Source of the DNA: Clostridia bacterium | GTDB lineage: Bacteria > Bacillota > Clostridia > UBA1381 | Direction of reading: 5' to 3' | NCBI GenBank assembly: GCA_045540855.1 | Contig: JAZQHZ010000293.1 | Coordinates: forward strand, 1 to 55,480 | DNA: 55,480 bases | In this document: piece after piece, positions 1 through 55,480 of the stretch | Layout: each line of letters begins with the position of its first letter | How positions within the stretch are numbered: position 1 is the stretch's first letter | Made by a program: the position numbers and the translations under genes | The notes under the pieces: generated by a model | Databases searched by the model: none | What the model saw: only the letters and a program-made list of their open reading frames with translations | Told to the model about the DNA's origin: nothing

Positions 1-3000
1 TTTGGCACAGGTGCCGATACCTCTGCAAGCTCCCTTGTACCGTAAACCGTTGCCTGAAGAAGCCCTGCAATTCGCTTGCCTATCTCACGCTTGTATCTTG
101 GGTGTGACTCATCAGGATCATTTAACCTTGTTCCCTTATCAAGCGACGGAATGAGGTACAGACCGTCAATATTCTTGCTGAAATCAAACTGAACTGCTCT
201 CATCATAGGAACATTGGCGTTTGGTATGCCTGTGGGACCGTGTGATGATAGCTGTACGGCGTACACATTAATATTGGGCTGATTGCGGACATCTCGTGTA
301 TAATTAATATAGTCAGAAAGAAGCTTTTCATATCGGTCTGTCGTTTCAATGGCCGATGAATCATTTTCACCGTGATACCAGAATAAGGCACAAAGCTTAC
401 TATTTTCAAACGGAGCTGCCAGTGCATTATAGCTCTTTGCTCCCACAAGGTTGTTTTCATCTGCTACCTCAGGCGGAATAAGCTGATTCATTGCGGTCCC
501 GTTATGTGCTATAGAGATAATGCCTATCGGGACATCAAATCCGGACTCCCGCAAACATGCTGCCGCATAATAGCCTATTGAGCTTACATTGCCTAAAGTT
601 TCCGCATTCGCTATTTGCCAATAATTTGTAGGATACGGATCTTCACGCTTCGTATCAGAAAAAGCCATATCCGCATAGCGGCTTGTTGCACTTGAACCTG
701 CACGTTGGTAGAAGAAACGAATATTATCATTCTCTGATGCCTTCGCAAGATACTCGCTATAATCTGATGTATTGGACATTGTTAAAAATGCATTTGACTG
801 TCCGCCTATCAAATATACATCGCCTATAAGTATATTTTTAAATTCCTGTGTACCCGAAAGTGTGGTAACTGTCAGAGTTTTAGCCTCATTATCAGCCTCC
901 ATCGCAGGCAGAACAGCTTCCCACTTTCCACCATTTACAACACCATATGCATTATTACCATTAAAGCTTACCTCTACATATGTACCGTCTTTAGACTCTG
1001 TGGTTCCCCAAACAGTAATAGGCTCATTGCGTTGTATTACCATATCATCACCGATCGCTCCCGCAACCTTTGCATCAGATGCCATCATAGCTCCTTGCTG
1101 CGGTTTGAGCGTTTTCACTCCATCAAGCGGATGTACTGTTGACAAATCATCCCACAAAAAGAGCTTTAGCGTCTTTGCATCTTCAATATTATTGAGTTCT
1201 GCAGTCTTACCAAAAGATACCGATATGAGCCTGTCATTATCATCATATTCAGCTAAAAGTGCAATGCCCTGCTTTTGTTCGCTTACCTTTACCGTGACAG
1301 CATCGGCGTTTTCTATGCCGACTATCTTTTCACCGTTTTTGTAATATTCAAGCTCGTAATAATACTCCGTTCTATTACGAATACTGTATCTTGTATAATA
1401 AATATCCTGCTGTAATGCATACACCTTACAATCAATCAGCAGCTCCGAGTCGCTTGCATCCGTCCCGTCAAATTTCAGTATTTTTATATTTGAATTATCT
1501 ATATGCGAAAGAAAATCGCCTACTGTGATTTCTGTGCATCCTGTAATATCAATAACCTTATTTGTATTATCAATAAGCTTCTCCCCTTCTGTATCAACAG
1601 CTTCAATATTCGGAACATCTAAAGCTTGAGAGAGAGCACCGTCCTGGTACACATTGAAATATACATCATCTATATACAGGTTATCTTCATCCATCGGCAT
1701 AAAACGCAATCCACTGATTGAGTTTCCTGCACCGGCAAGCGCAGTCTCACCAATGCTTATTACCTGACCATTTACATATGCCGTAATATCAGCCGTATTT
1801 GCGTCATCTGAAATTTTCATTTCAAGTGTAAGCCTATACCACTTTTTCTCTTCTATTGCGATTCCCTTGTCAAGCTCAAAAAATATCAGTCGACCGTTTT
1901 GTATGCTTATGCCGTTAAAAATATTCATTGGTCCGAATTTCTTATCTGCCGCTCCGTGACCTATCTTATCGACTGCAAAGTCAAAGGAATATTCCACTGT
2001 GTCATTTGTGTGAATATCGTGTGCGGGTGCAAAGTCAAGGTATCCGCCATTGATTTTCACACTGACATCCTCATCACTCTTACCAAACATACCTGTCACA
2101 TATTCAGGTGTACAATCAACCACTGTGAACTCATTACACATATTTGATAAATTAAAATTCTCCATCAATGGTTCTTCGTATATCCTTTCAGCTTCACTAA
2201 TCACGATATCTATATTGTCAAGATATGCAGTATTTCCTGTTAAAGTCGAAAACCTTACATATCGTACTTTGCTTATATCATATGAAGTCAGCAATACCTC
2301 TGTTGCAGCCTTTTCATTGTTGATATAAAGAGTTGCCTTTACATTTTTTGTTCCCATTATATCATATACAATCTTACAGTTATTCCACTGTCCGCTGTTT
2401 ATCATCCGGTTAATTGTTTTTCCGTAAAACTCAACAGCACCATCCGAAAAATTCAAGCCATAATTCTGCGCTTTATTCTCTGTATCTTTGAAGTTGTTTG
2501 TTTTATTGTCAGACGGCGAGAGCATAAGTGTTGCAAAGAAATCATTAGCTCCGATAATCTCTGACAATGCCACATCAAAGGAAAATTCAACTCTGTTACC
2601 TACTCCTACAACCGGCAGACTTGTGATATCCTGAATTTGGAAGAGAGAGCCCTTGCCTTCAGTTCCAGTCATCTGCAGCACCGCATCATCTTCAGCCTTC
2701 TGGTATATTCCATTCTTATATGACACTATTGCCCCATTGGCATTAACAAAGCTATATGGTTGAGTAAATTTCACCACACCATCATCTTCTTGTGTCTCAT
2801 CGTCATTACCCTGATTCGGAAATGCCGAACACTCACCCGGACGATAGATATCTACCTTGGCGTTATCCAGATACATAGTATTTGTCCCATCTGTACTCGG
2901 ATTAGTAAGCCTCAGCAGGGTGAATAAGTGTCCCACAGTATTGTTTGGCAATACTGCACCGCTTCCCACTTGAGTACCGTCTATCCATATTTTTACATCA

Positions 3001-3536
3001 TTTGTCTTTGTCTTGTCTGACGAGTTATGCTTAATGGCTATACTTAAATTATGCCATTTCTTCGCTTCGAGCTGCGTCACATTGCTTGTTGTAATAGCTA
3101 AATTTGCAACATCAGCATAAAGATTTGTATTGCCGCTTCCGGTATTTCTTGTACAAGCCACCTGCAGAATGGGCACTTTGCCCTCATTTTCAAAGGCAAA
3201 ATCTACAGAACACTGAACTGTGCTGCCGGCACCATAACCCTCGGCAGTATATAAAATACTTTTACTGCCAACCTGTGCAAAGTCAAAATAGCTGTTTGCG
3301 TAAGCACCAACTCCAACACATGCATCAGTTTCAGCTTTACCGAATATACCTGTCGGATATTCAACTTCAGTTATCGGTTTATTATTCTCTACCAATCTGC
3401 AGTTATCATTTGGTAGGTCTGCACTGCTGAAATCCCAGTTAAAAACTGTTACAGGTGCTTCTGCCCAAACAGGTAAAATACCTGTTTGGGTAATCACAAA
3501 AAACAGCACTAACATTATTGAAATGATTTTTTTCAT
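1..3536 (-). CDS. Secreted multidomain protein, C-terminus cut by the window edge (>=1178 aa): signal peptide, LamG/ConA-like beta-sandwich modules, C-terminal SASA (sialate-O-acetylesterase-like, SGNH-type) carbohydrate esterase domain
   Basis: Absent from the ORF track because it has no stop inside the window. ATG at 3536 has a GAGGGA Shine-Dalgarno about 8 nt upstream. The N-terminus MKKIISIMLVLFFVITQTGILPVWAEA is a signal peptide. I re-translated the minus strand at nt 3008, 2000, 830 and 59, and all are in phase with 3536. Esterase motifs: LIGGQSNAF (nt ~790-815), FWYHGENDS, ESHPRYKREIGKRIA. The first ~200 mature residues are paralogous to the N-terminus of 3563..7429. Confidence 0.8.
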   Translation of the reverse strand, partial: MKKIISIMLVLFFVITQTGILPVWAEAPVTVFNWDFSSADLPNDNCRLVENNKPITEVEYPTGIFGKAETDACVGVGAYANSYFDFAQVGSKSILYTAEGYGAGSTVQCSVDFAFENEGKVPILQVACTRNTGSGNTNLYADVANLAITTSNVTQLEAKKWHNLSIAIKHNSSDKTKTNDVKIWIDGTQVGSGAVLPNNTVGHLFTLLRLTNPSTDGTNTMYLDNAKVDIYRPGECSAFPNQGNDDETQEDDGVVKFTQPYSFVNANGAIVSYKNGIYQKAEDDAVLQMTGTEGKGSLFQIQDITSLPVVGVGNRVEFSFDVALSEIIGANDFFATLMLSPSDNKTNNFKDTENKAQNYGLNFSDGAVEFYGKTINRMINSGQWNNCKIVYDIMGTKNVKATLYINNEKAATEVLLTSYDISKVRYVRFSTLTGNTAYLDNIDIVISEAERIYEEPLMENFNLSNMCNEFTVVDCTPEYVTGMFGKSDEDVSVKINGGYLDFAPAHDIHTNDTVEYSFDFAVDKIGHGAADKKFGPMNIFNGISIQNGRLIFFELDKGIAIEEKKWYRLTLEMKISDDANTADITAYVNGQVISIGETALAGAGNSISGLRFMPMDEDNLYIDDVYFNVYQDGALSQALDVPNIEAVDTEGEKLIDNTNKVIDITGCTEITVGDFLSHIDNSNIKILKFDGTDASDSELLIDCKVYALQQDIYYTRYSIRNRTEYYYELEYYKNGEKIVGIENADAVTVKVSEQKQGIALLAEYDDNDRLISVSFGKTAELNNIEDAKTLKLFLWDDLSTVHPLDGVKTLKPQQGAMMASDAKVAGAIGDDMVIQRNEPITVWGTTESKDGTYVEVSFNGNNAYGVVNGGKWEAVLPAMEADNEAKTLTVTTLSGTQEFKNILIGDVYLIGGQSNAFLTMSNTSDYSEYLAKASENDNIRFFYQRAGSSATSRYADMAFSDTKREDPYPTNYWQIANAETLGNVSSIGYYAAACLRESGFDVPIGIISIAHNGTAMNQLIPPEVADENNLVGAKSYNALAAPFENSKLCALFWYHGENDSSAIETTDRYEKLLSDYINYTRDVRNQPNINVYAVQLSSHGPTGIPNANVPMMRAVQFDFSKNIDGLYLIPSLDKGTRLNDPDESHPRYKREIGKRIAGLLQATVYGTRELAEVSAPVP

Positions 3537-3562
3537 AAAATACGTCCCTCTAAAATATAAGT

Positions 3563-6500
3563 TTATTCCACAGGCTCAATCTTTACATCGTCAAACCATA
3601 CTGTTCCCGTACCATCAAGAGCCAGCATATAGTTATCAATAGAAATACTGTTACCAGAAGCATCCTTTGTCTGCTTTGAGACAAATTCAACCTCTAAATA
3701 TGTCCAGTCTGTTGTGCCTGTGACAGCTTGTGATTTGATGCTGTTATCCTTCGGAACTGTGTTATTGTTCTGGTCGACCGCAATAAATGCCTCACCCGAA
3801 ACATTTTCCGTCTTTACCCAGCCCGAGAGCTTATAGGTTTTACCTACCATATCATCAAAGCTATACGGGAAACCCAATACTCCGGCCGTGTACCACGCAC
3901 TTACAGTTTTTGTAGTATTGGTTATCTTAACGCTTGATGTATCGGAATGTCCCACCTCAGAGTCCATAACACAGTCATAATTCGACTTCCACCATGCGTA
4001 TTCCCAATCAGTACCACCAAACTGCCTATCAAAGGTATTGACCTTTCCAAATACCGGTAACTGATAGTTTGGCAAATTCTTGTAATCAATCTCTGTACCC
4101 TTTGCTATGATATCAGCATCATGCTCGGCATCTGTAATAGTGTAATACCACGACTGAGCAGCTGTGAAATATTCATCAGAGCCCTTCTGCGGAACCATAT
4201 GTCTTAAGGTATTATGTATATCATACCACGACCAGCACAACTCCATAAAGGTGTCTGCTGTATCATTTAACAGAACAGCTTCCCAGCCGCCCTCTACAGG
4301 ATCTGCCAAATAGTATTTTCCGCCCGGACTTATATAGAAGTCACAGAAGTATGTGCCCGGTAACATAGTATTAGGGACAGGTAACTTTGGTATTTTTGTT
4401 ATATCTGTCTCGTTATCAGCATATAACACATAATCATACAAATCTCCGTTCACGTCATTATTATACACTCTGTCAAGGATCGACATTCTTCCCACATGGA
4501 AATCAAATATCTCCAGTGCGTTATGCCATGCCCATGTAGATTTTGAATGCCATGTGTCTGTTTTTGCGGTAAGCGAGGCGTTTCTTATATAGTCAAAAGC
4601 CTGCTTATCTTCGTTCCAGAATCCTATAAACTCAACTGTTTGTATAGCGTCAGAAACGGGCTTTGTCCCCTCAAATGCAATCTTGAATACACCCGGATAT
4701 ATCTCATAGCTTACATTTTGGCAATCAAAGCCTGCTATGCCCTTATCCTTATATCCGTAACCCATATCAGTCAGATTATGCGGTGTTCCTAACCAGTGGT
4801 CATTATCGGTAGTTGCACGTATATACGTATGCCTGTTGTCCTTAAATACCGCAAGCTCCTCACCATTAAGAGTTACAGATGAGTTATCAGAATCGCTTGC
4901 TATATCAACGGTTGGATAGTCATCTGTCAAGCCAACAGCGGAACACATAGGAACTATATTATCAATACTGTCAAAAACAAAGAGTTTTGCTGTCTTTCCA
5001 CTTATATCGTCAGGTGCATTAAATTCAGCCGTTACAATATTGTTTCCGTTAGGAATTGATAATGGCTTTGTCTCGACATTCTTTAAAGCCCCATTCTCAT
5101 ATACAGCAACAATTGCATCAACGCTCTTTTCCTCGCCCTCATTCCTATATACAACAGTAGCCCGTAACTTTCCATCACTGCTTGTAAGATACGGATTAAG
5201 CGTTACCTTTGATGCAGCAGGACGAACATATACCGGAATAGTTTTAAGGTTCTTTATACCAAACTTTGCCGTTACCTGAATAAAGTATCCGCCGTCCTGA
5301 GGTGTATATGATACAGCATTATCAGCTTCAGGTATTCTTTCATATTCGCCATACTGTGTATCACATTTTTTCCATACTATATCTGTAAGATCTTCAGCAC
5401 TTGCACCGTCCGCAAAATCACCATATATGTATAGCTCCTCGCCTGCCATATTGATACCGTCAACTCTTAAGAATTTAACGCTCGGCACAGCCTGTTCTTC
5501 TTCATCAAATTGTGATATTCCGAAATTATCAACGTAAATTGTCTGATCCTTACCTGCAATATAGAGCTGCATTTTACTTATGCCGTTTTCAACAAGTGAT
5601 GCAGCATCACGGTCTTTGAAATGCCTTGTTATAACCTTTCCGTCACTGACAATCTCAGCATTATATACGCCCTTGTCAAGGTCAATGACAAATCTCACTC
5701 TTATCCATTCATCTCTTGGAAAATCAGTGGTTCTTATCGGGCTTCTTTCTGTATATGTACCGTATACATTGTTCGATAAATCAGTCTCTGATATATCCTC
5801 AGGTATCAGTTCAAGACGATGTGTTGTGTCTCCGTTTATCGTAAATCTTATAAAGCTTCCAACTTGAGACAGAGCATCGCCCGGGATATAGACATCTGCA
5901 CCTACCTCCCATTTTCCTGTTTTGTAACCACCTAACGTCGTAACATTCCTTATCCATGAATTTGACTGTTCATTCTCATGGGCATATTTTAAAACATTTC
6001 CGTGACCCTCATTTGAAGGATCGTCTGCAATAGTATATGTAGCAGAACCCGCTGTTTCAAGAAATCCTTCCCACTCGGTATCTTCAAAATCATAAGTACC
6101 AAAGCTATCAGCCTTTATTCCGTAATTATCTGCAAATATCATCTGATCTGCTCCCTGTAAATGCATTCGCAAAGTGCTTACACCGCCCTCTATCATTCCT
6201 TCACTCATAGCGGCATTGTTTATTACCTTTGCGTATACCTTTCTGTCCTTCATCAGGTATGCACTAAACCTGTTTGTGTCGAAATTAAACTCATACACTA
6301 ATCTGAACCATGTATCATACGGTGCTACAGCAAGATTACCCTTGATTGTGCCGCTCGTCTGATCATATTTATCTGATACAAATCTAACTCTATAGGTATT
6401 ATCATCATTTACCGTAACCGTAACAATATTGTCAACCGATTCGTTAAACACCGACGGTACATATAAATCAACACCCACCTCATATGTTCCACCGAAGCCC

Positions 6501-7429
6501 GGCGGCAGAATAATCGGTGTGTTTTTTACCCACGATGATGATGTGTTTTCATTATATTGTTTTAACACATTCCCGCCGACATTTACATCAGGATTCGATA
6601 CCACATCTATGGTTGGTTCACCTGCGGTAATGAATTTTGAAAGCGATGCATCACTATCAAATGTTTCACACCCTAAGAGCTGGAGCTCCTCTGAAACAGG
6701 TGCATATGTGATGTCGGGAGCTTCGCCCGATGGATATATCTGTGCAACTATGTTGTCCAGATACATTGTATTTTTTCCGTCCTTGCTCGGATTTGTGATT
6801 CTGAATAAAGTCCACACCAATGTTACAGCCTTAGAATTTGTCACAGTGCCGCTTCCCGCAAGAGTGCCGTCTACCCATATTGTAACATCATTGTCGGTGC
6901 CTGCTGCATTTCCGTTCAACTTAACAGCGATATCCAAATTGTGCCATGTTTTTGCTTCAAGCTCAGGGAGATTGTCCAATGTAATGTTCAAATTTGCAGC
7001 ATCAGCATAATAGTTTGCATCGCCGTTACCATTTGCATTGGGTGAGCCTGCTATCTGCAAAACAGGAAGCTGTCCCTGCTCTTCAAACGCAAAGTCCGCA
7101 GAGCAAAATACAGTTGTACCCTCGCCATAGCCTTCTGTACTATATTCTACGGAGCCCTCCGCTCTGATATCAAGACGGCTCTCCTTTGCATCAGCGGCTA
7201 TCCCAATACACGCATCAGTACTGCTTTTGCCATATATGCCTGTCTCATATTTAAAACCCGTAACCTTTGCACCGTTCTGCACCAACTGGCAGTTTTTGTT
7301 TGGCAGTGTCATATTATTCATAGACCAGCTTATTCGTGTATTAGGCTCGGCCATAACTGCCTGATACGGCACTGTAAGCATACTAAGTGCCACTATCGCT
7401 GACGTAATTTTCTTTAAACCTTTTAACAT
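3563..7429 (-). CDS. Secreted 1288-aa multidomain protein of unknown catalytic type: LamG-like N-module, two tandem ~190-aa beta-sandwich repeats, Ig-like modules, ~300-aa W/Y-rich domain of unknown function, C-terminal CBM4/9/22-like module
   Basis: ORF track. Signal peptide MLKGLKKITSAIVALSMLTVPYQAVMA. The N-module ends MYLDNIVAQIY. Tandem repeats start GGNVLKQYNENTSSSWVKN and GHGNVLKYAHENEQSNSWIRN. The C-terminus (KLSGWVKTENVSGEAFIAV...TGTTDWTYLEVEF...GTVWFDDVKIEP) resembles a CBM4/9-type sandwich. Confidence 0.8.
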   Translation of the reverse strand: MLKGLKKITSAIVALSMLTVPYQAVMAEPNTRISWSMNNMTLPNKNCQLVQNGAKVTGFKYETGIYGKSSTDACIGIAADAKESRLDIRAEGSVEYSTEGYGEGTTVFCSADFAFEEQGQLPVLQIAGSPNANGNGDANYYADAANLNITLDNLPELEAKTWHNLDIAVKLNGNAAGTDNDVTIWVDGTLAGSGTVTNSKAVTLVWTLFRITNPSKDGKNTMYLDNIVAQIYPSGEAPDITYAPVSEELQLLGCETFDSDASLSKFITAGEPTIDVVSNPDVNVGGNVLKQYNENTSSSWVKNTPIILPPGFGGTYEVGVDLYVPSVFNESVDNIVTVTVNDDNTYRVRFVSDKYDQTSGTIKGNLAVAPYDTWFRLVYEFNFDTNRFSAYLMKDRKVYAKVINNAAMSEGMIEGGVSTLRMHLQGADQMIFADNYGIKADSFGTYDFEDTEWEGFLETAGSATYTIADDPSNEGHGNVLKYAHENEQSNSWIRNVTTLGGYKTGKWEVGADVYIPGDALSQVGSFIRFTINGDTTHRLELIPEDISETDLSNNVYGTYTERSPIRTTDFPRDEWIRVRFVIDLDKGVYNAEIVSDGKVITRHFKDRDAASLVENGISKMQLYIAGKDQTIYVDNFGISQFDEEEQAVPSVKFLRVDGINMAGEELYIYGDFADGASAEDLTDIVWKKCDTQYGEYERIPEADNAVSYTPQDGGYFIQVTAKFGIKNLKTIPVYVRPAASKVTLNPYLTSSDGKLRATVVYRNEGEEKSVDAIVAVYENGALKNVETKPLSIPNGNNIVTAEFNAPDDISGKTAKLFVFDSIDNIVPMCSAVGLTDDYPTVDIASDSDNSSVTLNGEELAVFKDNRHTYIRATTDNDHWLGTPHNLTDMGYGYKDKGIAGFDCQNVSYEIYPGVFKIAFEGTKPVSDAIQTVEFIGFWNEDKQAFDYIRNASLTAKTDTWHSKSTWAWHNALEIFDFHVGRMSILDRVYNNDVNGDLYDYVLYADNETDITKIPKLPVPNTMLPGTYFCDFYISPGGKYYLADPVEGGWEAVLLNDTADTFMELCWSWYDIHNTLRHMVPQKGSDEYFTAAQSWYYTITDAEHDADIIAKGTEIDYKNLPNYQLPVFGKVNTFDRQFGGTDWEYAWWKSNYDCVMDSEVGHSDTSSVKITNTTKTVSAWYTAGVLGFPYSFDDMVGKTYKLSGWVKTENVSGEAFIAVDQNNNTVPKDNSIKSQAVTGTTDWTYLEVEFVSKQTKDASGNSISIDNYMLALDGTGTVWFDDVKIEPVE

Positions 7430-7455
7430 TTCTTAACACCCTTTCTTCTTTGTTT

Positions 7456-10272
7456 TTAATGAGTCAATGCCGACAACCAACCGACAATCTCACCGTCGGA
7501 TTGTGCAAGCTGATAGACATTGTCGCAAACATACTGTATTTTTTCGTTTTCAGGATATCGTGCCCGTACCATCGGATATATCGCATGATACTTGGCTTGG
7601 AGATAATCACCTGCATAGTACCCTGACTGTATTGTTTGTAACGCCTCAGTAGAATTTATCCAATAATCCCCGTAGAACTCAAACGGAAGCTTCAAATTCT
7701 CACCATTCTCGCCCACATAGCTGAAATAATCGCAATCATTTTGATAAAGCATTTCCGCTGTCAGGAACAGCAGTCTTGATGCAAGCTCAACATATTGTAA
7801 GCCACGATTGGTATTAACTCTGTATCTGTCATACACTTCACCCTTCTGCGGAACAAACGACGAATCCTGCAAGCTTTTGTCGCTGATACATAAGTCATCA
7901 TCAGGTCCCATTATTATTGCACCTGTGATAAGATCGCTGAATTTACGTTCATTATTTTTATCCTCCAGTACATAGTAGAGAAGATCCAAGTCTTTTGCAA
8001 CTATGCCTGCGGCTGTAATTCCCATTATGAATGAGTCAATATGGTTCTGATAATACTGTTGTCCGAAATAATTATTATCCTGCCACTGTTTTTTTGAAAT
8101 TTTTATTCCTGATGCAAGCCTTTGTGCCAAAAGCTCCACCATATGGCAAGTTTCTTCATCTAAATACGGCTGAAGGAAGCTATATCCGTACAAGCAGCCC
8201 ACACCAATTCTTGACAGATGCAGACCATTTACATAACCAATACTGCCCTGCGTATTTTCTTTAAGCACCGGGAACGGATTTGGTGCATCAACCCATTTAA
8301 GAAGTGCCTGCTTTGCGACCTCGGCATATTTCTCCTCGCCCGTAACACGGTACACAAAAGCACAATCCCTTACCGCCTCTATGGTTGAAAGACCGGTATT
8401 AAAGAAATATCTGACTCCTCCGTACAGATGCAACGCCGGTGCACCGGATTTTACATATCTGTCGGCAGTTGCCTTTGTCTTTTGCCATGCTGTTTTATAC
8501 GGTTCTTCGCCCGATGCTATGCGCTCTCTCACCATATCGAAAAACTCGTCAGAATTTTCAGTGAATAGTTCAACTCCGTGTTTACTGTTTTTGAGTAGCT
8601 TACAGAGAATATCAATTTCAAAGCTTTCAGTATTTGGATTATAGAAATTCTTGCTGTCACTCAATATTGCAAGCCCATTCTCATGAATTTGATATTTTTT
8701 ACCTAAAATTCCTGCAATATCAGCTATGCTTATATATAGTACAGAATCTACGGTTTCGGTATACACATCACTTTCCGCCGTTATATTTTTGTCATAAATC
8801 TCCGAAATGTATGCACAGGGAAGCATAAATTCACCATTTTCTGCAATATATGGTGATACCTCTATGCCATTTACAATTATGGTATCATTTTCGCCAAACA
8901 CTTTCGTGCAAGGAGTACCGTCAGCAAATACCACCGCATTTTGAAGCTTTAATGATTTTTCGCCTATTTCTCTTTCAACAAAGAATTTCGCCGGTTTTGC
9001 CGCCTCCAATAACTCATTGCTCACAGGCTCATGATATGCATAGACCTTGTAGTTGTCAAGCAAAACCTCATCTTTTCCGGTATTCGGAGCAGTTATGTCA
9101 AGATAAAAATTACAGTTTGCCGACAGCAATTCTGCACTGCTCAATTCTGTTATTTCTCCCGACGCTATCACTATACCATCAAGCATAGCATCATAAGTAA
9201 GTTCCGCAGTATCCACGATAATTGACATAGTATGCCAGTTTCCTAAAGATATATCTGCCACTTCACTTTCACCTGCAAGCACTTTTCCGTTTTTCACAGA
9301 TAAAATAGTTTGAGTCTTTTTACCGTTTTTTAATGAAATTGCCGCAGTAGTTGTCGATGAAGATATTAAAATATCGTTTTCCAATACATTTTTGCCGCTT
9401 GCAAGTTCTAAAGTACTGTACAGACTTGCAGAATTTACGTCTGTTTCATCCTGTACTGTTCTTGGCTTGCTTTGCAACTTCAAAACCTGATTATTTTCAC
9501 CGTCAGATACAACCGTTGCTGTAACTGATGTCAAGGCTGCTGATGTCCACGAATATCCAGTATAAATCATCGTGAAATTTGCCGGCAAATCATCGTATGT
9601 TTCAAAAATCCTGAAAACTGATGAAGGCAGCTTTACTATGCTATCCACATTTTCATCAAATACAGCTTTGTCTGATGTTATGTACAAATCACTAAGTACA
9701 ATTTCAGTCGCAGTACTTAAAGTCTTTGCCGAAAATGCATAAATACGCCAATGAGTTATCACGTCAGTTATATTGCACGAAGCATTAAATGTTCCGGCTA
9801 ACTTACCATCAACACCAATGCTTATTGTGTTTTTTTCAATATCAAAAAGGATCAATACCTTATGCGTACCTGTGCCTATATATACTCTCGCATCTCCGAC
9901 ACTAAGCATATGGTCAGATATAGTTATTACCGTTTTTTCTTTTTGTGACATAAACTCAAGCTGTATTGATGCGCCACAATTTTCAAAAAGCGTATCGGTT
10001 ACACTAAAGCCGACAACCGCATAACCACTTTTGCCAACATCTACACTGCAATTACCCTTTGCCAATGCCGCAATATCTCCTCCGTTTATTTTTGATCCGA
10101 GGATTCCATCTTTTAAATATATTTGATTGCTGCCTGTATTCGGATTTATTGCGGTTACGGTCGAATCAAGCAGATATGTTGTATCTGCCGCCAATGACAC
10201 ATTATTTATCATAGGAGATAAACATGCAAATACTAAAAACACAGCAATAATCCTATAAATTTTATTGTTCAT
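7456..10272 (-). CDS. Secreted alginate-lyase-fold (alpha/alpha-toroid) polysaccharide-lyase-like protein with N-terminal LamG-like modules and a copper-amine-oxidase-N-like stalk domain
   Basis: ORF track 938 aa. Signal peptide MNNKIYRIIAVFLVFACLSPMINNVSLA. Toroid motifs: AVRDCAFVYRVTGEEKYAEVAKQALLKW, NNYFGQQYYQNHIDSF, GEVYDRYRVNTNRGLQY. Paralogous to 10401..12779 and 12795..15845. Confidence 0.75.
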   Translation of the reverse strand: MNNKIYRIIAVFLVFACLSPMINNVSLAADTTYLLDSTVTAINPNTGSNQIYLKDGILGSKINGGDIAALAKGNCSVDVGKSGYAVVGFSVTDTLFENCGASIQLEFMSQKEKTVITISDHMLSVGDARVYIGTGTHKVLILFDIEKNTISIGVDGKLAGTFNASCNITDVITHWRIYAFSAKTLSTATEIVLSDLYITSDKAVFDENVDSIVKLPSSVFRIFETYDDLPANFTMIYTGYSWTSAALTSVTATVVSDGENNQVLKLQSKPRTVQDETDVNSASLYSTLELASGKNVLENDILISSSTTTAAISLKNGKKTQTILSVKNGKVLAGESEVADISLGNWHTMSIIVDTAELTYDAMLDGIVIASGEITELSSAELLSANCNFYLDITAPNTGKDEVLLDNYKVYAYHEPVSNELLEAAKPAKFFVEREIGEKSLKLQNAVVFADGTPCTKVFGENDTIIVNGIEVSPYIAENGEFMLPCAYISEIYDKNITAESDVYTETVDSVLYISIADIAGILGKKYQIHENGLAILSDSKNFYNPNTESFEIDILCKLLKNSKHGVELFTENSDEFFDMVRERIASGEEPYKTAWQKTKATADRYVKSGAPALHLYGGVRYFFNTGLSTIEAVRDCAFVYRVTGEEKYAEVAKQALLKWVDAPNPFPVLKENTQGSIGYVNGLHLSRIGVGCLYGYSFLQPYLDEETCHMVELLAQRLASGIKISKKQWQDNNYFGQQYYQNHIDSFIMGITAAGIVAKDLDLLYYVLEDKNNERKFSDLITGAIIMGPDDDLCISDKSLQDSSFVPQKGEVYDRYRVNTNRGLQYVELASRLLFLTAEMLYQNDCDYFSYVGENGENLKLPFEFYGDYWINSTEALQTIQSGYYAGDYLQAKYHAIYPMVRARYPENEKIQYVCDNVYQLAQSDGEIVGWLSALTH

Positions 10273-10400
10273 TTAAAATTTCCCCTTTTCAAAATCTTAG
10301 ATGAGAGCGAAGCTTGCGGTTTGCTGCTTAGAATACCGACTCTGACTTACATCCCAAATCCTTATTCCATTTTAATCGGTCACTCTGCTCTCTATGGTAT

Positions 10401-12779
10401 TTAAACCTCTGGTCTAATGTTATAGCATCTTATAGTATCAAGCATTACCTTATCTTTACCGCTGCCCGAAAAAATCAGCTTAACAAACCGGCAAAATTCT
10501 TTTGAAATTCCAATTTTGAACAAAGTACCATTCTTTGTAAACTCTGACTTGACATTTTTCCAAATATCATTTTCAAACGATGATACCTCTGCCAATACAT
10601 TGATATCCTTTATATCACAATCTGCATAAAATGTGAAATATTGAACCTTTGTATCCTCGCCCAAATCTATAATACACCACTTTTTATCCACGCTATCACC
10701 ATAATCACTACACACCGACACTATTGGAATTTGCTCCTTTTCAGCAAGGTCTTTTATCATTCTGAAACGGTACGTTGCAAATCGCATAGGCTCTGCTTGC
10801 TCCCATACTCTAAGTGCATATTCACTATTGCTTGCCTTTTTAAGCTCTTTACAAAGTGGCACATCACCTTGCACCTCAAATACAAGGTTTTCACTCTTTT
10901 CGATGTTATAATAAAACCGATCCCTGGAAAAATTTCTTATTTTTTCGTTATTTATTGTTATAGTGTAAACTCTCGGAATATTTTTACATATCTGTTCATC
11001 ATATATCGGAGTGTATATCAGCGTGGCAAGATAGCCAAACTGCTCCGTATCCTTTTGTGCAATTGGCGCATTAAGACAGAAATTCTTTAAAATTTTGCTT
11101 TCGGGATATGCCGCTGCCGCAATGGTAAATATGAAGCATTCGTGGTTATGTATAGCACTGGTTGAATAATAGCCGCCTTTTATTGAATTATCACGATACA
11201 GATAAAAATCACTGTAAAATTCAAACGGCATTTTCAAATTTTCACCATGCTCTCCCTTATATGAATAGTAATCAAAGCCATAGTGCCTCATAGTCTCAGC
11301 AACATATAGCAGACACCTTGCACTTAACAGAGAATAATGTATACCCTTGCCTACCCTTGCACGGTAGCGGTCATAAATCTCACCCGGCTGCGGATAAGCC
11401 TTCCCTGCTATAAAACATGGATCATTATAATATATCTCCCTGTCTTTATATCCGATTATTGTGCCTGTCAACAATGTTTCGTAATTATATTTGTTATCAT
11501 TTGCATACAATGCATAGCTTAAGATATTGATATCTCTTAATGCCACTCCTAAAACCACAAGGCCCATAGTCATAACGACAATATGATTTTGATAATATTG
11601 CTTATCATAACAGTCATTGTTAATCCAGAAACCAAGCGATCTCTTAATGGCACAAGCCATAATCCTGAACCATTTTTCTATTATCTGTCTGCTATTATCC
11701 GGAGCATATCTATAAAGCATCGAATACCCAAACGCAAAGGTTACCATCACACGGGATATTGTAAGCCCATTCACATCCGAGCCAAGACTTATATGAATCG
11801 GTATCGGATCATTAACGCTTGCCCATGCCATCAGGATTTTCAATGCTTTTTTTGCATATTTCTCATCATCTGTGACTCTATAACAAAAGCTTAAATCACG
11901 CACAGCCGATGCCGCCGCAATGCCATGTGCCATATAAGGCTCTGCCTGTCCTAAAAGCACTATGGGATACTCCTTTGTCAGTGCGGAATTTGCATCTTCC
12001 AATACTCCCTCCCACGCTCTTGAAAACGGATATAGGTTAAGCTCTATTTTTTGCTTCACGCTTTCAAGCTCCATATCATTTACAAACAAAGGCAACTCAT
12101 CGGTATTATTTGTTAATGCTTCGGACAGCTTTTTTGTTCGTATATCCGATAAATCGGCACTGTATCCAAAATCTCCGCTAAGGTGTAGTTTACCGCTAAG
12201 TCTTTCAAATGCATTATTCTTTTCTTCTTTTGTACAAAATTCATCACCATCATATATTACGGTATCAAAAACATCAAGCTCTCCGCCGTTTCCTGACGCT
12301 GCAAGCTTTATAAATACAACATCTGTTCTGTCATGCTCTTCACGCTTTTTTATGTACAATGAAACGGTTTTTAAATATTGACGGTTTATATATACACTCG
12401 CCGTAATATCAGCCAAGTTCATTTTAAGAGAAATGCTAAATCGACTACCTTGCTGTACTGTGTTTGTATCTATTTCTACAACAGGTGGTTTTTCTTCGTC
12501 GTTTTTAATATCAATATATACCTGTGCCGATGCGTTTTCATTGGTGATACATAACTCTGTTTCAAATATATAGCTTAATGCATTATTTTTAAACCAAGTA
12601 TACACCCCGGCATTATCTCCGGATTTTATACGCAGAATATGCTTGCCGTCATCACGAGCTAAAATCCTCAAAGAGTTATCATTCCCTTTACAACTCTGTC
12701 CCTTCCACGAATTACCGGGATAGCACAAAGGCATATCCGGCGGATAAATCCCGTAGTTCTCCGCAAAAACAAATCTCAT
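10401..12779 (-). CDS. Signal-peptide-less (predicted cytoplasmic) paralogue of the alginate-lyase-fold family, with N-terminal LamG-like and C-terminal cadherin-like plus F5/8-type-C-like modules
   Basis: ORF track 792 aa. It starts MRFVFAENYGIYPPD with no hydrophobic leader. The ATG lies 15 nt after the upstream stop and has an AGGAGA SD. Motifs: AVRDLSFCYRVTDDEKYAKKALKILMAW, NDCYDKQYYQNHIVVM, GEIYDRYRARVGKGIHY. The C-terminus reads YTITINNEKIRNFSRDRFYYNIE, followed by a discoidin-like tail. Confidence 0.75.
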   Translation of the reverse strand: MRFVFAENYGIYPPDMPLCYPGNSWKGQSCKGNDNSLRILARDDGKHILRIKSGDNAGVYTWFKNNALSYIFETELCITNENASAQVYIDIKNDEEKPPVVEIDTNTVQQGSRFSISLKMNLADITASVYINRQYLKTVSLYIKKREEHDRTDVVFIKLAASGNGGELDVFDTVIYDGDEFCTKEEKNNAFERLSGKLHLSGDFGYSADLSDIRTKKLSEALTNNTDELPLFVNDMELESVKQKIELNLYPFSRAWEGVLEDANSALTKEYPIVLLGQAEPYMAHGIAAASAVRDLSFCYRVTDDEKYAKKALKILMAWASVNDPIPIHISLGSDVNGLTISRVMVTFAFGYSMLYRYAPDNSRQIIEKWFRIMACAIKRSLGFWINNDCYDKQYYQNHIVVMTMGLVVLGVALRDINILSYALYANDNKYNYETLLTGTIIGYKDREIYYNDPCFIAGKAYPQPGEIYDRYRARVGKGIHYSLLSARCLLYVAETMRHYGFDYYSYKGEHGENLKMPFEFYSDFYLYRDNSIKGGYYSTSAIHNHECFIFTIAAAAYPESKILKNFCLNAPIAQKDTEQFGYLATLIYTPIYDEQICKNIPRVYTITINNEKIRNFSRDRFYYNIEKSENLVFEVQGDVPLCKELKKASNSEYALRVWEQAEPMRFATYRFRMIKDLAEKEQIPIVSVCSDYGDSVDKKWCIIDLGEDTKVQYFTFYADCDIKDINVLAEVSSFENDIWKNVKSEFTKNGTLFKIGISKEFCRFVKLIFSGSGKDKVMLDTIRCYNIRPEV

Positions 12780-12794
12780 AATCGGTCTCCTGTA

Positions 12795-15700
12795 CTAATC
12801 TAATGCGTATGCTTTAAATTCCGCTATGTTGTTCCACTCATTCGCTGAATTACCCTCGCACCGTATTCTTACATACTGTGCCATTCGCGGTTCAAATCTG
12901 AATCTCTCCGCATTTACGGTCTTTCCTGAGCTTTTTGAGTCGAATACCTGTTCCCAGCTCTTTCCGTCCTCGGACAAGTCAATGCTGAAGAAATAATTAC
13001 GCTCGGAACCTCTGGTAAATTGCATAGTAATAAATGCAATTTTTGCAGGCTCGTCCAGCTTATACTGTATCCAATGCTTGCCTCCGACTCCCGAATACGT
13101 CCAAACAGTGTCTGAATTATTGTCCAGCGTAAGCTCAGGCTTATTTCCTTCCTCTGCTCCGCTCGCTCCGTCAACACTGCAGCTTAACATACGAGCATTG
13201 TCCGGAATCTCAGTGTCAGCAAGCACATCCAATGTAAATTTATAAATAGAACGCTTATTCATATCATCTTTATCAAAGACAAGATACTGTTGCGTTGACC
13301 ATCTGTCATCACTTGTAAGTGGAATTATATTGGCATCAGTGTCAAAATCCATTTTTGCTCCGACTGCCTCATTTGCAAGCACTGAAATATTGTACGTATG
13401 TTTATCGGGGCGAAAATTCTCCAATGGTTTTCCATTTATTTTTATTCCTTTAATATCAGGTGTAGTATTATCCGTAATTTCAATAACATCAACACCATGA
13501 GTTAAAGATGAAAGGTAACCCAACTGCTCACCGTCAGTTTGTGCAAGCTGGCGGACATCAAGGCAAGTACGCCGGATTTCTTTATTATACGGATAATGCT
13601 TTAAACCTATAGGCCATATAGCACAGCTTGTATTCATAGGTGAGCCTGAATAGTATCCGCTTTTTATATCCACACTTTCCTGCACAAAATATTCGCCGTA
13701 GTATTCAAATACATATTCTAATCTCTCACCGTTTTTACCATAATAATCAAAAAAATCATAGCCGTTATTGTAAAGCATCTCAGCACTCACCACTAAGCCT
13801 CTTGCTGTAAGGTTGGCATAATGGAAGCCCTTTCCAACTTTCATTCTATATCGGTCGTATATTTCACCTTGCTCCGGCTCAGGTGCACCCGATGTAAGAG
13901 TAGGATCACTTATACACAACTCATCATCCGGGCCCATAATGATACATCCCGTCACAAGATCCGGCATTTTACGCTCATTTTGTGGGTCAGATGTAACCCA
14001 GTACATCAAATCTATGTCCTGATTTATGATAGCTGCTGCAATCATAAGCATTTCCCCAAGCACCATATGATTTTGCCAGTACTGTCCTTCATAACAGTCA
14101 TGTGCTATCCATTCTGCCTGTGCATATTTTGCTCCCTCTGCAAGCCTGCCTGCCCATAATTCAACCTTGTCACAAAATTCCCTGTCAAGATATGGATAGA
14201 GGAATGTATAGCCGTAGAGCACTGCAACTCCGCTTCTTGCAGGTACAAGAGTGTTATAATTTGCCCACTCTCCGTCCATAAAAGCCCGATAAACATTAAA
14301 TGGATTTGGAGCATTTACCCTTTCGGATAAAAGCTCCCTTGCACGCTCCGCATATTTTGTATCGCCCGTAACTCGATATACAAAAGCCAAATCTCTTATA
14401 GCGTTTCCTACGGCAAAGGCATAACTATTATAGCCGGCACCGTCGTATCCACTCAAAATCATAGGATATTCCTTTGTAAGTGCAGTATTAGCATTTTCAA
14501 GTGTTAAATCCCACGCTGTTTTATACGGTTCCTCATTTATTGCAATCCGCTCCCGTACCTTGTCAAAAAATTCATCACTTACCTCTGATATAAGGCGTGG
14601 ACCGTATTTGCTGCTTGTAAGAAGATTTCCCAAAGCAGTTACACTGAATTCTTCTATATTCTCATCAAAGAAGCTATCCGAATCACTAAGTATGATAAGA
14701 TTGTTCTTTGTTATCTGCGTTTTCTTTCCCAAAAGCTCAGCAATTGCATTCGCATCTACAAAAAAGCTTCCCTCAAGTCTCTCAAGCTCAATGCTTTTAT
14801 AGAAAGCATCATTTAAATAGCAATTACCGTTCTCTTCAAGCTTTATTTTCTTTCCTTCATTCGTAATATACACATTTCCATCGTAACCGACCTCATAACC
14901 TAATGCCTCCGATATCAGTCGCAGAGGAATCATATATTTTCCATTTTTCACAAATGGTTTAATATTTAGATTACTCTTATCTATCTCCCTGTTCTTTGAA
15001 AACAGTTTAAACATAGGTGTATCAAGAGCAAAAATTACTGCATTTTGTAATTTTTGCATACGAAGCCCCGGCTCATACTCCAGGAAAAACGGTTCCGGAC
15101 GGAATTGTTCCAGATACTCATTATCTAAAAGTTCACCGCCACGATAAACCTTAAAATTATCCAGCAATAAGCTGGCATCTTTCTCAGGCTCTGTCATCAT
15201 TTCAATTCTGAAAGAGGATGTGTCATTTGAAAGCATTGCCTTACTAAGCACTTTAAACTTATCATTAAAAACCGATTGTCCGTCAAAAATCAGTTCATAC
15301 CTCATGGTGTCAACATCAGTAATTACTGCTATATTATGCCATTCATTTCCACTGACCTTGATGCTTGTGGCAGTACTATCATTACCGGCATAAAGAACAC
15401 CATCTTTGATAATAGCCAAGTTTTCTATTTCAGACGATGCTGTTCCTCTGATGAAAAAACGTATTATTGACTCTGCATCGGATATATTGAAATCGTTTTC
15501 AACAACAAACTTGCCGTCATAAATATGCATCACACAATAAATCAATGCAAGATTGTTATCTGCAGCATTCTTTGCTTGATGAGGTTTTGTTGACAATTTC
15601 AAAACATTGTTGTCATCTTTATAATTAACAACATTTATATTGAAATTAGTCTCAACTCCGCTTGCATAACCATAACCTGTATCCACAAGCGGCCAGTCAA

Positions 15701-15845
15701 TCAAACGATCATCATATGTATCAAAAAACAGATATGGATTTTCCATCACCTGATCATTTTCATAAAACTCCGTATCAGCACCTGCTGCAAAAGCATAATT
15801 AGAAAAAAGACACAGCATTAAAACCATCGAAATAATCTTTTTCAC
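12795..15845 (-). CDS. Secreted alginate-lyase-fold polysaccharide-lyase-like protein with LamG-like N-modules, copper-amine-oxidase-N-like stalk, cadherin-like module and C-terminal F5/8 type C (CBM32-like) domain
   Basis: ORF track 1016 aa. GTG start with a GGAGGGG SD. Signal peptide MKKIISMVLMLCLFSNYAFA. Stalk: KPFVKNGKYMIPLRLISEALGYEVGYDG. Toroid: AIRDLAFVYRVTGDTKYAERARELL, HDCYEGQYWQNHMVLG, GEIYDRYRMKVGKGFHY. Discoidin tail: DTVWTYSGVGGKHWIQYKL...YVRIRCEGNSANEWNNIAEFKAY. Confidence 0.8.
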   Translation of the reverse strand: MKKIISMVLMLCLFSNYAFAAGADTEFYENDQVMENPYLFFDTYDDRLIDWPLVDTGYGYASGVETNFNINVVNYKDDNNVLKLSTKPHQAKNAADNNLALIYCVMHIYDGKFVVENDFNISDAESIIRFFIRGTASSEIENLAIIKDGVLYAGNDSTATSIKVSGNEWHNIAVITDVDTMRYELIFDGQSVFNDKFKVLSKAMLSNDTSSFRIEMMTEPEKDASLLLDNFKVYRGGELLDNEYLEQFRPEPFFLEYEPGLRMQKLQNAVIFALDTPMFKLFSKNREIDKSNLNIKPFVKNGKYMIPLRLISEALGYEVGYDGNVYITNEGKKIKLEENGNCYLNDAFYKSIELERLEGSFFVDANAIAELLGKKTQITKNNLIILSDSDSFFDENIEEFSVTALGNLLTSSKYGPRLISEVSDEFFDKVRERIAINEEPYKTAWDLTLENANTALTKEYPMILSGYDGAGYNSYAFAVGNAIRDLAFVYRVTGDTKYAERARELLSERVNAPNPFNVYRAFMDGEWANYNTLVPARSGVAVLYGYTFLYPYLDREFCDKVELWAGRLAEGAKYAQAEWIAHDCYEGQYWQNHMVLGEMLMIAAAIINQDIDLMYWVTSDPQNERKMPDLVTGCIIMGPDDELCISDPTLTSGAPEPEQGEIYDRYRMKVGKGFHYANLTARGLVVSAEMLYNNGYDFFDYYGKNGERLEYVFEYYGEYFVQESVDIKSGYYSGSPMNTSCAIWPIGLKHYPYNKEIRRTCLDVRQLAQTDGEQLGYLSSLTHGVDVIEITDNTTPDIKGIKINGKPLENFRPDKHTYNISVLANEAVGAKMDFDTDANIIPLTSDDRWSTQQYLVFDKDDMNKRSIYKFTLDVLADTEIPDNARMLSCSVDGASGAEEGNKPELTLDNNSDTVWTYSGVGGKHWIQYKLDEPAKIAFITMQFTRGSERNYFFSIDLSEDGKSWEQVFDSKSSGKTVNAERFRFEPRMAQYVRIRCEGNSANEWNNIAEFKAYALD

Positions 15846-15884
15846 AAAACCCCTCCATTCTCTAATACTGCAAATTAATTTATT

Positions 15885-18122
15885 TTAACTCTTACTATTC
15901 CCTATCTGTGTTTTGACTTGCCCCGGAGTTTTTCCGAACTCCGCCTTAAAGGTTTTAATAAAATGATTTACATCCACATATCCTACCTTTTCGGCGATCA
16001 TACTTACAGTATATTCGTTCCCCTTTTCTATTAACAGATTTTCCGCTTCTTTTAAACGCCTCTGCTTTACATAATCGGTAAACCTGATGCCTGTTTTTTT
16101 CTTGAACAGTCTTGACAAATAAACCGGTGAGCGGTCAACTTCATCCGCAAGCATAACAAGCGACAGATTATGGTCGCTGTAATTTTCATTGACATATGCC
16201 TTCATTTTTTCGACAATGCTGTCACTATTATTGCCATCTACACTCGAAAAGCAGTATTCATCATAAATATTGCATATGGAGTTTGCAATGTCGTTAAAAT
16301 CGTCAATTGTCCTTGCATAGGATAATTTTGCCCGTATTACAAAACCCTCGTCGCTGAATTGACCATCAAACAAGTGTATTTCTCTTGCAAACTTCTCAAA
16401 AATATCAGAAAAGCACTTACGGACATCCTTTTTCGTCATTTTATTATCAGATGCTATATTTAATACTTCCTGCAATGCGGATTTTATATCTCTGAATTTT
16501 CGATTATTTAACTCACTAATTACTCTATTTATCAATTCTGCCCCCGATTCTGCCACAGGTATATTTTTATCCTTTTGGCAAATCACCTGATTATCGATCT
16601 GCACAGACTGGTACTCAGATAATTCTTTCAAATTTTGATATGCGGTTTTTATTTCACTTTCTGTTTCATATATATCATTTACAACAATTTTTGCAAAAAA
16701 CGGATATTTCACCGCTTTATTCAAATATTCACCTAAGTGCAAAACAAAATCATTTATACTGAAATCCATACTCGGCACGGTAAGTACAAAAATTCTCTCA
16801 CTGTTATCTGCCTCTATATTCATGACAATATCAACTTGTCCGTCATATGCCTCTGAAATAAAATTGCATATGCCCGTATGAATATCCCCGTAACCATTAT
16901 TTTTTACCTCAGATACCATTCCTGCACAACCAACAAAGCTGTCTATTATAATATAATTGTGCAGCAACATATCCTCAAGAAGCATATCTCCGTAGCCGAT
17001 AGACTCCTCAATATTCATAACGTTCTTCAATACTGCTATATGATATTTTTCCACCAAAAGCTTATACATTTTCCTAAGCTCATTGTGGCTTGTTCCTGTT
17101 TTCTCTATCAATCTATAAATATCATCAAAATCATTCCTGGTATCTTCAAATTGAGGAACCTCAATAACCTTGGTTTTGAAATCCTTTATCGGTTTATATA
17201 TTCTGTTTGTCATTACTAAAGAATACACAAACCATATGATTGAAAAAAGTAATATAAATGCCACAAAAAAGTATAGTAGCAACGATAACCTATGATTAAA
17301 TTGGCTCTTGGGGATATATGCAACATAATGCCAATTATGCACCGTAGAATTCGTTACAAGGCACATATATGATGTCCCGTCTAAATTCACACCAACAGGT
17401 CCTTTTGTACCATTCTTAATATCAGCATTTTTAAACAAGGTGCTGCCTGCATACAGGTTTTTTCCATCATTATCAAACATAGCAAAATTTCCGCCGTAAC
17501 TTGAATTGAAAAACCCTGTATCTATCAGTAACACCACTCTGGTATTTTTCAGCAAATTTTTATCAGTCAGCCAAACAATATACCGACTTTTCATCTTTGT
17601 AAATTTTGATGAATACTCGGCTTGCGGATACATTTTTCCTTTATTATTGTTTTCAAATTCACCAAATGTAAATCCACTTTCATCGTCACAATGCAGAATA
17701 TCGGTAAAATAGAACTCAGCACTATGTGTGCCTAATTCACTGCATATCTTATTGCTCGCCGGAGTATAAAACAATATACTCATGCCCGAATTTTTCGCCG
17801 AAAAGCTCTGTGCAACTCTTACTAAACTGCTGTACTGCAAGGCATTAGGAACACGATCATCCTCATACTCCTCCAAACCCATTGCCTCAATATCGGAGCT
17901 GATGAGCGATACCTTTTTAAAATACTCATCAACTCCATATGATATATTGCTGAGGCGCTGTGAATAAATATCTGCTACCGCACTTTCCAAAACGCCTCTT
18001 GAAATCTGATATTGGAGCACACCAAATATAATTATCATCGGAATTGCAATGATAAACGCATGTAAATATAATCTATATGTATTTGATTTGTTTTTTAAGA
18101 GTTTAAAGAATGACCAACGCAT
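15885..18122 (-). CDS. Membrane-spanning AraC-family one-component regulator (TM, ~240-aa extracytoplasmic sensor, TM, cytoplasmic linker, AraC HTH)
   Basis: ORF track 745 aa. Hydrophobic segments: LHAFIIAIPMIIIFGVLQY and LLLYFFVAFILLFSIIWFVYSLVM. C-terminal HTH: VYLSRLFKKKTGIRFTDYVKQRRLKEAENLL...GYVDVNHFIKTFKAEFGKTPGQV. Confidence 0.8.
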   Translation of the reverse strand: MRWSFFKLLKNKSNTYRLYLHAFIIAIPMIIIFGVLQYQISRGVLESAVADIYSQRLSNISYGVDEYFKKVSLISSDIEAMGLEEYEDDRVPNALQYSSLVRVAQSFSAKNSGMSILFYTPASNKICSELGTHSAEFYFTDILHCDDESGFTFGEFENNNKGKMYPQAEYSSKFTKMKSRYIVWLTDKNLLKNTRVVLLIDTGFFNSSYGGNFAMFDNDGKNLYAGSTLFKNADIKNGTKGPVGVNLDGTSYMCLVTNSTVHNWHYVAYIPKSQFNHRLSLLLYFFVAFILLFSIIWFVYSLVMTNRIYKPIKDFKTKVIEVPQFEDTRNDFDDIYRLIEKTGTSHNELRKMYKLLVEKYHIAVLKNVMNIEESIGYGDMLLEDMLLHNYIIIDSFVGCAGMVSEVKNNGYGDIHTGICNFISEAYDGQVDIVMNIEADNSERIFVLTVPSMDFSINDFVLHLGEYLNKAVKYPFFAKIVVNDIYETESEIKTAYQNLKELSEYQSVQIDNQVICQKDKNIPVAESGAELINRVISELNNRKFRDIKSALQEVLNIASDNKMTKKDVRKCFSDIFEKFAREIHLFDGQFSDEGFVIRAKLSYARTIDDFNDIANSICNIYDEYCFSSVDGNNSDSIVEKMKAYVNENYSDHNLSLVMLADEVDRSPVYLSRLFKKKTGIRFTDYVKQRRLKEAENLLIEKGNEYTVSMIAEKVGYVDVNHFIKTFKAEFGKTPGQVKTQIGNSKS

Positions 18123-18137
18123 TGTAAAAATCCTTGT

Positions 18138-19637
18138 TTATTTTAAATTGTCTATTATATCCTGGGCACGCTTTGTACCGGTCTTGTAAAAGTCCAAAAC
18201 ATCATATATACCGTTATCCTTTATATATTCGATAACGCTGTCCCACTCAGACATAGACTTTGTTCCCATTATAAAGTTTGACATTTGTTCATTTACATAC
18301 TTCAAAAGAGGTGTACTTATAGTATTTAAGTATTTGTCATACTCCTCATCTGTATATATAACCTTTGGTGCCAGCGGCATATCATATTGCTCGCTTTCCT
18401 TAAAAGCTTCTCTTTGTTCTTCCGACATTATGCATATAAACGAATTTCCGTTATCTACAAGATGTGTACATGAAGAACCCACACCGAATTCCTTTATATA
18501 ATCGGCTCTGCTTGGATATTTACTGTAATCTCTTGTTCCGTCAGGCAAGGTAGTATATGTAACGCCCTCTTCGCCCCATGTAGTAAGCTCCATACCCTCT
18601 TCCGAGTACATAAAGTCAATAAACTTTGCGGCAGAATCAAGATTCTTTGTATTTGAATATACTCCAAATGTTTGACCATCAAACATTGTATTTAAAACCT
18701 GTGCTTTGCCGTTTGTTCCCATTGCCATAGGAGGCATAAATGCCATAGTATAGTCCGGATTCTGCTCTCTTAACATGCTGTTAAAGAAATCAATTCTTAC
18801 CGTATAATCAATTGTTATAAAGCTTTGATCTGTCGATAACATACTCTGCCAATCCTCTGTTGAGAGCGTAAGGAAATCAGGCGGAATTAACTCCTCTGCA
18901 TAAAGCTTATTCATAAACTCTGTTGCTTCTTTATATTCCGGATCAAGCGGTCCGAATTTCCATTCTTTATCGTCAAAATTATAATAATAATCTCTGCCCG
19001 TTCCCCACTGTGCAAAGAAAAGCGAGATTCTTGATGGATACGATCTCATACACAGAGGATACGAAGACGGGTATAATTCCTTTAATTTCTTTAAAACCTG
19101 ATAAAATTCTTCTTCGTTTGTAGGAACTTGCAAATTGTGCTTGTCAAATATATCCTTTCTGTAAAGCCATCCCATCTTTGCCGACTCATCATAACCGTCC
19201 GTAGGCGGGGCATATGCTTCTCCGTCACTTGCAAGGAACTGTCCATATATGTCTGGATTTTCCTTTATAAATTTATCAAGATTCGGGGCTTTCTTTGCAA
19301 TCTCAGAAACAGGTACAAGTGCTCCCTGCATACCAAACTTTGTAGCCTGATTGACGTCCATTGCAATAATATCGGGTGCTTCACCTGATGCAATGGTAAC
19401 GCTCAGCTTATCCTCATAGCTACTCTGCGGAACAGCTGTGATATTCATTTTTATTCCGGTCTTTTCCTGAAGTTTTTCCCATATCCACCAGTTGTCCTGA
19501 TAGCTGTATGTATTGTGCGACAGCACCATAATATTAAGCTCATTATCGTTTGCCTGCTTTGTTTCTCCGCCTGCACAGCCCGCCACGCTAAGCAACGAAG
19601 CAAGTGCCAGCATTCCTGCCAATAATCTTTTTTTCAT
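18138..19637 (-). CDS. ABC transporter extracellular solute-binding lipoprotein (family 1, LplA/YtcQ-like, oligosaccharide)
   Basis: ORF track 499 aa. Lipoprotein signal MKKRLLAGMLALASLLSVAGC (lipobox VAGC). The size and the position next to two CUT1-type permeases support the call. Confidence 0.8.
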   Translation of the reverse strand: MKKRLLAGMLALASLLSVAGCAGGETKQANDNELNIMVLSHNTYSYQDNWWIWEKLQEKTGIKMNITAVPQSSYEDKLSVTIASGEAPDIIAMDVNQATKFGMQGALVPVSEIAKKAPNLDKFIKENPDIYGQFLASDGEAYAPPTDGYDESAKMGWLYRKDIFDKHNLQVPTNEEEFYQVLKKLKELYPSSYPLCMRSYPSRISLFFAQWGTGRDYYYNFDDKEWKFGPLDPEYKEATEFMNKLYAEELIPPDFLTLSTEDWQSMLSTDQSFITIDYTVRIDFFNSMLREQNPDYTMAFMPPMAMGTNGKAQVLNTMFDGQTFGVYSNTKNLDSAAKFIDFMYSEEGMELTTWGEEGVTYTTLPDGTRDYSKYPSRADYIKEFGVGSSCTHLVDNGNSFICIMSEEQREAFKESEQYDMPLAPKVIYTDEEYDKYLNTISTPLLKYVNEQMSNFIMGTKSMSEWDSVIEYIKDNGIYDVLDFYKTGTKRAQDIIDNLK

Positions 19638-19726
19638 AGTTTAAGTCTCCTATCTTTTTATTATGTTTATAATAACACATTTTTAAACATCTTTAATAAT
19701 CAATTCACATTTTTGTCATACAACTT

Positions 19727-20596
19727 TTATCCTTTTACTCCTCCAATCATAACACCCTTTACAAAATATTTTTGCACAAACGGATATACGCAGAGTATCG
19801 GTAATATAGAGAAGAAAATTGTAGCATATTTGATTGTTTCCGGAAGTGTAGATACATCTCCGGCAGAATTGGACATCTTTGTGTCGCCCGCAATTATTAT
19901 TTGTCTTAACACTACCTGCAACGGATATTTTGTCTTATCATCAAGCAACAAAAACGGCCATAGGAACGAATTCCATATTCCCACTGCGTAAAACAGCACC
20001 ATTGTTGAGACAATTGCCTTTGAGCACGGAAGAATTATAGAAAAAAACACTCTTAAATCATTCGCTCCGTCAACAAATGCCGATTCCTCAAGCTCTTTTG
20101 GCAGTCCCTCAAAAAATGACCGCATTACTGTAAGGTTATAAACAGAAACTGCACCCATAAGCAGAAATGACCACATTGAATTTAACAAGCCACACCATTT
20201 TACAACGAGGTATGTTGGAATCATTCCGCCTCCGAAGAACATTGTAAATACAAACATCTTATTAAAGAATTTCCTGAAAATCAGTCGCTTATTAGAAAGT
20301 GCATACGCTCCCAAAGTAGTAATCGCAACAGACAATGCCGTACCAACCACAACATACAGAATAGTATTACCATAACCGCTTATAATACTTGAATTTTTAA
20401 GAACCTCTTTATACGAGTCTAAACAAATACCTTTCGGCAGTAAAACAATATTACCTTTCATAACCTCCAGCGGATCACTTATAGACACCGAGAATATGTA
20501 AAGCAATGGATATACCGACACAATTATACTGAATATGATTATTACGCATTTTATTATTTCAAAAGCTGTGTCACCGTTAAATATTTTCTTAAACAC
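19727..20596 (-). CDS. ABC sugar transporter permease (LplC/YtcP-like)
   Basis: ORF track 289 aa. GTG start with an AAGGGG SD. Multi-TM protein. EAA loop: EESAFVDGANDLRVFFSIILP. Confidence 0.85.
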   Translation of the reverse strand: MFKKIFNGDTAFEIIKCVIIIFSIIVSVYPLLYIFSVSISDPLEVMKGNIVLLPKGICLDSYKEVLKNSSIISGYGNTILYVVVGTALSVAITTLGAYALSNKRLIFRKFFNKMFVFTMFFGGGMIPTYLVVKWCGLLNSMWSFLLMGAVSVYNLTVMRSFFEGLPKELEESAFVDGANDLRVFFSIILPCSKAIVSTMVLFYAVGIWNSFLWPFLLLDDKTKYPLQVVLRQIIIAGDTKMSNSAGDVSTLPETIKYATIFFSILPILCVYPFVQKYFVKGVMIGGVKG

Positions 20597-20611
20597 AATA
20601 TTACCCCTTTC

Positions 20612-21553
20612 TTACCATAGTGCTGTATCTGACAATTTGCGGGAAATCGCATTTGTCAAAATCACAAGAGTTGACGATATTAAAGACATAAACAAGCCGA
20701 TTGCAGCTGAATAACTATAGTTGCCTTTTACAATACCTCTTTCATATTCATATGTACTTATTACCTCAGATGCTGAAATATTTGCATCATTCTGCAATAG
20801 GAATACCTTGTCAAATCCAATTGTTACCGATCGTCCTACACTCATTATAAGAACAACCACAATAGTAGGTACAATCGCCGGCAAGGTTACATTCCAAAGC
20901 TTTTGCCAGCGGTTTGCACCGTCAACCGCTGCTGCGTCATAGAGTTCAACATTAACTCCGGTAAGTGCTGCAAGATATATTATAGTACCCCAGCCCGTTG
21001 TCTGCCAAATTCCCGAACCAATGTAAATTGTTCTGAAATATTTCGGATCGGCAATAAAGTTTATAGGTTTCCCTCCAAATAAAGTAATGATGCTATTGAC
21101 AATGCCGCCTCTCGGTGACAAGCAGGTCATTACCATTCCACACAGGATAACAACTGAAATAAAATGCGGGAAATAGCTTACCGTCTGTGTAAGCTTTTTG
21201 ATTTTTTCGTGTTTTATCTCATTTATAGCCAATGCCAGAATTATAGGCATCGGAAAATTCCACGCAGTATTAAGAATACCAAGCAGTAATGTGTTTTTTA
21301 ATACCGTAACAAAATACGGGTCACTGATGAATGCACGATAATGTTTGAGACCAACCCATGTGCTTCCGAAAACACCCTTAAAAGGGCTGTAATCCTGAAA
21401 CGATGTAACGAGTCCAAACATCGGCCAGTATTTAAATATTATAAAATATAACACACACGGCAAAATCATCAGGAGCAGATACTTGCTATCCGCCAGACGT
21501 TTTTTTAAGCTTTTCTTATTTGTCTGAATTTTATCCTTCTGTCTTTTTTTCAT
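20612..21553 (-). CDS. ABC sugar transporter permease (LplB/YteP-like)
   Basis: The ORF track extends to a TTG at 21607. I prefer the ATG at 21553 (MKKRQKDK...), which is preceded by GGAGAAGATGTG. The basic N-tail followed by LLMILPCVLYFIIFKYWPMFG is typical of LplB-type permeases. EAA loop: YDAAAVDGANRWQKLWNVTLP. Confidence 0.85.
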   Translation of the reverse strand: MKKRQKDKIQTNKKSLKKRLADSKYLLLMILPCVLYFIIFKYWPMFGLVTSFQDYSPFKGVFGSTWVGLKHYRAFISDPYFVTVLKNTLLLGILNTAWNFPMPIILALAINEIKHEKIKKLTQTVSYFPHFISVVILCGMVMTCLSPRGGIVNSIITLFGGKPINFIADPKYFRTIYIGSGIWQTTGWGTIIYLAALTGVNVELYDAAAVDGANRWQKLWNVTLPAIVPTIVVVLIMSVGRSVTIGFDKVFLLQNDANISASEVISTYEYERGIVKGNYSYSAAIGLFMSLISSTLVILTNAISRKLSDTALW

Positions 21554-21611
21554 CACATCTTCTCCTATTTTATATATATATTTGCACAGCAATCGGCTGT
21601 AGTTCAATTAT

Positions 21612-21640
21612 ATTTTACAACATTTTTACTATATTGTAAA
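21612..21640 (-). promoter_or_regulatory. Predicted sigma-A promoter of the module-1 ABC/regulator/lyase operon
   Basis: Minus strand: TTTACA (21640-21635), a 17-nt spacer, then TAAAAT (21617-21612). It lies ~55 nt upstream of the ATG at 21553. AT-rich context, so false positives are possible. Confidence 0.45.
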
Positions 21641-21924
21641 TCGTCAAAAAGCTATATTTGCCCCGTAGTTTTTTTGCTATTGCATTGATTTTCTTCGGTT
21701 TTATCCGCTTTTTTTCATTTTCGCACACAATCTTTTTATGTATTTTTTATTTTAAATTATGATAGCTTTGCCTATTTTTATAAAAAAGCGTTAAGCATTT
21801 CACCCAAGAAGGGATTCCCGGATTCGACAAAGAAAATGAAGCTTTAATAAGTATACTACCCTTCTCTATTAACTACTCTTGTTCCTTGCAGGACATATTA
21901 TCGCTCGTACATATTAACTCTTTT

Positions 21925-21985
21925 AAAAACAAAAAAATCTCTCGAAATACAGCTTGTGTTGAACTGTGCTTCGGGAGATTTTTTT
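21925..21985 (-). terminator. Candidate bidirectional intrinsic terminator downstream of the methyltransferase operon
   Basis: Arms atctctcgaa (21937-21946) and ttcgggagat (21970-21979), plus an inner acag/ctgt pairing. Flanked by an A-run at 21925-21936 (a T-run on the minus strand) and a T-run at 21980-21985. On the minus-strand RNA one C.A mismatch interrupts the stem. Confidence 0.4.
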
Positions 21986-22021
21986 ACAATATTTTTTTAG
22001 AAAGCTATTTTGTTACATCTT

Positions 22022-22061
22022 CTTATAGATATATTAGATTTAATAATAATATATCTATAAG
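22022..22061. repeat. Perfect 13-bp inverted repeat with a 14-nt spacer in the intergenic region
   Basis: cttatagatatat (22022-22034) and atatatctataag (22049-22061) are exact reverse complements. No adjacent T-run on either strand. Confidence 0.6.
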
Positions 22062-22145
22062 GGGATGTGCAAATTAAATTTACCTATCCTTCTAAACCGT
22101 TGACAAATTGGTCAGACCACGCATAACAAAGAAAAAGAATTTATT

Positions 22146-23249
22146 TTATCGTATGCCACATTTTGCAAGTATTTCAATTGCATCTTCTTTATTTTTGGCA
22201 TCAATGCTGTATGATATACCGGTTGAATATTTTTCAAAGTCCATTTTTTCAAAATCGTTATGTGTGAGCGTATATCCTACAACAGTTTTTTTCTTATCAA
22301 AGACTTCAGGAGCAAGGAAATCAAGATATTCTTTTCCGAAAACTAAGTTTGGCATATGACCGAAGTTTAATGCTAATATATTATCCGACTTTGCCATATC
22401 GAAGATCCAGTGATCGGCTCTTCCGCAGAAGTGCATAGAGGCTGGACCGAACTCATTAAATATAATATCATCGTATGTCATAGAAAATTCTTTATACATA
22501 TCGGATGATAAATTAACAGCTGAATCGTTTCTTAAAAGAATTCTTCCGGGATATAGCTGTTTCCAGTGGAAGTTAAATCCATCTGTTTCATCGTTAAGAT
22601 ATGGCTTTACTTTCTTCATTCGATCTATATACGTTTCAGTTACTAATTTTAAAAGCTCATGAACTAAATCAGGATCCTCATACATATCTATGTATATATC
22701 TGAACCGTAAATAAGATGAGCCGCATCAAGCGGACCCTGAAGGTCGGGATGGAACAGGCGGATTGTTTCCTGGCATTTTGGATATTTTGAAAGCGTTTCC
22801 CTGTAAAATTCATATGTTTCAATAACCTTTTGCCCGAAACCCGTTTTCCAATCCGGGACACCCTTAGATATTATTTCTTTAATGGTATCCTTTGAAACGT
22901 GTTCTACCCAAGGCATATTTCCGGCTACAATCTGTGACTTCAAACCGAACGCAGAAGGAAGAGTTCCAACACCGTAATTGGCACGAATCATTCCGGCAAG
23001 TGAGGTGTCTTTAACCTCAAAGGTTGGTATACACGGAAGTAATTCATTGAACATCATTTTGGCCATATCATTATGAGTTTCTTCCATAGAAAAAGGTTTA
23101 AAGTCATTAACAGGATATGCCGTGTGAATACAAATCCGGTCTGTTTTTTCAAAGTTTAATGTGCGTTTTTGCAGTTCAATTACGCTTTTATAATAATCAA
23201 CATCTATTATTTCTTCAAGATAATTCAAAAGTCTTTCAAGCTCTTTCAT
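22146..23249 (-). CDS. Divergent uroporphyrinogen-decarboxylase (URO-D)/MtaA-superfamily protein, candidate corrinoid-dependent methyltransferase
   Basis: ORF track 367 aa. AAGGAG SD. URO-D-like landmarks: HPDLQGPLDAAHLIYG, DPDLVHELLKLVTETYIDRMKK, LLRNDSAVNLSSDMYKEF, MHFCGRADH. No signal peptide. Confidence 0.6.
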   Translation of the reverse strand: MKELERLLNYLEEIIDVDYYKSVIELQKRTLNFEKTDRICIHTAYPVNDFKPFSMEETHNDMAKMMFNELLPCIPTFEVKDTSLAGMIRANYGVGTLPSAFGLKSQIVAGNMPWVEHVSKDTIKEIISKGVPDWKTGFGQKVIETYEFYRETLSKYPKCQETIRLFHPDLQGPLDAAHLIYGSDIYIDMYEDPDLVHELLKLVTETYIDRMKKVKPYLNDETDGFNFHWKQLYPGRILLRNDSAVNLSSDMYKEFSMTYDDIIFNEFGPASMHFCGRADHWIFDMAKSDNILALNFGHMPNLVFGKEYLDFLAPEVFDKKKTVVGYTLTHNDFEKMDFEKYSTGISYSIDAKNKEDAIEILAKCGIR

Positions 23250-23324
23250 TTTTTACACTCCTTATATTTAATATAAAATTCCACCAAAAAATGTTACTGT
23301 GTTTTCAAAGCAAATCTCTGAAGC

Positions 23325-24326
23325 TTATTTATAAAAATCATCTACTGCTTTAAAAAATGAGTCAATATTATCCCAACTGCTCAGATGAGGAATATCGCAT
23401 CCGGATGAAATCACAAAATTTGAATAGCCCGAGCATTCCTCCAGAAGCTTTGTTGTTTCCCTGTATATGCTTGCTGCACTTCCTTGCCTGAATTGCTGAG
23501 AGGGACTTATATTACCCATTGCAACGGTATTTTCAGGAATGTGTGTCAACATTTCACTCATTTTTATAGAATCGCCAAAATGATATGCACTGCATCCTGT
23601 TGAAAGGATTGAATCAATCATATAAAGTGCATTATCACCGCAGTTATGATAAATAACAATAAAATCATCTGTCTGAACTGCCTGCGCTATTTCCTTTACA
23701 TATACCGAGGAAAATTCATCTGCAAGAGCAGGTGAAAGCATACCTGCTAATGGCTCAGCCATTACAACGCCGTTTGCACCGGCTTTTTTGTATTCATTAA
23801 TGTAATTAACAAGAAATTCTGTGACTTTTTTTAGTGTGATATGGACCATATCCGGGTCATCATAGCAGTTAATCATTGCTTCGCTCACATCCATAAGCCT
23901 ACCGGCAAGCGAAAAAGGACCTATAACGCCTGCAAAAACAGGTCTGTCCTGTATCAGCAAACAAGCCTTTCTTATAGCTTCAATGTAAATCTTACATCGT
24001 GCACTGTATACGTCAGGTATAACAAGGTTTTGAGCATCTTCTTCTGAATTAACAACTGAACCGATAACTGTCGGTATTTCATCCTCAGAGAATCTTATTT
24101 GTGAACCGAATGCCTCTGCTTCCAAAGACAAATCCATAAGACTTACAGAAGCCAGTGAAGGAACCCTGTCGCATATAATTTTCATTGCATTTGCCTGCAA
24201 ATCACTGCTTGAAATTAAGTCCTTCACAGAAATATCCATTAAGCTTATTGCCGGAAAAGAAAGAATCGGCATAGCTTTTTTTGAGGGACTTTTGATTATT
24301 TCATCAAGCCATCTTTTCATATTCAT
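23325..24326 (-). CDS. URO-D/MtaA-family methyltransferase (methylcobamide-type)
   Basis: ORF track 333 aa. AGGAGG SD. Motifs: PILSFPAISLM..., EAEAFGSQIRF, VFAGVIGPFSLAGRLM, DDPDMVHITLKKVTEFLVNYI, GANGVVMAEPLAGMLSP, IVIYHNCGDN. Confidence 0.8.
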   Translation of the reverse strand: MNMKRWLDEIIKSPSKKAMPILSFPAISLMDISVKDLISSSDLQANAMKIICDRVPSLASVSLMDLSLEAEAFGSQIRFSEDEIPTVIGSVVNSEEDAQNLVIPDVYSARCKIYIEAIRKACLLIQDRPVFAGVIGPFSLAGRLMDVSEAMINCYDDPDMVHITLKKVTEFLVNYINEYKKAGANGVVMAEPLAGMLSPALADEFSSVYVKEIAQAVQTDDFIVIYHNCGDNALYMIDSILSTGCSAYHFGDSIKMSEMLTHIPENTVAMGNISPSQQFRQGSAASIYRETTKLLEECSGYSNFVISSGCDIPHLSSWDNIDSFFKAVDDFYK

Positions 24327-24372
24327 ATAATTTTTCCTCCTGTAAGATTAATGGTATCAGTGAAATAACGCC

Positions 24373-24401
24373 TTGAATATTTTCGTTGGTAGTGGTATAA
24401 T
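24373..24401 (+). promoter_or_regulatory. Predicted sigma-A promoter for the PocR-AraC and corrinoid-protein operon
   Basis: TTGAAT (24373-24378), a 17-nt spacer ending in TGg, then a consensus TATAAT (24396-24401). This leaves a ~150-nt leader before the ATG at 24557. Confidence 0.55.
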
Positions 24402-24426
24402 TAATATAGAATCACCTACTGTATCT

Positions 24427-24455
24427 ATATTAACAAATGTTGGTGATTTTTGCAA
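24427..24455 (-). promoter_or_regulatory. Predicted sigma-A promoter for the two URO-D methyltransferase genes
   Basis: Minus strand: TTGCAA (24455-24450), a 17-nt spacer ending in TGt, then TAATAT (24432-24427). It faces the plus-strand promoter at 24373-24401. Confidence 0.45.
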
Positions 24456-24556
24456 TGACAATCAAGCAAAAAAGCAAAATTTTACAAAAAATAATAATAA
24501 AATCATAGATAAAAATATGAAATGAATGTAATATATAAGAGAAGGGAAGAATTGCG

Positions 24557-25702
24557 ATGCACGATATAATAGAAAAATATAAAAAGCATATATCTGCACT
24601 TTGGGAAGTTAATTGTAATTTGCTTGATGCCAGATTAAAAACATTTGGAGAACAGGAAATGTTCTGCAAGAAGTGTCCCATAGGGTGTGATTTTGTAAAT
24701 ACTCATTTATATGGCTGTTATGAGTCTGTAAGATGGAATAATAAATACATTTATTACTGTCCGGGTGGATTTACATTTGTAGCAGTTCCTATCAGAGAAG
24801 ATGAAGATATTGTAAATAAAGCAGTAATAACAGGTCCTATTTTGATGGGAGATATTGAGGATATTGAAAATTCATATGGACTGCCTTATTTTGAAACAGC
24901 AAAGGTTAACGATCTTGCGGAGGTCGTATCTGCCGTTTTTGCACCCAGACTTAAATGCAATTCTGTAATATCTACCTCAGAAGAATTTCTTAATACTATA
25001 TATAAAGAGCTGGAATCGTACGAAAATTATAAAAGTTACCCTATCAGCCTTGAAAGCGAATTAAAAAGTGCTGTGCTTGAAGGCGACGGGCTGCGTGCAA
25101 AAGAAATAATCAACAAACTATTAGGACAAGTGTTTTTTTATTCAAATAACGATTTTGCAATAATAAAAACACGCGTTCTGGAATTGATTATTCTTTTATC
25201 ACGTTCTGCAATTGAAGGCGGTGCAGATGTTGAGCAGATATTTGCCCTTAACAATACCTGTGTCAGAGAGATAGAAAAATATACAACACTTGACAGATTA
25301 AACATATGGCTCATTGAAGTAATCAACAGATTTGTAAGCTACGTGTTTGAGTTCAATGACGTAAAGCACGCTGATATTATTTATAAAATCATCTCGTATA
25401 TTAAAAGTAATTATATGAAAAGGATAACTCTTGAAGATATTGCAGAGCATGTATACTTCAGTAAGACATATATAAGCAGGATTTTTAAAGAAGAAATGAA
25501 TGTGACGCTTTCAAAGTACATTAATAAAACAAGAATAGAGAAAAGTAAAATTTTATTGCTTGACTGTTCGCTTTCTTTAACTGATGTTGCAACTCTTGTC
25601 GGATTTGAGGAACAGAGCTATTATACGAAAATTTTCCGTGGTTTTACGGGTATGTCTCCGGGCAAATACAGAGAAAAACACGGTATTAATAAAAACATTT
25701 AA
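24557..25702 (+). CDS. PocR-type sensor domain fused to an AraC-family HTH transcriptional regulator
   Basis: ORF track 381 aa. The N-terminal Cys-rich segment FCKKCPIGCDFVNTHLYGCYESVRWNNKYIYYCPGGFTFVAVPI matches the PocR pattern (FC..C...C...Y.C..G...A.PI). C-terminal AraC HTH: ITLEDIAEHVYFSKTYISRIFKEEMN...LTDVATLVGFEEQSYYTKIFRGFTGMSPGKY. Confidence 0.75.
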   Translation: MHDIIEKYKKHISALWEVNCNLLDARLKTFGEQEMFCKKCPIGCDFVNTHLYGCYESVRWNNKYIYYCPGGFTFVAVPIREDEDIVNKAVITGPILMGDIEDIENSYGLPYFETAKVNDLAEVVSAVFAPRLKCNSVISTSEEFLNTIYKELESYENYKSYPISLESELKSAVLEGDGLRAKEIINKLLGQVFFYSNNDFAIIKTRVLELIILLSRSAIEGGADVEQIFALNNTCVREIEKYTTLDRLNIWLIEVINRFVSYVFEFNDVKHADIIYKIISYIKSNYMKRITLEDIAEHVYFSKTYISRIFKEEMNVTLSKYINKTRIEKSKILLLDCSLSLTDVATLVGFEEQSYYTKIFRGFTGMSPGKYREKHGINKNI

Positions 25703-25719
25703 TAAAGGAGACTTAAGAA

Positions 25720-26358
25720 ATGAGTATTTTAGAAGAAATCAGCACATTGTTACAGCAAGGAAGAAGCTCTAAGGTAAAGGAAGCGGTGAACGAAGCTCTT
25801 GAAAATGGAGTTTCACCGAATGAAATTCTTGAAAGCGGGCTTATGGCAGGAATGGCTATTGTAGGCGAAAAATTCAAGAACAATCAGGTTTTTGTGCCGG
25901 AAGTACTGGTCGCTGCCCGTGCAATGAACACAGGTATAGAAATTTTAAAGCCATATATGGTTATGGCTGAAACGAATAATAAAGGAAAAATAGTTATAGG
26001 AACCGTAAAAGGAGATTTACACGATATCGGAAAGAATCTGGTTAAAATAATGCTGGAGGCTAACGGACTGGAAGTTTTTGATCTTGGTGTTGATGTGGCA
26101 TCCGAAACCTTTGTCGAAAAAGCAATGGAGCTGAACGCTGATATTATTTGCTGCTCTGCACTTCTCACAACTACAATGGATGAGATGAAATTGGTTGTTG
26201 AAAAAGCAGTAACTGCCGGAATACGTGATAATATTAAAATTATGATAGGCGGTGCACCGGTTACACAGGAGTTTTGTGATAGCATAGATGCGGATTATTA
26301 TACCTCAGATGCACCAAGTGCAGCAGACATGGCATTGAAAATCTGCAGTGGGATGTAA
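25720..26358 (+). CDS. Corrinoid (cobalamin)-binding methyl-carrier protein, MtaC/MtbC/MtqC-like
   Basis: ORF track 212 aa. AAGGAGA SD, 17 nt after the regulator's stop. The N-terminal helical cap is followed by a Rossmann domain with the full B12 signature: GTVKGDLHDIGKNLV (DxHxxG), CSALLTTTM (SxL), IMIGGAPV (GG). Confidence 0.9.
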   Translation: MSILEEISTLLQQGRSSKVKEAVNEALENGVSPNEILESGLMAGMAIVGEKFKNNQVFVPEVLVAARAMNTGIEILKPYMVMAETNNKGKIVIGTVKGDLHDIGKNLVKIMLEANGLEVFDLGVDVASETFVEKAMELNADIICCSALLTTTMDEMKLVVEKAVTAGIRDNIKIMIGGAPVTQEFCDSIDADYYTSDAPSAADMALKICSGM

Positions 26359-26386
26359 ATTGGGTACCCAACTAACCCTTTCATAA

Positions 26387-26426
26387 ATATGCACCTTGAA
26401 ATTCTCGAGGTGCATATTATTTTTTA
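26387..26426 (+). terminator. Intrinsic terminator of the corrinoid-protein operon, at the convergent junction with the minus-strand AraC gene
   Basis: Perfect 10-bp stem atatgcacct (26387-26396) / aggtgcatat (26408-26417) with an 11-nt loop, followed by tattttttatt on the plus strand. It overlaps the stop codon of the minus-strand gene by 1 nt. Confidence 0.75.
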
Positions 26427-27262
26427 TTGTTTAATTTTTTAAATAGCGATGGTGTTACACCAATATATTTCTTGAAAATCGAGGTGAAATATTTAATATC
26501 ACTGTAGCTTACCTTCGAGGCTATGTCCTCCAATGACATTTCCGGATAATTAGTCAGCAAATCACACGCAATCTGCATTCTTGTACTTTGCAGGTACTCA
26601 GAAAACGTAAGCGATGTAAGCTGTTTAAACCGCCTGCTTATATATGGCAAAGAATATCCCAGTTCAGCACTCAGCGCAGAAAGGCTTATATTCTCGTCAT
26701 AATGCTCATATACATATTTTTCAATATACTTTACAGGAGATTTATCAGTATTACTTGATTTTACACTGCATATGCTGCGCATCGCCTGTATTATAATCTG
26801 CATCACCAGCAACCGTGCATAATCTTCATACCCGATTTTTTTGTTTTCAATTTCATCTTTTACTTGTAATATTTTTTCCCGGACATCATCATTGTGATAT
26901 ATATAATGCAACGGATCTGCAGGAATCAAAGCATAATCGTCATTAAAACCTATTTTTTTATAAAGCTCTTTGACTGTTTTTATCTCTCTGTATCCTCTGT
27001 CCAGAAATTTCGGTTTAAATATCAGATTCAGAATTTCAACGTCGCCATCATAATAATGCGACGCAGTAGTGTCTATAATCATATAGTCACCGGCAGTAAT
27101 TCTGTATCGTTTACCATTTATAAAATGATACCCTTCACCATTTGATACGTATGCTATCTCAAAAAAGTTATGCATATGCTCATAGCTTCTGTTATTATAT
27201 ACATATTTCGAAACAGATATATCCTTATGCTGGAAAAAGCATTCGTCACTATAATAGTACAT
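26417..27262 (-). CDS. AraC-family regulator with N-terminal cupin sensor domain
   Basis: The ORF track extends to a GTG at 27310. I prefer the ATG at 27262 (MYYYSDECF), which has an AAGGAAA SD. Cupin segment: HMHNFFEIAYVSNGEGYHFINGKRYRITAGDYMII. HTH: LPYISRRFKQLTSLTFSEYLQSTRMQIACDLL...YSDIKYFTSIFKKYIGVTP. Confidence 0.85.
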   Translation of the reverse strand: MYYYSDECFFQHKDISVSKYVYNNRSYEHMHNFFEIAYVSNGEGYHFINGKRYRITAGDYMIIDTTASHYYDGDVEILNLIFKPKFLDRGYREIKTVKELYKKIGFNDDYALIPADPLHYIYHNDDVREKILQVKDEIENKKIGYEDYARLLVMQIIIQAMRSICSVKSSNTDKSPVKYIEKYVYEHYDENISLSALSAELGYSLPYISRRFKQLTSLTFSEYLQSTRMQIACDLLTNYPEMSLEDIASKVSYSDIKYFTSIFKKYIGVTPSLFKKLNNKK

Positions 27263-27381
27263 AGTTAGTTTCCTTATATTTATATATTCAAAGTCTCTGC
27301 TGCAAAGCACAAAATCCGATATTCAGGGAGAGATAGTTTTCATGAATTAATATCGTTTGCAACAGAGACCTTGCGGCAAAA

Positions 27382-29391
27382 TTATAATGTTTTGCTGATT
27401 TGATACAGGGCTGAAAGAATGATTCCCGTACCGTGGTCATCATTATCAACCGTTCCAAGATTTATGTAATATTTTTCCTCCATAGAACAGCTTGAGCCAC
27501 GACATACATCAAATATATTTCCTTTGTCATCAATCTTATATGTCATAAGACCTTCATAGGCTTTTTGGATATTTTCTTTTACGCTATCGTTAAGCAATCC
27601 CAGCCTTATAGCTCTGCATAAGCCTATAATATACATACCGGTACACGAGGTTTCCTCATATGACTTATGATTATTCAGAACCTGATGCCACATTCCGTTC
27701 TTGCCCTGGAGACGTATTATGTTCTGAGCAAACACCTTAAAGGTTTCCTCCAGCTCCTTATATCCTTCTATATCCTTTGGAACTGTTTCCAGTACCTCTG
27801 ACATTGTTATAAATACCCATCCGTTTCCTCTGCCCCACGGAATACGGTTTGGTGTTTTTTCGTTTACAAAGTATATGTGCGAGAATATTCCTTCATCCTC
27901 CATAAACAGCTTTTTCTTAAATCCCAGCAGCTGCCGCACACATTCCTCTGACCATCTTCTGTCATTTTTCATCAGGGCGTATCTGAGCATAAACATACAG
28001 CTCATATACGTATCATCTGACCACATTGTATCACCACGATGGAAGGTTGTGTCATCAAACCTCGGAATAACATCTATTCTTTTTTCAAGAAATTCTGTTA
28101 TTTCTTTTGCATTTTCACTTTGTACAAGCTTATACAGCTCACACAAGTTCATACCAATTGTACCAATTGCATCCCAATCCTCCGGCATCATTCCGCGCTG
28201 TAAAAATGCTGATTCACCAAATGTCTCCATCTGCCATTTTTGCAGCTCGTAAAAATCAGCCAGGTCTGACATACTCTTAATAAAATACTCTTTATATCTA
28301 TCGTCACCTGTTATTCTTGAAGCATCCAGCAAGCCGTATTCACCGACCATCAATGCATAAAACCACTGTGCATAGAAATATGTACGCATATCCGCAACTA
28401 CATAATCATCACAGTCTGACAGCTTTAAAAAGCATTTTTTGCCGTCCGCATTTATATATGGTGTTTTTAAATCAAAATACAATTCAGGACCGTATTTTAT
28501 GTTGATGTCCTCTTCAACACCAAACGTGCCGGCAGTTGCCAGATTTATGCCGTACTCACGTGTTTTGCTGATAAACGGCAGATAAAATTCACCCTTATAT
28601 TCAAAGCTCCATTCATCGCCCTTTTCACATTTTACCAGCACAAAATCATCCTTCGACAATTCAAACGTGATTTTCTCTTTATCTGCAAAATATTCTTCCT
28701 TTGAATTAACGATAATTTTTGCTTTGCACTTAAAATCAAATTCTGCATTGCAAGTATTTTCCGCATACATCAGTGCATAGGCATATATACCGTTTTCTTT
28801 GGGATATATAGCTGTGAAATCAATGCTGTCATTCTTTGCAGGCGGTTCAGGATATTTCCATTCACCACGTTTTCCGTTCAAATCACTTACGGCTACGCCC
28901 TCTTCACCGTCATATTCTTTTTTCGGGCAAAGCATACTGATATGACATAAATAATCCTTTGCAAGCATTCCCGGATAATACTTGATTGACGGAGTAAAGC
29001 TCACCTTAAATTCATCGCCTGCTATACATTCAAGCTCCACTGTCACTCTGCCTGCTTTTTGCAAATAGCTTACAGTACCGTCTGATAATTCACATTCGAC
29101 TCCGTCTATAAATACCCTGCTTGCACCGCTGCACTTCAGCACTGCCTCAAATTCCGTTTCTGATTCTACAAGCACTGACACATATGCAAAATCCCCTGCT
29201 TTTGCATCCGGAAAAAGCTTATACAGATCAACCTCTCTTGCACCCAATGGCGAGTTATCACGTACATAAACCGGATTTCTTCTTGCAAAATATTCTACCT
29301 TGCCCTTCGGACGCAGCTCTAACATTCTGTCTGCTATTATTTTTGCCGTTTCTCTGACATTATTTGTCCTTGATAACATGTTGTCCTTCAT
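27382..29391 (-). CDS. Cytoplasmic GH88/GH105-clan unsaturated uronyl (glucuronyl/rhamnogalacturonyl) hydrolase with a ~330-aa N-terminal extension
   Basis: ORF track 669 aa. No signal peptide. C-terminal half motifs: MWSDDTYMSCMFML, RIPWGRGNGWVFITMSEV, MWHQVLN, EETSCTGMYIIGL, DDHGTGIILSAL. The WxRGNGW and ETS..T motifs are typical of YteR/UGL-type enzymes. Confidence 0.8.
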   Translation of the reverse strand: MKDNMLSRTNNVRETAKIIADRMLELRPKGKVEYFARRNPVYVRDNSPLGAREVDLYKLFPDAKAGDFAYVSVLVESETEFEAVLKCSGASRVFIDGVECELSDGTVSYLQKAGRVTVELECIAGDEFKVSFTPSIKYYPGMLAKDYLCHISMLCPKKEYDGEEGVAVSDLNGKRGEWKYPEPPAKNDSIDFTAIYPKENGIYAYALMYAENTCNAEFDFKCKAKIIVNSKEEYFADKEKITFELSKDDFVLVKCEKGDEWSFEYKGEFYLPFISKTREYGINLATAGTFGVEEDINIKYGPELYFDLKTPYINADGKKCFLKLSDCDDYVVADMRTYFYAQWFYALMVGEYGLLDASRITGDDRYKEYFIKSMSDLADFYELQKWQMETFGESAFLQRGMMPEDWDAIGTIGMNLCELYKLVQSENAKEITEFLEKRIDVIPRFDDTTFHRGDTMWSDDTYMSCMFMLRYALMKNDRRWSEECVRQLLGFKKKLFMEDEGIFSHIYFVNEKTPNRIPWGRGNGWVFITMSEVLETVPKDIEGYKELEETFKVFAQNIIRLQGKNGMWHQVLNNHKSYEETSCTGMYIIGLCRAIRLGLLNDSVKENIQKAYEGLMTYKIDDKGNIFDVCRGSSCSMEEKYYINLGTVDNDDHGTGIILSALYQISKTL

Positions 29392-29403
29392 AAAAGCCCC
29401 TTC

Positions 29404-31665
29404 TTATGTTCTGAACTGATATTGCTTAGGTGTTATTCCGTACTTCTCACGGAATTTACGTATGAAATAGTTTGAATTGCTGTAACCCATCATATCGCAT
29501 ACATCCTTGATTTTTACACTCTTATCCTTTAAAATCTCTGCACAACGTTCAAGCTTATTGTTTGTGAGATAGTCTATAAATCTTTCTCCTGTTTCATTCT
29601 TGAACATACGGCTGATATACGCCTGAGAAAGCATCAGATTATCTGCAACATACATCAGAGTGACATTTTTCATTTCTTCATCAGGTAAGGAATTTATAAA
29701 TTCTTTAATTCGTGTCGAAATTTCATATTCCTTTTCCTCATCATTGTTTTTATAGATTATATTAAGGCATACATTCTGTATAAATCCCATTATCTGGTCA
29801 AGCGTGTCTGCTGTCTTATATATGTCATACAGCGATTCCTTTTCCTTAACAATGTCGTCTGTTTCAATATTTCTCTCTTTCATATAATTGGATACAAAAT
29901 TGAGAAGCCGCATAAGAAACTGCTGCACATAATCATATGAAAAGCTTCCGTTTTTCAAAGTATTCACTATCTGAGAAATACATAAAAGAGTTTCATTTTC
30001 ATCTCTGTTATCTATACTCTTTTCAAGTTCCTTAAATAACGTTTCACAATCCAACGTCGAAACATTCTTTTCACTCATTTCAAGCTCCTTAAGATAAAAC
30101 ACCTTGAATCCGCTGTAAATGAAACTGTATTTTTGCATTTCGTGCAGACGCTCGTATATTCTTGATACATCATTTATGTCATAGGCTACATTGCCGACAT
30201 AAAGATGAAGATTCATATCCTGTTGCGAAAGCAATTTTTTCGTATCATTTAAAAATGTCTGTATTCCAAGTGTTCTTTCATTTTTTGAACATATTACAAC
30301 TATCAGCGATTGTGCCTCATTAAGACATAGTACAGTTGTGTTATCATTATTCAGTGAATTCAGGTATTCAATAAAGCTGTATTTGAAATATGCATCATTA
30401 TCCACTTCCGTTTCAATGAATTTACAGCTGATAACAGCAAATGCCCTGTACTCTCCTGTCATTCCGATAATTTCATAATGCTTTTTAAGATATTCATCGC
30501 TGATGTTTTTATTATGTATTATTTCATATGCAAAGTTACTTCTTGCTATCGGTAAAACATCCGATGCCAGCTTTTTATACTGCTTAATATCATCACCAAG
30601 CTGATAAATGGCATCACTTAAGAACGAGTAGGCATCACCTACTCTGCCCTTGCCCGTAAGTACTCCGACAAAATTAGCAAGATTATGTATCGGCATATAG
30701 TAGCTCTTCGATACAAAATATACGCCTAAAATTCCGATAAGCACCGCCAGAAGATAAATAATAAGCGTGAAAATCAAAATAACTCGGGTGTTCATATAAA
30801 CAACATCTATATTTCTTGTGCTTATATAGTTCCAGTTGTTATATTCCGATTTGAAATAGCTTACCAGCTTTTTCTCTCCGTCTATTTTACTTACAAAATA
30901 CCCGGTTTCATCGTCACTTTCTATTATTTTCTTTATGTACTTTTCATCAGAAATATCTTCATAAAGTAAGGCTTTGTTTGATGTGGAAATAATATTTCCC
31001 ATCTCATCTATAATTTCAATTCTTGCCTCGTCATCATTTTCAATATTCTTGAATGCCGACTGAAGACTTTCTTCATTGATATCAACCGCAATCATAGCCT
31101 TCGGAATAACATCCGCATACGGCGAATATCTCAGAATAAATGTCATAACATTTATTCCGTTACTGTTGCGGTAGGTGTTAATCCACTTTCTGCCCGACAT
31201 TCCCTGTTCGAAAATCTGTTTTTTCTCCGCAGTCGAACGGGTATATTTACTTTCATCATCCAGGTAGCTGATTCCTTCCGATGACATTATCATATTCCGG
31301 TGCGGCAAATAAATATGTACGTTTTCCACAAAATCCTCTGCATCAACCATAGCAGATAAATTAGTGTAATAATCATACATAAATCTTGTACCTAACGGCT
31401 CTGTACCATAAAGCCTGTCTGTTTCACTTCCCGGCTTTACTGATATAAAATTCTGTGCCGCAAAAACTTCTGCTTTTCTGAAAATATAGGTATCTGTGAA
31501 AACCTCTACCTGATTAAGCAGCTTAATGCTCACCTCGGACATTGAGCTTTTTATCTTGCTTGATGAATAGGTGTAGACAGCACCTGCCACAACTGTGACA
31601 AGTGCTATCACCAACACTGCTGATATAAACAAAAGCCGTCCAAAAAATTCGTCACGTTTTCTCAT
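29404..31665 (-). CDS. Membrane-spanning AraC-family one-component regulator (second copy of the TM-sensor-TM-HTH architecture)
   Basis: ORF track 753 aa. TM segments: LLFISAVLVIALVTVVAGAVY and VILIFTLIIYLLAVLIGILGVYFV. HTH: QAYISRMFKNETGERFIDYLTNNKLERCAEIL...GYSNSNYFIRKFREKYGITPKQY. Confidence 0.8.
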   Translation of the reverse strand: MRKRDEFFGRLLFISAVLVIALVTVVAGAVYTYSSSKIKSSMSEVSIKLLNQVEVFTDTYIFRKAEVFAAQNFISVKPGSETDRLYGTEPLGTRFMYDYYTNLSAMVDAEDFVENVHIYLPHRNMIMSSEGISYLDDESKYTRSTAEKKQIFEQGMSGRKWINTYRNSNGINVMTFILRYSPYADVIPKAMIAVDINEESLQSAFKNIENDDEARIEIIDEMGNIISTSNKALLYEDISDEKYIKKIIESDDETGYFVSKIDGEKKLVSYFKSEYNNWNYISTRNIDVVYMNTRVILIFTLIIYLLAVLIGILGVYFVSKSYYMPIHNLANFVGVLTGKGRVGDAYSFLSDAIYQLGDDIKQYKKLASDVLPIARSNFAYEIIHNKNISDEYLKKHYEIIGMTGEYRAFAVISCKFIETEVDNDAYFKYSFIEYLNSLNNDNTTVLCLNEAQSLIVVICSKNERTLGIQTFLNDTKKLLSQQDMNLHLYVGNVAYDINDVSRIYERLHEMQKYSFIYSGFKVFYLKELEMSEKNVSTLDCETLFKELEKSIDNRDENETLLCISQIVNTLKNGSFSYDYVQQFLMRLLNFVSNYMKERNIETDDIVKEKESLYDIYKTADTLDQIMGFIQNVCLNIIYKNNDEEKEYEISTRIKEFINSLPDEEMKNVTLMYVADNLMLSQAYISRMFKNETGERFIDYLTNNKLERCAEILKDKSVKIKDVCDMMGYSNSNYFIRKFREKYGITPKQYQFRT

Positions 31666-31713
31666 TATTAAAAATAATTTTCCTTATGTTTATTTGCTTT
31701 AAACTATACTTGA

Positions 31714-34700
31714 TTATCCAATCGCTCTTAATATCATCACCACTGCCTGTGCACGTGTTGCATTCGACATTGGCTCAAAACGGTTATCTCCCATTCCTGT
31801 TACAATACCCATTGAATTCAATGACATAACAGCATCCTTTGCATAATCCGAAATCTCTGATGTATCTGCAAATTCATTGCCCGATACACTCATATCCACG
31901 CCCTGCTTTTCAAGCATTCTTGCAATGATAGTTGCTATATCCTGACGTGTTATCATATTTCCGCTGCCAAAGCTTGTTTCACTTACACCCTGAATAATTC
32001 CCGCTTCAACTGCACTTGCCACATACGGGGAATACCACGCATCAGGGCTTACATCGTCAAATTCCGCTGTTGCAGCCGGATTATATAATTTAAAGCTCTC
32101 AACAACCAGCTTTACAAATTCTTCACGTGTAATCGGATCATTCGGTCTGAAATATGTATCCTTCGATACAACTCCCATATTGACCATTTCATAGATATTA
32201 TGTGCTGCCCAGAAATCAGCACTTACATCAGCAAATGCAAATGCCTTCTGTTCCGGGACATTTACAATCGGCTTTTCTATCGTAATTCCTGACAGAGCTG
32301 AGCCTCCAAAGGAGCCGCCACCGCCACCGCCGCCTGAACCGCCGGAGGAGCCGCCTGTTCCTATAACAACAACATTATAGTAATACTTTTCGCTTTCTTC
32401 TCCGTTGGTAAAGGTCGCCGTAAGCTTTACTGTTTTGTTTTCCTTTGCGCGCCTTACTTCACCGTCATCCGATATCGCAGAAGTATTACTTGACTTCCAC
32501 GAAATCTCTGTTCCGTATCTGCCTTGTTCAGGAAGATCTATATCCTCCTTTGTTCTTTTCGGAATATCTACAAGCTTATAATCAAGTGCTATTGCCTCTG
32601 TTGCCGGATAAGTCTTTTCAACTACTACCTCAAACTGCTTTAAAACTGTTATTGAATCAAGAGTAATTGATGCAGTTAAAATAACTTTAATATTCTTATC
32701 GCCTCTACTTACCTCTGCATCAGTTCCGTTAATTATAATAGCACTGTTATCCGATGCCCATGTCAGCTTTGCATCGCCTATTGAATCAGGAAGCTCAAAA
32801 TCACTTACAATTCCGTCTGTGTTTTCTACATATTCGGTTATATCAAGCTCTGCCGCAATTTTTTCTATTTCATCTGCCACATCACTCACAAGTAAAATAG
32901 CTGAATTTGTTAGTGAAACCCTTTCATCTGCGTAATCTCTGAGTGTCAGCTTGATTATATATTCACCCTCAGCATCTGCACTTATCTCGGATTTATCCGT
33001 ATCTATTGTAACCGCTCCGTCACATTCAAATTCTATGGCATCGTAGTACTTTTTGTCAAGAACACTTCCGTCCGTAAGTAAAAGCTTAAATTCCGCACTT
33101 TCTCCCGGCTTTAATGCCGCTTCATCCATTGCAAATTCAAGGCTTCTTACTCCAATCGCTTCATATACCCTTATGTTATCAAGCATAAGCTCTGTGCTTT
33201 GCGTATTGAAGCTTACTGTACCCTTATCAAGCTTCATTGACGGATTATAATAGCTTACAGTGTCCAGAAGAGTCTCATCATCCATTACTGATAACAGTAA
33301 AGTATTAGCTGCTGCAACCGCCGAAAAAGTATAATACTTATCAAAGCTTCTGTTGCTTCTGTTCAGTATTCCTATTGGTGACTTACCCGCACCGTAGAGT
33401 GTCCACTGTCCCATATTGCTTGATGATGCGGTTCTTCCTAAGAATATTCTGTCACGGCTTGTTGCTCCTGTAAGTGTATTATCCTCAGTATTATATGCAC
33501 TTACATCTGAATAAGCAAATCTGTATGAGCTTGTGCCCTTAGTCATAAGCCCCATCGAAAACTGAGCATTACTGTTTGCACTACATCCAAGCTGTTTTGC
33601 ATCAAATTCAGCAATTGCTCCGGAGAGTTCCGGTCCGAATGACGGGCCGGTGAATACCTTTCCCTTTGCGTCTATATGCAAAGCCCCGTCCTCATACTTT
33701 ATTGTTTCATTATCAATTGCTCCTGCAATGTCAGAATCAATGTCAGACTCATTATCGAAGTCTTCTGAATAAACCAGCTCACCCTTTAATATAACATCTC
33801 TTTCAGGAAGTTCTATGCCCTTAAGCAATACCTCAAAGCTCTTATACTCACTGCTTTCTCCTCTTGTTATCTGAGCCTTGAGTTCTATGACTGTATCCTC
33901 TTGCGATGCAATCACCTTTGCATTTTCACCGTTGATTCTTACTTTAGACGAAGACGATGTCCAGATAATTTCTGTATTATATATGCCACTTACAGGCAAA
34001 GTGAAATCTCCGTCAACCGTATCAAAAGGAAGTGCAAGTGCATCCTTCGCCAGTGCAACTGCCTTTTCATCTGTCATAGCTTCAAAAGCAAAGCTGCTTG
34101 TAAGTGTTTTTCCGGTATAAAAATCCTTTGCTGTAATATCGAGCGAAAGTCCATCGGCAGTAATTGCTGTAATTGTAGCATTTTCAGCATCAACCATCAA
34201 TTTTTCACTGTCATACTCAAATGCAAAGCTTGAATTACAGGATTTATCCAATGAATGCCACGCACCCTCTGTGTCACGCACTCTTATATTGAATGCTGTG
34301 GTTTCGCCTTGAGTAAGCTCCATATTTTCAGCCTCTATTGAAATCTCGCTTATCTCAATAGCCTCATACATCTCTATTTCATCTATGTATGCCGAACAAT
34401 TCTGTGCACCAAGATAAAACTTACCCTTTTGTGCTACATCATATTCACTGATATCAGCCTCTATCGAACTCACCGTTTCGCCATCCTGAGAAGTTACGCT
34501 ATAATATGCATTATCACCCACTACCGCTGTGGTAAAGGTATAATAATCAGCAAAGCTTCTGCTTGATGTGTCCTCAATCCCCATAGTGTCGCTCATTGAC
34601 AGAATGTTCCACTGAGTCATATCGTCACTTCCGTCTGAATATGCTATTGATATTCTGTCACGACTTCTTGCTCCACTGAAATCTCCGTTTTCTGTGCTGT

Positions 34701-35091
34701 ATTTTGTAATATCATGATATGCAAATTTTACTCCTGAGCCACCTGCCTCCTGAGCACGCAGTGTCATAAATACAGAGTTATTCGTTGCACCTGACGCCTT
34801 GTTCAGCTTCATTGAATATTTGGTTATCACATCACCGGCTTCACTGCCTGCAAGCGAAAGCATATTATCTATTTTTCCTACACGGTCAAATGCAAGAACT
34901 CCCTTATCTGAGTCACTTGATATTGTGTACTCTGCATTTTCACAGAAATCCACGCTTTCATCAAAGCTCTCATAATATATCCTGTTTCCCGGAATGATAA
35001 CCGTCTCTTCAGCTGATACATTTAGTACTGCAATATTTTGTGATACCATCATAACGCACAGTACACCGCTTAAGAGTTTATTTAATTTCAT
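31714..35091 (-). CDS. SLH-anchored cell-surface multidomain protein: two FGPE/SRDR-type LamG-like modules, Ig-like modules, three short 'atrophied Ig' repeats, Gly-rich linker, C-terminal SLH triad
   Basis: The ORF track starts at the ATG at 35139. I prefer the ATG at 35091 (MKLNKLLSGVLCVMMVSQNIAVLNVSA, a signal peptide) with a GGAGAAATAGT SD. SLH repeats: FADVSADFWAAHNIYEMVNMGVV, FDDVSPDAWYSPYVASAVEAGII, FADTSEISDYAKDAVMSLNSMGIV. Confidence 0.85.
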   Translation of the reverse strand: MKLNKLLSGVLCVMMVSQNIAVLNVSAEETVIIPGNRIYYESFDESVDFCENAEYTISSDSDKGVLAFDRVGKIDNMLSLAGSEAGDVITKYSMKLNKASGATNNSVFMTLRAQEAGGSGVKFAYHDITKYSTENGDFSGARSRDRISIAYSDGSDDMTQWNILSMSDTMGIEDTSSRSFADYYTFTTAVVGDNAYYSVTSQDGETVSSIEADISEYDVAQKGKFYLGAQNCSAYIDEIEMYEAIEISEISIEAENMELTQGETTAFNIRVRDTEGAWHSLDKSCNSSFAFEYDSEKLMVDAENATITAITADGLSLDITAKDFYTGKTLTSSFAFEAMTDEKAVALAKDALALPFDTVDGDFTLPVSGIYNTEIIWTSSSSKVRINGENAKVIASQEDTVIELKAQITRGESSEYKSFEVLLKGIELPERDVILKGELVYSEDFDNESDIDSDIAGAIDNETIKYEDGALHIDAKGKVFTGPSFGPELSGAIAEFDAKQLGCSANSNAQFSMGLMTKGTSSYRFAYSDVSAYNTEDNTLTGATSRDRIFLGRTASSSNMGQWTLYGAGKSPIGILNRSNRSFDKYYTFSAVAAANTLLLSVMDDETLLDTVSYYNPSMKLDKGTVSFNTQSTELMLDNIRVYEAIGVRSLEFAMDEAALKPGESAEFKLLLTDGSVLDKKYYDAIEFECDGAVTIDTDKSEISADAEGEYIIKLTLRDYADERVSLTNSAILLVSDVADEIEKIAAELDITEYVENTDGIVSDFELPDSIGDAKLTWASDNSAIIINGTDAEVSRGDKNIKVILTASITLDSITVLKQFEVVVEKTYPATEAIALDYKLVDIPKRTKEDIDLPEQGRYGTEISWKSSNTSAISDDGEVRRAKENKTVKLTATFTNGEESEKYYYNVVVIGTGGSSGGSGGGGGGGSFGGSALSGITIEKPIVNVPEQKAFAFADVSADFWAAHNIYEMVNMGVVSKDTYFRPNDPITREEFVKLVVESFKLYNPAATAEFDDVSPDAWYSPYVASAVEAGIIQGVSETSFGSGNMITRQDIATIIARMLEKQGVDMSVSGNEFADTSEISDYAKDAVMSLNSMGIVTGMGDNRFEPMSNATRAQAVVMILRAIG
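32299..32361 (-). repeat. GC-rich low-complexity tract encoding a Gly/Ser linker (GTGGSSGGSGGGGGGGSFGGS)
   Basis: The run ggagccgccaccgccaccgccgcctgaaccgccggaggagccgcc is strikingly GC-rich within an AT-rich gene. It separates the ectodomain from the SLH triad. Confidence 0.9.
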
Positions 35092-35142
35092 ACTATTTCT
35101 CCATTCCGCCGCTTGTGCGGCACAATTTTTGTATGGCATGAT

Positions 35143-37803
35143 TTATCTGGGTTCTCCTCTGTAAATCACAATCTGCTGCGGTACATAGCTATATGCACGC
35201 ATAAATACAATATCTCCCTTGATTATATCGCTAAGCTCTCCTACACGGAATTCACCTTCGTTATAATCCATAATATAAACCTGAGCCGATGCCGTAGCCA
35301 TCAGATGACGCATTTCCTTCGCTGCAGGTGCATCTCCGTATGCTTTTGAAACATTAATGGAGTATGTTGTTGAATTTATGTCGCTGACCTCTCCAAATAC
35401 CGTATGCAATGGAGTAAGTGCCACATCATTATACTCGTCTATCATAATATTTGACGGAATACGCTCGTAGAATCTACCCGTAATCTCATCGCCTCTTAAT
35501 AATATCGTAAAATCACGTATCTGATTTTTCTCATTTACACTGTAAAGAATAACATCGCCCTTCTTGAGCTCTGATGCCAGTGTTTGTGAATACGCCCATG
35601 AATCCTGAGTTGAATTATGCAAATCTGCACTCTGAGTCTTGAATGTCAACTCCTTACCTGCTGTAAGCATAGTAACCTCAACTGCATCCTCGTCTCCGTC
35701 ATTTACAACCACACTCTTTGTTATTACTCCCACTGTACGCTTCATTAAAGCATCAGTCAGCCTTGCATTTATTCCCGGCTGCTCAATTGTACGTCTTATA
35801 ACAAGCACTCCTGCAGTTCTGTCGGGACGTGTATCATAAATATCAAAATTACTGTAATTGATATCAGTGCTGAATGCACTTAAGGTACCTGCCGCATAAT
35901 CAGAAGCATCTGCTTTGTTTATCTCATTTTCGAGCGGAAGATAGAATATCTTGGTCGTTGCACCGATATGATAGTTTATACCAATGTTATAACGATACAT
36001 TCTCGTATCTGTATTTCTTACACTCTTATCAAGCGAAAAGGCATCGTCGCATATTCCATATTCTGTCATATCCTGTGCAGTATAAAGCTTTAAAATTGTA
36101 CCCTCTTCATCCGTTGTGAACTTCAACAGCTGCTGTATGCCTTTGCCTAAAGCATCCATAAGTCCTTTTTCTATAAGATTTTTCTTGTCAAATTTTATCT
36201 TCTTATCATTGACTATCAGATTTTCTGCCACAGGCATACGCTCAATTGTTCCGTCATCCAAGAGCATTTTAAACTTCATATCCTGAGAAAGAACATCCGG
36301 ATTATCATAGCTAAGTCCCATAAGCCATCCGTAGCTTTCGTTCTTTGATGAATATTCAACATCAACTACTTTCCCGAAATAGCTTATATATGCTGTATAG
36401 TTATTTCCTACACGCAATGCTGCTTTTTCAAAATCAAACTGCTTTGAAATCGGGTATGTTTTATCGCCTACGGTTATGCTCTCTTCGTCATAGCTCTTTA
36501 AAATATCACTTACCTTTGCGGTTGATGCCCATATTGTAATACGTTCATCCTCACCTATTGCTATACTTACAGCATAGCCGGTGCTCATATCTGAAAGCTC
36601 TTTTCTTTTTCCGTCAATGTAGATAAATATATCCTTTTCACGCAACTCCATAAGCCCGTAATTTTTGAAATACAGACTTTCGTTTGAGATATTGACGCCC
36701 TCTGTCACGTCATCGGTTGTCTGATATACCATTACAACCTCATATTTACCGTCATCATCGTTATCCACAAGCTTAATAAAGCCCTCTTCCGGCTTTAAAA
36801 GCTCATCATCATAGCTTTGACGGTAGCATCCGTTATATATAACCGCAGCTGATTCCAATCTGTATTTTTCATTGTCTCTGCCTTCAACTGCTTTTATAAT
36901 TTCTCCACCCGATACTGAAGTTATATCCTTTGCATCAATAGTAACTGAGCTGTTTTCACCCGGCACCGGTGCTATTGCCTTTAACGTGTATGTATCCGCA
37001 TTTTTGTCCTTTAAGGCAAATACCGTTACTTCATAGCCAAGATATTCTGTACATTCCTGACCACCAAGCTCAATTCTTTCACCGTCGACAATTATATACG
37101 GCAAAATCCCCGTCTCCGAGCCATCTATTGAGGTATTTCCGTCATAGGTAAGAATACCTTCAAATCTCACCAAATCCAGATACTCCTCCATTGCCCGGAT
37201 ATCGGTTGCGGTATAAATTGCATCACCGCCTTCAACCTGAGTAAGCTTCATTACAGGAATTTCCATTGCCTGATAAAGTAACGTCACGAGCTGTGCTCTT
37301 GTAAGCGGAAGCTGCGAAGCGTAACCAAGGTCAAGTCTCGAAGCTGTTTTTATATATCCGTCGGGATATCCGCCTTCAAAATTACAGTAATCAGCATATC
37401 CCATAGCTGAAAGCAATATTTTAACCGCCTCTGTATAAGTAATTTCCCTGTCAGGATTAAATGCTGAGCTTCCGGTTCCGTTTATTGCACCTATGTCTGC
37501 AAGTGCATTTACATATCCGAAATACTCCGCCTCACTGTCTATATCGGAAAAATATCCGTTAGTTGTTGACGGTTCAAGAGCAAGGAGCTTGGCTGCACTT
37601 ATTGCAAACTCACCTCTTGTAACCGTACTATCCGGACGGAAGGTTGCGTCCTCATATCCGCTTACTATATCAAGCTGTTCAAGAATATCAAGCTTATTTG
37701 CGACATTTTCGTTATCAATATCTATATAGGCACCCTGTGCAGGGATACTTAAAAGCATTGATATAATCATCATCGCACATATCGCCAATTTTTTCAAGTA
37801 CAT
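35143..37803 (-). CDS. Cell-surface protein with N-terminal SLH triad and ~650-aa beta-rich region of unknown function
   Basis: ORF track 886 aa. Signal peptide MYLKKLAICAMMIISMLLSIPAQGA. SLH repeats: ILEQLDIVSGYEDATFRPDSTVTRGEFA and FSDIDSEAEYFGYVNALADIGAINGT. The start lies 1 nt after the upstream stop, and its GGAGGAA SD sits inside the upstream gene. Confidence 0.8.
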   Translation of the reverse strand: MYLKKLAICAMMIISMLLSIPAQGAYIDIDNENVANKLDILEQLDIVSGYEDATFRPDSTVTRGEFAISAAKLLALEPSTTNGYFSDIDSEAEYFGYVNALADIGAINGTGSSAFNPDREITYTEAVKILLSAMGYADYCNFEGGYPDGYIKTASRLDLGYASQLPLTRAQLVTLLYQAMEIPVMKLTQVEGGDAIYTATDIRAMEEYLDLVRFEGILTYDGNTSIDGSETGILPYIIVDGERIELGGQECTEYLGYEVTVFALKDKNADTYTLKAIAPVPGENSSVTIDAKDITSVSGGEIIKAVEGRDNEKYRLESAAVIYNGCYRQSYDDELLKPEEGFIKLVDNDDDGKYEVVMVYQTTDDVTEGVNISNESLYFKNYGLMELREKDIFIYIDGKRKELSDMSTGYAVSIAIGEDERITIWASTAKVSDILKSYDEESITVGDKTYPISKQFDFEKAALRVGNNYTAYISYFGKVVDVEYSSKNESYGWLMGLSYDNPDVLSQDMKFKMLLDDGTIERMPVAENLIVNDKKIKFDKKNLIEKGLMDALGKGIQQLLKFTTDEEGTILKLYTAQDMTEYGICDDAFSLDKSVRNTDTRMYRYNIGINYHIGATTKIFYLPLENEINKADASDYAAGTLSAFSTDINYSNFDIYDTRPDRTAGVLVIRRTIEQPGINARLTDALMKRTVGVITKSVVVNDGDEDAVEVTMLTAGKELTFKTQSADLHNSTQDSWAYSQTLASELKKGDVILYSVNEKNQIRDFTILLRGDEITGRFYERIPSNIMIDEYNDVALTPLHTVFGEVSDINSTTYSINVSKAYGDAPAAKEMRHLMATASAQVYIMDYNEGEFRVGELSDIIKGDIVFMRAYSYVPQQIVIYRGEPR

Positions 37804-37804
37804 A

Positions 37805-40800
37805 TTATTCCTCCATAGTATCCAATAGCTTTTTTACGTATTCATCGTGGAAATCTATGCCAAGATATTTTTGTAATCTTTCTTTTGTTGCAGTTGTATC
37901 AATATTATTTTTATTCAAAATATTGTCAACCTCTTCAATAAGCTTATTCCATAAAATATCCGCTACATATTCATTAGGCATATATATAATATTTTCTGCA
38001 ATTTTATCAACAGCCAATTTGTCAAACATAAGGCTCTTATCCGTATATATACCCTTTTTTAGTGTATTGGATAAGCCTTCTATTTCACTGTTGAGCTTAT
38101 AGATAGACTCTTTGTCACCCACAATTCGGGCAGGCATTACCGTAAGGGTATTGTTACCTGACGTTATTGTAGTATAACCACTGCCGTATTCTGACTGAGT
38201 GTATTTTGAATCAAAAAGCTTCCACGTTGAATAATCCTCTTTTACTCCATTCAAGCTGTCCTCATGAGTATCGTATACCGAGCTTAGCACATCACCCTTA
38301 TATGTAGTATAGGTAAGTGTTCCGTTCTTATCTGCCGAATACTCAATCTTTGTCTGCTTCATCGTCGACTTGAACTCATCAAAGCTCATATTGGTTTCGC
38401 CCTTTGATGCTATCTGCATAACAAATCCCGTATGAGTTCCATCCATACATATTTCATTCTCCGATAAAAGGATGTTGGAGCCCGTATGCTTAACCGCATC
38501 GCCCCAGCGATATGCTAATGTGTTATGCGATGAAGCATTTAACGGCTTTATTGCCGTATATATTTCGCCCGAAAGCAGGAATATCCAGCCATCCTCTTCA
38601 TCCACACGCTCAAACTGTGACTTTGGTATGTATCCGTGAGAATACGGAAGCTGAGCAATATCATCTATATGATAAAGTCCGATTATCGTATTTTCGTGCT
38701 GCATATAGTCAAATGCCGGATAATTATAGAAGCCACTGAAATAGTGATGCTTTGACTTGGTATCTGACGGTCCTAACGGGCCCGGCTGTCCAAAGGTAAT
38801 AAACCTCTTATCGTTACCCTCAATTGTAGCAGTCATCGAGATTTCCTGGTGTCCGCCTGCCACCCATATTCCCTTTGAATTATAGAACTTATCGCCCTTA
38901 TATGTTACATCATGGAACGGGTTATTATAATTTACAATACAACCCAACGCATAGCCGTCACCGAAATATGTATATTTGCAAAGCTCATCCATATCCTCGT
39001 CATCCGGCAAATGATGTGTCTTTCTTCTTTCCTTGTTTACAAGTCCGGTCTTATCAGCATTTGCAATTTCGTATACTACATCGTCAAGCTCTGCCGTAAG
39101 GAATGAATAAACTGCCGGCTGTACGCCGTATGAGCCTACATTCTCTGTCCACTTTGTATCCTCGGTTTCAAATCTCTGTGCAAGGTGGAACAGCTTTGCA
39201 AGTACATCCGTATTGAAGTATGTTCTTCCGTGAGCACCCGTCAGACGGTCACCCATTGCATCAATTGATGAGTCTGTATACAACCAGTTAAGAAAATCCG
39301 TACAAAGTCTTCTCATACTTTCGTCCTTTGTATAATTGCATACAGTTTCAAGTGCAATCAAATCAATGCCGATATATGTAGAGTCATACTCGGTCATACC
39401 GTATTTATAACGGAAATTCATCCAGTTAATAATATATTGCTTATATTCCTCAGCCGTTTCACGTCCTGTTTTACCACCATACATTATTTTATCCGGGAAC
39501 ATTTCACCTATGAGATATGCATCCGTTAAATTCACAATACGGTGGTTTTCACTTATCATTGTTTTGTCCGAGCCATAATATTCACCCAGGAGCAGCTCGT
39601 CAACATTTTCCCACGCTTCATCGCTTGCATTAAGGAAGTCCTTAAGCTCATTTCTCACTACCAAAAGAATATTAACTATAAAGTCCACATTACTTGATAC
39701 TCCTGCTGTTGAGCTTTCCTGCTTACCAAGTGCAACCAGCCAGTTAAGCTCAGTATCATATGAGCGTCTTTTGGGCTGAAGTGCCAGAAGTGAAGTTACA
39801 TATGTTGCATAGGCTAACTGCGAAACATTAAGCACGCCAAGAGTTGATGCATTTCTCAATATTTTATAGCAGAAATTCTTATTACGTATATCCTGAGTAG
39901 CTTTTAAATACTGAGCTCTGTTTTCATATTTCTTTATCGGAACAATTTCTGCTTCACAGTATTTACCGTTATATTTAATTCCAAGCTTTACATTTTCCGT
40001 AGTGTTTTCATCAATTCTTAATGAGAAGCTTTCACTTACGATTTCCGCATTACCCGAAAGCACCTCATACTGTGCCTTTTGCGTCACATAGGTATATCTG
40101 CCCTGCGAATCAAGTGCCTTTACACCTATAAGTGAGGTTATCTGGCGATTTGAGAAAATGTCTGTTGTAACACCGCTGTTCACAGCTTCTATTGCCACGA
40201 TTTCACCAGGTGTATTGTCATCCATTCTCTCAACTACAATATCATCAAGATAAATTTCTGTATTTTCTGCATTAAATACAAAGCCGCCGCTTTCCTTCAC
40301 CGATACGACAAAGCATATTTCACTCTCACCGAGTCTGAAAATCTGCTCATCGCCATTCGTTTCAAGCTCAAAATCGTACCATACATTTTTCTCTGTATTT
40401 AACTCTTCACCGCTTTGTGTACCGATTCTGAGGTACTTATTTTCCTTATCCAGACAATACACTGCGGGCAATCCATATTGACCACCCGTCATTTCCGGAT
40501 CTGACGGAATCTGCTGACGGTAATAAACAGAAAAGCTTGTGTTATATCTGTTGTCCTCTATTCTATCGTTTAAGATTTTTACTCTGCCCTTGATTTTATA
40601 ATTTCTCCACGATAAATCACCATAGAACGGTGAAAACTCGTCTCTGAGCTTATAGACCTTATTTCCGTCAACATCTGTAACAATATCTTCTGCAGGAACC
40701 GTGAAAAATTCACTGTACCAATTATCCTCGAAGTTTTCGTTTATAACAGTTCCCGAAAGTCTTTGCTCAACATTTAATGTTGTTTCTATTTTTACACTGT

Positions 40801-42325
40801 CAAATTCAGCAAAGAGCTTTCTCTCGCCCGTTTTTTCTGCCGTTACGACTTCTCCTGAAGAAACAAGTCCGTCCTGAAGAGAAAGAATATATCTGTCCGG
40901 CATTACACGCTCTGTATTGCCATTCAAGGTAGCCCACACGGAAAATGCCGTACTTGCTTCAACCGGTATGCTTGCATTTTCAAGCATTATCTGTGCCGCT
41001 GAATACGGACTTACATAGACCGGCACACTCTTTGTGATTCCGTTATATGTTACAGTAAGATTGTGGTTTCCCGGCACGTTTGTCACAACTGCCATTCCGT
41101 CATAGCTTCCGGCATCTGTTTTGGTATCAATGTTTCGGATAACCCTGTATTCGTCACCCTCATACATTCCCTTTAAGTAAAATTCAATCTTTTCACCCAG
41201 GAAAACATTCGGTCTGTCAACTACAATTTCATAATCTGAAAAAGCATATTCCTTTTGAGCATTTATTGTATATGAAGCTGTCTCTCCTCCGTAAGTGGCC
41301 TTCACTTCAAATTTGCCTGCTTCCTTTGCAACTACCTTACCCTCGGAAATATCAAGCTTTTCAGCATCATATTCCCAGCTGAGCATATTAAACGGAATCA
41401 CTTCGCCACGCTCCGTCTGAGCATAGATATCATAGGTATCGCCCACAAGCATTACCTTTGCCGAGGTCTTGATTTCAGCTTTATTTAAAACACTTATCTC
41501 ACGTACTGAAATATTATCGTACCATACAGTAGTTCCGTGTGCTCCAAGCTGAACATTTCCTTTTTCGATTCGTGCCATAGGCGATCCGCCGCCCGCAATT
41601 GTGTCAACCATATCGGTTGACTGCTCCACACGTGACAGCAATTCACCCTCAGAGGTATACATCTCAACTCTTATAAATGTGTCAGACATATACATCTTCA
41701 TATGTACATAATCCGAAAATGATCTTGATGACACATCAAGTGCGCCGGTTGTATCGCCCATTGCAGTCCAGAACCAGCTGCTTCCGATGTTGAAGCTACC
41801 TCTTGAACGTGCAATTAAAAGCTTGTCACGTGTAGCGGTTTTACTGTTATACGTCTTTGTTTCCCAGTTATAGTTATTTATCTCTGTATAGAGCATATTA
41901 TATGCCGGAGATGAGTTCGAAGTTTTTCTTCCACTGATAAAAAGTCCGCCGTTAGAGCCTGCACTACATCCTGAAAGCATAACATCAGCCTCAACAAGGA
42001 AATTCTTCAATTCAGGTCCGAAATTCTTTGTTGCAATATTCTTGTTTATTGCATTTATATATAATGCATTTGAGCCTTTTGAATCTTTTCTGATGCTGAA
42101 TTCGTTTGAAGGTAAATAAGCTTCATTAATTTTCTCACCTTCAAAGTCTTCAAAAAATAACTCATCACCCTCTAAAATCAGGTAATTTGAGAAATCTCCA
42201 TCATTCACAGCCGTTGCTGTATCTCTCTCGACAAACACATCATCATCCATTTCGTCTGCCATTACGTGCGGTATACACGCCGCAAGCATTGACATAGTTA
42301 TAAATAACGATATTATTCTTTTCAT
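37805..42325 (-). CDS. Secreted 1506-aa enzyme candidate: FGPE/SRDR-type LamG-like module, Ig-like modules, second beta-sandwich, then an uncharacterised alpha/alpha plus beta-sandwich lyase/hydrolase-like catalytic region ('family X'), and a helical C-terminal tail
   Basis: ORF track. Signal peptide MKRIISLFITMSMLAACIPHVMA. Family-X motifs: MISENHRIVNLTDAYLIGEMFPD, FRYKYGMTEYDSTYIGIDLIALETV, TGAHGRTYFN, WVAGGHQEISMTATIEG, HENTIIGLYHIDD. Confidence 0.75.
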   Translation of the reverse strand: MKRIISLFITMSMLAACIPHVMADEMDDDVFVERDTATAVNDGDFSNYLILEGDELFFEDFEGEKINEAYLPSNEFSIRKDSKGSNALYINAINKNIATKNFGPELKNFLVEADVMLSGCSAGSNGGLFISGRKTSNSSPAYNMLYTEINNYNWETKTYNSKTATRDKLLIARSRGSFNIGSSWFWTAMGDTTGALDVSSRSFSDYVHMKMYMSDTFIRVEMYTSEGELLSRVEQSTDMVDTIAGGGSPMARIEKGNVQLGAHGTTVWYDNISVREISVLNKAEIKTSAKVMLVGDTYDIYAQTERGEVIPFNMLSWEYDAEKLDISEGKVVAKEAGKFEVKATYGGETASYTINAQKEYAFSDYEIVVDRPNVFLGEKIEFYLKGMYEGDEYRVIRNIDTKTDAGSYDGMAVVTNVPGNHNLTVTYNGITKSVPVYVSPYSAAQIMLENASIPVEASTAFSVWATLNGNTERVMPDRYILSLQDGLVSSGEVVTAEKTGERKLFAEFDSVKIETTLNVEQRLSGTVINENFEDNWYSEFFTVPAEDIVTDVDGNKVYKLRDEFSPFYGDLSWRNYKIKGRVKILNDRIEDNRYNTSFSVYYRQQIPSDPEMTGGQYGLPAVYCLDKENKYLRIGTQSGEELNTEKNVWYDFELETNGDEQIFRLGESEICFVVSVKESGGFVFNAENTEIYLDDIVVERMDDNTPGEIVAIEAVNSGVTTDIFSNRQITSLIGVKALDSQGRYTYVTQKAQYEVLSGNAEIVSESFSLRIDENTTENVKLGIKYNGKYCEAEIVPIKKYENRAQYLKATQDIRNKNFCYKILRNASTLGVLNVSQLAYATYVTSLLALQPKRRSYDTELNWLVALGKQESSTAGVSSNVDFIVNILLVVRNELKDFLNASDEAWENVDELLLGEYYGSDKTMISENHRIVNLTDAYLIGEMFPDKIMYGGKTGRETAEEYKQYIINWMNFRYKYGMTEYDSTYIGIDLIALETVCNYTKDESMRRLCTDFLNWLYTDSSIDAMGDRLTGAHGRTYFNTDVLAKLFHLAQRFETEDTKWTENVGSYGVQPAVYSFLTAELDDVVYEIANADKTGLVNKERRKTHHLPDDEDMDELCKYTYFGDGYALGCIVNYNNPFHDVTYKGDKFYNSKGIWVAGGHQEISMTATIEGNDKRFITFGQPGPLGPSDTKSKHHYFSGFYNYPAFDYMQHENTIIGLYHIDDIAQLPYSHGYIPKSQFERVDEEDGWIFLLSGEIYTAIKPLNASSHNTLAYRWGDAVKHTGSNILLSENEICMDGTHTGFVMQIASKGETNMSFDEFKSTMKQTKIEYSADKNGTLTYTTYKGDVLSSVYDTHEDSLNGVKEDYSTWKLFDSKYTQSEYGSGYTTITSGNNTLTVMPARIVGDKESIYKLNSEIEGLSNTLKKGIYTDKSLMFDKLAVDKIAENIIYMPNEYVADILWNKLIEEVDNILNKNNIDTTATKERLQKYLGIDFHDEYVKKLLDTMEE

Positions 42326-42339
42326 AGTCCACCCCTCTG

Positions 42340-44091
42340 TTAAATTCCGTAAACCTTTTTGCTTCCGTTGTATGTAAGCGTAATTTTTCCGCTGTCATAT
42401 TCGCTTTCAAGATATGGCGAATTGTATAATTTATATTCTGACTTATCAAACGGCTTGCCGTTTATATAAGTATTATCATCTTTAATTTCAAGATTTCGGT
42501 ATTTTGCTCCGTTTTCGCTAAGCTGTGGTAAATCATTGATTATTAATGCCGCTTCATACGAATTTTCACCGCTAAATACCTCAACGGCAAAGCAGCCACG
42601 TGATGAATCGACTATTATTTCACGGTTTGCATATGCACCCTCTGTATTTTTTGAATAGCTTCCGTTTATGCATATTCTGAGTGCCACATCTCCGATTGCT
42701 GCTACAATTGTGTTTTTACCGTATTCTACTTTTTCAAACTCAGCCTCCGGGAAATATATATGGATATATTGAAGCTGATTTTTATCCTTTATATCCCAAT
42801 AGCATAAAAGCAGATTTTTATCCTGCACAAATTTCTGACACAGGCAGTTGCAATCGCCTGCCCATACGCCGTGCATACCATAATCGTACATATCAGGATT
42901 TCCCGGATGCGACGAATATATCGACGCCTTCGGATTTTTACCGATTGTTAACGACCACGCTTGCTCCTGATGTCCGCAAAGCCATGTATATGCCACATTC
43001 TCATATGGATTATCTCTTCCGGCAACACAACCCATACAGTAGCCATCGCCCTTGTAGAAGTACTTATAAATCCTACCCTTTATATATAAATCATCGGGAA
43101 TTGTGTATAAACCCACACTGTCCTTAACTTCAAAATTGCTTTCTGTTTTACCTTCAACAATGGCCGCAACCTCCTCATCAAACATAAATGACGAGGTTGC
43201 CATATACATCATACCTGTTACCTGCGTACTGTCATTCACAAATTTTCCGGCAGGTGCTGCAAGGTTTATAATTGAATATACTCCTATTTCAGGATTTTCC
43301 ATAACGTTCGGATACACTCTGCCCTTAGGACCGCCCGCATAACCGTTTGCCGAATGAATAAACAGACTTGCCGACATTGTGTTCATCAAATCCGATGCCA
43401 GTTTTCTTAATTTATCATCCTGGGCAAAGTCATAAAGATTTATCAATGACATAAAATTTATCTCGTAATATGAAGTTGAGTCGTATTCGCTCCAGCCTCG
43501 CTTTAAATGTTTTTCAAGGAATTTATAAAGCGAATTTTTAATTATCGGAAGCCTTGTGTTTCCATCCAAACCGTCATAAAATACGCCGTCTCCGAAAAGC
43601 TGAGCTGCCACAAGCTCGCTTGACATAAAGCACAGCTTGTGATTCTCACTCATCGGCTCAAAATAAGGTGCATATTCCACCTCAAGCAAAGCCTTTCTGA
43701 CCTGCTCCCACTTTTCCTCACTTATATTCACCTTACCTCTGTAAAGTGCATAGAGTCTTACCATTGCACTTATTGAAAAGTCGTCTACTGCAATAAAGCG
43801 TGATTTTCCGCTTTCCTCCTCTGCCCTTTTCACGGTAAGTATTCTGTCAATATATTCATCATAATTTCTGTCAGGATTTACGCACATCTTGCTCATAATG
43901 TAGCCTGCTTCGTTATGTGCCATAACGCCCGCACCTGTTGTCTTTTTAATCAGCTGCGGCAATGCACGGAAACCCACTTCATTAAAATCAAGATTGTCAG
44001 GTATTTCCGGTAATTCATCCGCCACATACCCCGAACAAACCTTTATTGCATTTTCCTTTAATAAAGTCAAATCATAATCCAGTTTAATCAT
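42340..44091 (-). CDS. Signal-peptide-less (cytoplasmic) minimal member of family X (alpha/alpha plus beta-sandwich lyase/hydrolase-like)
   Basis: ORF track 583 aa. Starts MIKLDYDLTLLKENAIK. Motifs: MSENHKLCFMSSELVAAQLFGD, HLKRGWSEYDSTSYYEINFMSLINL, GGPKGRVYPN, WLCGHQEQAWSLTIGK, DKNLLLCYWDIKD. Confidence 0.75.
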   Translation of the reverse strand: MIKLDYDLTLLKENAIKVCSGYVADELPEIPDNLDFNEVGFRALPQLIKKTTGAGVMAHNEAGYIMSKMCVNPDRNYDEYIDRILTVKRAEEESGKSRFIAVDDFSISAMVRLYALYRGKVNISEEKWEQVRKALLEVEYAPYFEPMSENHKLCFMSSELVAAQLFGDGVFYDGLDGNTRLPIIKNSLYKFLEKHLKRGWSEYDSTSYYEINFMSLINLYDFAQDDKLRKLASDLMNTMSASLFIHSANGYAGGPKGRVYPNVMENPEIGVYSIINLAAPAGKFVNDSTQVTGMMYMATSSFMFDEEVAAIVEGKTESNFEVKDSVGLYTIPDDLYIKGRIYKYFYKGDGYCMGCVAGRDNPYENVAYTWLCGHQEQAWSLTIGKNPKASIYSSHPGNPDMYDYGMHGVWAGDCNCLCQKFVQDKNLLLCYWDIKDKNQLQYIHIYFPEAEFEKVEYGKNTIVAAIGDVALRICINGSYSKNTEGAYANREIIVDSSRGCFAVEVFSGENSYEAALIINDLPQLSENGAKYRNLEIKDDNTYINGKPFDKSEYKLYNSPYLESEYDSGKITLTYNGSKKVYGI

Positions 44092-44117
44092 TGCGTAAAA
44101 TCTCCTTTTTATAATTT

Positions 44118-44153
44118 GCGAGGGATGTAAGCCCTAAGGCTTACATCCTCCGC
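44118..44153 (-). promoter_or_regulatory. Strong intercistronic stem-loop between the SBP gene and the downstream enzyme genes (no T-run)
   Basis: gcgagggatgtaagcc-ctaa-ggcttacatcctccgc: an 11-bp perfect GC-containing stem with a tetraloop, plus a 3-bp extension beyond an internal mismatch. No U-tract follows on either strand. Confidence 0.6.
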
Positions 44154-44164
44154 TGTGTAAATTA

Positions 44165-45748
44165 TCATCTGAATGTCTTATACCATTCATTCGCTGCATC
44201 AATCATTTCCTGACCGCCGTTTGCAAGGAATTCCTCAACAAACTGGTCAAAATAATCAAGCGGCTTTTCACCTGTGATGATTTCTACATATACCTCTTCT
44301 CTCTGCTTATCCAGAAGCGAGCTATACTTTGTCATTTCTTCAAGGTCTACGATAAGAGCATTTTCAATCTTAGCATAATTGGTATTCTTATCTGCCCACT
44401 CATACTTCTTCTTTGTAAGCTCGTCTACATTCTCTGTTCTCCATTCAATAGGATATATTCCGCCGATTGAGAAAATATTTGCTGCACCGATCTTTGCACG
44501 CTCTGCTGATGATGAGAAGCCCTCACGTGAAATAATCGCTCCGCTTTCTGATCTGTCCCAGTGCTCTCCTTCAAATCCGTAAACAGAAATATTGTACAGC
44601 TCCGGAGTTGTATTTACTGTATTGATAATCTCTAAAATCTTATCAAGCTTTGCTTCATCTTTTTCAAGCTGCTTACCAAATACAATACCACCCATCTGGA
44701 GTGCTCCGCCTCCGAAGTTTCCGTAAACATCGCCATTACCCTTCGGCGGTTTACCGATAGCATAGGTAGCATCCTCGCCTGCAATGCTCTTAAAGTCACG
44801 GTAGAATGCACTTCCCTTATCCTCCGGACCCTGCGGCTCAATTACGTGGTAATACATACCGTTTGCAGTGTAGCCGATTCTTCCGTTCAGGAATGCCTGT
44901 GAGTTTGACCAGTGTCCGCCTGTATTCTCGCCTGTGAGGAATTCAGGGTCAATGATGCCATCAGCATACCACTTTGCAAGCATAGCAAGTGCTTCCTTCA
45001 TTTCCGGCTGAATACCCGAATAAACAAGCTCGCCGTCCTTTTCACGCCACATTGCATTTGTTGTGGTCATATCTCTCGGAAGGAATCCGAATGCACCGAA
45101 TATACTGTTAAATATACCTTTATCAGATAAACCGTATGTATCCTTTATACCATTGCCATCCGGGTCTTCATTTCGGAATTTATAGAATGCCTCTTCAAAT
45201 TCCTCAATAGTTTCAGGAATCTTGTTGATACCTACATTCTTTAACCAGTCATCACGCCATACTGATGCAATATGGAAACGATTGTTATAGTTATATAACG
45301 GAATTGCATAGTTTACACCGTCAACCTTTGAGAATTTCCACGACTCAGGATCATATCCGTCAACTGTTGCTGCAATTGCAGGTGCCTTTTCACGAATCTT
45401 TTCCTCGCTCACTTCAGCAAGTACGTTCTGATTTACATAGTTGTGGAATGCCTTTGAGCTTGTTGAAACGAACACGTCCGGAACCTCTCCTGTTGCAATT
45501 CTGATGTTTAAAAGCTCATCCCACTTACTTCTTTCAATGTACCATACATTGAGGTCTACATCAAACATTTCTTCAATGTACTGCTCAACAGGTGAATTCT
45601 CGTCCATCGGACCATCACAGTACATTAACCAGTCAATGGTCATTTTCTCGCCCTCAGCCGTCTTCTTTTCACCGCACGATGCAAGCATTGAGCATGACAT
45701 CACCGTTGCCATAAAAGCAGCCGTCAGTCTTAATAATTTCTTTTTCAT
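44165..45748 (-). CDS. ABC transporter extracellular solute-binding lipoprotein (family 1, LplA/YtcQ-like)
   Basis: ORF track 527 aa. Lipoprotein signal MKKKLLRLTAAFMATVMSCSMLASC (lipobox LASC). Adjacent to two permease genes. Confidence 0.8.
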   Translation of the reverse strand: MKKKLLRLTAAFMATVMSCSMLASCGEKKTAEGEKMTIDWLMYCDGPMDENSPVEQYIEEMFDVDLNVWYIERSKWDELLNIRIATGEVPDVFVSTSSKAFHNYVNQNVLAEVSEEKIREKAPAIAATVDGYDPESWKFSKVDGVNYAIPLYNYNNRFHIASVWRDDWLKNVGINKIPETIEEFEEAFYKFRNEDPDGNGIKDTYGLSDKGIFNSIFGAFGFLPRDMTTTNAMWREKDGELVYSGIQPEMKEALAMLAKWYADGIIDPEFLTGENTGGHWSNSQAFLNGRIGYTANGMYYHVIEPQGPEDKGSAFYRDFKSIAGEDATYAIGKPPKGNGDVYGNFGGGALQMGGIVFGKQLEKDEAKLDKILEIINTVNTTPELYNISVYGFEGEHWDRSESGAIISREGFSSSAERAKIGAANIFSIGGIYPIEWRTENVDELTKKKYEWADKNTNYAKIENALIVDLEEMTKYSSLLDKQREEVYVEIITGEKPLDYFDQFVEEFLANGGQEMIDAANEWYKTFR

Positions 45749-45777
45749 AGTTCTTTCCTTTCTCTGATTTTATATAT

Positions 45778-46653
45778 TTATCCTTTTAAAGATCCAACCA
45801 TAACGCCCTGAACAAAATATTTCTGCAGGAACGGATATACCAATATAATCGGTAAAATTGTAACAATAGTGGTTGCCGCCTTGATTGCTTCTGTTGTCGG
45901 CTCACTCATATTGCTTACTTCCATATTGACAAACTCGGATGAGCCGTCAAGAATGATTCTTCTGAGTATTACCTGGAGAACGTACTTGTCAGTATCTCTT
46001 ATATAGAGCAGACACGGGAACCACGAGTTCCAGTTTGCAACCGCTGTCCATAATGCCACTGTTGCAAGAATTGATTTTGATAACGGAAGAATGATTGTGA
46101 AAAGTATTCTCATATCTCCTGCACCGTCAATTCTTGCTGCCTCTTCAATTTCTTCGGGAAGTCCCATAAAGAAATTTCGGATAATAAGCATATTGAAGGT
46201 ATTAACAAGTGCCGGTAACACCAGTGCTGCGTGAGTATCCATCAATCCAAGATTTCTGATAAGGATATAGTTCGGAATCATTCCGCCTGCAAAGAACATT
46301 GTGAATACTATTATTCCTGTCCAGAATCCTCTGTGCACGAGGTATCTCTTTGATAAGGGATATGCCGCAAGTGCTGATACAACAAGTGTCATTATTGTTC
46401 CTGCTACCGTTATAAGAAACGAATTAGCAAAGCCTGTAAATATCGCCGAGGATTTAAGAACCTTCTGAAATGCTCCTAAATACAGCTCCTTCGGGAAAAG
46501 GTGTAAACCAAATTCGCTTGCTGTTTCCGGTGATGAAATCGAAAGTGTTATTACGTTCAAAAACGGAACAAGGGCTATAATTGCTACAATAAGCATATAT
46601 ACATATATTGCAGCGGTAAAAATCTTTTCTGATAAGCTTAATCTTGTATTCAT
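45778..46653 (-). CDS. ABC sugar transporter permease (LplC/YtcP-like)
   Basis: ORF track 291 aa. EAA loop: EEAARIDGAGDMRILFTIILP. Clear paralogue of 19727..20596 (both end in the near-identical YPF[VL]QKYFV[KQ]GVM[IV]G...KG). Confidence 0.85.
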   Translation of the reverse strand: MNTRLSLSEKIFTAAIYVYMLIVAIIALVPFLNVITLSISSPETASEFGLHLFPKELYLGAFQKVLKSSAIFTGFANSFLITVAGTIMTLVVSALAAYPLSKRYLVHRGFWTGIIVFTMFFAGGMIPNYILIRNLGLMDTHAALVLPALVNTFNMLIIRNFFMGLPEEIEEAARIDGAGDMRILFTIILPLSKSILATVALWTAVANWNSWFPCLLYIRDTDKYVLQVILRRIILDGSSEFVNMEVSNMSEPTTEAIKAATTIVTILPIILVYPFLQKYFVQGVMVGSLKG

Positions 46654-46671
46654 TTACACATTTCCTCCTTA

Positions 46672-47619
46672 TCACCAGATTCCGTAATCGCCGAACTTCT
46701 TTGCCGCTGTATTTGCCAGCAACACAAGTCCGAAGGATATTACATTTTTGAATATATCTACCGACGTAGCAAAGCTATATTTAAAGTCCACAAGTCCCAT
46801 TCGGTATACATAGGTTGATATTACGTCAGATACACTGTAAACCGATGAATTATACATATTGATAATCTGGTCAAAGTTATCGTTCAACAGCTTACCTATC
46901 GACATAATAAGCATTATCGACACAATTGGCATAATCGACGGAATTGTTATATAGAACATCTGCTTCATTCTTGATGCACCGTCAATCGACGCCGCCTCAT
47001 ACAGACCTGCATCAATACTTGTAAGTGCCGCAAGGTAAATAATTGAGTTCCAGCCCATTTCCTTCCATACCGATGTGAAAACAAGAATCCATCTGAACCA
47101 GCCCTTGTCTGCCATAAAGTGTATAGGCTCAAAGCCAAGCTTCATCAATATTACATTTACAACACCTCTCGATGGTGAAAGAAGCTCCATAAATATACCT
47201 GCAAGAACTACCCACGAAAGGAAGTGCGGCATATAGCTTACTGTCTGAATAACTCTCTTATAGCTGCTTATTCTTATCTCGTTAAGCAACAGCGCAAATA
47301 TTATAGGCATCGGAAAGCCTATCAAAAGCTGCATAAGACTTATCGTAAGTGTATTTCCCAGTACAGTCGCAAAGTCACGACTGCCTAAGAAGAGTTTGAA
47401 ATTTTCAAAGCCTACCCATTCACTGCCCATTATACCGTCTGCAAACTTAAAATCCTTGAATGCTATTAACAGACCGTACATCGGACCGTAATGGAATATT
47501 ATGTAATATATCAATGCCGGAAGAAGTGCCAGAAATAAATATCTCTGCTTATAATAAAGCGAAAGAGTATATTTTAATCCACTTTTCCTTTTAACTGCAT
47601 TAGATGTTTTTGCTCGCAT
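46672..47619 (-). CDS. ABC sugar transporter permease (LplB/YteP-like)
   Basis: The ORF track extends to a TTG at 47652, which would overlap the upstream gene. I prefer the ATG at 47619 (MRAKTSNAVKRK), preceded by AGAGGAGG. EAA loop: YEAASIDGASRMKQMFYITIP. Confidence 0.85.
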   Translation of the reverse strand: MRAKTSNAVKRKSGLKYTLSLYYKQRYLFLALLPALIYYIIFHYGPMYGLLIAFKDFKFADGIMGSEWVGFENFKLFLGSRDFATVLGNTLTISLMQLLIGFPMPIIFALLLNEIRISSYKRVIQTVSYMPHFLSWVVLAGIFMELLSPSRGVVNVILMKLGFEPIHFMADKGWFRWILVFTSVWKEMGWNSIIYLAALTSIDAGLYEAASIDGASRMKQMFYITIPSIMPIVSIMLIMSIGKLLNDNFDQIINMYNSSVYSVSDVISTYVYRMGLVDFKYSFATSVDIFKNVISFGLVLLANTAAKKFGDYGIW

Positions 47620-47641
47620 AGTTGCCTCCTCTAAGCTTATT

Positions 47642-50209
47642 TTACACCTCAAACGGTACTCCTACCGGCTCCTGTCCGGTTGACATTACCATAACCTTCG
47701 CATAAAGGTTTCCACTTGCGTTTTCCGGAAGATGCATCTTTGTATACAGCTCAAAGCTTTCGCCCACTCTCTGCACTGCATCAACACGTACTGTCTGAAC
47801 AGATACCATATGTCCTGTTTCAAAATCATGTATTGCTACAACAAGCATTGCTCCGTTGCCGTTTAATGCTGTTCTCTTTAAGTCCGCCTTCACATACACC
47901 GGCTTATTTGACTCAAACACTGCAAGAGGGCTTCCTGTTTCATCATACATCTTTACGTCTGAGATAATCTCAAACTCGTGCATTGCCCCTGTTTCGCCCG
48001 CATTACCTGTCTGAATAACCTTATGCTTATTTATACCTGCTGCATCCTCATATGTAACTGCTACATAACCTATTCCTGTTCCTGCAGCATACATCATATC
48101 ATTTACAGTAGCTGCACCGAATGCCTGTGCACTTACTTTACCTGATACTGCTCCTGTTGTGCCGTCAGCACTTTCACCTAAAACCTCTATTCTGCCATTA
48201 TCATCACAGTTTAATGCTATATCTGTATATGATTTAATCGGATATATATTTATATTATCAATGTAAACCACATTCTGCGACATACTTAATACTGTTCCAC
48301 CGCTCGCTGATATGCCGGCTTCATCCATTGCACTTATTTCTGTTTCATAGCTTGCCATTTTTGTGTCATTGTTTCTTCTGATAAGCTCAGTTGAAATCAT
48401 ATTGCCGCTTATTGTACTTCTCTGTGTGTACCAATACTGCTGCATTGCACTACCCTGTAAGCTTGTACCGCTAAAGCCTGTATAGTACCACTTACTCAAA
48501 TCATTACTCGGTCCGTATGCCACTGTAATCTGTCGGTTATTTGTAGCTGAGGCAAGCGTTGTATCAACCATATGAGTTTCGCTGTTATACTTCATAACAG
48601 GCACATATCCCACCTTGTATCCGGCATTATTCTTTCCTGCACGAAGCGTTGTACCAATGAATGATGCACTGCTTCCCTTAGGTGTCGGACAATAGAAGTC
48701 ATATTCAAGAATATAGTCAACTAAATCTGTTGGACCGAATACCGATGATGAAGCCTGAATATTATTGAAAAGAAGTGCGTTGCTTGTTGTGCCGTCATTA
48801 TCATTTGATATGCTCACTACACTGATATTTGCATTGCCGTTTGAATATGCTTCCGTAAGCTCTGTGGCATCACCCTCGAAATCCTCTGTGAATACTGCTT
48901 CGTCAGCCTTTTCACTTAAAACCTCAGTCTCATCATTCACCGCAATCGGGATTACAACATTCTGTCCGTCATAGCTTGCATTTACTATACATAAGCCCGC
49001 CTCCGAGGGATAAAGCTTTCCGTCACTGTAGCTTGCACCTTCAAAGGTAACGCTGTCAGTAATATCATTTTCGCCAAAATATGCCTTTACCTCTGCACCC
49101 TCGCCTAATGTAATGTTCGGCTCTGCTACTAATACCTCAAGCTTTTCAGTAACTTCCTTACCCTCAATTGTGAACTCTGATACAAGGCTTGCGTCACTGT
49201 TCATATCATCAAGGTAAACCTTAACTGTGTGAGCACCCGTCTTAAGCGGTGCAACAGTGCCATTTGCAAAATCAATATTCAATGCAGTATTATCATACTC
49301 ATATCTTGCAACGTCACTCTCTATTACTGTATCTCCACTTGTAATTGTAAATTCTGTACTCTCACCAAGTGCTACAACCTGTGATGCTGTTGTTACAGAC
49401 ATTTCAGAAATTTCTATCGGTGACATAATCTTTAAATTATCAACCAGATAAACTCCGCTGTGTGCCTGAAGCTGTGTAAATCCTGCTCCGCTTTCGCTTA
49501 CCGGAGTAACCTCAGCTGATAAGCTCTTAATATTCTCGCCTGCAGTTGTTTTTACCGTATTGGTAAGCTTGTTGCCTATGAGCGAAGCCTCCATTCTGTA
49601 ATATTTACCGCAAAAGTTTCTTTCATTTGCCTTAGCCTGCGAATCAGTGAAAATACATTCCCTCTCAAGAATACCTAACTCATCTGACATTGCATCAAAC
49701 GAAGTAAACTTTGCATAGTCCGCACCCTTTGTTGATACGATACCTATTCTGTCACGTACGAGCTTGCCCGATGCATCATAGACATTGGTTTCTTCATTTA
49801 TAGTCAGTGCGTCATAATATGTTGCCATATTGCTGAAATATGCTCCGCCGCCCTGTCTTGCCGCACGTAATCCTATTCCGAAATATGCTGCTTTTGAACC
49901 GTTTGCACGTATTTGCTTTACATCTGCTTTTACAATCGCATCTGTATATTCCGGTCCGAATTTATTATAGCCGTATGCACTATAACCGTTTACCTTCAAT
50001 GCCTTATTGCCAAGGTCATCCTCTACAACAAAAGAAAATGCAGAATTATTTCCTATCTCCGTAAAAATCTCTTCATCCACTTCACCTTCAAAATCCTGCT
50101 CATAAATAACAGTTCCCGGAACTGTGATGACAGAGTCTGCCATAACAGGAACTGCACCAGAGCTTAAAAGTGATAACAACGTGATAATGCTTGTTAATTT
50201 CTTTCTCAT
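47642..50209 (-). CDS. Secreted 855-aa protein with two FGPE/SRDR-type LamG-like modules, Ig-like modules and a C-terminal beta-sandwich (no catalytic family recognised)
   Basis: ORF track. Signal peptide MRKKLTSIITLLSLLSSGAVPVMA. The N-module VITVPGTVIYEQDFEGEVDEE...KFGPEYTDAIVKADVKQ is paralogous to both halves of 50634..52868. Confidence 0.8.
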   Translation of the reverse strand: MRKKLTSIITLLSLLSSGAVPVMADSVITVPGTVIYEQDFEGEVDEEIFTEIGNNSAFSFVVEDDLGNKALKVNGYSAYGYNKFGPEYTDAIVKADVKQIRANGSKAAYFGIGLRAARQGGGAYFSNMATYYDALTINEETNVYDASGKLVRDRIGIVSTKGADYAKFTSFDAMSDELGILERECIFTDSQAKANERNFCGKYYRMEASLIGNKLTNTVKTTAGENIKSLSAEVTPVSESGAGFTQLQAHSGVYLVDNLKIMSPIEISEMSVTTASQVVALGESTEFTITSGDTVIESDVARYEYDNTALNIDFANGTVAPLKTGAHTVKVYLDDMNSDASLVSEFTIEGKEVTEKLEVLVAEPNITLGEGAEVKAYFGENDITDSVTFEGASYSDGKLYPSEAGLCIVNASYDGQNVVIPIAVNDETEVLSEKADEAVFTEDFEGDATELTEAYSNGNANISVVSISNDNDGTTSNALLFNNIQASSSVFGPTDLVDYILEYDFYCPTPKGSSASFIGTTLRAGKNNAGYKVGYVPVMKYNSETHMVDTTLASATNNRQITVAYGPSNDLSKWYYTGFSGTSLQGSAMQQYWYTQRSTISGNMISTELIRRNNDTKMASYETEISAMDEAGISASGGTVLSMSQNVVYIDNINIYPIKSYTDIALNCDDNGRIEVLGESADGTTGAVSGKVSAQAFGAATVNDMMYAAGTGIGYVAVTYEDAAGINKHKVIQTGNAGETGAMHEFEIISDVKMYDETGSPLAVFESNKPVYVKADLKRTALNGNGAMLVVAIHDFETGHMVSVQTVRVDAVQRVGESFELYTKMHLPENASGNLYAKVMVMSTGQEPVGVPFEV

Positions 50210-50266
50210 ACTATTTCCCTTTCTATGTGTTTATTTTGTCGGTGTTTCTCACCTGATTTATATCTA

Positions 50267-50295
50267 TATTTTAACATAAAAAATGCCTTAATTCA
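50267..50295 (-). promoter_or_regulatory. Predicted sigma-A promoter of the long module-2 operon
   Basis: Minus strand: TTGAAT (50295-50290), a 17-nt spacer ending in TGt, then TAAAAT (50272-50267). It lies ~55 nt upstream of the ATG at 50209 and immediately downstream of the terminator at 50384-50429. Confidence 0.5.
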
Positions 50296-50383
50296 AGCGA
50301 TTGTCAAAAATGAACCCTCTACAACAAAAAAGTATCATTTTTCCTGTGAGCCGCATAAAAACGGCATTTTTTCATCCTTTTTT

Positions 50384-50429
50384 CAACAAAAAATCAGCAC
50401 ACATTCCGGTTTAGGGAATGTGTGCTGAT
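50384..50429 (-). terminator. Rho-independent terminator
   Basis: Perfect 15-bp stem atcagcacacattcc (50393-50407) / ggaatgtgtgctgat (50415-50429) with a 7-nt loop. On the minus strand it is followed by TTTTTTGTTG. Confidence 0.85.
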
Positions 50430-50440
50430 TTATATCAGCT

Positions 50441-50614
50441 TTATAATGTAATCTTGATAACTTTACTGGAAATTAAAGTTTTTCCGTCAAGGGTTACTCC
50501 GCCTTCTGCCGCTGTAACGGCATCAACAGCCTTGTCAACCGCACCTGACATTGTTACAATGTTTGTAAAATTAAATTCTTCAATTTTCATTATCGGATTT
50601 TCAAATTTTTTCAT
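50441..50614 (-). CDS. Unannotated small ORF, 57 aa, function unknown
   Basis: Below the ORF-track length cutoff. The ATG at 50614 is preceded by GGAGGAATAAAGCA (a strong SD with ~8-nt spacing), and the ORF sits 19 nt after the upstream stop. My translation: MKKFENPIMKIEEFNFTNIVTMSGAVDKAVDAVTAAEGGVTLDGKTLISSKVIKITL. TAA at 50443-50441, followed 11 nt later by the strong terminator. Confidence 0.6.
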   Translation of the reverse strand: MKKFENPIMKIEEFNFTNIVTMSGAVDKAVDAVTAAEGGVTLDGKTLISSKVIKITL

Positions 50615-50633
50615 TGCTTTATTCCTCCTCTGA

Positions 50634-52868
50634 TTACTTCAATGTAACGCTGTCAATATCAGCATTTGAAATGATATAGAATACTACATCACTTGCACCT
50701 GAAACCTGTGACGGTAATACAACCTCTGCAGCATTCTCGCCTGCCGCTACATCTGCCTTTGTATATGTTGCTACGTTGTTTGCATTTAATGTAACCTTAA
50801 CACCGTATACAACCTCGCCATCAACTGTGAGAGTGTTATCTTCAGCTGAAGCTACCATATTTTCAAGTGTTGATTCCCATCTGATGTCCTTATCAAGTGT
50901 TACTGTCGGCTCTGCCGGTACAACCGGAGCTTCTTCAACACTTACTGTAAATGTTGTGCTGAGACTATTTGTGCTGAATAAATCGTCAAGGTATACTGTT
51001 ACAGTATGATCACCAGCCTTGAGCGGTGTAACTGTACCTTTTTCTGCATCTACTGTTAATGCACTGTCATCATAAACATATCTTGCAATTGCTGTATCAA
51101 TATCCAAAGCTCCGCTTGCAAGTGCGAAATCAACTGCTGTGCCGATTTCTTCTGCCTTATCAGCTGATGCTGTAAATTCTGCAATCTTGGCAATTTCTCT
51201 TATTTCAATATTATCCACCAAATAATTACCACTGTGTGCACGGAGAGTGGTTGTTCCTGCACCGTCTGTTGTCGGCGTTATTGTTGCACTGATACTGTCA
51301 AGTACATTTCCGTTTGCATCGCTTATAGAATTATACATCGTTGAGCCTGCAATTGCAGCCGTCATTGTGTAATAATCGCTGAACTTACGTCCGTTTGTTA
51401 TCAATGCTCCTGTTTCATCGGCTGTCATTGCGCTTATTGTAAGCTTTGAAGCATTTGCACTGGCTCCTGTTGCTATTGCAAGTCTGTCTCTTGAAGTAAC
51501 GGCTGAGCCATATGTATAGTCTGTTTCACTTACGTGCTTGTAGATATCAAAATAAGCTGCTATATTACTGTTATAAGAGTTTGACTTGAAATATGTTCTT
51601 GTACCTATACCGAAGTATGCCGCACCGTTTCCGTTCGCAGTTGTCTGCTTTACATCTGCTGTTATAACTGCATCGGTATATTCCGGTCCGAAATTATTTA
51701 AACCAAGTGCACTCGTTCCTGTTATCTGCAATGCCTTATTTCCGTCATCCTCAGTTACAACCTCTAAACCAAAGCTTCCGCTTGTACCGATTGCTGTTGT
51801 CATTGCTTCTTCAACTGTACCCTCGAAGTCCTGAGTATAAAGTGTCTTAGCCGGAATAGTTATTTTTAATACATCAACCGCATTTACAGTAAACGAAGCA
51901 CTAAGGCTCGCATCACTCATCATATCATCAAGATATACCTTTACAGTATGTGTACCTCCCTTAAGCGGAGTAACTGTTCCGTTTTTGGCATTAATTGACA
52001 ATGCAGTAGTGTCATATTCATATCTTGCAGCTGCCGGTGATAACTCTATATTTCCGCTCTTCAGAACAATATCTGTACTGTTGTCAACAAGAACTGAATC
52101 ACTGGCCGTAGCTGCTGTAAATGATGAAATATTTGCAATCTCACGAATCTCAATATTGTCAACAAAAACTGTGGGACCATGTGCACGGAGAGTGGTTGTT
52201 CCTGCACCGTCTGTTGTCGGTGTTATTGTTGCACTGATACTGTCAAGTACATTTCCGTTTGCATCACTTATGGAATTATACATCTTTGAGCCTGCAATTG
52301 TAGCCGTCATTGTGTAATAATCACTGAACTTACGTCCGCTTGTTATTAACGCACCTGTTGCATTTGCTGACAGTGCATCAACTGACGTAAATGCAGTGCC
52401 CATCGCACTTGAGCCTGTTGCAATAGCAAGTTTATCTCTGTGTGTTGTTCCTGATGCGTCCTTATGAATATCAAAGAATGTTGCGATATTGCTGTGATAA
52501 GCACTTGACTTATAAAGTGTTCTTGCACCTATACCAAAATACGCAACACTGTTTCCGCTTGCTGCTGTCTGCTTAACGTCTGCTGTGATAATTGCATCCG
52601 TATATTCCGGTCCGAAATTAAGAAGACCGTATGCACCTGTTCCCATAATCTTCAATGCCTTGTTTCCGTCGTCCTCAGTTTCAACGCTCAAAGCAAATGC
52701 TGAATTTGCACCGATTTTTGTTGTAAACGCATCCTCAACTGTGCCCTCGAAATTCTGCTCATAGATAACCTCGCCCGGAACTATGATTTCATCGGCTGCC
52801 ATAACAGGTACAATACCTGTCAAGCCCATTGAAAGAGCCATTGCCATACTTAAAATTTTCTTTTTCAT
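50634..52868 (-). CDS. Secreted 744-aa protein built from an internal tandem duplication of [FGPE/SRDR-type LamG-like module plus Ig-like module], with a C-terminal beta-sandwich
   Basis: ORF track. Signal peptide MKKKILSMAMALSMGLTGIVPVMA. The two ~320-aa halves align throughout (e.g. NFGPEYTDAIITADVKQT / NFGPEYTDAVITADVKQT). Confidence 0.8.
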   Translation of the reverse strand: MKKKILSMAMALSMGLTGIVPVMAADEIIVPGEVIYEQNFEGTVEDAFTTKIGANSAFALSVETEDDGNKALKIMGTGAYGLLNFGPEYTDAIITADVKQTAASGNSVAYFGIGARTLYKSSAYHSNIATFFDIHKDASGTTHRDKLAIATGSSAMGTAFTSVDALSANATGALITSGRKFSDYYTMTATIAGSKMYNSISDANGNVLDSISATITPTTDGAGTTTLRAHGPTVFVDNIEIREIANISSFTAATASDSVLVDNSTDIVLKSGNIELSPAAARYEYDTTALSINAKNGTVTPLKGGTHTVKVYLDDMMSDASLSASFTVNAVDVLKITIPAKTLYTQDFEGTVEEAMTTAIGTSGSFGLEVVTEDDGNKALQITGTSALGLNNFGPEYTDAVITADVKQTTANGNGAAYFGIGTRTYFKSNSYNSNIAAYFDIYKHVSETDYTYGSAVTSRDRLAIATGASANASKLTISAMTADETGALITNGRKFSDYYTMTAAIAGSTMYNSISDANGNVLDSISATITPTTDGAGTTTLRAHSGNYLVDNIEIREIAKIAEFTASADKAEEIGTAVDFALASGALDIDTAIARYVYDDSALTVDAEKGTVTPLKAGDHTVTVYLDDLFSTNSLSTTFTVSVEEAPVVPAEPTVTLDKDIRWESTLENMVASAEDNTLTVDGEVVYGVKVTLNANNVATYTKADVAAGENAAEVVLPSQVSGASDVVFYIISNADIDSVTLK
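51236..51393 (-). repeat. Copy B of a 158-nt near-identical intragenic repeat
   Basis: I count 6 mismatches in 158 nt against 52181-52338. The offset is exactly 945 nt (315 codons). Confidence 0.85.
52181..52338 (-). repeat. Copy A of a 158-nt near-identical intragenic repeat
   Basis: See 51236-51393. It encodes GRKFSDYYTMTA.IAGS.MYNSISDANGNVLDSISATITPTTDGAGTTTLRAH. Confidence 0.85.
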
Positions 52869-52895
52869 AACTTTTTTTCCTTTCTTTTCCTCACC

Positions 52896-55480
52896 TTAGT
52901 AAGACTGAGATGTTATTGGGTTAATATTATTAACATCTTCCCATAAAAGTGCTTTTATCTTTGCACCTGAATATTCAGCCACCTCCTTATCCGTTCTTCT
53001 TTCCACGGACTTCATTCGTCCATTACTGTCATATATTGCTACAAAAAGCTGTCCCTCATCTGCCATAGGCATAACCTTATAAGAATCAAGGCCCTTTTTG
53101 TAAACATTAACATAGTTATCACACGGAGTTACAAATCCGTTATAGCTTACACTGTCAGTTCCCCATTCTGAGCCGACATAGCCGTTACCGCTTTCATAAA
53201 CCTGCACTTCGCCATTTTTAAGGAACTGCTCGGCTTCATAATCAAGCATAAGCTCGTCACCTGCAATATTTGTATATATAAGCTTGCCGTCACTGTATTC
53301 CAATTCAAGCGACAGTATTTTCTCAACAAAGCTCAGAAAATCTCCGATTTCCTCTTCACTGTACGTCTCCGCCACAAATGCGATATCTGTTGAATTTATC
53401 TTTATCTCAAGCTGTGAAAGCGGAGTTTTTGCGAACAATTCCTCATCCTTTCCCCACTCATATGCACATTCCTTGTCAGGTGCATTAAGGTCTATCGGCT
53501 TAATCGCCGCATATGCAGTACCTTTTCTCACTATTATCCAGCCCTGCTCTTCAATTACCTCGTCAAATTCGCTTTTATTGAGATAGAAATGCGAGAACTG
53601 CGGAAGGTTTTTATCTGTGATATGCCTTATTCCAAGCACTGTATGCTCATACTGACCGTATCTTGCACAGTGACATCCGTGGTCACCCGCAAAATAGCTG
53701 TGTGCACCGTTAAGTTGGGTATATTCACCGCCCGGATGCGAGTCAATAATATTCAGCTTCGGGTTTCCGCCTATGTTGATGCTGAATCCAAGTGACTGGA
53801 AATCAGGCAATATGCGTGTTGCTGACGAATATGTTCCCGTATCAGCATAATATTTATCGCCTTTTTTATAGCTCACCTCCGGAAGATTATCACTTTCAAC
53901 CAGAGAGCCGATTATATACTCAGGTGTTACGTATGAATACTTTGTAACACTTCCCATAAGCACCGGGTCATCAGGAATTGTATACATTCTGCGCTTTTCA
54001 ATATTAACATAGCTTGCCGTTGAATCAGCTTTAAGCTCCATAAGACTTTGCTGCGGAGCAAACTCCGAATACACCAGTGGCAATGACTGCAGTGCATAAA
54101 ATTTATCCGGTTTAATATAGTCATTGAATAATATATTAAGTGCCGGCATCTTGCACGATTCAAGAGTGTTTATATACGTTCTGCTTAGTGCCCCGCCCAT
54201 TACTGAATGATTGGAATCCATTGCGGCATCAGCATAAAGATACATTAGCATTTCATATACCTTTCGCTTAAGCTCGGTATCCTTGGTATACGTATATATT
54301 GTCTCAAGTGCCGCAAAATCTATTGTGTAATATCCCGGCGAATCGTATTCACCCATTCCGTATTTCAATCGGAAATCTATCCAGTCAAGGATATATTTTT
54401 TATACAGATCCTTGTTTTCCTGTGCATTAAGCCCGTTAAAGAACACCTCATCGCTATACTGCTCAAATGCCGCAATCGCTATTGCATAATAGGTCATACG
54501 GTGGTTTTCACTGAGTATCTCTTCCGGGTCTGACAAATCAAGATTTAAAAAATATTTGTCAATCCTGTTCCTTAAATCCTCTGAAATATTGAGATTTTCA
54601 TTACTCCTAAGCAGTATCAAATCAATGGCTATAAAGTCCTCAGCTCCCACACTGCCACGTGTAGCAAACACTGTTTCCTCAGCCATAGTTAAAAACAAAT
54701 CAATAACCTCATCGTGATTCTGTGAGGTCGGGTACAGATACGGTACACTCAAAAGCTCAAAAAGCCTTGAATAGCTTACTGTACTCTTATTGAAGCCTGT
54801 GTTGTTCAGAGTATAATATCCCGAATATGCCGTTTCCTGTCTGCGTTTGTACAGTGTTTCCGACAAATATTCACCCTTCGTCATACCCTTGTTATCAACC
54901 TTGATTTCAATTGCGCAGTCAAACCCTTTATATGTAAAAGTTACAGTTGAATCACCGTAAAAATATCCATATCCGTTTGAAAGCTCCTTGTAATCGCCGT
55001 CAATCGTGTATGTAACCAACTCTGCACTCACCGGATTAGCACGTGTATTACTGCTGTAAAGTGCCACAAGACCTGCTCTATCTATGAAATTATACGGCTC
55101 ATACGAGCTTATGGTATGAATTTCTTTCTGTGCAATAAGACTTGTCATCGTCGCACCGCGATTCTGAATTTCACTGATTTTCACATCATCTATCAGTATT
55201 TCGCATCCTTCTGCACGAAATCGCAGGGCACCCGGTTGCAGAACTGCATCTGCACAGGTGATTTTGCCATTAAGATCAAACATAGCCTTTTGTCCGACGG
55301 TTACAATTTTAAACGTATTCCAACCCTCGTTTATAACAACATCCTCACCTACGGTTCTATCAATCACAGTAAAGCCTCTGTTCAAATCAACTGAAAACAG
55401 ATTATGGTGCATACCGCCAAAATACGCTTCATTTTCGGTGGATGATTGCGTTGAAATCTCAAATATGGCATTCTCCTGTG
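52896..55480 (-). CDS. Third family-X (alpha/alpha plus beta-sandwich lyase/hydrolase-like) protein, N-terminus cut by the window edge
   Basis: The ORF track starts at an internal ATG (55412). I translated 55413-55480 in the same frame (..QENAIFEISTQSSTENEAYFGG-MHHN..) and found no stop, so the gene continues upstream of the window. Motifs: LSENHRMTYYAIAIAAFEQYSD, FRLKYGMGEYDSPGYYTIDFAALETI, GGALSRTYIN, YEHTVLGIRHITD. Confidence 0.75.
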   Translation of the reverse strand, partial: QENAIFEISTQSSTENEAYFGGMHHNLFSVDLNRGFTVIDRTVGEDVVINEGWNTFKIVTVGQKAMFDLNGKITCADAVLQPGALRFRAEGCEILIDDVKISEIQNRGATMTSLIAQKEIHTISSYEPYNFIDRAGLVALYSSNTRANPVSAELVTYTIDGDYKELSNGYGYFYGDSTVTFTYKGFDCAIEIKVDNKGMTKGEYLSETLYKRRQETAYSGYYTLNNTGFNKSTVSYSRLFELLSVPYLYPTSQNHDEVIDLFLTMAEETVFATRGSVGAEDFIAIDLILLRSNENLNISEDLRNRIDKYFLNLDLSDPEEILSENHRMTYYAIAIAAFEQYSDEVFFNGLNAQENKDLYKKYILDWIDFRLKYGMGEYDSPGYYTIDFAALETIYTYTKDTELKRKVYEMLMYLYADAAMDSNHSVMGGALSRTYINTLESCKMPALNILFNDYIKPDKFYALQSLPLVYSEFAPQQSLMELKADSTASYVNIEKRRMYTIPDDPVLMGSVTKYSYVTPEYIIGSLVESDNLPEVSYKKGDKYYADTGTYSSATRILPDFQSLGFSINIGGNPKLNIIDSHPGGEYTQLNGAHSYFAGDHGCHCARYGQYEHTVLGIRHITDKNLPQFSHFYLNKSEFDEVIEEQGWIIVRKGTAYAAIKPIDLNAPDKECAYEWGKDEELFAKTPLSQLEIKINSTDIAFVAETYSEEEIGDFLSFVEKILSLELEYSDGKLIYTNIAGDELMLDYEAEQFLKNGEVQVYESGNGYVGSEWGTDSVSYNGFVTPCDNYVNVYKKGLDSYKVMPMADEGQLFVAIYDSNGRMKSVERRTDKEVAEYSGAKIKALLWEDVNNINPITSQSY

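Follow-up and report, generated by a model that had tools for sequence, protein, structure and literature searches.

Cassette organization and surroundings

The window analyzed here is a 55,480-nucleotide stretch of DNA from a Clostridia bacterium, and it includes a cassette of four open reading frames organized as two divergent transcription units, with a sugar ABC importer on one side and a GH88/GH105-type hydrolase gene on the other. The features of the cassette and its flanks are:

18138-19637, - strand: sugar ABC importer, solute-binding protein (Pfam SBP_bac_1)
19727-21607, - strand: sugar ABC importer, two permeases (Pfam BPD_transp_1)
21931..21985, - strand: intrinsic terminator 3' of MTX (RNA fold, inverted repeat I5)
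22146..23249, - strand: MTX, a divergent URO-D-fold TIM barrel of 367 aa, proposed MT-I (Pfam, AF2, Foldseek)
23325..24326, - strand: MtaA-like URO-D methyltransferase of 333 aa, proposed MT-II role (Pfam, NCBIfam, alignment to 4ay7)
24327..24556, no strand: divergent intergenic region of 230 bp, with presumed promoters and operator
24557..25702, + strand: PocR-domain/AraC-HTH transcription regulator of 381 aa (Pfam)
25720..26358, + strand: corrinoid (B12) carrier of 212 aa with a cap and a Rossmann domain (Pfam, TIGR02370, motifs)
26386..26418, + strand: intrinsic terminator 3' of the corrinoid-protein gene, a 14-bp stem followed by a T-run
26417-27310, - strand: AraC-cupin regulator (Pfam)
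27382-29391, - strand: GH88/GH105-type unsaturated uronyl hydrolase of 669 aa (Pfam)

The coordinates, motifs, and domains given for the four reading frames in a preliminary description of this DNA agree with the translations and with Pfam and NCBIfam searches, as does the placement of the cassette between the hydrolase and importer sides (Pfam). The cassette forms a self-contained pair of divergent transcription units bounded on each side by a terminator; it is intact, with full-length reading frames, promoter-like sites, and terminators, and is a mobile module carrying its own terminators. The intergenic region contains two promoter-like sites, both consensus matches only: TTGAAT-17-TATAAT with a TG at 24373-24401 (+), and a 9/12 site at 24521-24494 (-). 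The terminator following MTX has a predicted fold of -22.3 kcal/mol (z -5.46, with 0 of 200 shuffles equally stable) and sets the cassette apart from the operon of the ABC importer; a single transcript covering both is ruled out by this strong terminator after the 367-aa gene.

Among solved structures, the 669-aa hydrolase is closest to the YteR/GH105 group and to the ulvan unsaturated 3S-rhamnoglycuronyl hydrolase 4ce7. At a greater distance from the cassette, the window encodes a second ABC system, SLH proteins, and three proteins with an alginate-lyase fold. As anticipated in the preliminary description, the window contains no RACo/RamA-type activator (tblastn) and no pterin-binding or other C1 gene (domain searches); it also lacks a DUF2284 protein and a B12 riboswitch.

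A corrinoid carrier and two URO-D-fold proteins

The 212-aa protein contains GDLHDIGKNLV, SALLTTT, and IGGAPV, which correspond to the DxHxxG, SxL, and GG elements of the cobalamin signature. It matches B12-binding_2 (E 1e-21) and B12-binding (E 1.5e-25), and is above the cutoff for TIGR02370, 'methyltransferase cognate corrinoid protein' (217.4 bits vs 215.3). The regulator gene is located 17 nt upstream on the same strand and codes for the fusion that had been described, with matches to PocR (28.1 bits, cutoff 23.9) and to HTH_AraC and HTH_18 (E ~1e-18). It is 54-70% identical to counterparts adjoining corrinoid-protein genes at four loci (L001, L002, L009, and L083), and C37, C40, C44, C54, C68, and H50 are invariant across four orthologues.

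The 333-aa protein belongs to the URO-D/MtaA family (URO-D E 2e-48), and its top NCBIfam match is methylcobalamin:CoM methyltransferase (E 1e-37), although under the cutoff for that model (129.7 bits vs 244). Aligned residue by residue to Methanosarcina mazei MtaA (4ay7), its HNC falls on HIC and its SSGCD on APGCG, giving zinc ligands H227-x-C229 and C310, which are invariant in 27 homologues. It thus has the fold and three zinc ligands of methanogen MtaA and MtbA (PDB 4ay7), but the host is a low-GC bacterium that encodes SLH-domain proteins and glycan lyases, and the protein scores far under the cutoffs. We propose from this ligand pattern that it is a methyl-corrinoid:thiol methyltransferase. 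The acetogen-type second methyltransferase that had been suggested is not borne out, because the zinc site of the 333-aa protein is the His-Cys-Cys one seen in thiol methyltransferases. The AcsE/MetH-type folate MT-II family binds pterin. A folate-type MT-II is ruled out by the complete His-x-Cys...Cys site, which is of the thiol-methylating type; bacterial folate MT-IIs have been grouped into one family with AcsE and MetH (PMC13222342). Members of the MtaA-like family are very numerous; those in Robinsoniella and Clostridiaceae NSJ-31 are solitary genes with no accompanying corrinoid protein.

MTX is only marginally recognized by Pfam URO-D (28.3 bits, cutoff 23.9, with no individual stretch above cutoff), but the URO-D fold predicted by its AlphaFold model (pLDDT 96.2) is confident, and bears out the earlier reading of a divergent URO-D-like protein. 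The top Foldseek matches are UroD and MtaA 4ay7/4ay8 (TM 0.63-0.69, identity 12-16%), with MtaA the best by TM-score, and the MTX and MtaA-like families align by hhalign at 97% probability with their H-x-C motifs superimposed. The conserved core across 117 family representatives comprises R89, D169, Q171, D242, S248, and H273-x-C275 (true protein numbering); of these, D169 and D242 are almost fully conserved, and H-x-C is present in 110 of the 117, with the third Cys absent. The MTX profile has no match among solved proteins at E <0.1, and MTX is therefore remote from every solved UroD-superfamily protein. MTX is a member of a discrete and small clade, as yet uncharacterized, in which His-x-Cys is retained without the third Cys, and we propose that it acts as the substrate-specific methyltransferase (MT-I). 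Cys ligands are replaced by carboxylates in UroD-family O-methyltransferases, according to Kountz and Balskus (PMC10418091). With a corrinoid carrier and two URO-D-fold proteins, this is a real corrinoid-dependent methyltransferase cassette, as first described.

Relatives of the cassette and their neighborhoods

In the closest relatives (L001-3 and L081-87) the gene order is corrinoid protein <- PocR/AraC | RACo -> MtaA-like -> DUF2284 -> MTX, with a variant of this order in L099; the cassette is a trimmed copy of this six-gene module of related Clostridia, which adds RACo and the DUF2284 protein. A second MTX subclade with MtaA-like, corrinoid, and RACo proteins is present in Victivallis and Oscillospiraceae (L042, L064, L072, L076, L077, and L079). 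A corrinoid-protein gene is within 10 kb of MTX at 10 of 80 genome loci, and at none of the other 70.

These 70 loci are consistent with MTX being a zinc enzyme that works without B12 in the breakdown of sugars or sugar acids (such as an isomerase, decarboxylase, or etherase) rather than a methyltransferase, with the corrinoid system beside it by chance and in some lineages only. UroD is itself a cofactor-free decarboxylase, and distant MTX members lie within classical non-phosphorylative sugar-acid clusters. However, we consider this quite unlikely, as tight RACo-MtaA-like-DUF2284-MTX operons are found in several taxa, across two subclades of MTX, and the MTX H-x-C falls on the zinc ligands when aligned with corrinoid methyltransferases. 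Moreover, distant genes can share a single activator or corrinoid protein; in A. dehalogenans, few activators accompany 26 methyltransferase systems (PMC13222342).

Carbohydrate genes are common near MTX. L009 has PocR/AraC, a corrinoid protein (73% identical), a heparinase II/III-type PL, MTX, ABC genes, and GH88 together; in L099 the cassette is followed directly by two GH43 genes, and L076 has two GH31 genes with its B12/MTX cassette. MTX is alone in a sugar-ABC/GH88 setting in the L094 operon (SBP-permease-permease-606aa-MTX-GH88), and in L025 its neighbors include a GH88-like gene and GH78; a Cys/Met PLP enzyme also adjoins MTX there. Sugar ABC, AraC, and LacI genes dominate the neighbors in 28 Firmicute-like MTX loci, MTX genes recur beside GPH transporters and sugar-acid enzymes, and distant homologues adjoin GFO/IDH/MocA, gluconolactonase, enolase-superfamily, sulfatase, aldose-epimerase, and TRAP genes. 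CAZymes therefore co-occur with the cassette in several independent arrangements (L009, L099, L076, and here), a positive outcome for the neighborhood survey suggested in the preliminary description, although some of the closest relatives have no recognizable CAZyme. The flanks of orthologous cassettes are mutually variable, not homologous to the window, and often without a known CAZyme domain, so the position in a glycan locus here could be incidental. Stand-alone MTX homologues at 60-64% identity are in non-sugar contexts in L092 and L096.

GH67 enzymes release 4-O-methyl-glucuronic acid, and two metagenomic proteins, P0372 and P0385 (1003 and 1020 aa, from ENA and JGI data, with 74% mutual identity), are each a GH67-like alpha-glucuronidase fused to an MTX domain. 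The GH67 part matches AguA 1mqr (E 3e-16); the fused MTX domain and the MTX of the window share only 28% identity, and P0385 has Asp in place of the H-x-C Cys.

The fusions suggest 4-O-methyl-GlcA, an ether, and argue against methanol or a pectin-type uronate methyl ester as the methyl donor. The locus does handle uronic-acid glycans, with its PL-fold proteins and GH105-type hydrolase, and Co(I) attack would displace a carboxylate far more readily than an alkoxide, but the known methanol MT-I, MtaB, is of another family and absent from the window, and we know of no corrinoid-dependent ester demethylation; such a donor is distinctly improbable.

Candidate substrates and methyl transfer

Aryl-methyl-ether O-demethylases of acetogens and Desulfitobacterium (OdmABCD, VdmB, and MtvABC) and chloromethane CdmBCA have in common with these cassettes a UroD-superfamily substrate methyltransferase, a small cap/Rossmann corrinoid protein, and, in the orthologous cassettes, an ATP-dependent RACo-type activator. 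They differ in that the second methyltransferase here is UroD/MtaA-like with a His-Cys-Cys site, outside the AcsE/MetH MT-II family (PMC13222342), MTX is a separate deep clade without a sequence-detectable solved relative, and the context is glycan degradation rather than aromatic or C1 metabolism. Alternatively, the module could demethylate methoxy-aromatics, taking as substrates ferulate-type phenolics that come from plant glycans, as gut and acetogenic Clostridia do. Plant pectic and xylan side chains bear feruloyl esters. The combination of an MT-I, a corrinoid protein, and an activator is that of aryl O-demethylases, and the aryl MT-I enzymes are of the UroD family (PMC10418091, PMC13222342). 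This reading is nonetheless highly improbable: neither the window nor the orthologous cassettes contain a feruloyl esterase, an aromatic-acid gene, or a pterin-binding MT-II; the TRAP, GPH, sugar-acid, and GH67 associations indicate sugars; and the MTX profile finds no solved match at E <0.1, in a solved set that may lack a characterized aryl-ether MT-I.

Type 1 mlp gene clusters, whose architecture is found broadly across anaerobic Firmicutes (Kountz and Balskus, bioRxiv 2023, PMC10418091), are also similar. They need Mlp2 and Mlp3, both His-Cys-Cys proteins ~30% identical to CoM methyltransferases, and associate with sulfur and selenium genes (PMC10418091). By these descriptions the present cassette is set apart, with one His-Cys-Cys protein, MTX as its partner, and CAZyme and sugar-transporter neighbors. 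It could still be a methyl-sulfur or methyl-selenium module of this kind, in which the central catalytic role falls to the MtaA-like His-Cys-Cys enzyme, with methylthiols, methylselenides, sulfide, or selenide as substrates, and in which a mobile module has come to lie in a glycan locus by chance. The MtaA-like site is tied to such substrates by Kountz and Balskus (PMC10418091), a corrinoid protein with RACo and several UroD proteins is the mlp architecture, the flanks differ among relatives, and L025 has its PLP enzyme. We regard this as unlikely, since there is no sulfur or selenium gene in the window or beside orthologous cassettes, MTX is distant from the CoM-methyltransferase branch and without the third Cys of type-1 Mlps, and the repeated CAZyme and sugar-transporter neighbors and GH67 fusion are left unexplained.

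The preferred reading, to which we assign a probability of roughly 0.45, is a corrinoid-dependent demethylase module recruited to an acidic-glycan locus. The sugar O-demethylase function originally suggested is partly supported by the corrinoid-gene and CAZyme/sugar neighbors of MTX, by the GH67-MTX fusions, by the conserved active-site residues, and by the intact state of the cassette. The 70 of 80 MTX loci without a nearby corrinoid protein, the stand-alone homologues, the variable flanks, the lone MtaA-like genes, the missing RACo and DUF2284, and the low identity of the fused MTX domain count against it. MTX would bind a methyl-ether sugar from the glycan, with the context pointing to a 4-O-methyl-uronate as the best guess (a 4-O-methyl-uronic acid or a small oligosaccharide bearing one). 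Its zinc site (His273, Cys275, and probably a carboxylate) would polarize the ether oxygen so that Co(I) of the 212-aa corrinoid protein could accept the methyl group. The MtaA-like His-Cys-Cys enzyme would then use methyl-Co(III) to methylate a thiol-type acceptor, perhaps sulfide, homocysteine, or another small thiol, regenerating Co(I), and the PocR/AraC protein would switch on the two divergent operons. Oxidized Co(II) would need reactivation by a RACo-type activator, which must then be encoded outside the window.

An alkoxide leaves much less readily than a phenolate, which weighs against sugar-ether cleavage, and we know of no corrinoid enzyme that cleaves a sugar methyl ether. Our literature search found no paper on such a B12-dependent sugar O-demethylase, and a 2025 paper states that anaerobic 6-O-methyl-galactose demethylation is unsolved (PMC12316285). 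The recurrence of the uncharacterized MTX family beside sugar and uronic-acid genes makes MTX a testable candidate for anaerobic removal of sugar methyl ethers. The P450 sugar O-demethylase of marine aerobes, which acts on 6-O-methyl-D-galactose (Reisky et al. 2018, as cited in PMC12316285 and PMC6292453), has the same proposed role of methyl-ether removal within a polysaccharide-utilization locus. It needs O2 and releases formaldehyde, whereas the cassette would transfer the methyl nucleophilically to Co(I), without oxygen. The two belong to unrelated protein families.

Architecture and surroundings of the cassette

The four cassette genes lie exactly where the preliminary description had placed them, between a sugar ABC importer on one flank and a regulator and hydrolase on the other:

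18138-21607, minus strand, sugar ABC importer
22146-23249, minus strand, MTX, a 367-aa URO-D-fold barrel
23325-24326, minus strand, 333-aa MtaA-like protein
24557-25702, plus strand, 381-aa PocR/AraC regulator
25720-26358, plus strand, 212-aa corrinoid protein (CP)
26417-27310, minus strand, AraC-cupin regulator
27382-29391, minus strand, 669-aa GH88/GH105-type hydrolase

The divergent gene pairs are separated by 230 bp that contain promoter-like sites, and there are terminators at both ends of the cassette, one with a 14-bp stem 3' of the CP gene and a strong hairpin with a T-run 3' of MTX (dG -22.3 kcal/mol, z -5.5), indicating that the cassette is its own transcription unit, outside the importer operon. 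Downstream of the MTX stop codon and ahead of the terminator hairpin is a 22-nt AT-rich inverted repeat (22015-22068) with 91% complementarity and a 10-nt loop. A search for insertion scars around the cassette found only short chance-level repeats and the two hairpins after MTX.

The nearest relatives (MTX 66-87% identical; loci L001-3 and L081-87) have six genes, with PocR/AraC and CP transcribed in one direction and, in the other, the corrinoid reductive activator RACo, the MtaA-like protein, a DUF2284 protein, and MTX; RACo is also encoded at locus L099. In the window, tblastn detects no RACo or Ram activator and no remnants of RACo or DUF2284, and pterin-binding or AcsE-MetH-type MT-II proteins are absent from the 25 window ORFs and from the orthologous cassettes, in agreement with the absences noted for the window in the preliminary description. 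The flanks of the orthologous cassettes vary among themselves and relative to the window, with LacI, AraC-cupin, and GFO/IDH/MocA genes, SLH proteins, and proteins of 1500-2000 aa without Pfam domains, and homology between these flanks and those in the window is limited to SLH domains; the cassette behaves as a portable module.

The surroundings are those of a glycan-degradation locus, as originally described: the AraC-cupin regulator, the 669-aa hydrolase, the importer, and three alginate-lyase-fold proteins, with SLH-anchored giants and a second ABC system further out. The nearest solved relatives of the hydrolase are YteR-type GH105 enzymes and an ulvan unsaturated rhamnoglycuronyl hydrolase. 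The window has no other C1 genes, an Rfam search of its whole length gives no match and no B12 riboswitch, and sulfur or selenium metabolism genes are absent from the window and from the cassette-bearing loci examined.

The corrinoid protein, the regulator, and two barrel proteins

The 212-aa protein contains a B12-binding_2 cap (E 1e-21) and a B12-binding Rossmann domain (E 1.5e-25) in Pfam, scores 217.4 bits against TIGR02370 (MtaC/MtbC/MtgC type; curated cutoff 215.3), and carries the complete DxHxxG...SxL...GG base-off/His-on signature in its translation (GDLHDIGKNLV, SALLTTT, and IGGAPV), features that together assign it as a predicted methyltransferase-cognate corrinoid protein. Its gene starts 17 nt after the end of the regulator gene, whose 381-aa product has a PocR domain (28.1 bits; cutoff 23.9) and a C-terminal AraC HTH pair (HTH_AraC, 68 bits); the orthologue at L009, a goat caecum Clostridia locus, scores 32.9 bits for PocR, and five Cys and one His of the N-terminal domain are invariant across four orthologues. 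The earlier reading of these two proteins is thus borne out, as is that of the two barrels described below. ORFs of 511-523 aa at L076:11910-13481 and L042:3976-5511 match both an AraC-type regulator (partial, ∼22-30% identity) and CP (60-62% identity over >90% of its length), and are either regulator/B12-domain fusions or artefacts of the simple ORF caller.

The 333-aa protein is a URO-D/MtaA-family barrel (PF01208, 165.5 bits, E 2e-48, above the gathering score), and its best NCBIfam matches are methanogen methylcobamide:CoM methyltransferases, well under their cutoffs. In a residue-by-residue alignment, H227-x-C229 and C310 match the zinc-ligand triad of Methanosarcina mazei MtaA (4ay7), and all three residues are invariant in 27 homologues. 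The family is large (>8000 matches, many 62-72% identical, across Clostridia), and the gene occurs alone in Robinsoniella and Clostridiaceae NSJ-31 (L088:10001-11008; L089-L091:10001-11014), with CP, activator, and further UroD genes all absent within 10 kb. The AcsE/MetH-type MT-II family is pterin-binding. Folate-directed bacterial MT-II enzymes (MtqA, bacterial MtaA, OdmD, and CdmA) form one family with AcsE and MetH (PMC13222342), so the 333-aa protein is not a canonical tetrahydrofolate MT-II. A different view of bacterial MtaA and MtqA, as UroD-type folate methyltransferases, was rejected on the same placement.

A His-Cys-Cys triad marks S- or Se-directed methyltransferases of the UroD family, the O-directed ones swapping Cys for carboxylates, and the MtaA-like ClMlp2 of Clostridium ljungdahlii transfers the methyl group of methylcobalamin to selenide and, at a lower rate, to sulfide (Kountz and Balskus, PMC10418091). 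The triad of the 333-aa protein is consistent with an mlp-type methyl-S/Se module present in this locus by chance, although we regard this as rather unlikely. Type 1 mlp gene clusters are defined by both Mlp2 and Mlp3, with S/Se genes as non-core neighbours (PMC10418091), whereas the cassette, which is alike in working principle, contains just one SCMT-like protein, lacks S/Se neighbours, and for these reasons cannot be placed in the mlp group; MTX also appears too divergent to be an Mlp.

MTX scores only marginally against Pfam URO-D (28.3 bits; cutoff 23.9) but is predicted to have the URO-D TIM-barrel fold: the AF2 model has a pLDDT of 96.2, its best Foldseek matches are UroD and MtaA (probability 1.0, TM 0.57-0.69, 12-16% identity), and hhalign pairs the MTX profile with the MtaA-like family at 97% probability, placing the H-x-C of one on the H-x-C of the other. 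Seven residues (R89, D169, Q171, D242, S248, H273, and C275, counting the start Met) are each retained in 108-114 of 117 diverse MTX representatives, H273 and C275 in 110 of them, and a third conserved Cys is absent across the 117, leaving the His-Cys-Cys zinc triad incomplete. A PDB sequence search with the family profile gives no solved relative. By sequence, MTX forms a small, discrete clade apart from ordinary UroD or MtaA; among 1.84 billion cluster representatives there are 1747 homologues at E 0.001 or better and 250 at E 1e-30 or better, a small and well-delimited set that makes the family readily testable. The exact MTX sequence of the window has no record in the contig collection, and a metagenome scan with the single MTX protein gave one distant 2.3-kb locus.

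Genomic contexts of MTX homologues

A survey with one genome per species found 237 relatives of MTX, of which 80 loci were kept. These are from Clostridia, Oscillospiraceae, Victivallales, Planctomycetota, Anaerolineae, Atribacterota, Verrucomicrobiota, Prolixibacteraceae, Bacteroides, and spirochaetes, lineages that are mostly known anaerobic sugar or glycan degraders. The preliminary description had proposed asking whether the cassette recurs next to CAZyme loci, and in part it does: MTX genes and cassettes recur beside CAZyme or sugar genes, but 70 of the 80 loci have no CP gene within 10 kb and the flanks vary. The ten with CP, nearly always accompanied by an MtaA-like gene and RACo, belong to two separate MTX subclades, and this co-location is far above chance for genes this rare.

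Several loci illustrate the carbohydrate associations. At L009, PocR/AraC and CP (73% identical) occur with a UroD paralogue and a heparinase II/III-type lyase of 2149 aa, and the locus also holds MTX, GH88, an ABC importer, and a pair of large AraC regulators. L094 is organized as a solute-binding protein, two permeases, a 606-aa protein with no PDB sequence match, MTX, and GH88, adjoining another sugar ABC operon that includes two UroD paralogues. At L099, CP, UroD, MTX, UroD, and DUF2284 are followed directly by two GH43 genes, and at L076 two GH31 genes and a DUF6259 protein diverge from a five-UroD cassette. In a Bacteroides MAG (L025), MTX occurs with a Cys/Met PLP enzyme, a GH88-like gene, and GH78. 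Among 28 Firmicute-like loci taken together, the leading neighbours are ABC permeases (10), AraC (9), solute-binding proteins (4), and LacI (3), ahead of GH88 (2) and alginate-lyase folds (2). As exceptions, homologues of 60% and 64% identity stand alone in contexts of another kind, and the Vallitalea MTX copy adjoins GH85 and GH3.

A Cys/Met-metabolism PLP enzyme (L025:11257-12393; E 3e-116) lies between the MTX homologue and the GH88-like gene of the Bacteroides locus, followed by a GH78 rhamnosidase, and perhaps hints at a connection with methanethiol or methionine chemistry. A Victivallis sp. MAG (L072:164-10898) encodes an MTX-like protein, a 313-aa protein, an MtaA-like protein, CP, RACo, DUF1638, another UroD, an AraC regulator, and a glycyl-radical enzyme; DUF1638 occupies the place of DUF2284 in Clostridia, and similar loci are L077 (V. 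vadensis DSM 14823), L079, and L064.

Distant homologues have GFO/IDH/MocA (6), gluconolactonase (5), enolase superfamily (5), sulfatase (4), and BNR (4) neighbours, together with aldose epimerase, Zn-ADH, RraA-like aldolase, GntR, and TRAP transporter genes, a neighbourhood resembling that of a non-phosphorylative pathway for sugars or sugar acids. This setting and the many CP-free loci agree with MTX being a B12-independent sugar-acid enzyme, an alternative that we consider unlikely.

GH67 enzymes release 4-O-methyl-glucuronic acid from xylo-oligosaccharides, and in two related metagenomic proteins an MTX domain is fused to a GH67-like domain. P0372 (L100:2050-5061; 1003 aa) has a GH67-like alpha-glucuronidase, matching the Pfam GH67 M and C domains and Geobacillus stearothermophilus AguA (E 3e-16), followed by an MTX domain that ends just before H-x-C on the contig, the remainder being missing. 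P0385 (1020 aa, 74% identical), from another data source, carries the whole MTX domain, which indicates that the fusion is real. At its zinc site, Asp stands in place of Cys (H-I-D), an exchange reported in O-directed enzymes (Kountz and Balskus, PMC10418091). None of the loci examined has a GH67-like neighbour, and a GPH-transporter/MTX chimera (P0294) has a context without functional hints. The GH67 fusion together with TRAP, GPH, uronate-lyase, and GH88/105 associations points to a 4-O-methyl-uronic acid as a best guess for the MTX substrate, drawn from two related proteins whose MTX domain is 28% identical to that in the window. Methanol or uronate methyl esters as donors account less well for the carbohydrate contexts and corrinoid operons together, and we give them little credence.

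Candidate demethylation scheme and remaining genes of the locus

Methyl-ether sugars such as 4-O-methyl-GlcA, 6-O-methyl-Gal, and 2-O-methyl-Fuc/Xyl block glycoside hydrolases, and to our knowledge the sole known removal of their methyl groups is by an O2-requiring P450. A 2025 study of gut porphyran degradation describes the anaerobic route for 6-O-methyl-galactose as still to be discovered (PMC12316285), and no description of a corrinoid-dependent sugar demethylase was found in the literature searched, as the preliminary description had supposed.

In the preferred three-step scheme, to which as a whole we give a probability of about 0.45, MTX would demethylate a methyl-ether sugar derived from the glycan, placing the methyl on Co(I) of CP, with a zinc site (His, Cys, carboxylate) activating the ether oxygen; the MtaA-like enzyme would then pass the methyl to a thiol-type acceptor. 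PocR/AraC would control both operons, and a RACo encoded elsewhere would repair oxidised cofactor. The sugar O-demethylase interpretation proposed initially is partly supported: it keeps its corrinoid and carbohydrate contexts but not its acetogen-type second step, since MT-II of that type has no match and the 333-aa protein is of the His-Cys-Cys thiol type.

The cassette shares the principle of MT-I, CP, and activator with aryl O-demethylases and the CdmBCA chloromethane system, in keeping with a methoxy-aromatic O-demethylase; its working principle is also akin to the methanogen MtaA step. However, aryl O-demethylases comprise MT-I, CP, MT-II, and activator, whereas the window lacks both RACo, which the orthologous cassettes have, and a pterin-binding MT-II; lacking the latter, the cassette is not a member of this group, and a methoxy-aromatic substrate is very improbable. 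Like the other three alternatives, it is poorer than the demethylation scheme at explaining corrinoid operons and carbohydrate contexts together. The cassette, known from genomes alone, would combine a new MT-I clade with a class of substrate that is probably new and with a thiol-type second step unusual for bacteria. More specifically, and tentatively, the MTX clade may be the missing anaerobic methyl-ether-sugar demethylase, acting foremost on 4-O-methyl-glucuronate from xylan, arabinogalactan, and pectic glycans, via CP to sulfide or another thiol.

If MTX is such a demethylase, an enzyme for anaerobic sugar O-demethylation would be named, corrinoid methyl transfer would reach beyond aromatic to aliphatic ethers, many 'uroporphyrinogen decarboxylase family' genes that anaerobes of gut, rumen, and sediment carry in sugar loci would be accounted for, and a methyl sink would be added to fibre-fermentation models. 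A thiol acceptor would further tie gut and sediment fibre degradation to methanethiol or methionine formation. The acknowledged gap in anaerobic demethylation is narrowed to feasible assays on one small protein family.

Large AraC regulators, 740-760 aa long, are a repeated feature next to sugar loci that contain MTX (in the window, L009, L011, and L094); one has a dCache-like region, and they may be sensors of cognate oligosaccharides. These and the remaining genes are:

15885-18122 and 29404-31665 in the window, L009:11166-15758, and L094:1706-3985, large AraC regulators
7456-15845, three paralogous alginate-lyase-fold proteins
47642-55412, three 740-860-aa proteins, two with weak hyaluronate-lyase N-domain matches
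3563-7429, 1288-aa ORF
37805-42325, 1506-aa ORF
42340-44091, 583-aa ORF
44165-45748, 527-aa ORF

The lyase-like proteins of 7456-15845 and 47642-55412 are probably undescribed polysaccharide lyases; for two of them (10401-12779 and 50634-52868) a PDB sequence search gives no solved relative. The last four ORFs have no Pfam domain above the gathering threshold, the 1506-aa ORF giving a sub-threshold 3keto-disac_hyd match only (19.8 bits against 26.8), and the 527-aa ORF adjoins two permeases, at the expected place of a solute-binding protein.

What the first reader, a model, noticed from the sequence alone, without database searches (positions are those of the whole stretch)
37805..44091. Uncharacterised three-member enzyme family ('family X'): secreted giant, cytoplasmic minimal form and a third copy at 52896..55480
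Three proteins share a ~600-aa region that I cannot assign to any CAZy family by eye. They are the C-terminal 700 aa of the 1506-aa protein, all of the 583-aa protein, and the 838+-aa protein.

Conserved blocks:
- SENH[RK] followed by a helical stretch;
- [KR][YR]G[MW][TSG]EYDS..Y..[ID];
- G...[GS]R[TV]Y;
- then a beta-rich half containing GHQE (in 2 of the 3) and a [IL][IL]..[YR][HW][ID].D block.

Alternating amphipathic helices followed by a beta-sandwich, plus an Asn-His pair and downstream Arg/Tyr, recall heparinase II/III-type and oligo-uronate lyases. The GHQE block sits where such lyases carry GHGH-like motifs.

The locus has one surface-exposed giant and one leaderless minimal copy. 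Together with an ABC importer and a cytoplasmic GH88/105, this fits an endo-lyase outside and an exo/oligo-lyase inside. This family is a candidate new PL (or GH) family.
Basis: partly seen in the sequence, partly recalled or inferred. Interest (0 to 1): 0.72.

Follow-up and report, generated by a model that had tools for sequence, protein, structure and literature searches.

The report
Uncharacterised lyase-like glycan enzyme family
Three genes in this gut-Clostridia sugar-utilisation locus belong to a large protein family with no database model and no solved relative, whose predicted shape and gene partners suggest (without any activity data) a new family of enzymes that cut acidic, uronic-acid-containing polysaccharides.

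Summary

It is not a three-member family: a profile search found 3,987 cluster representatives. No member tested matches Pfam, NCBIfam or any PDB sequence.

An AlphaFold model (pLDDT 91) has a helical N-domain followed by a beta-sandwich. Its 26 best PDB fold matches are all polysaccharide lyases (PL12, PL35, PL8, PL17, PL15) or dermatan-sulfate epimerase, but weakly (E 1e-8, TM ~0.4). The N-domain alone matches nothing specifically. Profile-profile comparison with PL35 is null.

Conserved residues (E149-N150-H151, E202, S205, Y208, R258, Y260, Q375, H444) have the order and spacing of the Asn-His/Trp...Tyr...His sets of those lyases.

The family is fused to GH88/105 unsaturated-uronyl hydrolase domains in both orders. 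It also recurs beside GH88, GH67 and KDPG aldolase.

Most likely (about 0.5) it is a new lyase family: secreted copies outside the cell, ABC import, a cytoplasmic oligo-lyase, then a GH105-like enzyme. A hydrolase on the same fold is the main rival. No activity has been tested.

The parts
42340..44091 (-). 583-aa leaderless 'minimal' family-X protein (whole protein = X domain); predicted cytoplasmic
   Evidence: (AF2 pLDDT 91: helices 10-312, beta 320-583)
37805..42325 (-). 1506-aa secreted giant. Order of parts: signal peptide, LamG-like (PF06439-like) + Ig-like modules, second LamG-like domain, family-X domain, ~110-aa helical tail
   Evidence: (PF06439 E 9e-4)
38138..39958 (-). family-X domain of the giant (aa 790-1396). 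Keeps E-N-H, E..S..Y, R.Y, Q375 and H444 equivalents; position 395 is Q
   Evidence: no Pfam hit
52896..55480 (-). third family-X protein, 5'-truncated by the window edge (>=860 aa). Order of parts: end of a LamG-like domain, Ig-like region, X domain, small C-terminal beta domain
   Evidence: orthologue in L001 is 950 aa
53130..54896 (-). family-X domain of the third copy (aa 173-761)
50634..52868 (-). 744-aa secreted protein made of two LamG-like + Ig-like modules; probably non-catalytic glycan binding; same transcription unit as the third copy
50391..50431 (-). intrinsic-terminator-like hairpin (17-bp stem, T tail) that separates the third-copy/744-aa unit from the main operon
47642..50209 (-). 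855-aa secreted LamG-like/Ig-like protein; first gene of the main operon
45778..47652 (-). two ABC permeases (BPD_transp_1)
44165..45748 (-). 527-aa lipoprotein, putative solute-binding protein of the ABC importer (no Pfam hit; lipobox LASC read by eye; 84% identical orthologue in the syntenic locus L001)
35143..37803 (-). 886-aa SLH-anchored surface protein of unknown function
31714..35139 (-). 1141-aa surface protein: two LamG-like modules, aBig_2 repeats, C-terminal SLH anchor
29404..31665 (-). membrane sensor/regulator with Cache-like and AraC HTH domains
27382..29391 (-). 669-aa leaderless protein with a C-terminal GH88/GH105-type unsaturated-uronyl hydrolase domain (best PDB relatives 3k11, YteR)

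Best explanation
Family X is a large, previously unmodelled family of carbohydrate-active enzymes. It is built like the heparinase-type polysaccharide lyases: an N-terminal alpha-helical incomplete toroid followed by a C-terminal beta-sandwich.

Most likely it cleaves uronic-acid-containing glycans by beta-elimination. Inferred roles, by motif order only:
- N150 (with H151) neutralises the uronate carboxylate.
- H151 or Y208 abstracts H-5, and Y208 protonates the leaving O-4.
- R258, Y260, Q375, H395 and H444, from both domains, line the cleft.

Proposed pathway in this locus:
1. The two secreted copies (the giant and the third copy) carry LamG-like/Ig-like binding modules. Together with SLH-anchored partner proteins they attack the polymer at the cell surface.
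2. The lipoprotein and two-permease ABC system imports the fragments.
3. The leaderless 583-aa copy trims them in the cytoplasm, producing a 4,5-unsaturated uronate at the non-reducing end.
4. The GH105-like 669-aa protein removes that residue.

Shown here: the paralogy, the size of the family, the predicted fold, the conserved residues, and the gene fusions and neighbourhoods. Inferred: the chemistry, the residue roles, the endo/exo split and the substrate, which is unknown.
For: **Fold**
- The AF2 model has pLDDT 91 and pTM 0.92, with helices at 10-312 and beta strands at 320-583.
- Its 26 best PDB matches are all lyases of the toroid + beta-sandwich class or dermatan-sulfate epimerase. Examples: 4fnv E 1e-8, 6hzn, 8khv/8khw, 9o3q, 1n7q, 4ok4, 3a0o. 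Foldseek probability is 0.97-1.00 for 25 of them and 0.72 for 1hn0. The first glycoside hydrolase (GH127) comes at E 6e-4 with probability 0.54.

**Conserved polar residues** across 165 representatives at <=50% mutual identity: E149 96%, N150 86%, H151 88%, E202 91%, S205 95%, Y208 88%, R258 92%, Y260 80%, Q375 84%, H395 77%, H444 99%.
- The N-H...(57 residues)...Y order and spacing, plus a His in the beta domain, parallel the PL40 set. That set is N245-W/H246, Y305 and H485/H487, as reported in PMC12915356.
- They also parallel the PL15, PL17 and PL21 sets, but that comparison rests on my own recollection.

**Fusions**
- GH88/105 domains are fused to X in both orders: X-GH88 in P0033 and L058, GH88-X in P0102 and P0146.
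- The three fused representatives that were aligned (P0033, P0102, P0146) keep the conserved X residues, apart from H395 to A in P0146. L058 was not checked.

**Neighbourhoods**
- A separate GH88/105 gene lies within 10 kb in the window, in Paenibacillus swuensis (two copies, plus a PL35 lyase) and in L012. In the metagenome scan, 6 of 120 short loci carry GH88/105, counting the L058 fusion (4 of 44 loci >=8 kb).
- KDPG aldolase lies directly downstream in L009 and L010.
- GH67 alpha-glucuronidase occurs in 3 loci, and MFS_2 transporters recur.

**Locus logic**
- In the conserved locus (window, L001-L004, L007) the X paralogues are the only recognisable catalytic domains.
- UniRef names one member 'Heparin-sulfate lyase N-terminal domain-containing protein'.
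Against: - No activity data exist.
- Structural similarity is weak: TM about 0.4, rmsd 10-14 A, 8-13% identity.
- The N-domain modelled alone (pLDDT 89.5) has no PDB match below E 0.03. Lyases rank no better there than cellobiose 2-epimerase, GH76 or GH88.
- There is no sequence-level link to any lyase family:
  - Pfam and NCBIfam scans are null.
  - The family profile has zero PDB sequence hits at E<=10.
  - hhalign against a 120-sequence PL35 profile (DSE-like_N + Hepar_II_III_C) gives probability 0.2%.
- Catalytic-residue equivalence rests on motif order only. Model coordinates could not be superposed.
- Most neighbourhoods hold no uronate-specific gene. The commonest neighbours are Opp-type ABC transporters and GFO/IDH/MocA oxidoreductases. 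Some loci are rich in alpha-mannan or beta-glucan hydrolases: GH92, GH125, GH76, GH97, GH94.
- Several conserved carboxylates (E149, E202, D453, E491) would also suit a hydrolase or a metal site.
- A GH88 fusion fits an enzyme acting after GH88 as well as one acting before it.
- The window's GH105-like gene may instead serve the adjacent locus, which has three alginate-lyase-like proteins.
Confidence: 0.5

Rival explanations
1. Family X is a glycoside hydrolase (for example a glycuronidase, or an enzyme that acts on the oligosaccharide after the unsaturated uronate is removed). It would have adopted a lyase-like toroid + beta-sandwich scaffold and would use conserved carboxylates such as E149 and E202 as catalytic residues.
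For: - E149 (96%) and E202 (91%) are conserved at least as well as N150 and H151. D453 and E491 are also conserved.
- The N-domain alone resembles GH76, GH88 and GH146 toroids as much as lyase toroids.
- Neighbourhoods are rich in hydrolases: GH92 x2, GH125 and GH97 in L012; GH76 and GH97 in L011; GH94 in L008; GH52 in L005; GH10 in L006; GH67 and GH2 in metagenome loci.
- A GH88 fusion is equally logical for the step that follows GH88.
Against: - With the whole model, all 26 top PDB matches are lyases or dermatan-sulfate epimerase. The first hydrolases (GH127, GH146) appear only at E 6e-4 to 3e-2 with probability <=0.54.
- The Asn-His...Tyr...Arg...His pattern is the lyase signature.
- In the conserved Clostridia locus no other lyase is present to supply the GH105-like enzyme, unless the neighbouring locus does so.
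Confidence: 0.22
2. Family X is an epimerase or isomerase. It could be a uronate C5-epimerase like dermatan-sulfate epimerase, which shares the fold and the first chemical step of these lyases. It could instead be a sugar 2-epimerase like the AGE/cellobiose-2-epimerase toroids.
For: - DS-epimerase 1 (6hzn) is the second-best full-length match, at E 2.6e-8.
- Cellobiose 2-epimerase is the best N-domain match, at E 0.03 with probability 0.90.
- GFO/IDH/MocA oxidoreductases and xylose-isomerase-like TIM-barrel proteins recur as neighbours.
Against: - Two of the three window copies are secreted multi-domain surface proteins in a catabolic locus. That is an odd place for an epimerase.
- The GH88/105 fusions call for an enzyme that creates or exposes an unsaturated non-reducing end.
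- The N-domain matches are not significant.
Confidence: 0.07
3. The family is already classified in CAZy, as a recent or small PL or GH family without a Pfam model or a solved structure. In that case the finding is a new member rather than a new family. This bears on novelty, not on mechanism.
For: - dbCAN and CAZy could not be queried here.
- New PL families appear often: PL43, PL44, PL_New1 and PL_New2.
- UniRef gives one member a heparin-sulfate-lyase-domain name.
Against: - No PDB sequence relative exists, so PL8, 12, 15, 17, 21, 23, 33, 35 and 39 are excluded at sequence level.
- PL34 clusters with PL15 by sequence.
- PL43, PL44 and PL_New1 are beta-helices, and PL_New2 is a jelly roll.
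- All source names found were 'hypothetical protein'.
- No paper mentions the one named accession.
Confidence: 0.15
4. The domain is a non-catalytic glycan-binding or structural module.
For: It occurs in surface proteins beside many binding modules.
Against: - A constellation of polar residues (E, N, H, E, S, Y, R, Y, Q, H) is kept at 80-99% across representatives below 50% identity.
- Stand-alone leaderless cytoplasmic forms are common.
- Fusions to an enzyme (GH88/105) exist.
Confidence: 0.04

Closest known systems
PL12 heparinase III (PDB 4fnv, 4mmi, 5jmf)
   Same: Best full-length fold match (E 1e-8, probability 1.00). It has the same order of an N-terminal helical toroid followed by a C-terminal beta-sandwich and a similar size of about 600-660 aa. 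From my own recollection it uses an Asn / Tyr / His catalytic set, with the Tyr about 55 residues after the Asn.
   Different: Identity is 9-11% and TM 0.35-0.40. There is no Pfam (Hepar_II_III) or PDB sequence match. The N-domain alone is not specifically similar. X has fewer toroid helices (about 9-10 long helices).
PL35 GAGases / chondroitinase (8khv, 8khw, 9o3q; Pfam DSE-like_N + Hepar_II_III_C)
   Same: Ranks 3, 4 and 6 among fold matches. A PL35 gene lies about 5 kb from the family-X gene in Paenibacillus swuensis, next to two GH88/105 genes. By eye, it has an 'NNW ... EG.SYW' motif pair in the same order as X's 'ENH ... E.DS..Y'.
   Different: Profile-profile alignment of 165 X sequences against 120 PL35 sequences gives probability 0.2%.
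PL40 ulvan lyase Uly1040 (PDB 9VTK; PMC12915356)
   Same: It has the same two-domain architecture. Its published catalytic set is N245-W246 (His in some members), Y305 (60 residues later), D358, H485/H487 + Mn2+ and Y511, located at the domain interface. In X, N150-H151, Y208 (58 residues later), R258/Y260 and the beta-domain His residues follow the same order and similar spacing.
   Different: PL40 proteins are about 100 kDa and mostly from Bacteroidota. No sequence similarity was detected. The H-x-H/Mn site has no clear counterpart: X has G-x-Q375-x-(H377), and H377 is absent from the window copies.
Dermatan-sulfate epimerase 1 (6hzn) and PL15/PL17 oligo-alginate lyases (3a0o, 3afl, 4ok4)
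   Same: They are fold matches at E 3e-8 to 1e-5. PL15 and PL17 enzymes are cytoplasmic or periplasmic exo-acting oligo-lyases, which is the role proposed for the 583-aa copy. Their His-(54-56 residues)-Tyr spacing (my recollection) matches the 57-residue spacing from H151 to Y208.
   Different: There is no sequence-level relation. The epimerase does not cleave chains.
GH127 / GH146 beta-L-arabinofuranosidases (6ex6, 8k7x)
   Same: They also have a toroid followed by a beta-sandwich, and they give weak fold hits.
   Different: The matches have low probability (0.23-0.54). Their Cys/Glu/Zn catalytic site (my recollection) has no counterpart among X's conserved residues.

Membership tests
Heparinase II/III-type lyase superfamily (Pfam Hepar_II_III_C PF07940, DSE-like_N PF16332, Hepar_II_III_N PF16889, Alginate_lyase PF05426) | Significant sequence match to one of the family HMMs | tested here: not met
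   No hit for the 3 window proteins at E<=1. No hit for the giant's X domain at E<=0.01. No lyase hit for 20 diverse relatives at E<=0.1 or E<=10. hhalign against a PL35 profile gives probability 0.2%.
Heparinase II/III-type lyase superfamily | N-terminal (alpha/alpha)n toroid followed by a C-terminal antiparallel beta-sandwich | tested here: met
   AF2 model with pLDDT 91. The top 26 Foldseek PDB matches all have this architecture, E 1e-8 to 2e-4. Caveat: TM is only about 0.4, and the N-domain alone is not specific.
Heparinase II/III-type lyase superfamily | Catalytic Asn (neutraliser) + His/Tyr (base/acid) at the domain interface | tested here: inconclusive
   N150, H151, Y208, R258 and H444 are conserved at 86-99% and have the right order and spacing.
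Heparinase II/III-type lyase superfamily | Beta-eliminative cleavage yielding 4,5-unsaturated uronate | not testable with these tools
   This needs an enzyme assay. Indirect support comes from GH88/105 fusions and neighbours.
CAZy PL8, PL12, PL15, PL17, PL21, PL23, PL33, PL35, PL39 (families with solved structures) | Sequence homology to a family member | tested here: not met
   phmmer with the 583-aa protein and hmmsearch with the 16-sequence family profile against all PDB chain sequences both gave 0 hits at E<=10.
CAZy PL40 | Sequence homology to Uly1040 (9VTK) | tested here: inconclusive
   No PDB sequence or fold hit to an ulvan lyase. Whether 9VTK is in the local copy is unknown.
CAZy PL43, PL44, PL_New1, PL_New2 (recent families) | Family fold | tested here: not met
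   FdlA (taken here to be the PL43 founder, which is my inference), PL44 and PL_New1 are parallel beta-helices. PL_New2 is a beta-jelly roll. X is toroid + beta-sandwich.
Any CAZy family (dbCAN HMMs) | dbCAN or CAZy assignment | not testable with these tools
GH127/GH146 (DUF1680) | Fold and sequence match | tested here: not met
   Only weak Foldseek hits, probability 0.23-0.54. No Pfam hit.

The most novel reading that the evidence does not exclude
Family X founds a new polysaccharide-lyase family whose core activity is exo-acting 'uncapping'. It would eliminate whatever sits on O-4 of a uronic acid at or near the non-reducing end: a sugar, as xanthan lyase and the PL27/PL42 enzymes do, or even the methyl group of 4-O-methyl-glucuronate as methanol. 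This would leave an unsaturated uronate for the GH88/105 partner to remove.

That reading would explain three things:
- the recurrent X/GH88 fusions in both orders;
- the GH67, GH52 and GH10 (glucuronoxylan) and GH92, GH125 and GH94 (xanthan- or glucuronomannan-like) neighbourhoods;
- possibly the corrinoid methyltransferase genes lying between the window's two glycan loci.
Probability: 0.08. Interest if true: 0.85.

Novelty: new variant of a known kind. Interest (0 to 1): 0.6.

Why it matters
About 4,000 sequence clusters from gut Clostridia, Paenibacillus, Planctomycetota, Bacteroidota and many soil and water metagenomes carry this domain. No Pfam, NCBIfam or structural annotation covers it, so it is currently invisible to annotation based on those libraries; whether CAZy/dbCAN covers it could not be checked.

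If it is a lyase, it adds a new family to the enzymes that degrade acidic glycans. It would also explain loci, like this conserved Clostridia locus, that appear to contain no depolymerase at all.

The fusions with GH88/105 give a clear, testable hypothesis. The 583-aa leaderless protein is an easy target for expression.

Tried and rejected
**Sequence searches that gave nothing**
- Pfam and NCBIfam scans of the three proteins, the isolated X domain and 20 relatives gave no family.
- PDB sequence searches with the protein and with the family profile gave nothing.
- hhalign of the X profile against the window's three alginate-lyase-like proteins, the P. swuensis PL35 protein and a 120-sequence PL35 profile gave no signal. 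The hoped-for residue-level alignment to a known lyase could not be obtained.

**Structure**
- The N-domain-only model was meant to sharpen the fold assignment. Instead it showed that the helical domain has no specific PDB relative.
- Model coordinates are not exposed, so active-site geometry could not be checked.

- The genome scan with the close subfamily found only one human-gut Clostridiales MAG.
- A second word-indexed homologue search with 149 sequences returned only 15 proteins, none named.

**Ideas considered and rejected**
- Identity with PL43 and PL44 (beta-helix) or with PL_New1 and PL_New2 (beta-helix, jelly roll).
- PL34, which is related by sequence to PL15.
- GHQE as a catalytic GHGH-like motif; H374 is not conserved.
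- A specific xanthan or glucuronomannan substrate for the window locus. Its GH partners are absent from the window, so this is left as speculation.

**Literature**
- A search for the one named accession found nothing.

Full report
**What is there.** All genes of the region lie on the minus strand. The 583-aa protein (42340..44091), the C-terminal part of the 1506-aa protein (37805..42325) and the 838-aa ORF (52896..55412) are clear paralogues. BLASTP gives 24-28% identity over 470-750 columns, with E values of 2e-38, 2e-42 and 1e-69. HMM envelopes place the shared domain at residues 790-1396 of the giant and 173-761 of the third copy. The third ORF stays open to the last base of the window. 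It is therefore truncated by the window edge; its orthologue in a syntenic metagenome contig is 950 aa. The giant starts with a signal peptide and the 583-aa protein does not (read).

**The family is large and unannotated.**
- Pfam and NCBIfam give no family for any of the three proteins. The one exception is a weak LamG-type PF06439 hit in the giant's N-terminus.
- The PDB holds no sequence relative, either for the single protein or for a 16-sequence profile at E<=10.
- A word-indexed search found only 14 close relatives, all unnamed.
- An exhaustive profile search of 1.84 billion cluster representatives found 3,987 proteins at E<=1e-3 and 968 at E<=1e-30.
- Twenty diverse members also lack any relevant Pfam hit.
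- Names found were 'hypothetical protein'. One UniRef name differs: 'Heparin-sulfate lyase N-terminal domain-containing protein', for a Paenibacillus swuensis member.
- Members come from uncultured gut Clostridiales, Paenibacillus, Tepidisphaeraceae and a Bacteroidota-type PUL. Soil, sediment and freshwater metagenome contigs are inferred from the contig names only.

**Fold.** An AlphaFold2 model of the 583-aa protein is confident (pLDDT 91, pTM 0.92). It has a helical N-terminal half (helices from 10 to 312) and a beta-rich C-terminal half (320-583).
- Foldseek against the PDB returns heparinase III (PL12, E 1e-8) and dermatan-sulfate epimerase 1. It also returns PL35 GAGases and chondroitinase, PL8 hyaluronate, chondroitin and xanthan lyases, PL17 Alg17c and PL15 Atu3025.
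- All 26 best matches belong to this toroid + beta-sandwich class. The first glycoside hydrolase (GH127) appears at E 6e-4.
- The similarity is distant: TM about 0.4, rmsd 10-14 A, 8-13% identity.
- I then modelled the helical domain alone (residues 1-318, pLDDT 89.5). It has no PDB match better than E 0.03. Its weak hits mix cellobiose 2-epimerase, GH76, PL8, PL17, GH88 and GH146.

The lyase-specific signal therefore comes from the two-domain architecture and, presumably, the beta domain. It does not come from the toroid itself. This lowers confidence that the chemistry is beta-elimination.

**No sequence bridge to known lyases.** hhalign was run with the family profile against several targets:
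- the three alginate-lyase-like proteins of the neighbouring locus;
- the PL35 protein that sits near a family member in P. swuensis;
- a 120-sequence PL35 profile (Pfam domains DSE-like_N + Hepar_II_III_C).

None gave a signal; the best probability was 0.2-0.3%.

**Conserved residues.** I aligned 165 representatives (<=50% mutual identity) to the 583-aa numbering. The conserved polar positions are:

| Position | Conservation |
|---|---|
| E149 | 96% |
| N150 | 86% |
| H151 | 88% |
| E202 | 91% |
| S205 | 95% |
| Y208 | 88% |
| R258 | 92% |
| Y260 | 80% |
| Q375 | 84% |
| H395 | 77% (Gln in the giant) |
| P396 | 96% |
| H444 | 99% |
| D453 | 88% |
| E491 | 88% |

- All three window copies keep this set, apart from H395 to Q in the giant.
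- N150-H151 start a long helix and Y208 starts the next-but-one helix. This is the arrangement of the Asn-His/Trp and Tyr of this lyase class.
- In PL40 Uly1040 the published set is N245-W246 (His in some members), Y305, D358, H485/H487 + Mn and Y511 (PMC12915356). The N-to-Y spacing there is 60 residues, against 58 in X.
- The equivalence is by order and spacing only. I could not superpose coordinates.
H374 is present in only a quarter of members, and the commoner H377 is missing from all three window copies.

**Functional links.**
- Among 44 long family members, three carry a GH88/GH105 domain. A fourth fusion turned up in a metagenome locus.
- Both orders occur: X-GH88 in P0033 and L058, GH88-X in P0102 and P0146. 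P0033, P0102 and P0146 keep the conserved X residues, except H395 to A in P0146; L058 was not checked.
- Separate GH88/105 genes lie within 10 kb in three places. These are the window, P. swuensis (two copies, with a PL35-CBM35 lyase and GH52) and L012.
- A degenerate-DNA scan for the [FY]THAYFP...FDE motif recovered 120 metagenome loci, and 119 of them encode the family. Six carry GH88/105, one of them as the L058 fusion (4 of the 44 loci >=8 kb).
- By my rough prior for genomic GH88/105 frequency, that is about a ten-fold enrichment. No control set was available.
- Other uronate-related neighbours are KDPG aldolase directly downstream in L009 and L010 and GH67 alpha-glucuronidase in three loci. 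MFS_2 transporters and SDR or 2-hydroxyacid dehydrogenases also recur.
- The commonest neighbours are Opp-type ABC transporters and GFO/IDH/MocA oxidoreductases. Several loci are dominated by GH92, GH125, GH76, GH97 or GH94.

Overall, the context says 'cytoplasmic or surface enzyme of complex-glycan catabolism, often glycuronide-related'. It does not prove lyase chemistry.

**The locus.** The gene set is conserved in four other contigs from uncultured Clostridia, including a human-gut MAG. Its order is: third X copy, LamG/Ig protein(s), two permeases, lipoprotein SBP, minimal X, giant X, SLH-886, SLH-1141.
- A strong terminator at 50431..50391 splits it into two transcription units.
- The 744-, 855- and 1141-aa proteins and the giant's N-terminus share a repeated LamG-like + Ig-like module of about 330 aa. 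These look like binding modules.
- The X domains are the only recognisable catalytic modules in this conserved set.
- Downstream in the window come a Cache/AraC regulator and a leaderless 669-aa protein. Its C-terminal domain is GH88/105-type, with closest solved relatives 3k11 and YteR.

**Interpretation.** The best-supported reading (about 0.5) has three elements:
- Secreted X enzymes depolymerise or uncap an acidic glycan at the cell surface.
- Fragments are imported, and the cytoplasmic X protein produces a non-reducing-end unsaturated uronate.
- The GH105-like enzyme removes that residue.

The main rival (about 0.2) is a hydrolase on the same scaffold. Epimerase and non-catalytic readings are less likely. 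The substrate is unknown.

The GH105-like gene lies between this locus and a second one (27..21607). That second locus has a SASA-type acetylesterase, three alginate-lyase-like paralogues and its own ABC system. The hydrolase could therefore belong to either locus.

**Novelty.** Within what could be tested, the family is not any lyase family with a solved structure (PL8, 12, 15, 17, 21, 23, 33, 35, 39). It is not PL34, which clusters with PL15. It is not PL43, PL44, PL_New1 or PL_New2, which have different folds. CAZy and dbCAN could not be queried. I rate it a new variant of a known kind: a new candidate family inside a known structural and mechanistic class.

Noticed in passing
window 22146..26358 (22146..23249 -, 23325..24326 -, 24557..25702 +, 25720..26358 +): Two URO-D/MtaA-like methyltransferases, an AraC regulator and a corrinoid protein (MtgC/MtaC-like, E 7e-65) sit between the two glycan loci. 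Together they look like a corrinoid-dependent O-demethylase set, perhaps for methylated sugars such as 4-O-methyl-glucuronate. That last point is speculation.
   Followed up: partly
window 27..21607 (-): A second glycan-utilisation locus. It holds a >=1178-aa secreted protein with a SASA-type acetylesterase domain and a 1288-aa protein with a weak, sub-threshold CBM_4_9 hit. It also holds three paralogous proteins (938, 792, 1016 aa) with weak Alginate_lyase (PF05426) hits and no PDB sequence relative, an AraC regulator and an SBP_bac_1 ABC system. These may be another unclassified lyase group.
   Followed up: partly
window 31714..35139, 37805..42325, 47642..50209, 50634..52868: A LamG-like (PF06439 '3-keto-disaccharide hydrolase'-like) + Ig-like module of about 330 aa is repeated across four secreted proteins of the locus. 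PF06439 domains are also fused to family X in 4 of 44 distant members.
   Followed up: partly
window 27382..29391 (-), residues 1-335: The GH105-like protein has a 335-aa N-terminal extension with no Pfam hit and no match among the family-X relatives.
   Followed up: partly
L005 (Paenibacillus swuensis CP011388, 689486-711342): The family-X gene lies between a 2618-aa protein without domains and a GH52 gene. Further on come a PL35-CBM6/35 lyase and two GH88/105 genes. This is a cultured organism in which the family could be studied.
   Followed up: partly
L053, L011, L012: The family occurs beside GH67 + GH88 (L053). It also occurs in alpha-mannan-type sets: GH76/GH97 in L011, and GH92 x2/GH125/GH97/GH88 in L012. 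This hints at glucuronoxylan-, xanthan- or glucuronomannan-like substrates for some subfamilies.
   Followed up: no
window 35143..37803 (-): The 886-aa SLH protein has about 700 residues with no confident domain; the only hit is a sub-threshold NlpC/P60 match. It is conserved next to the giant in all syntenic loci.
   Followed up: no
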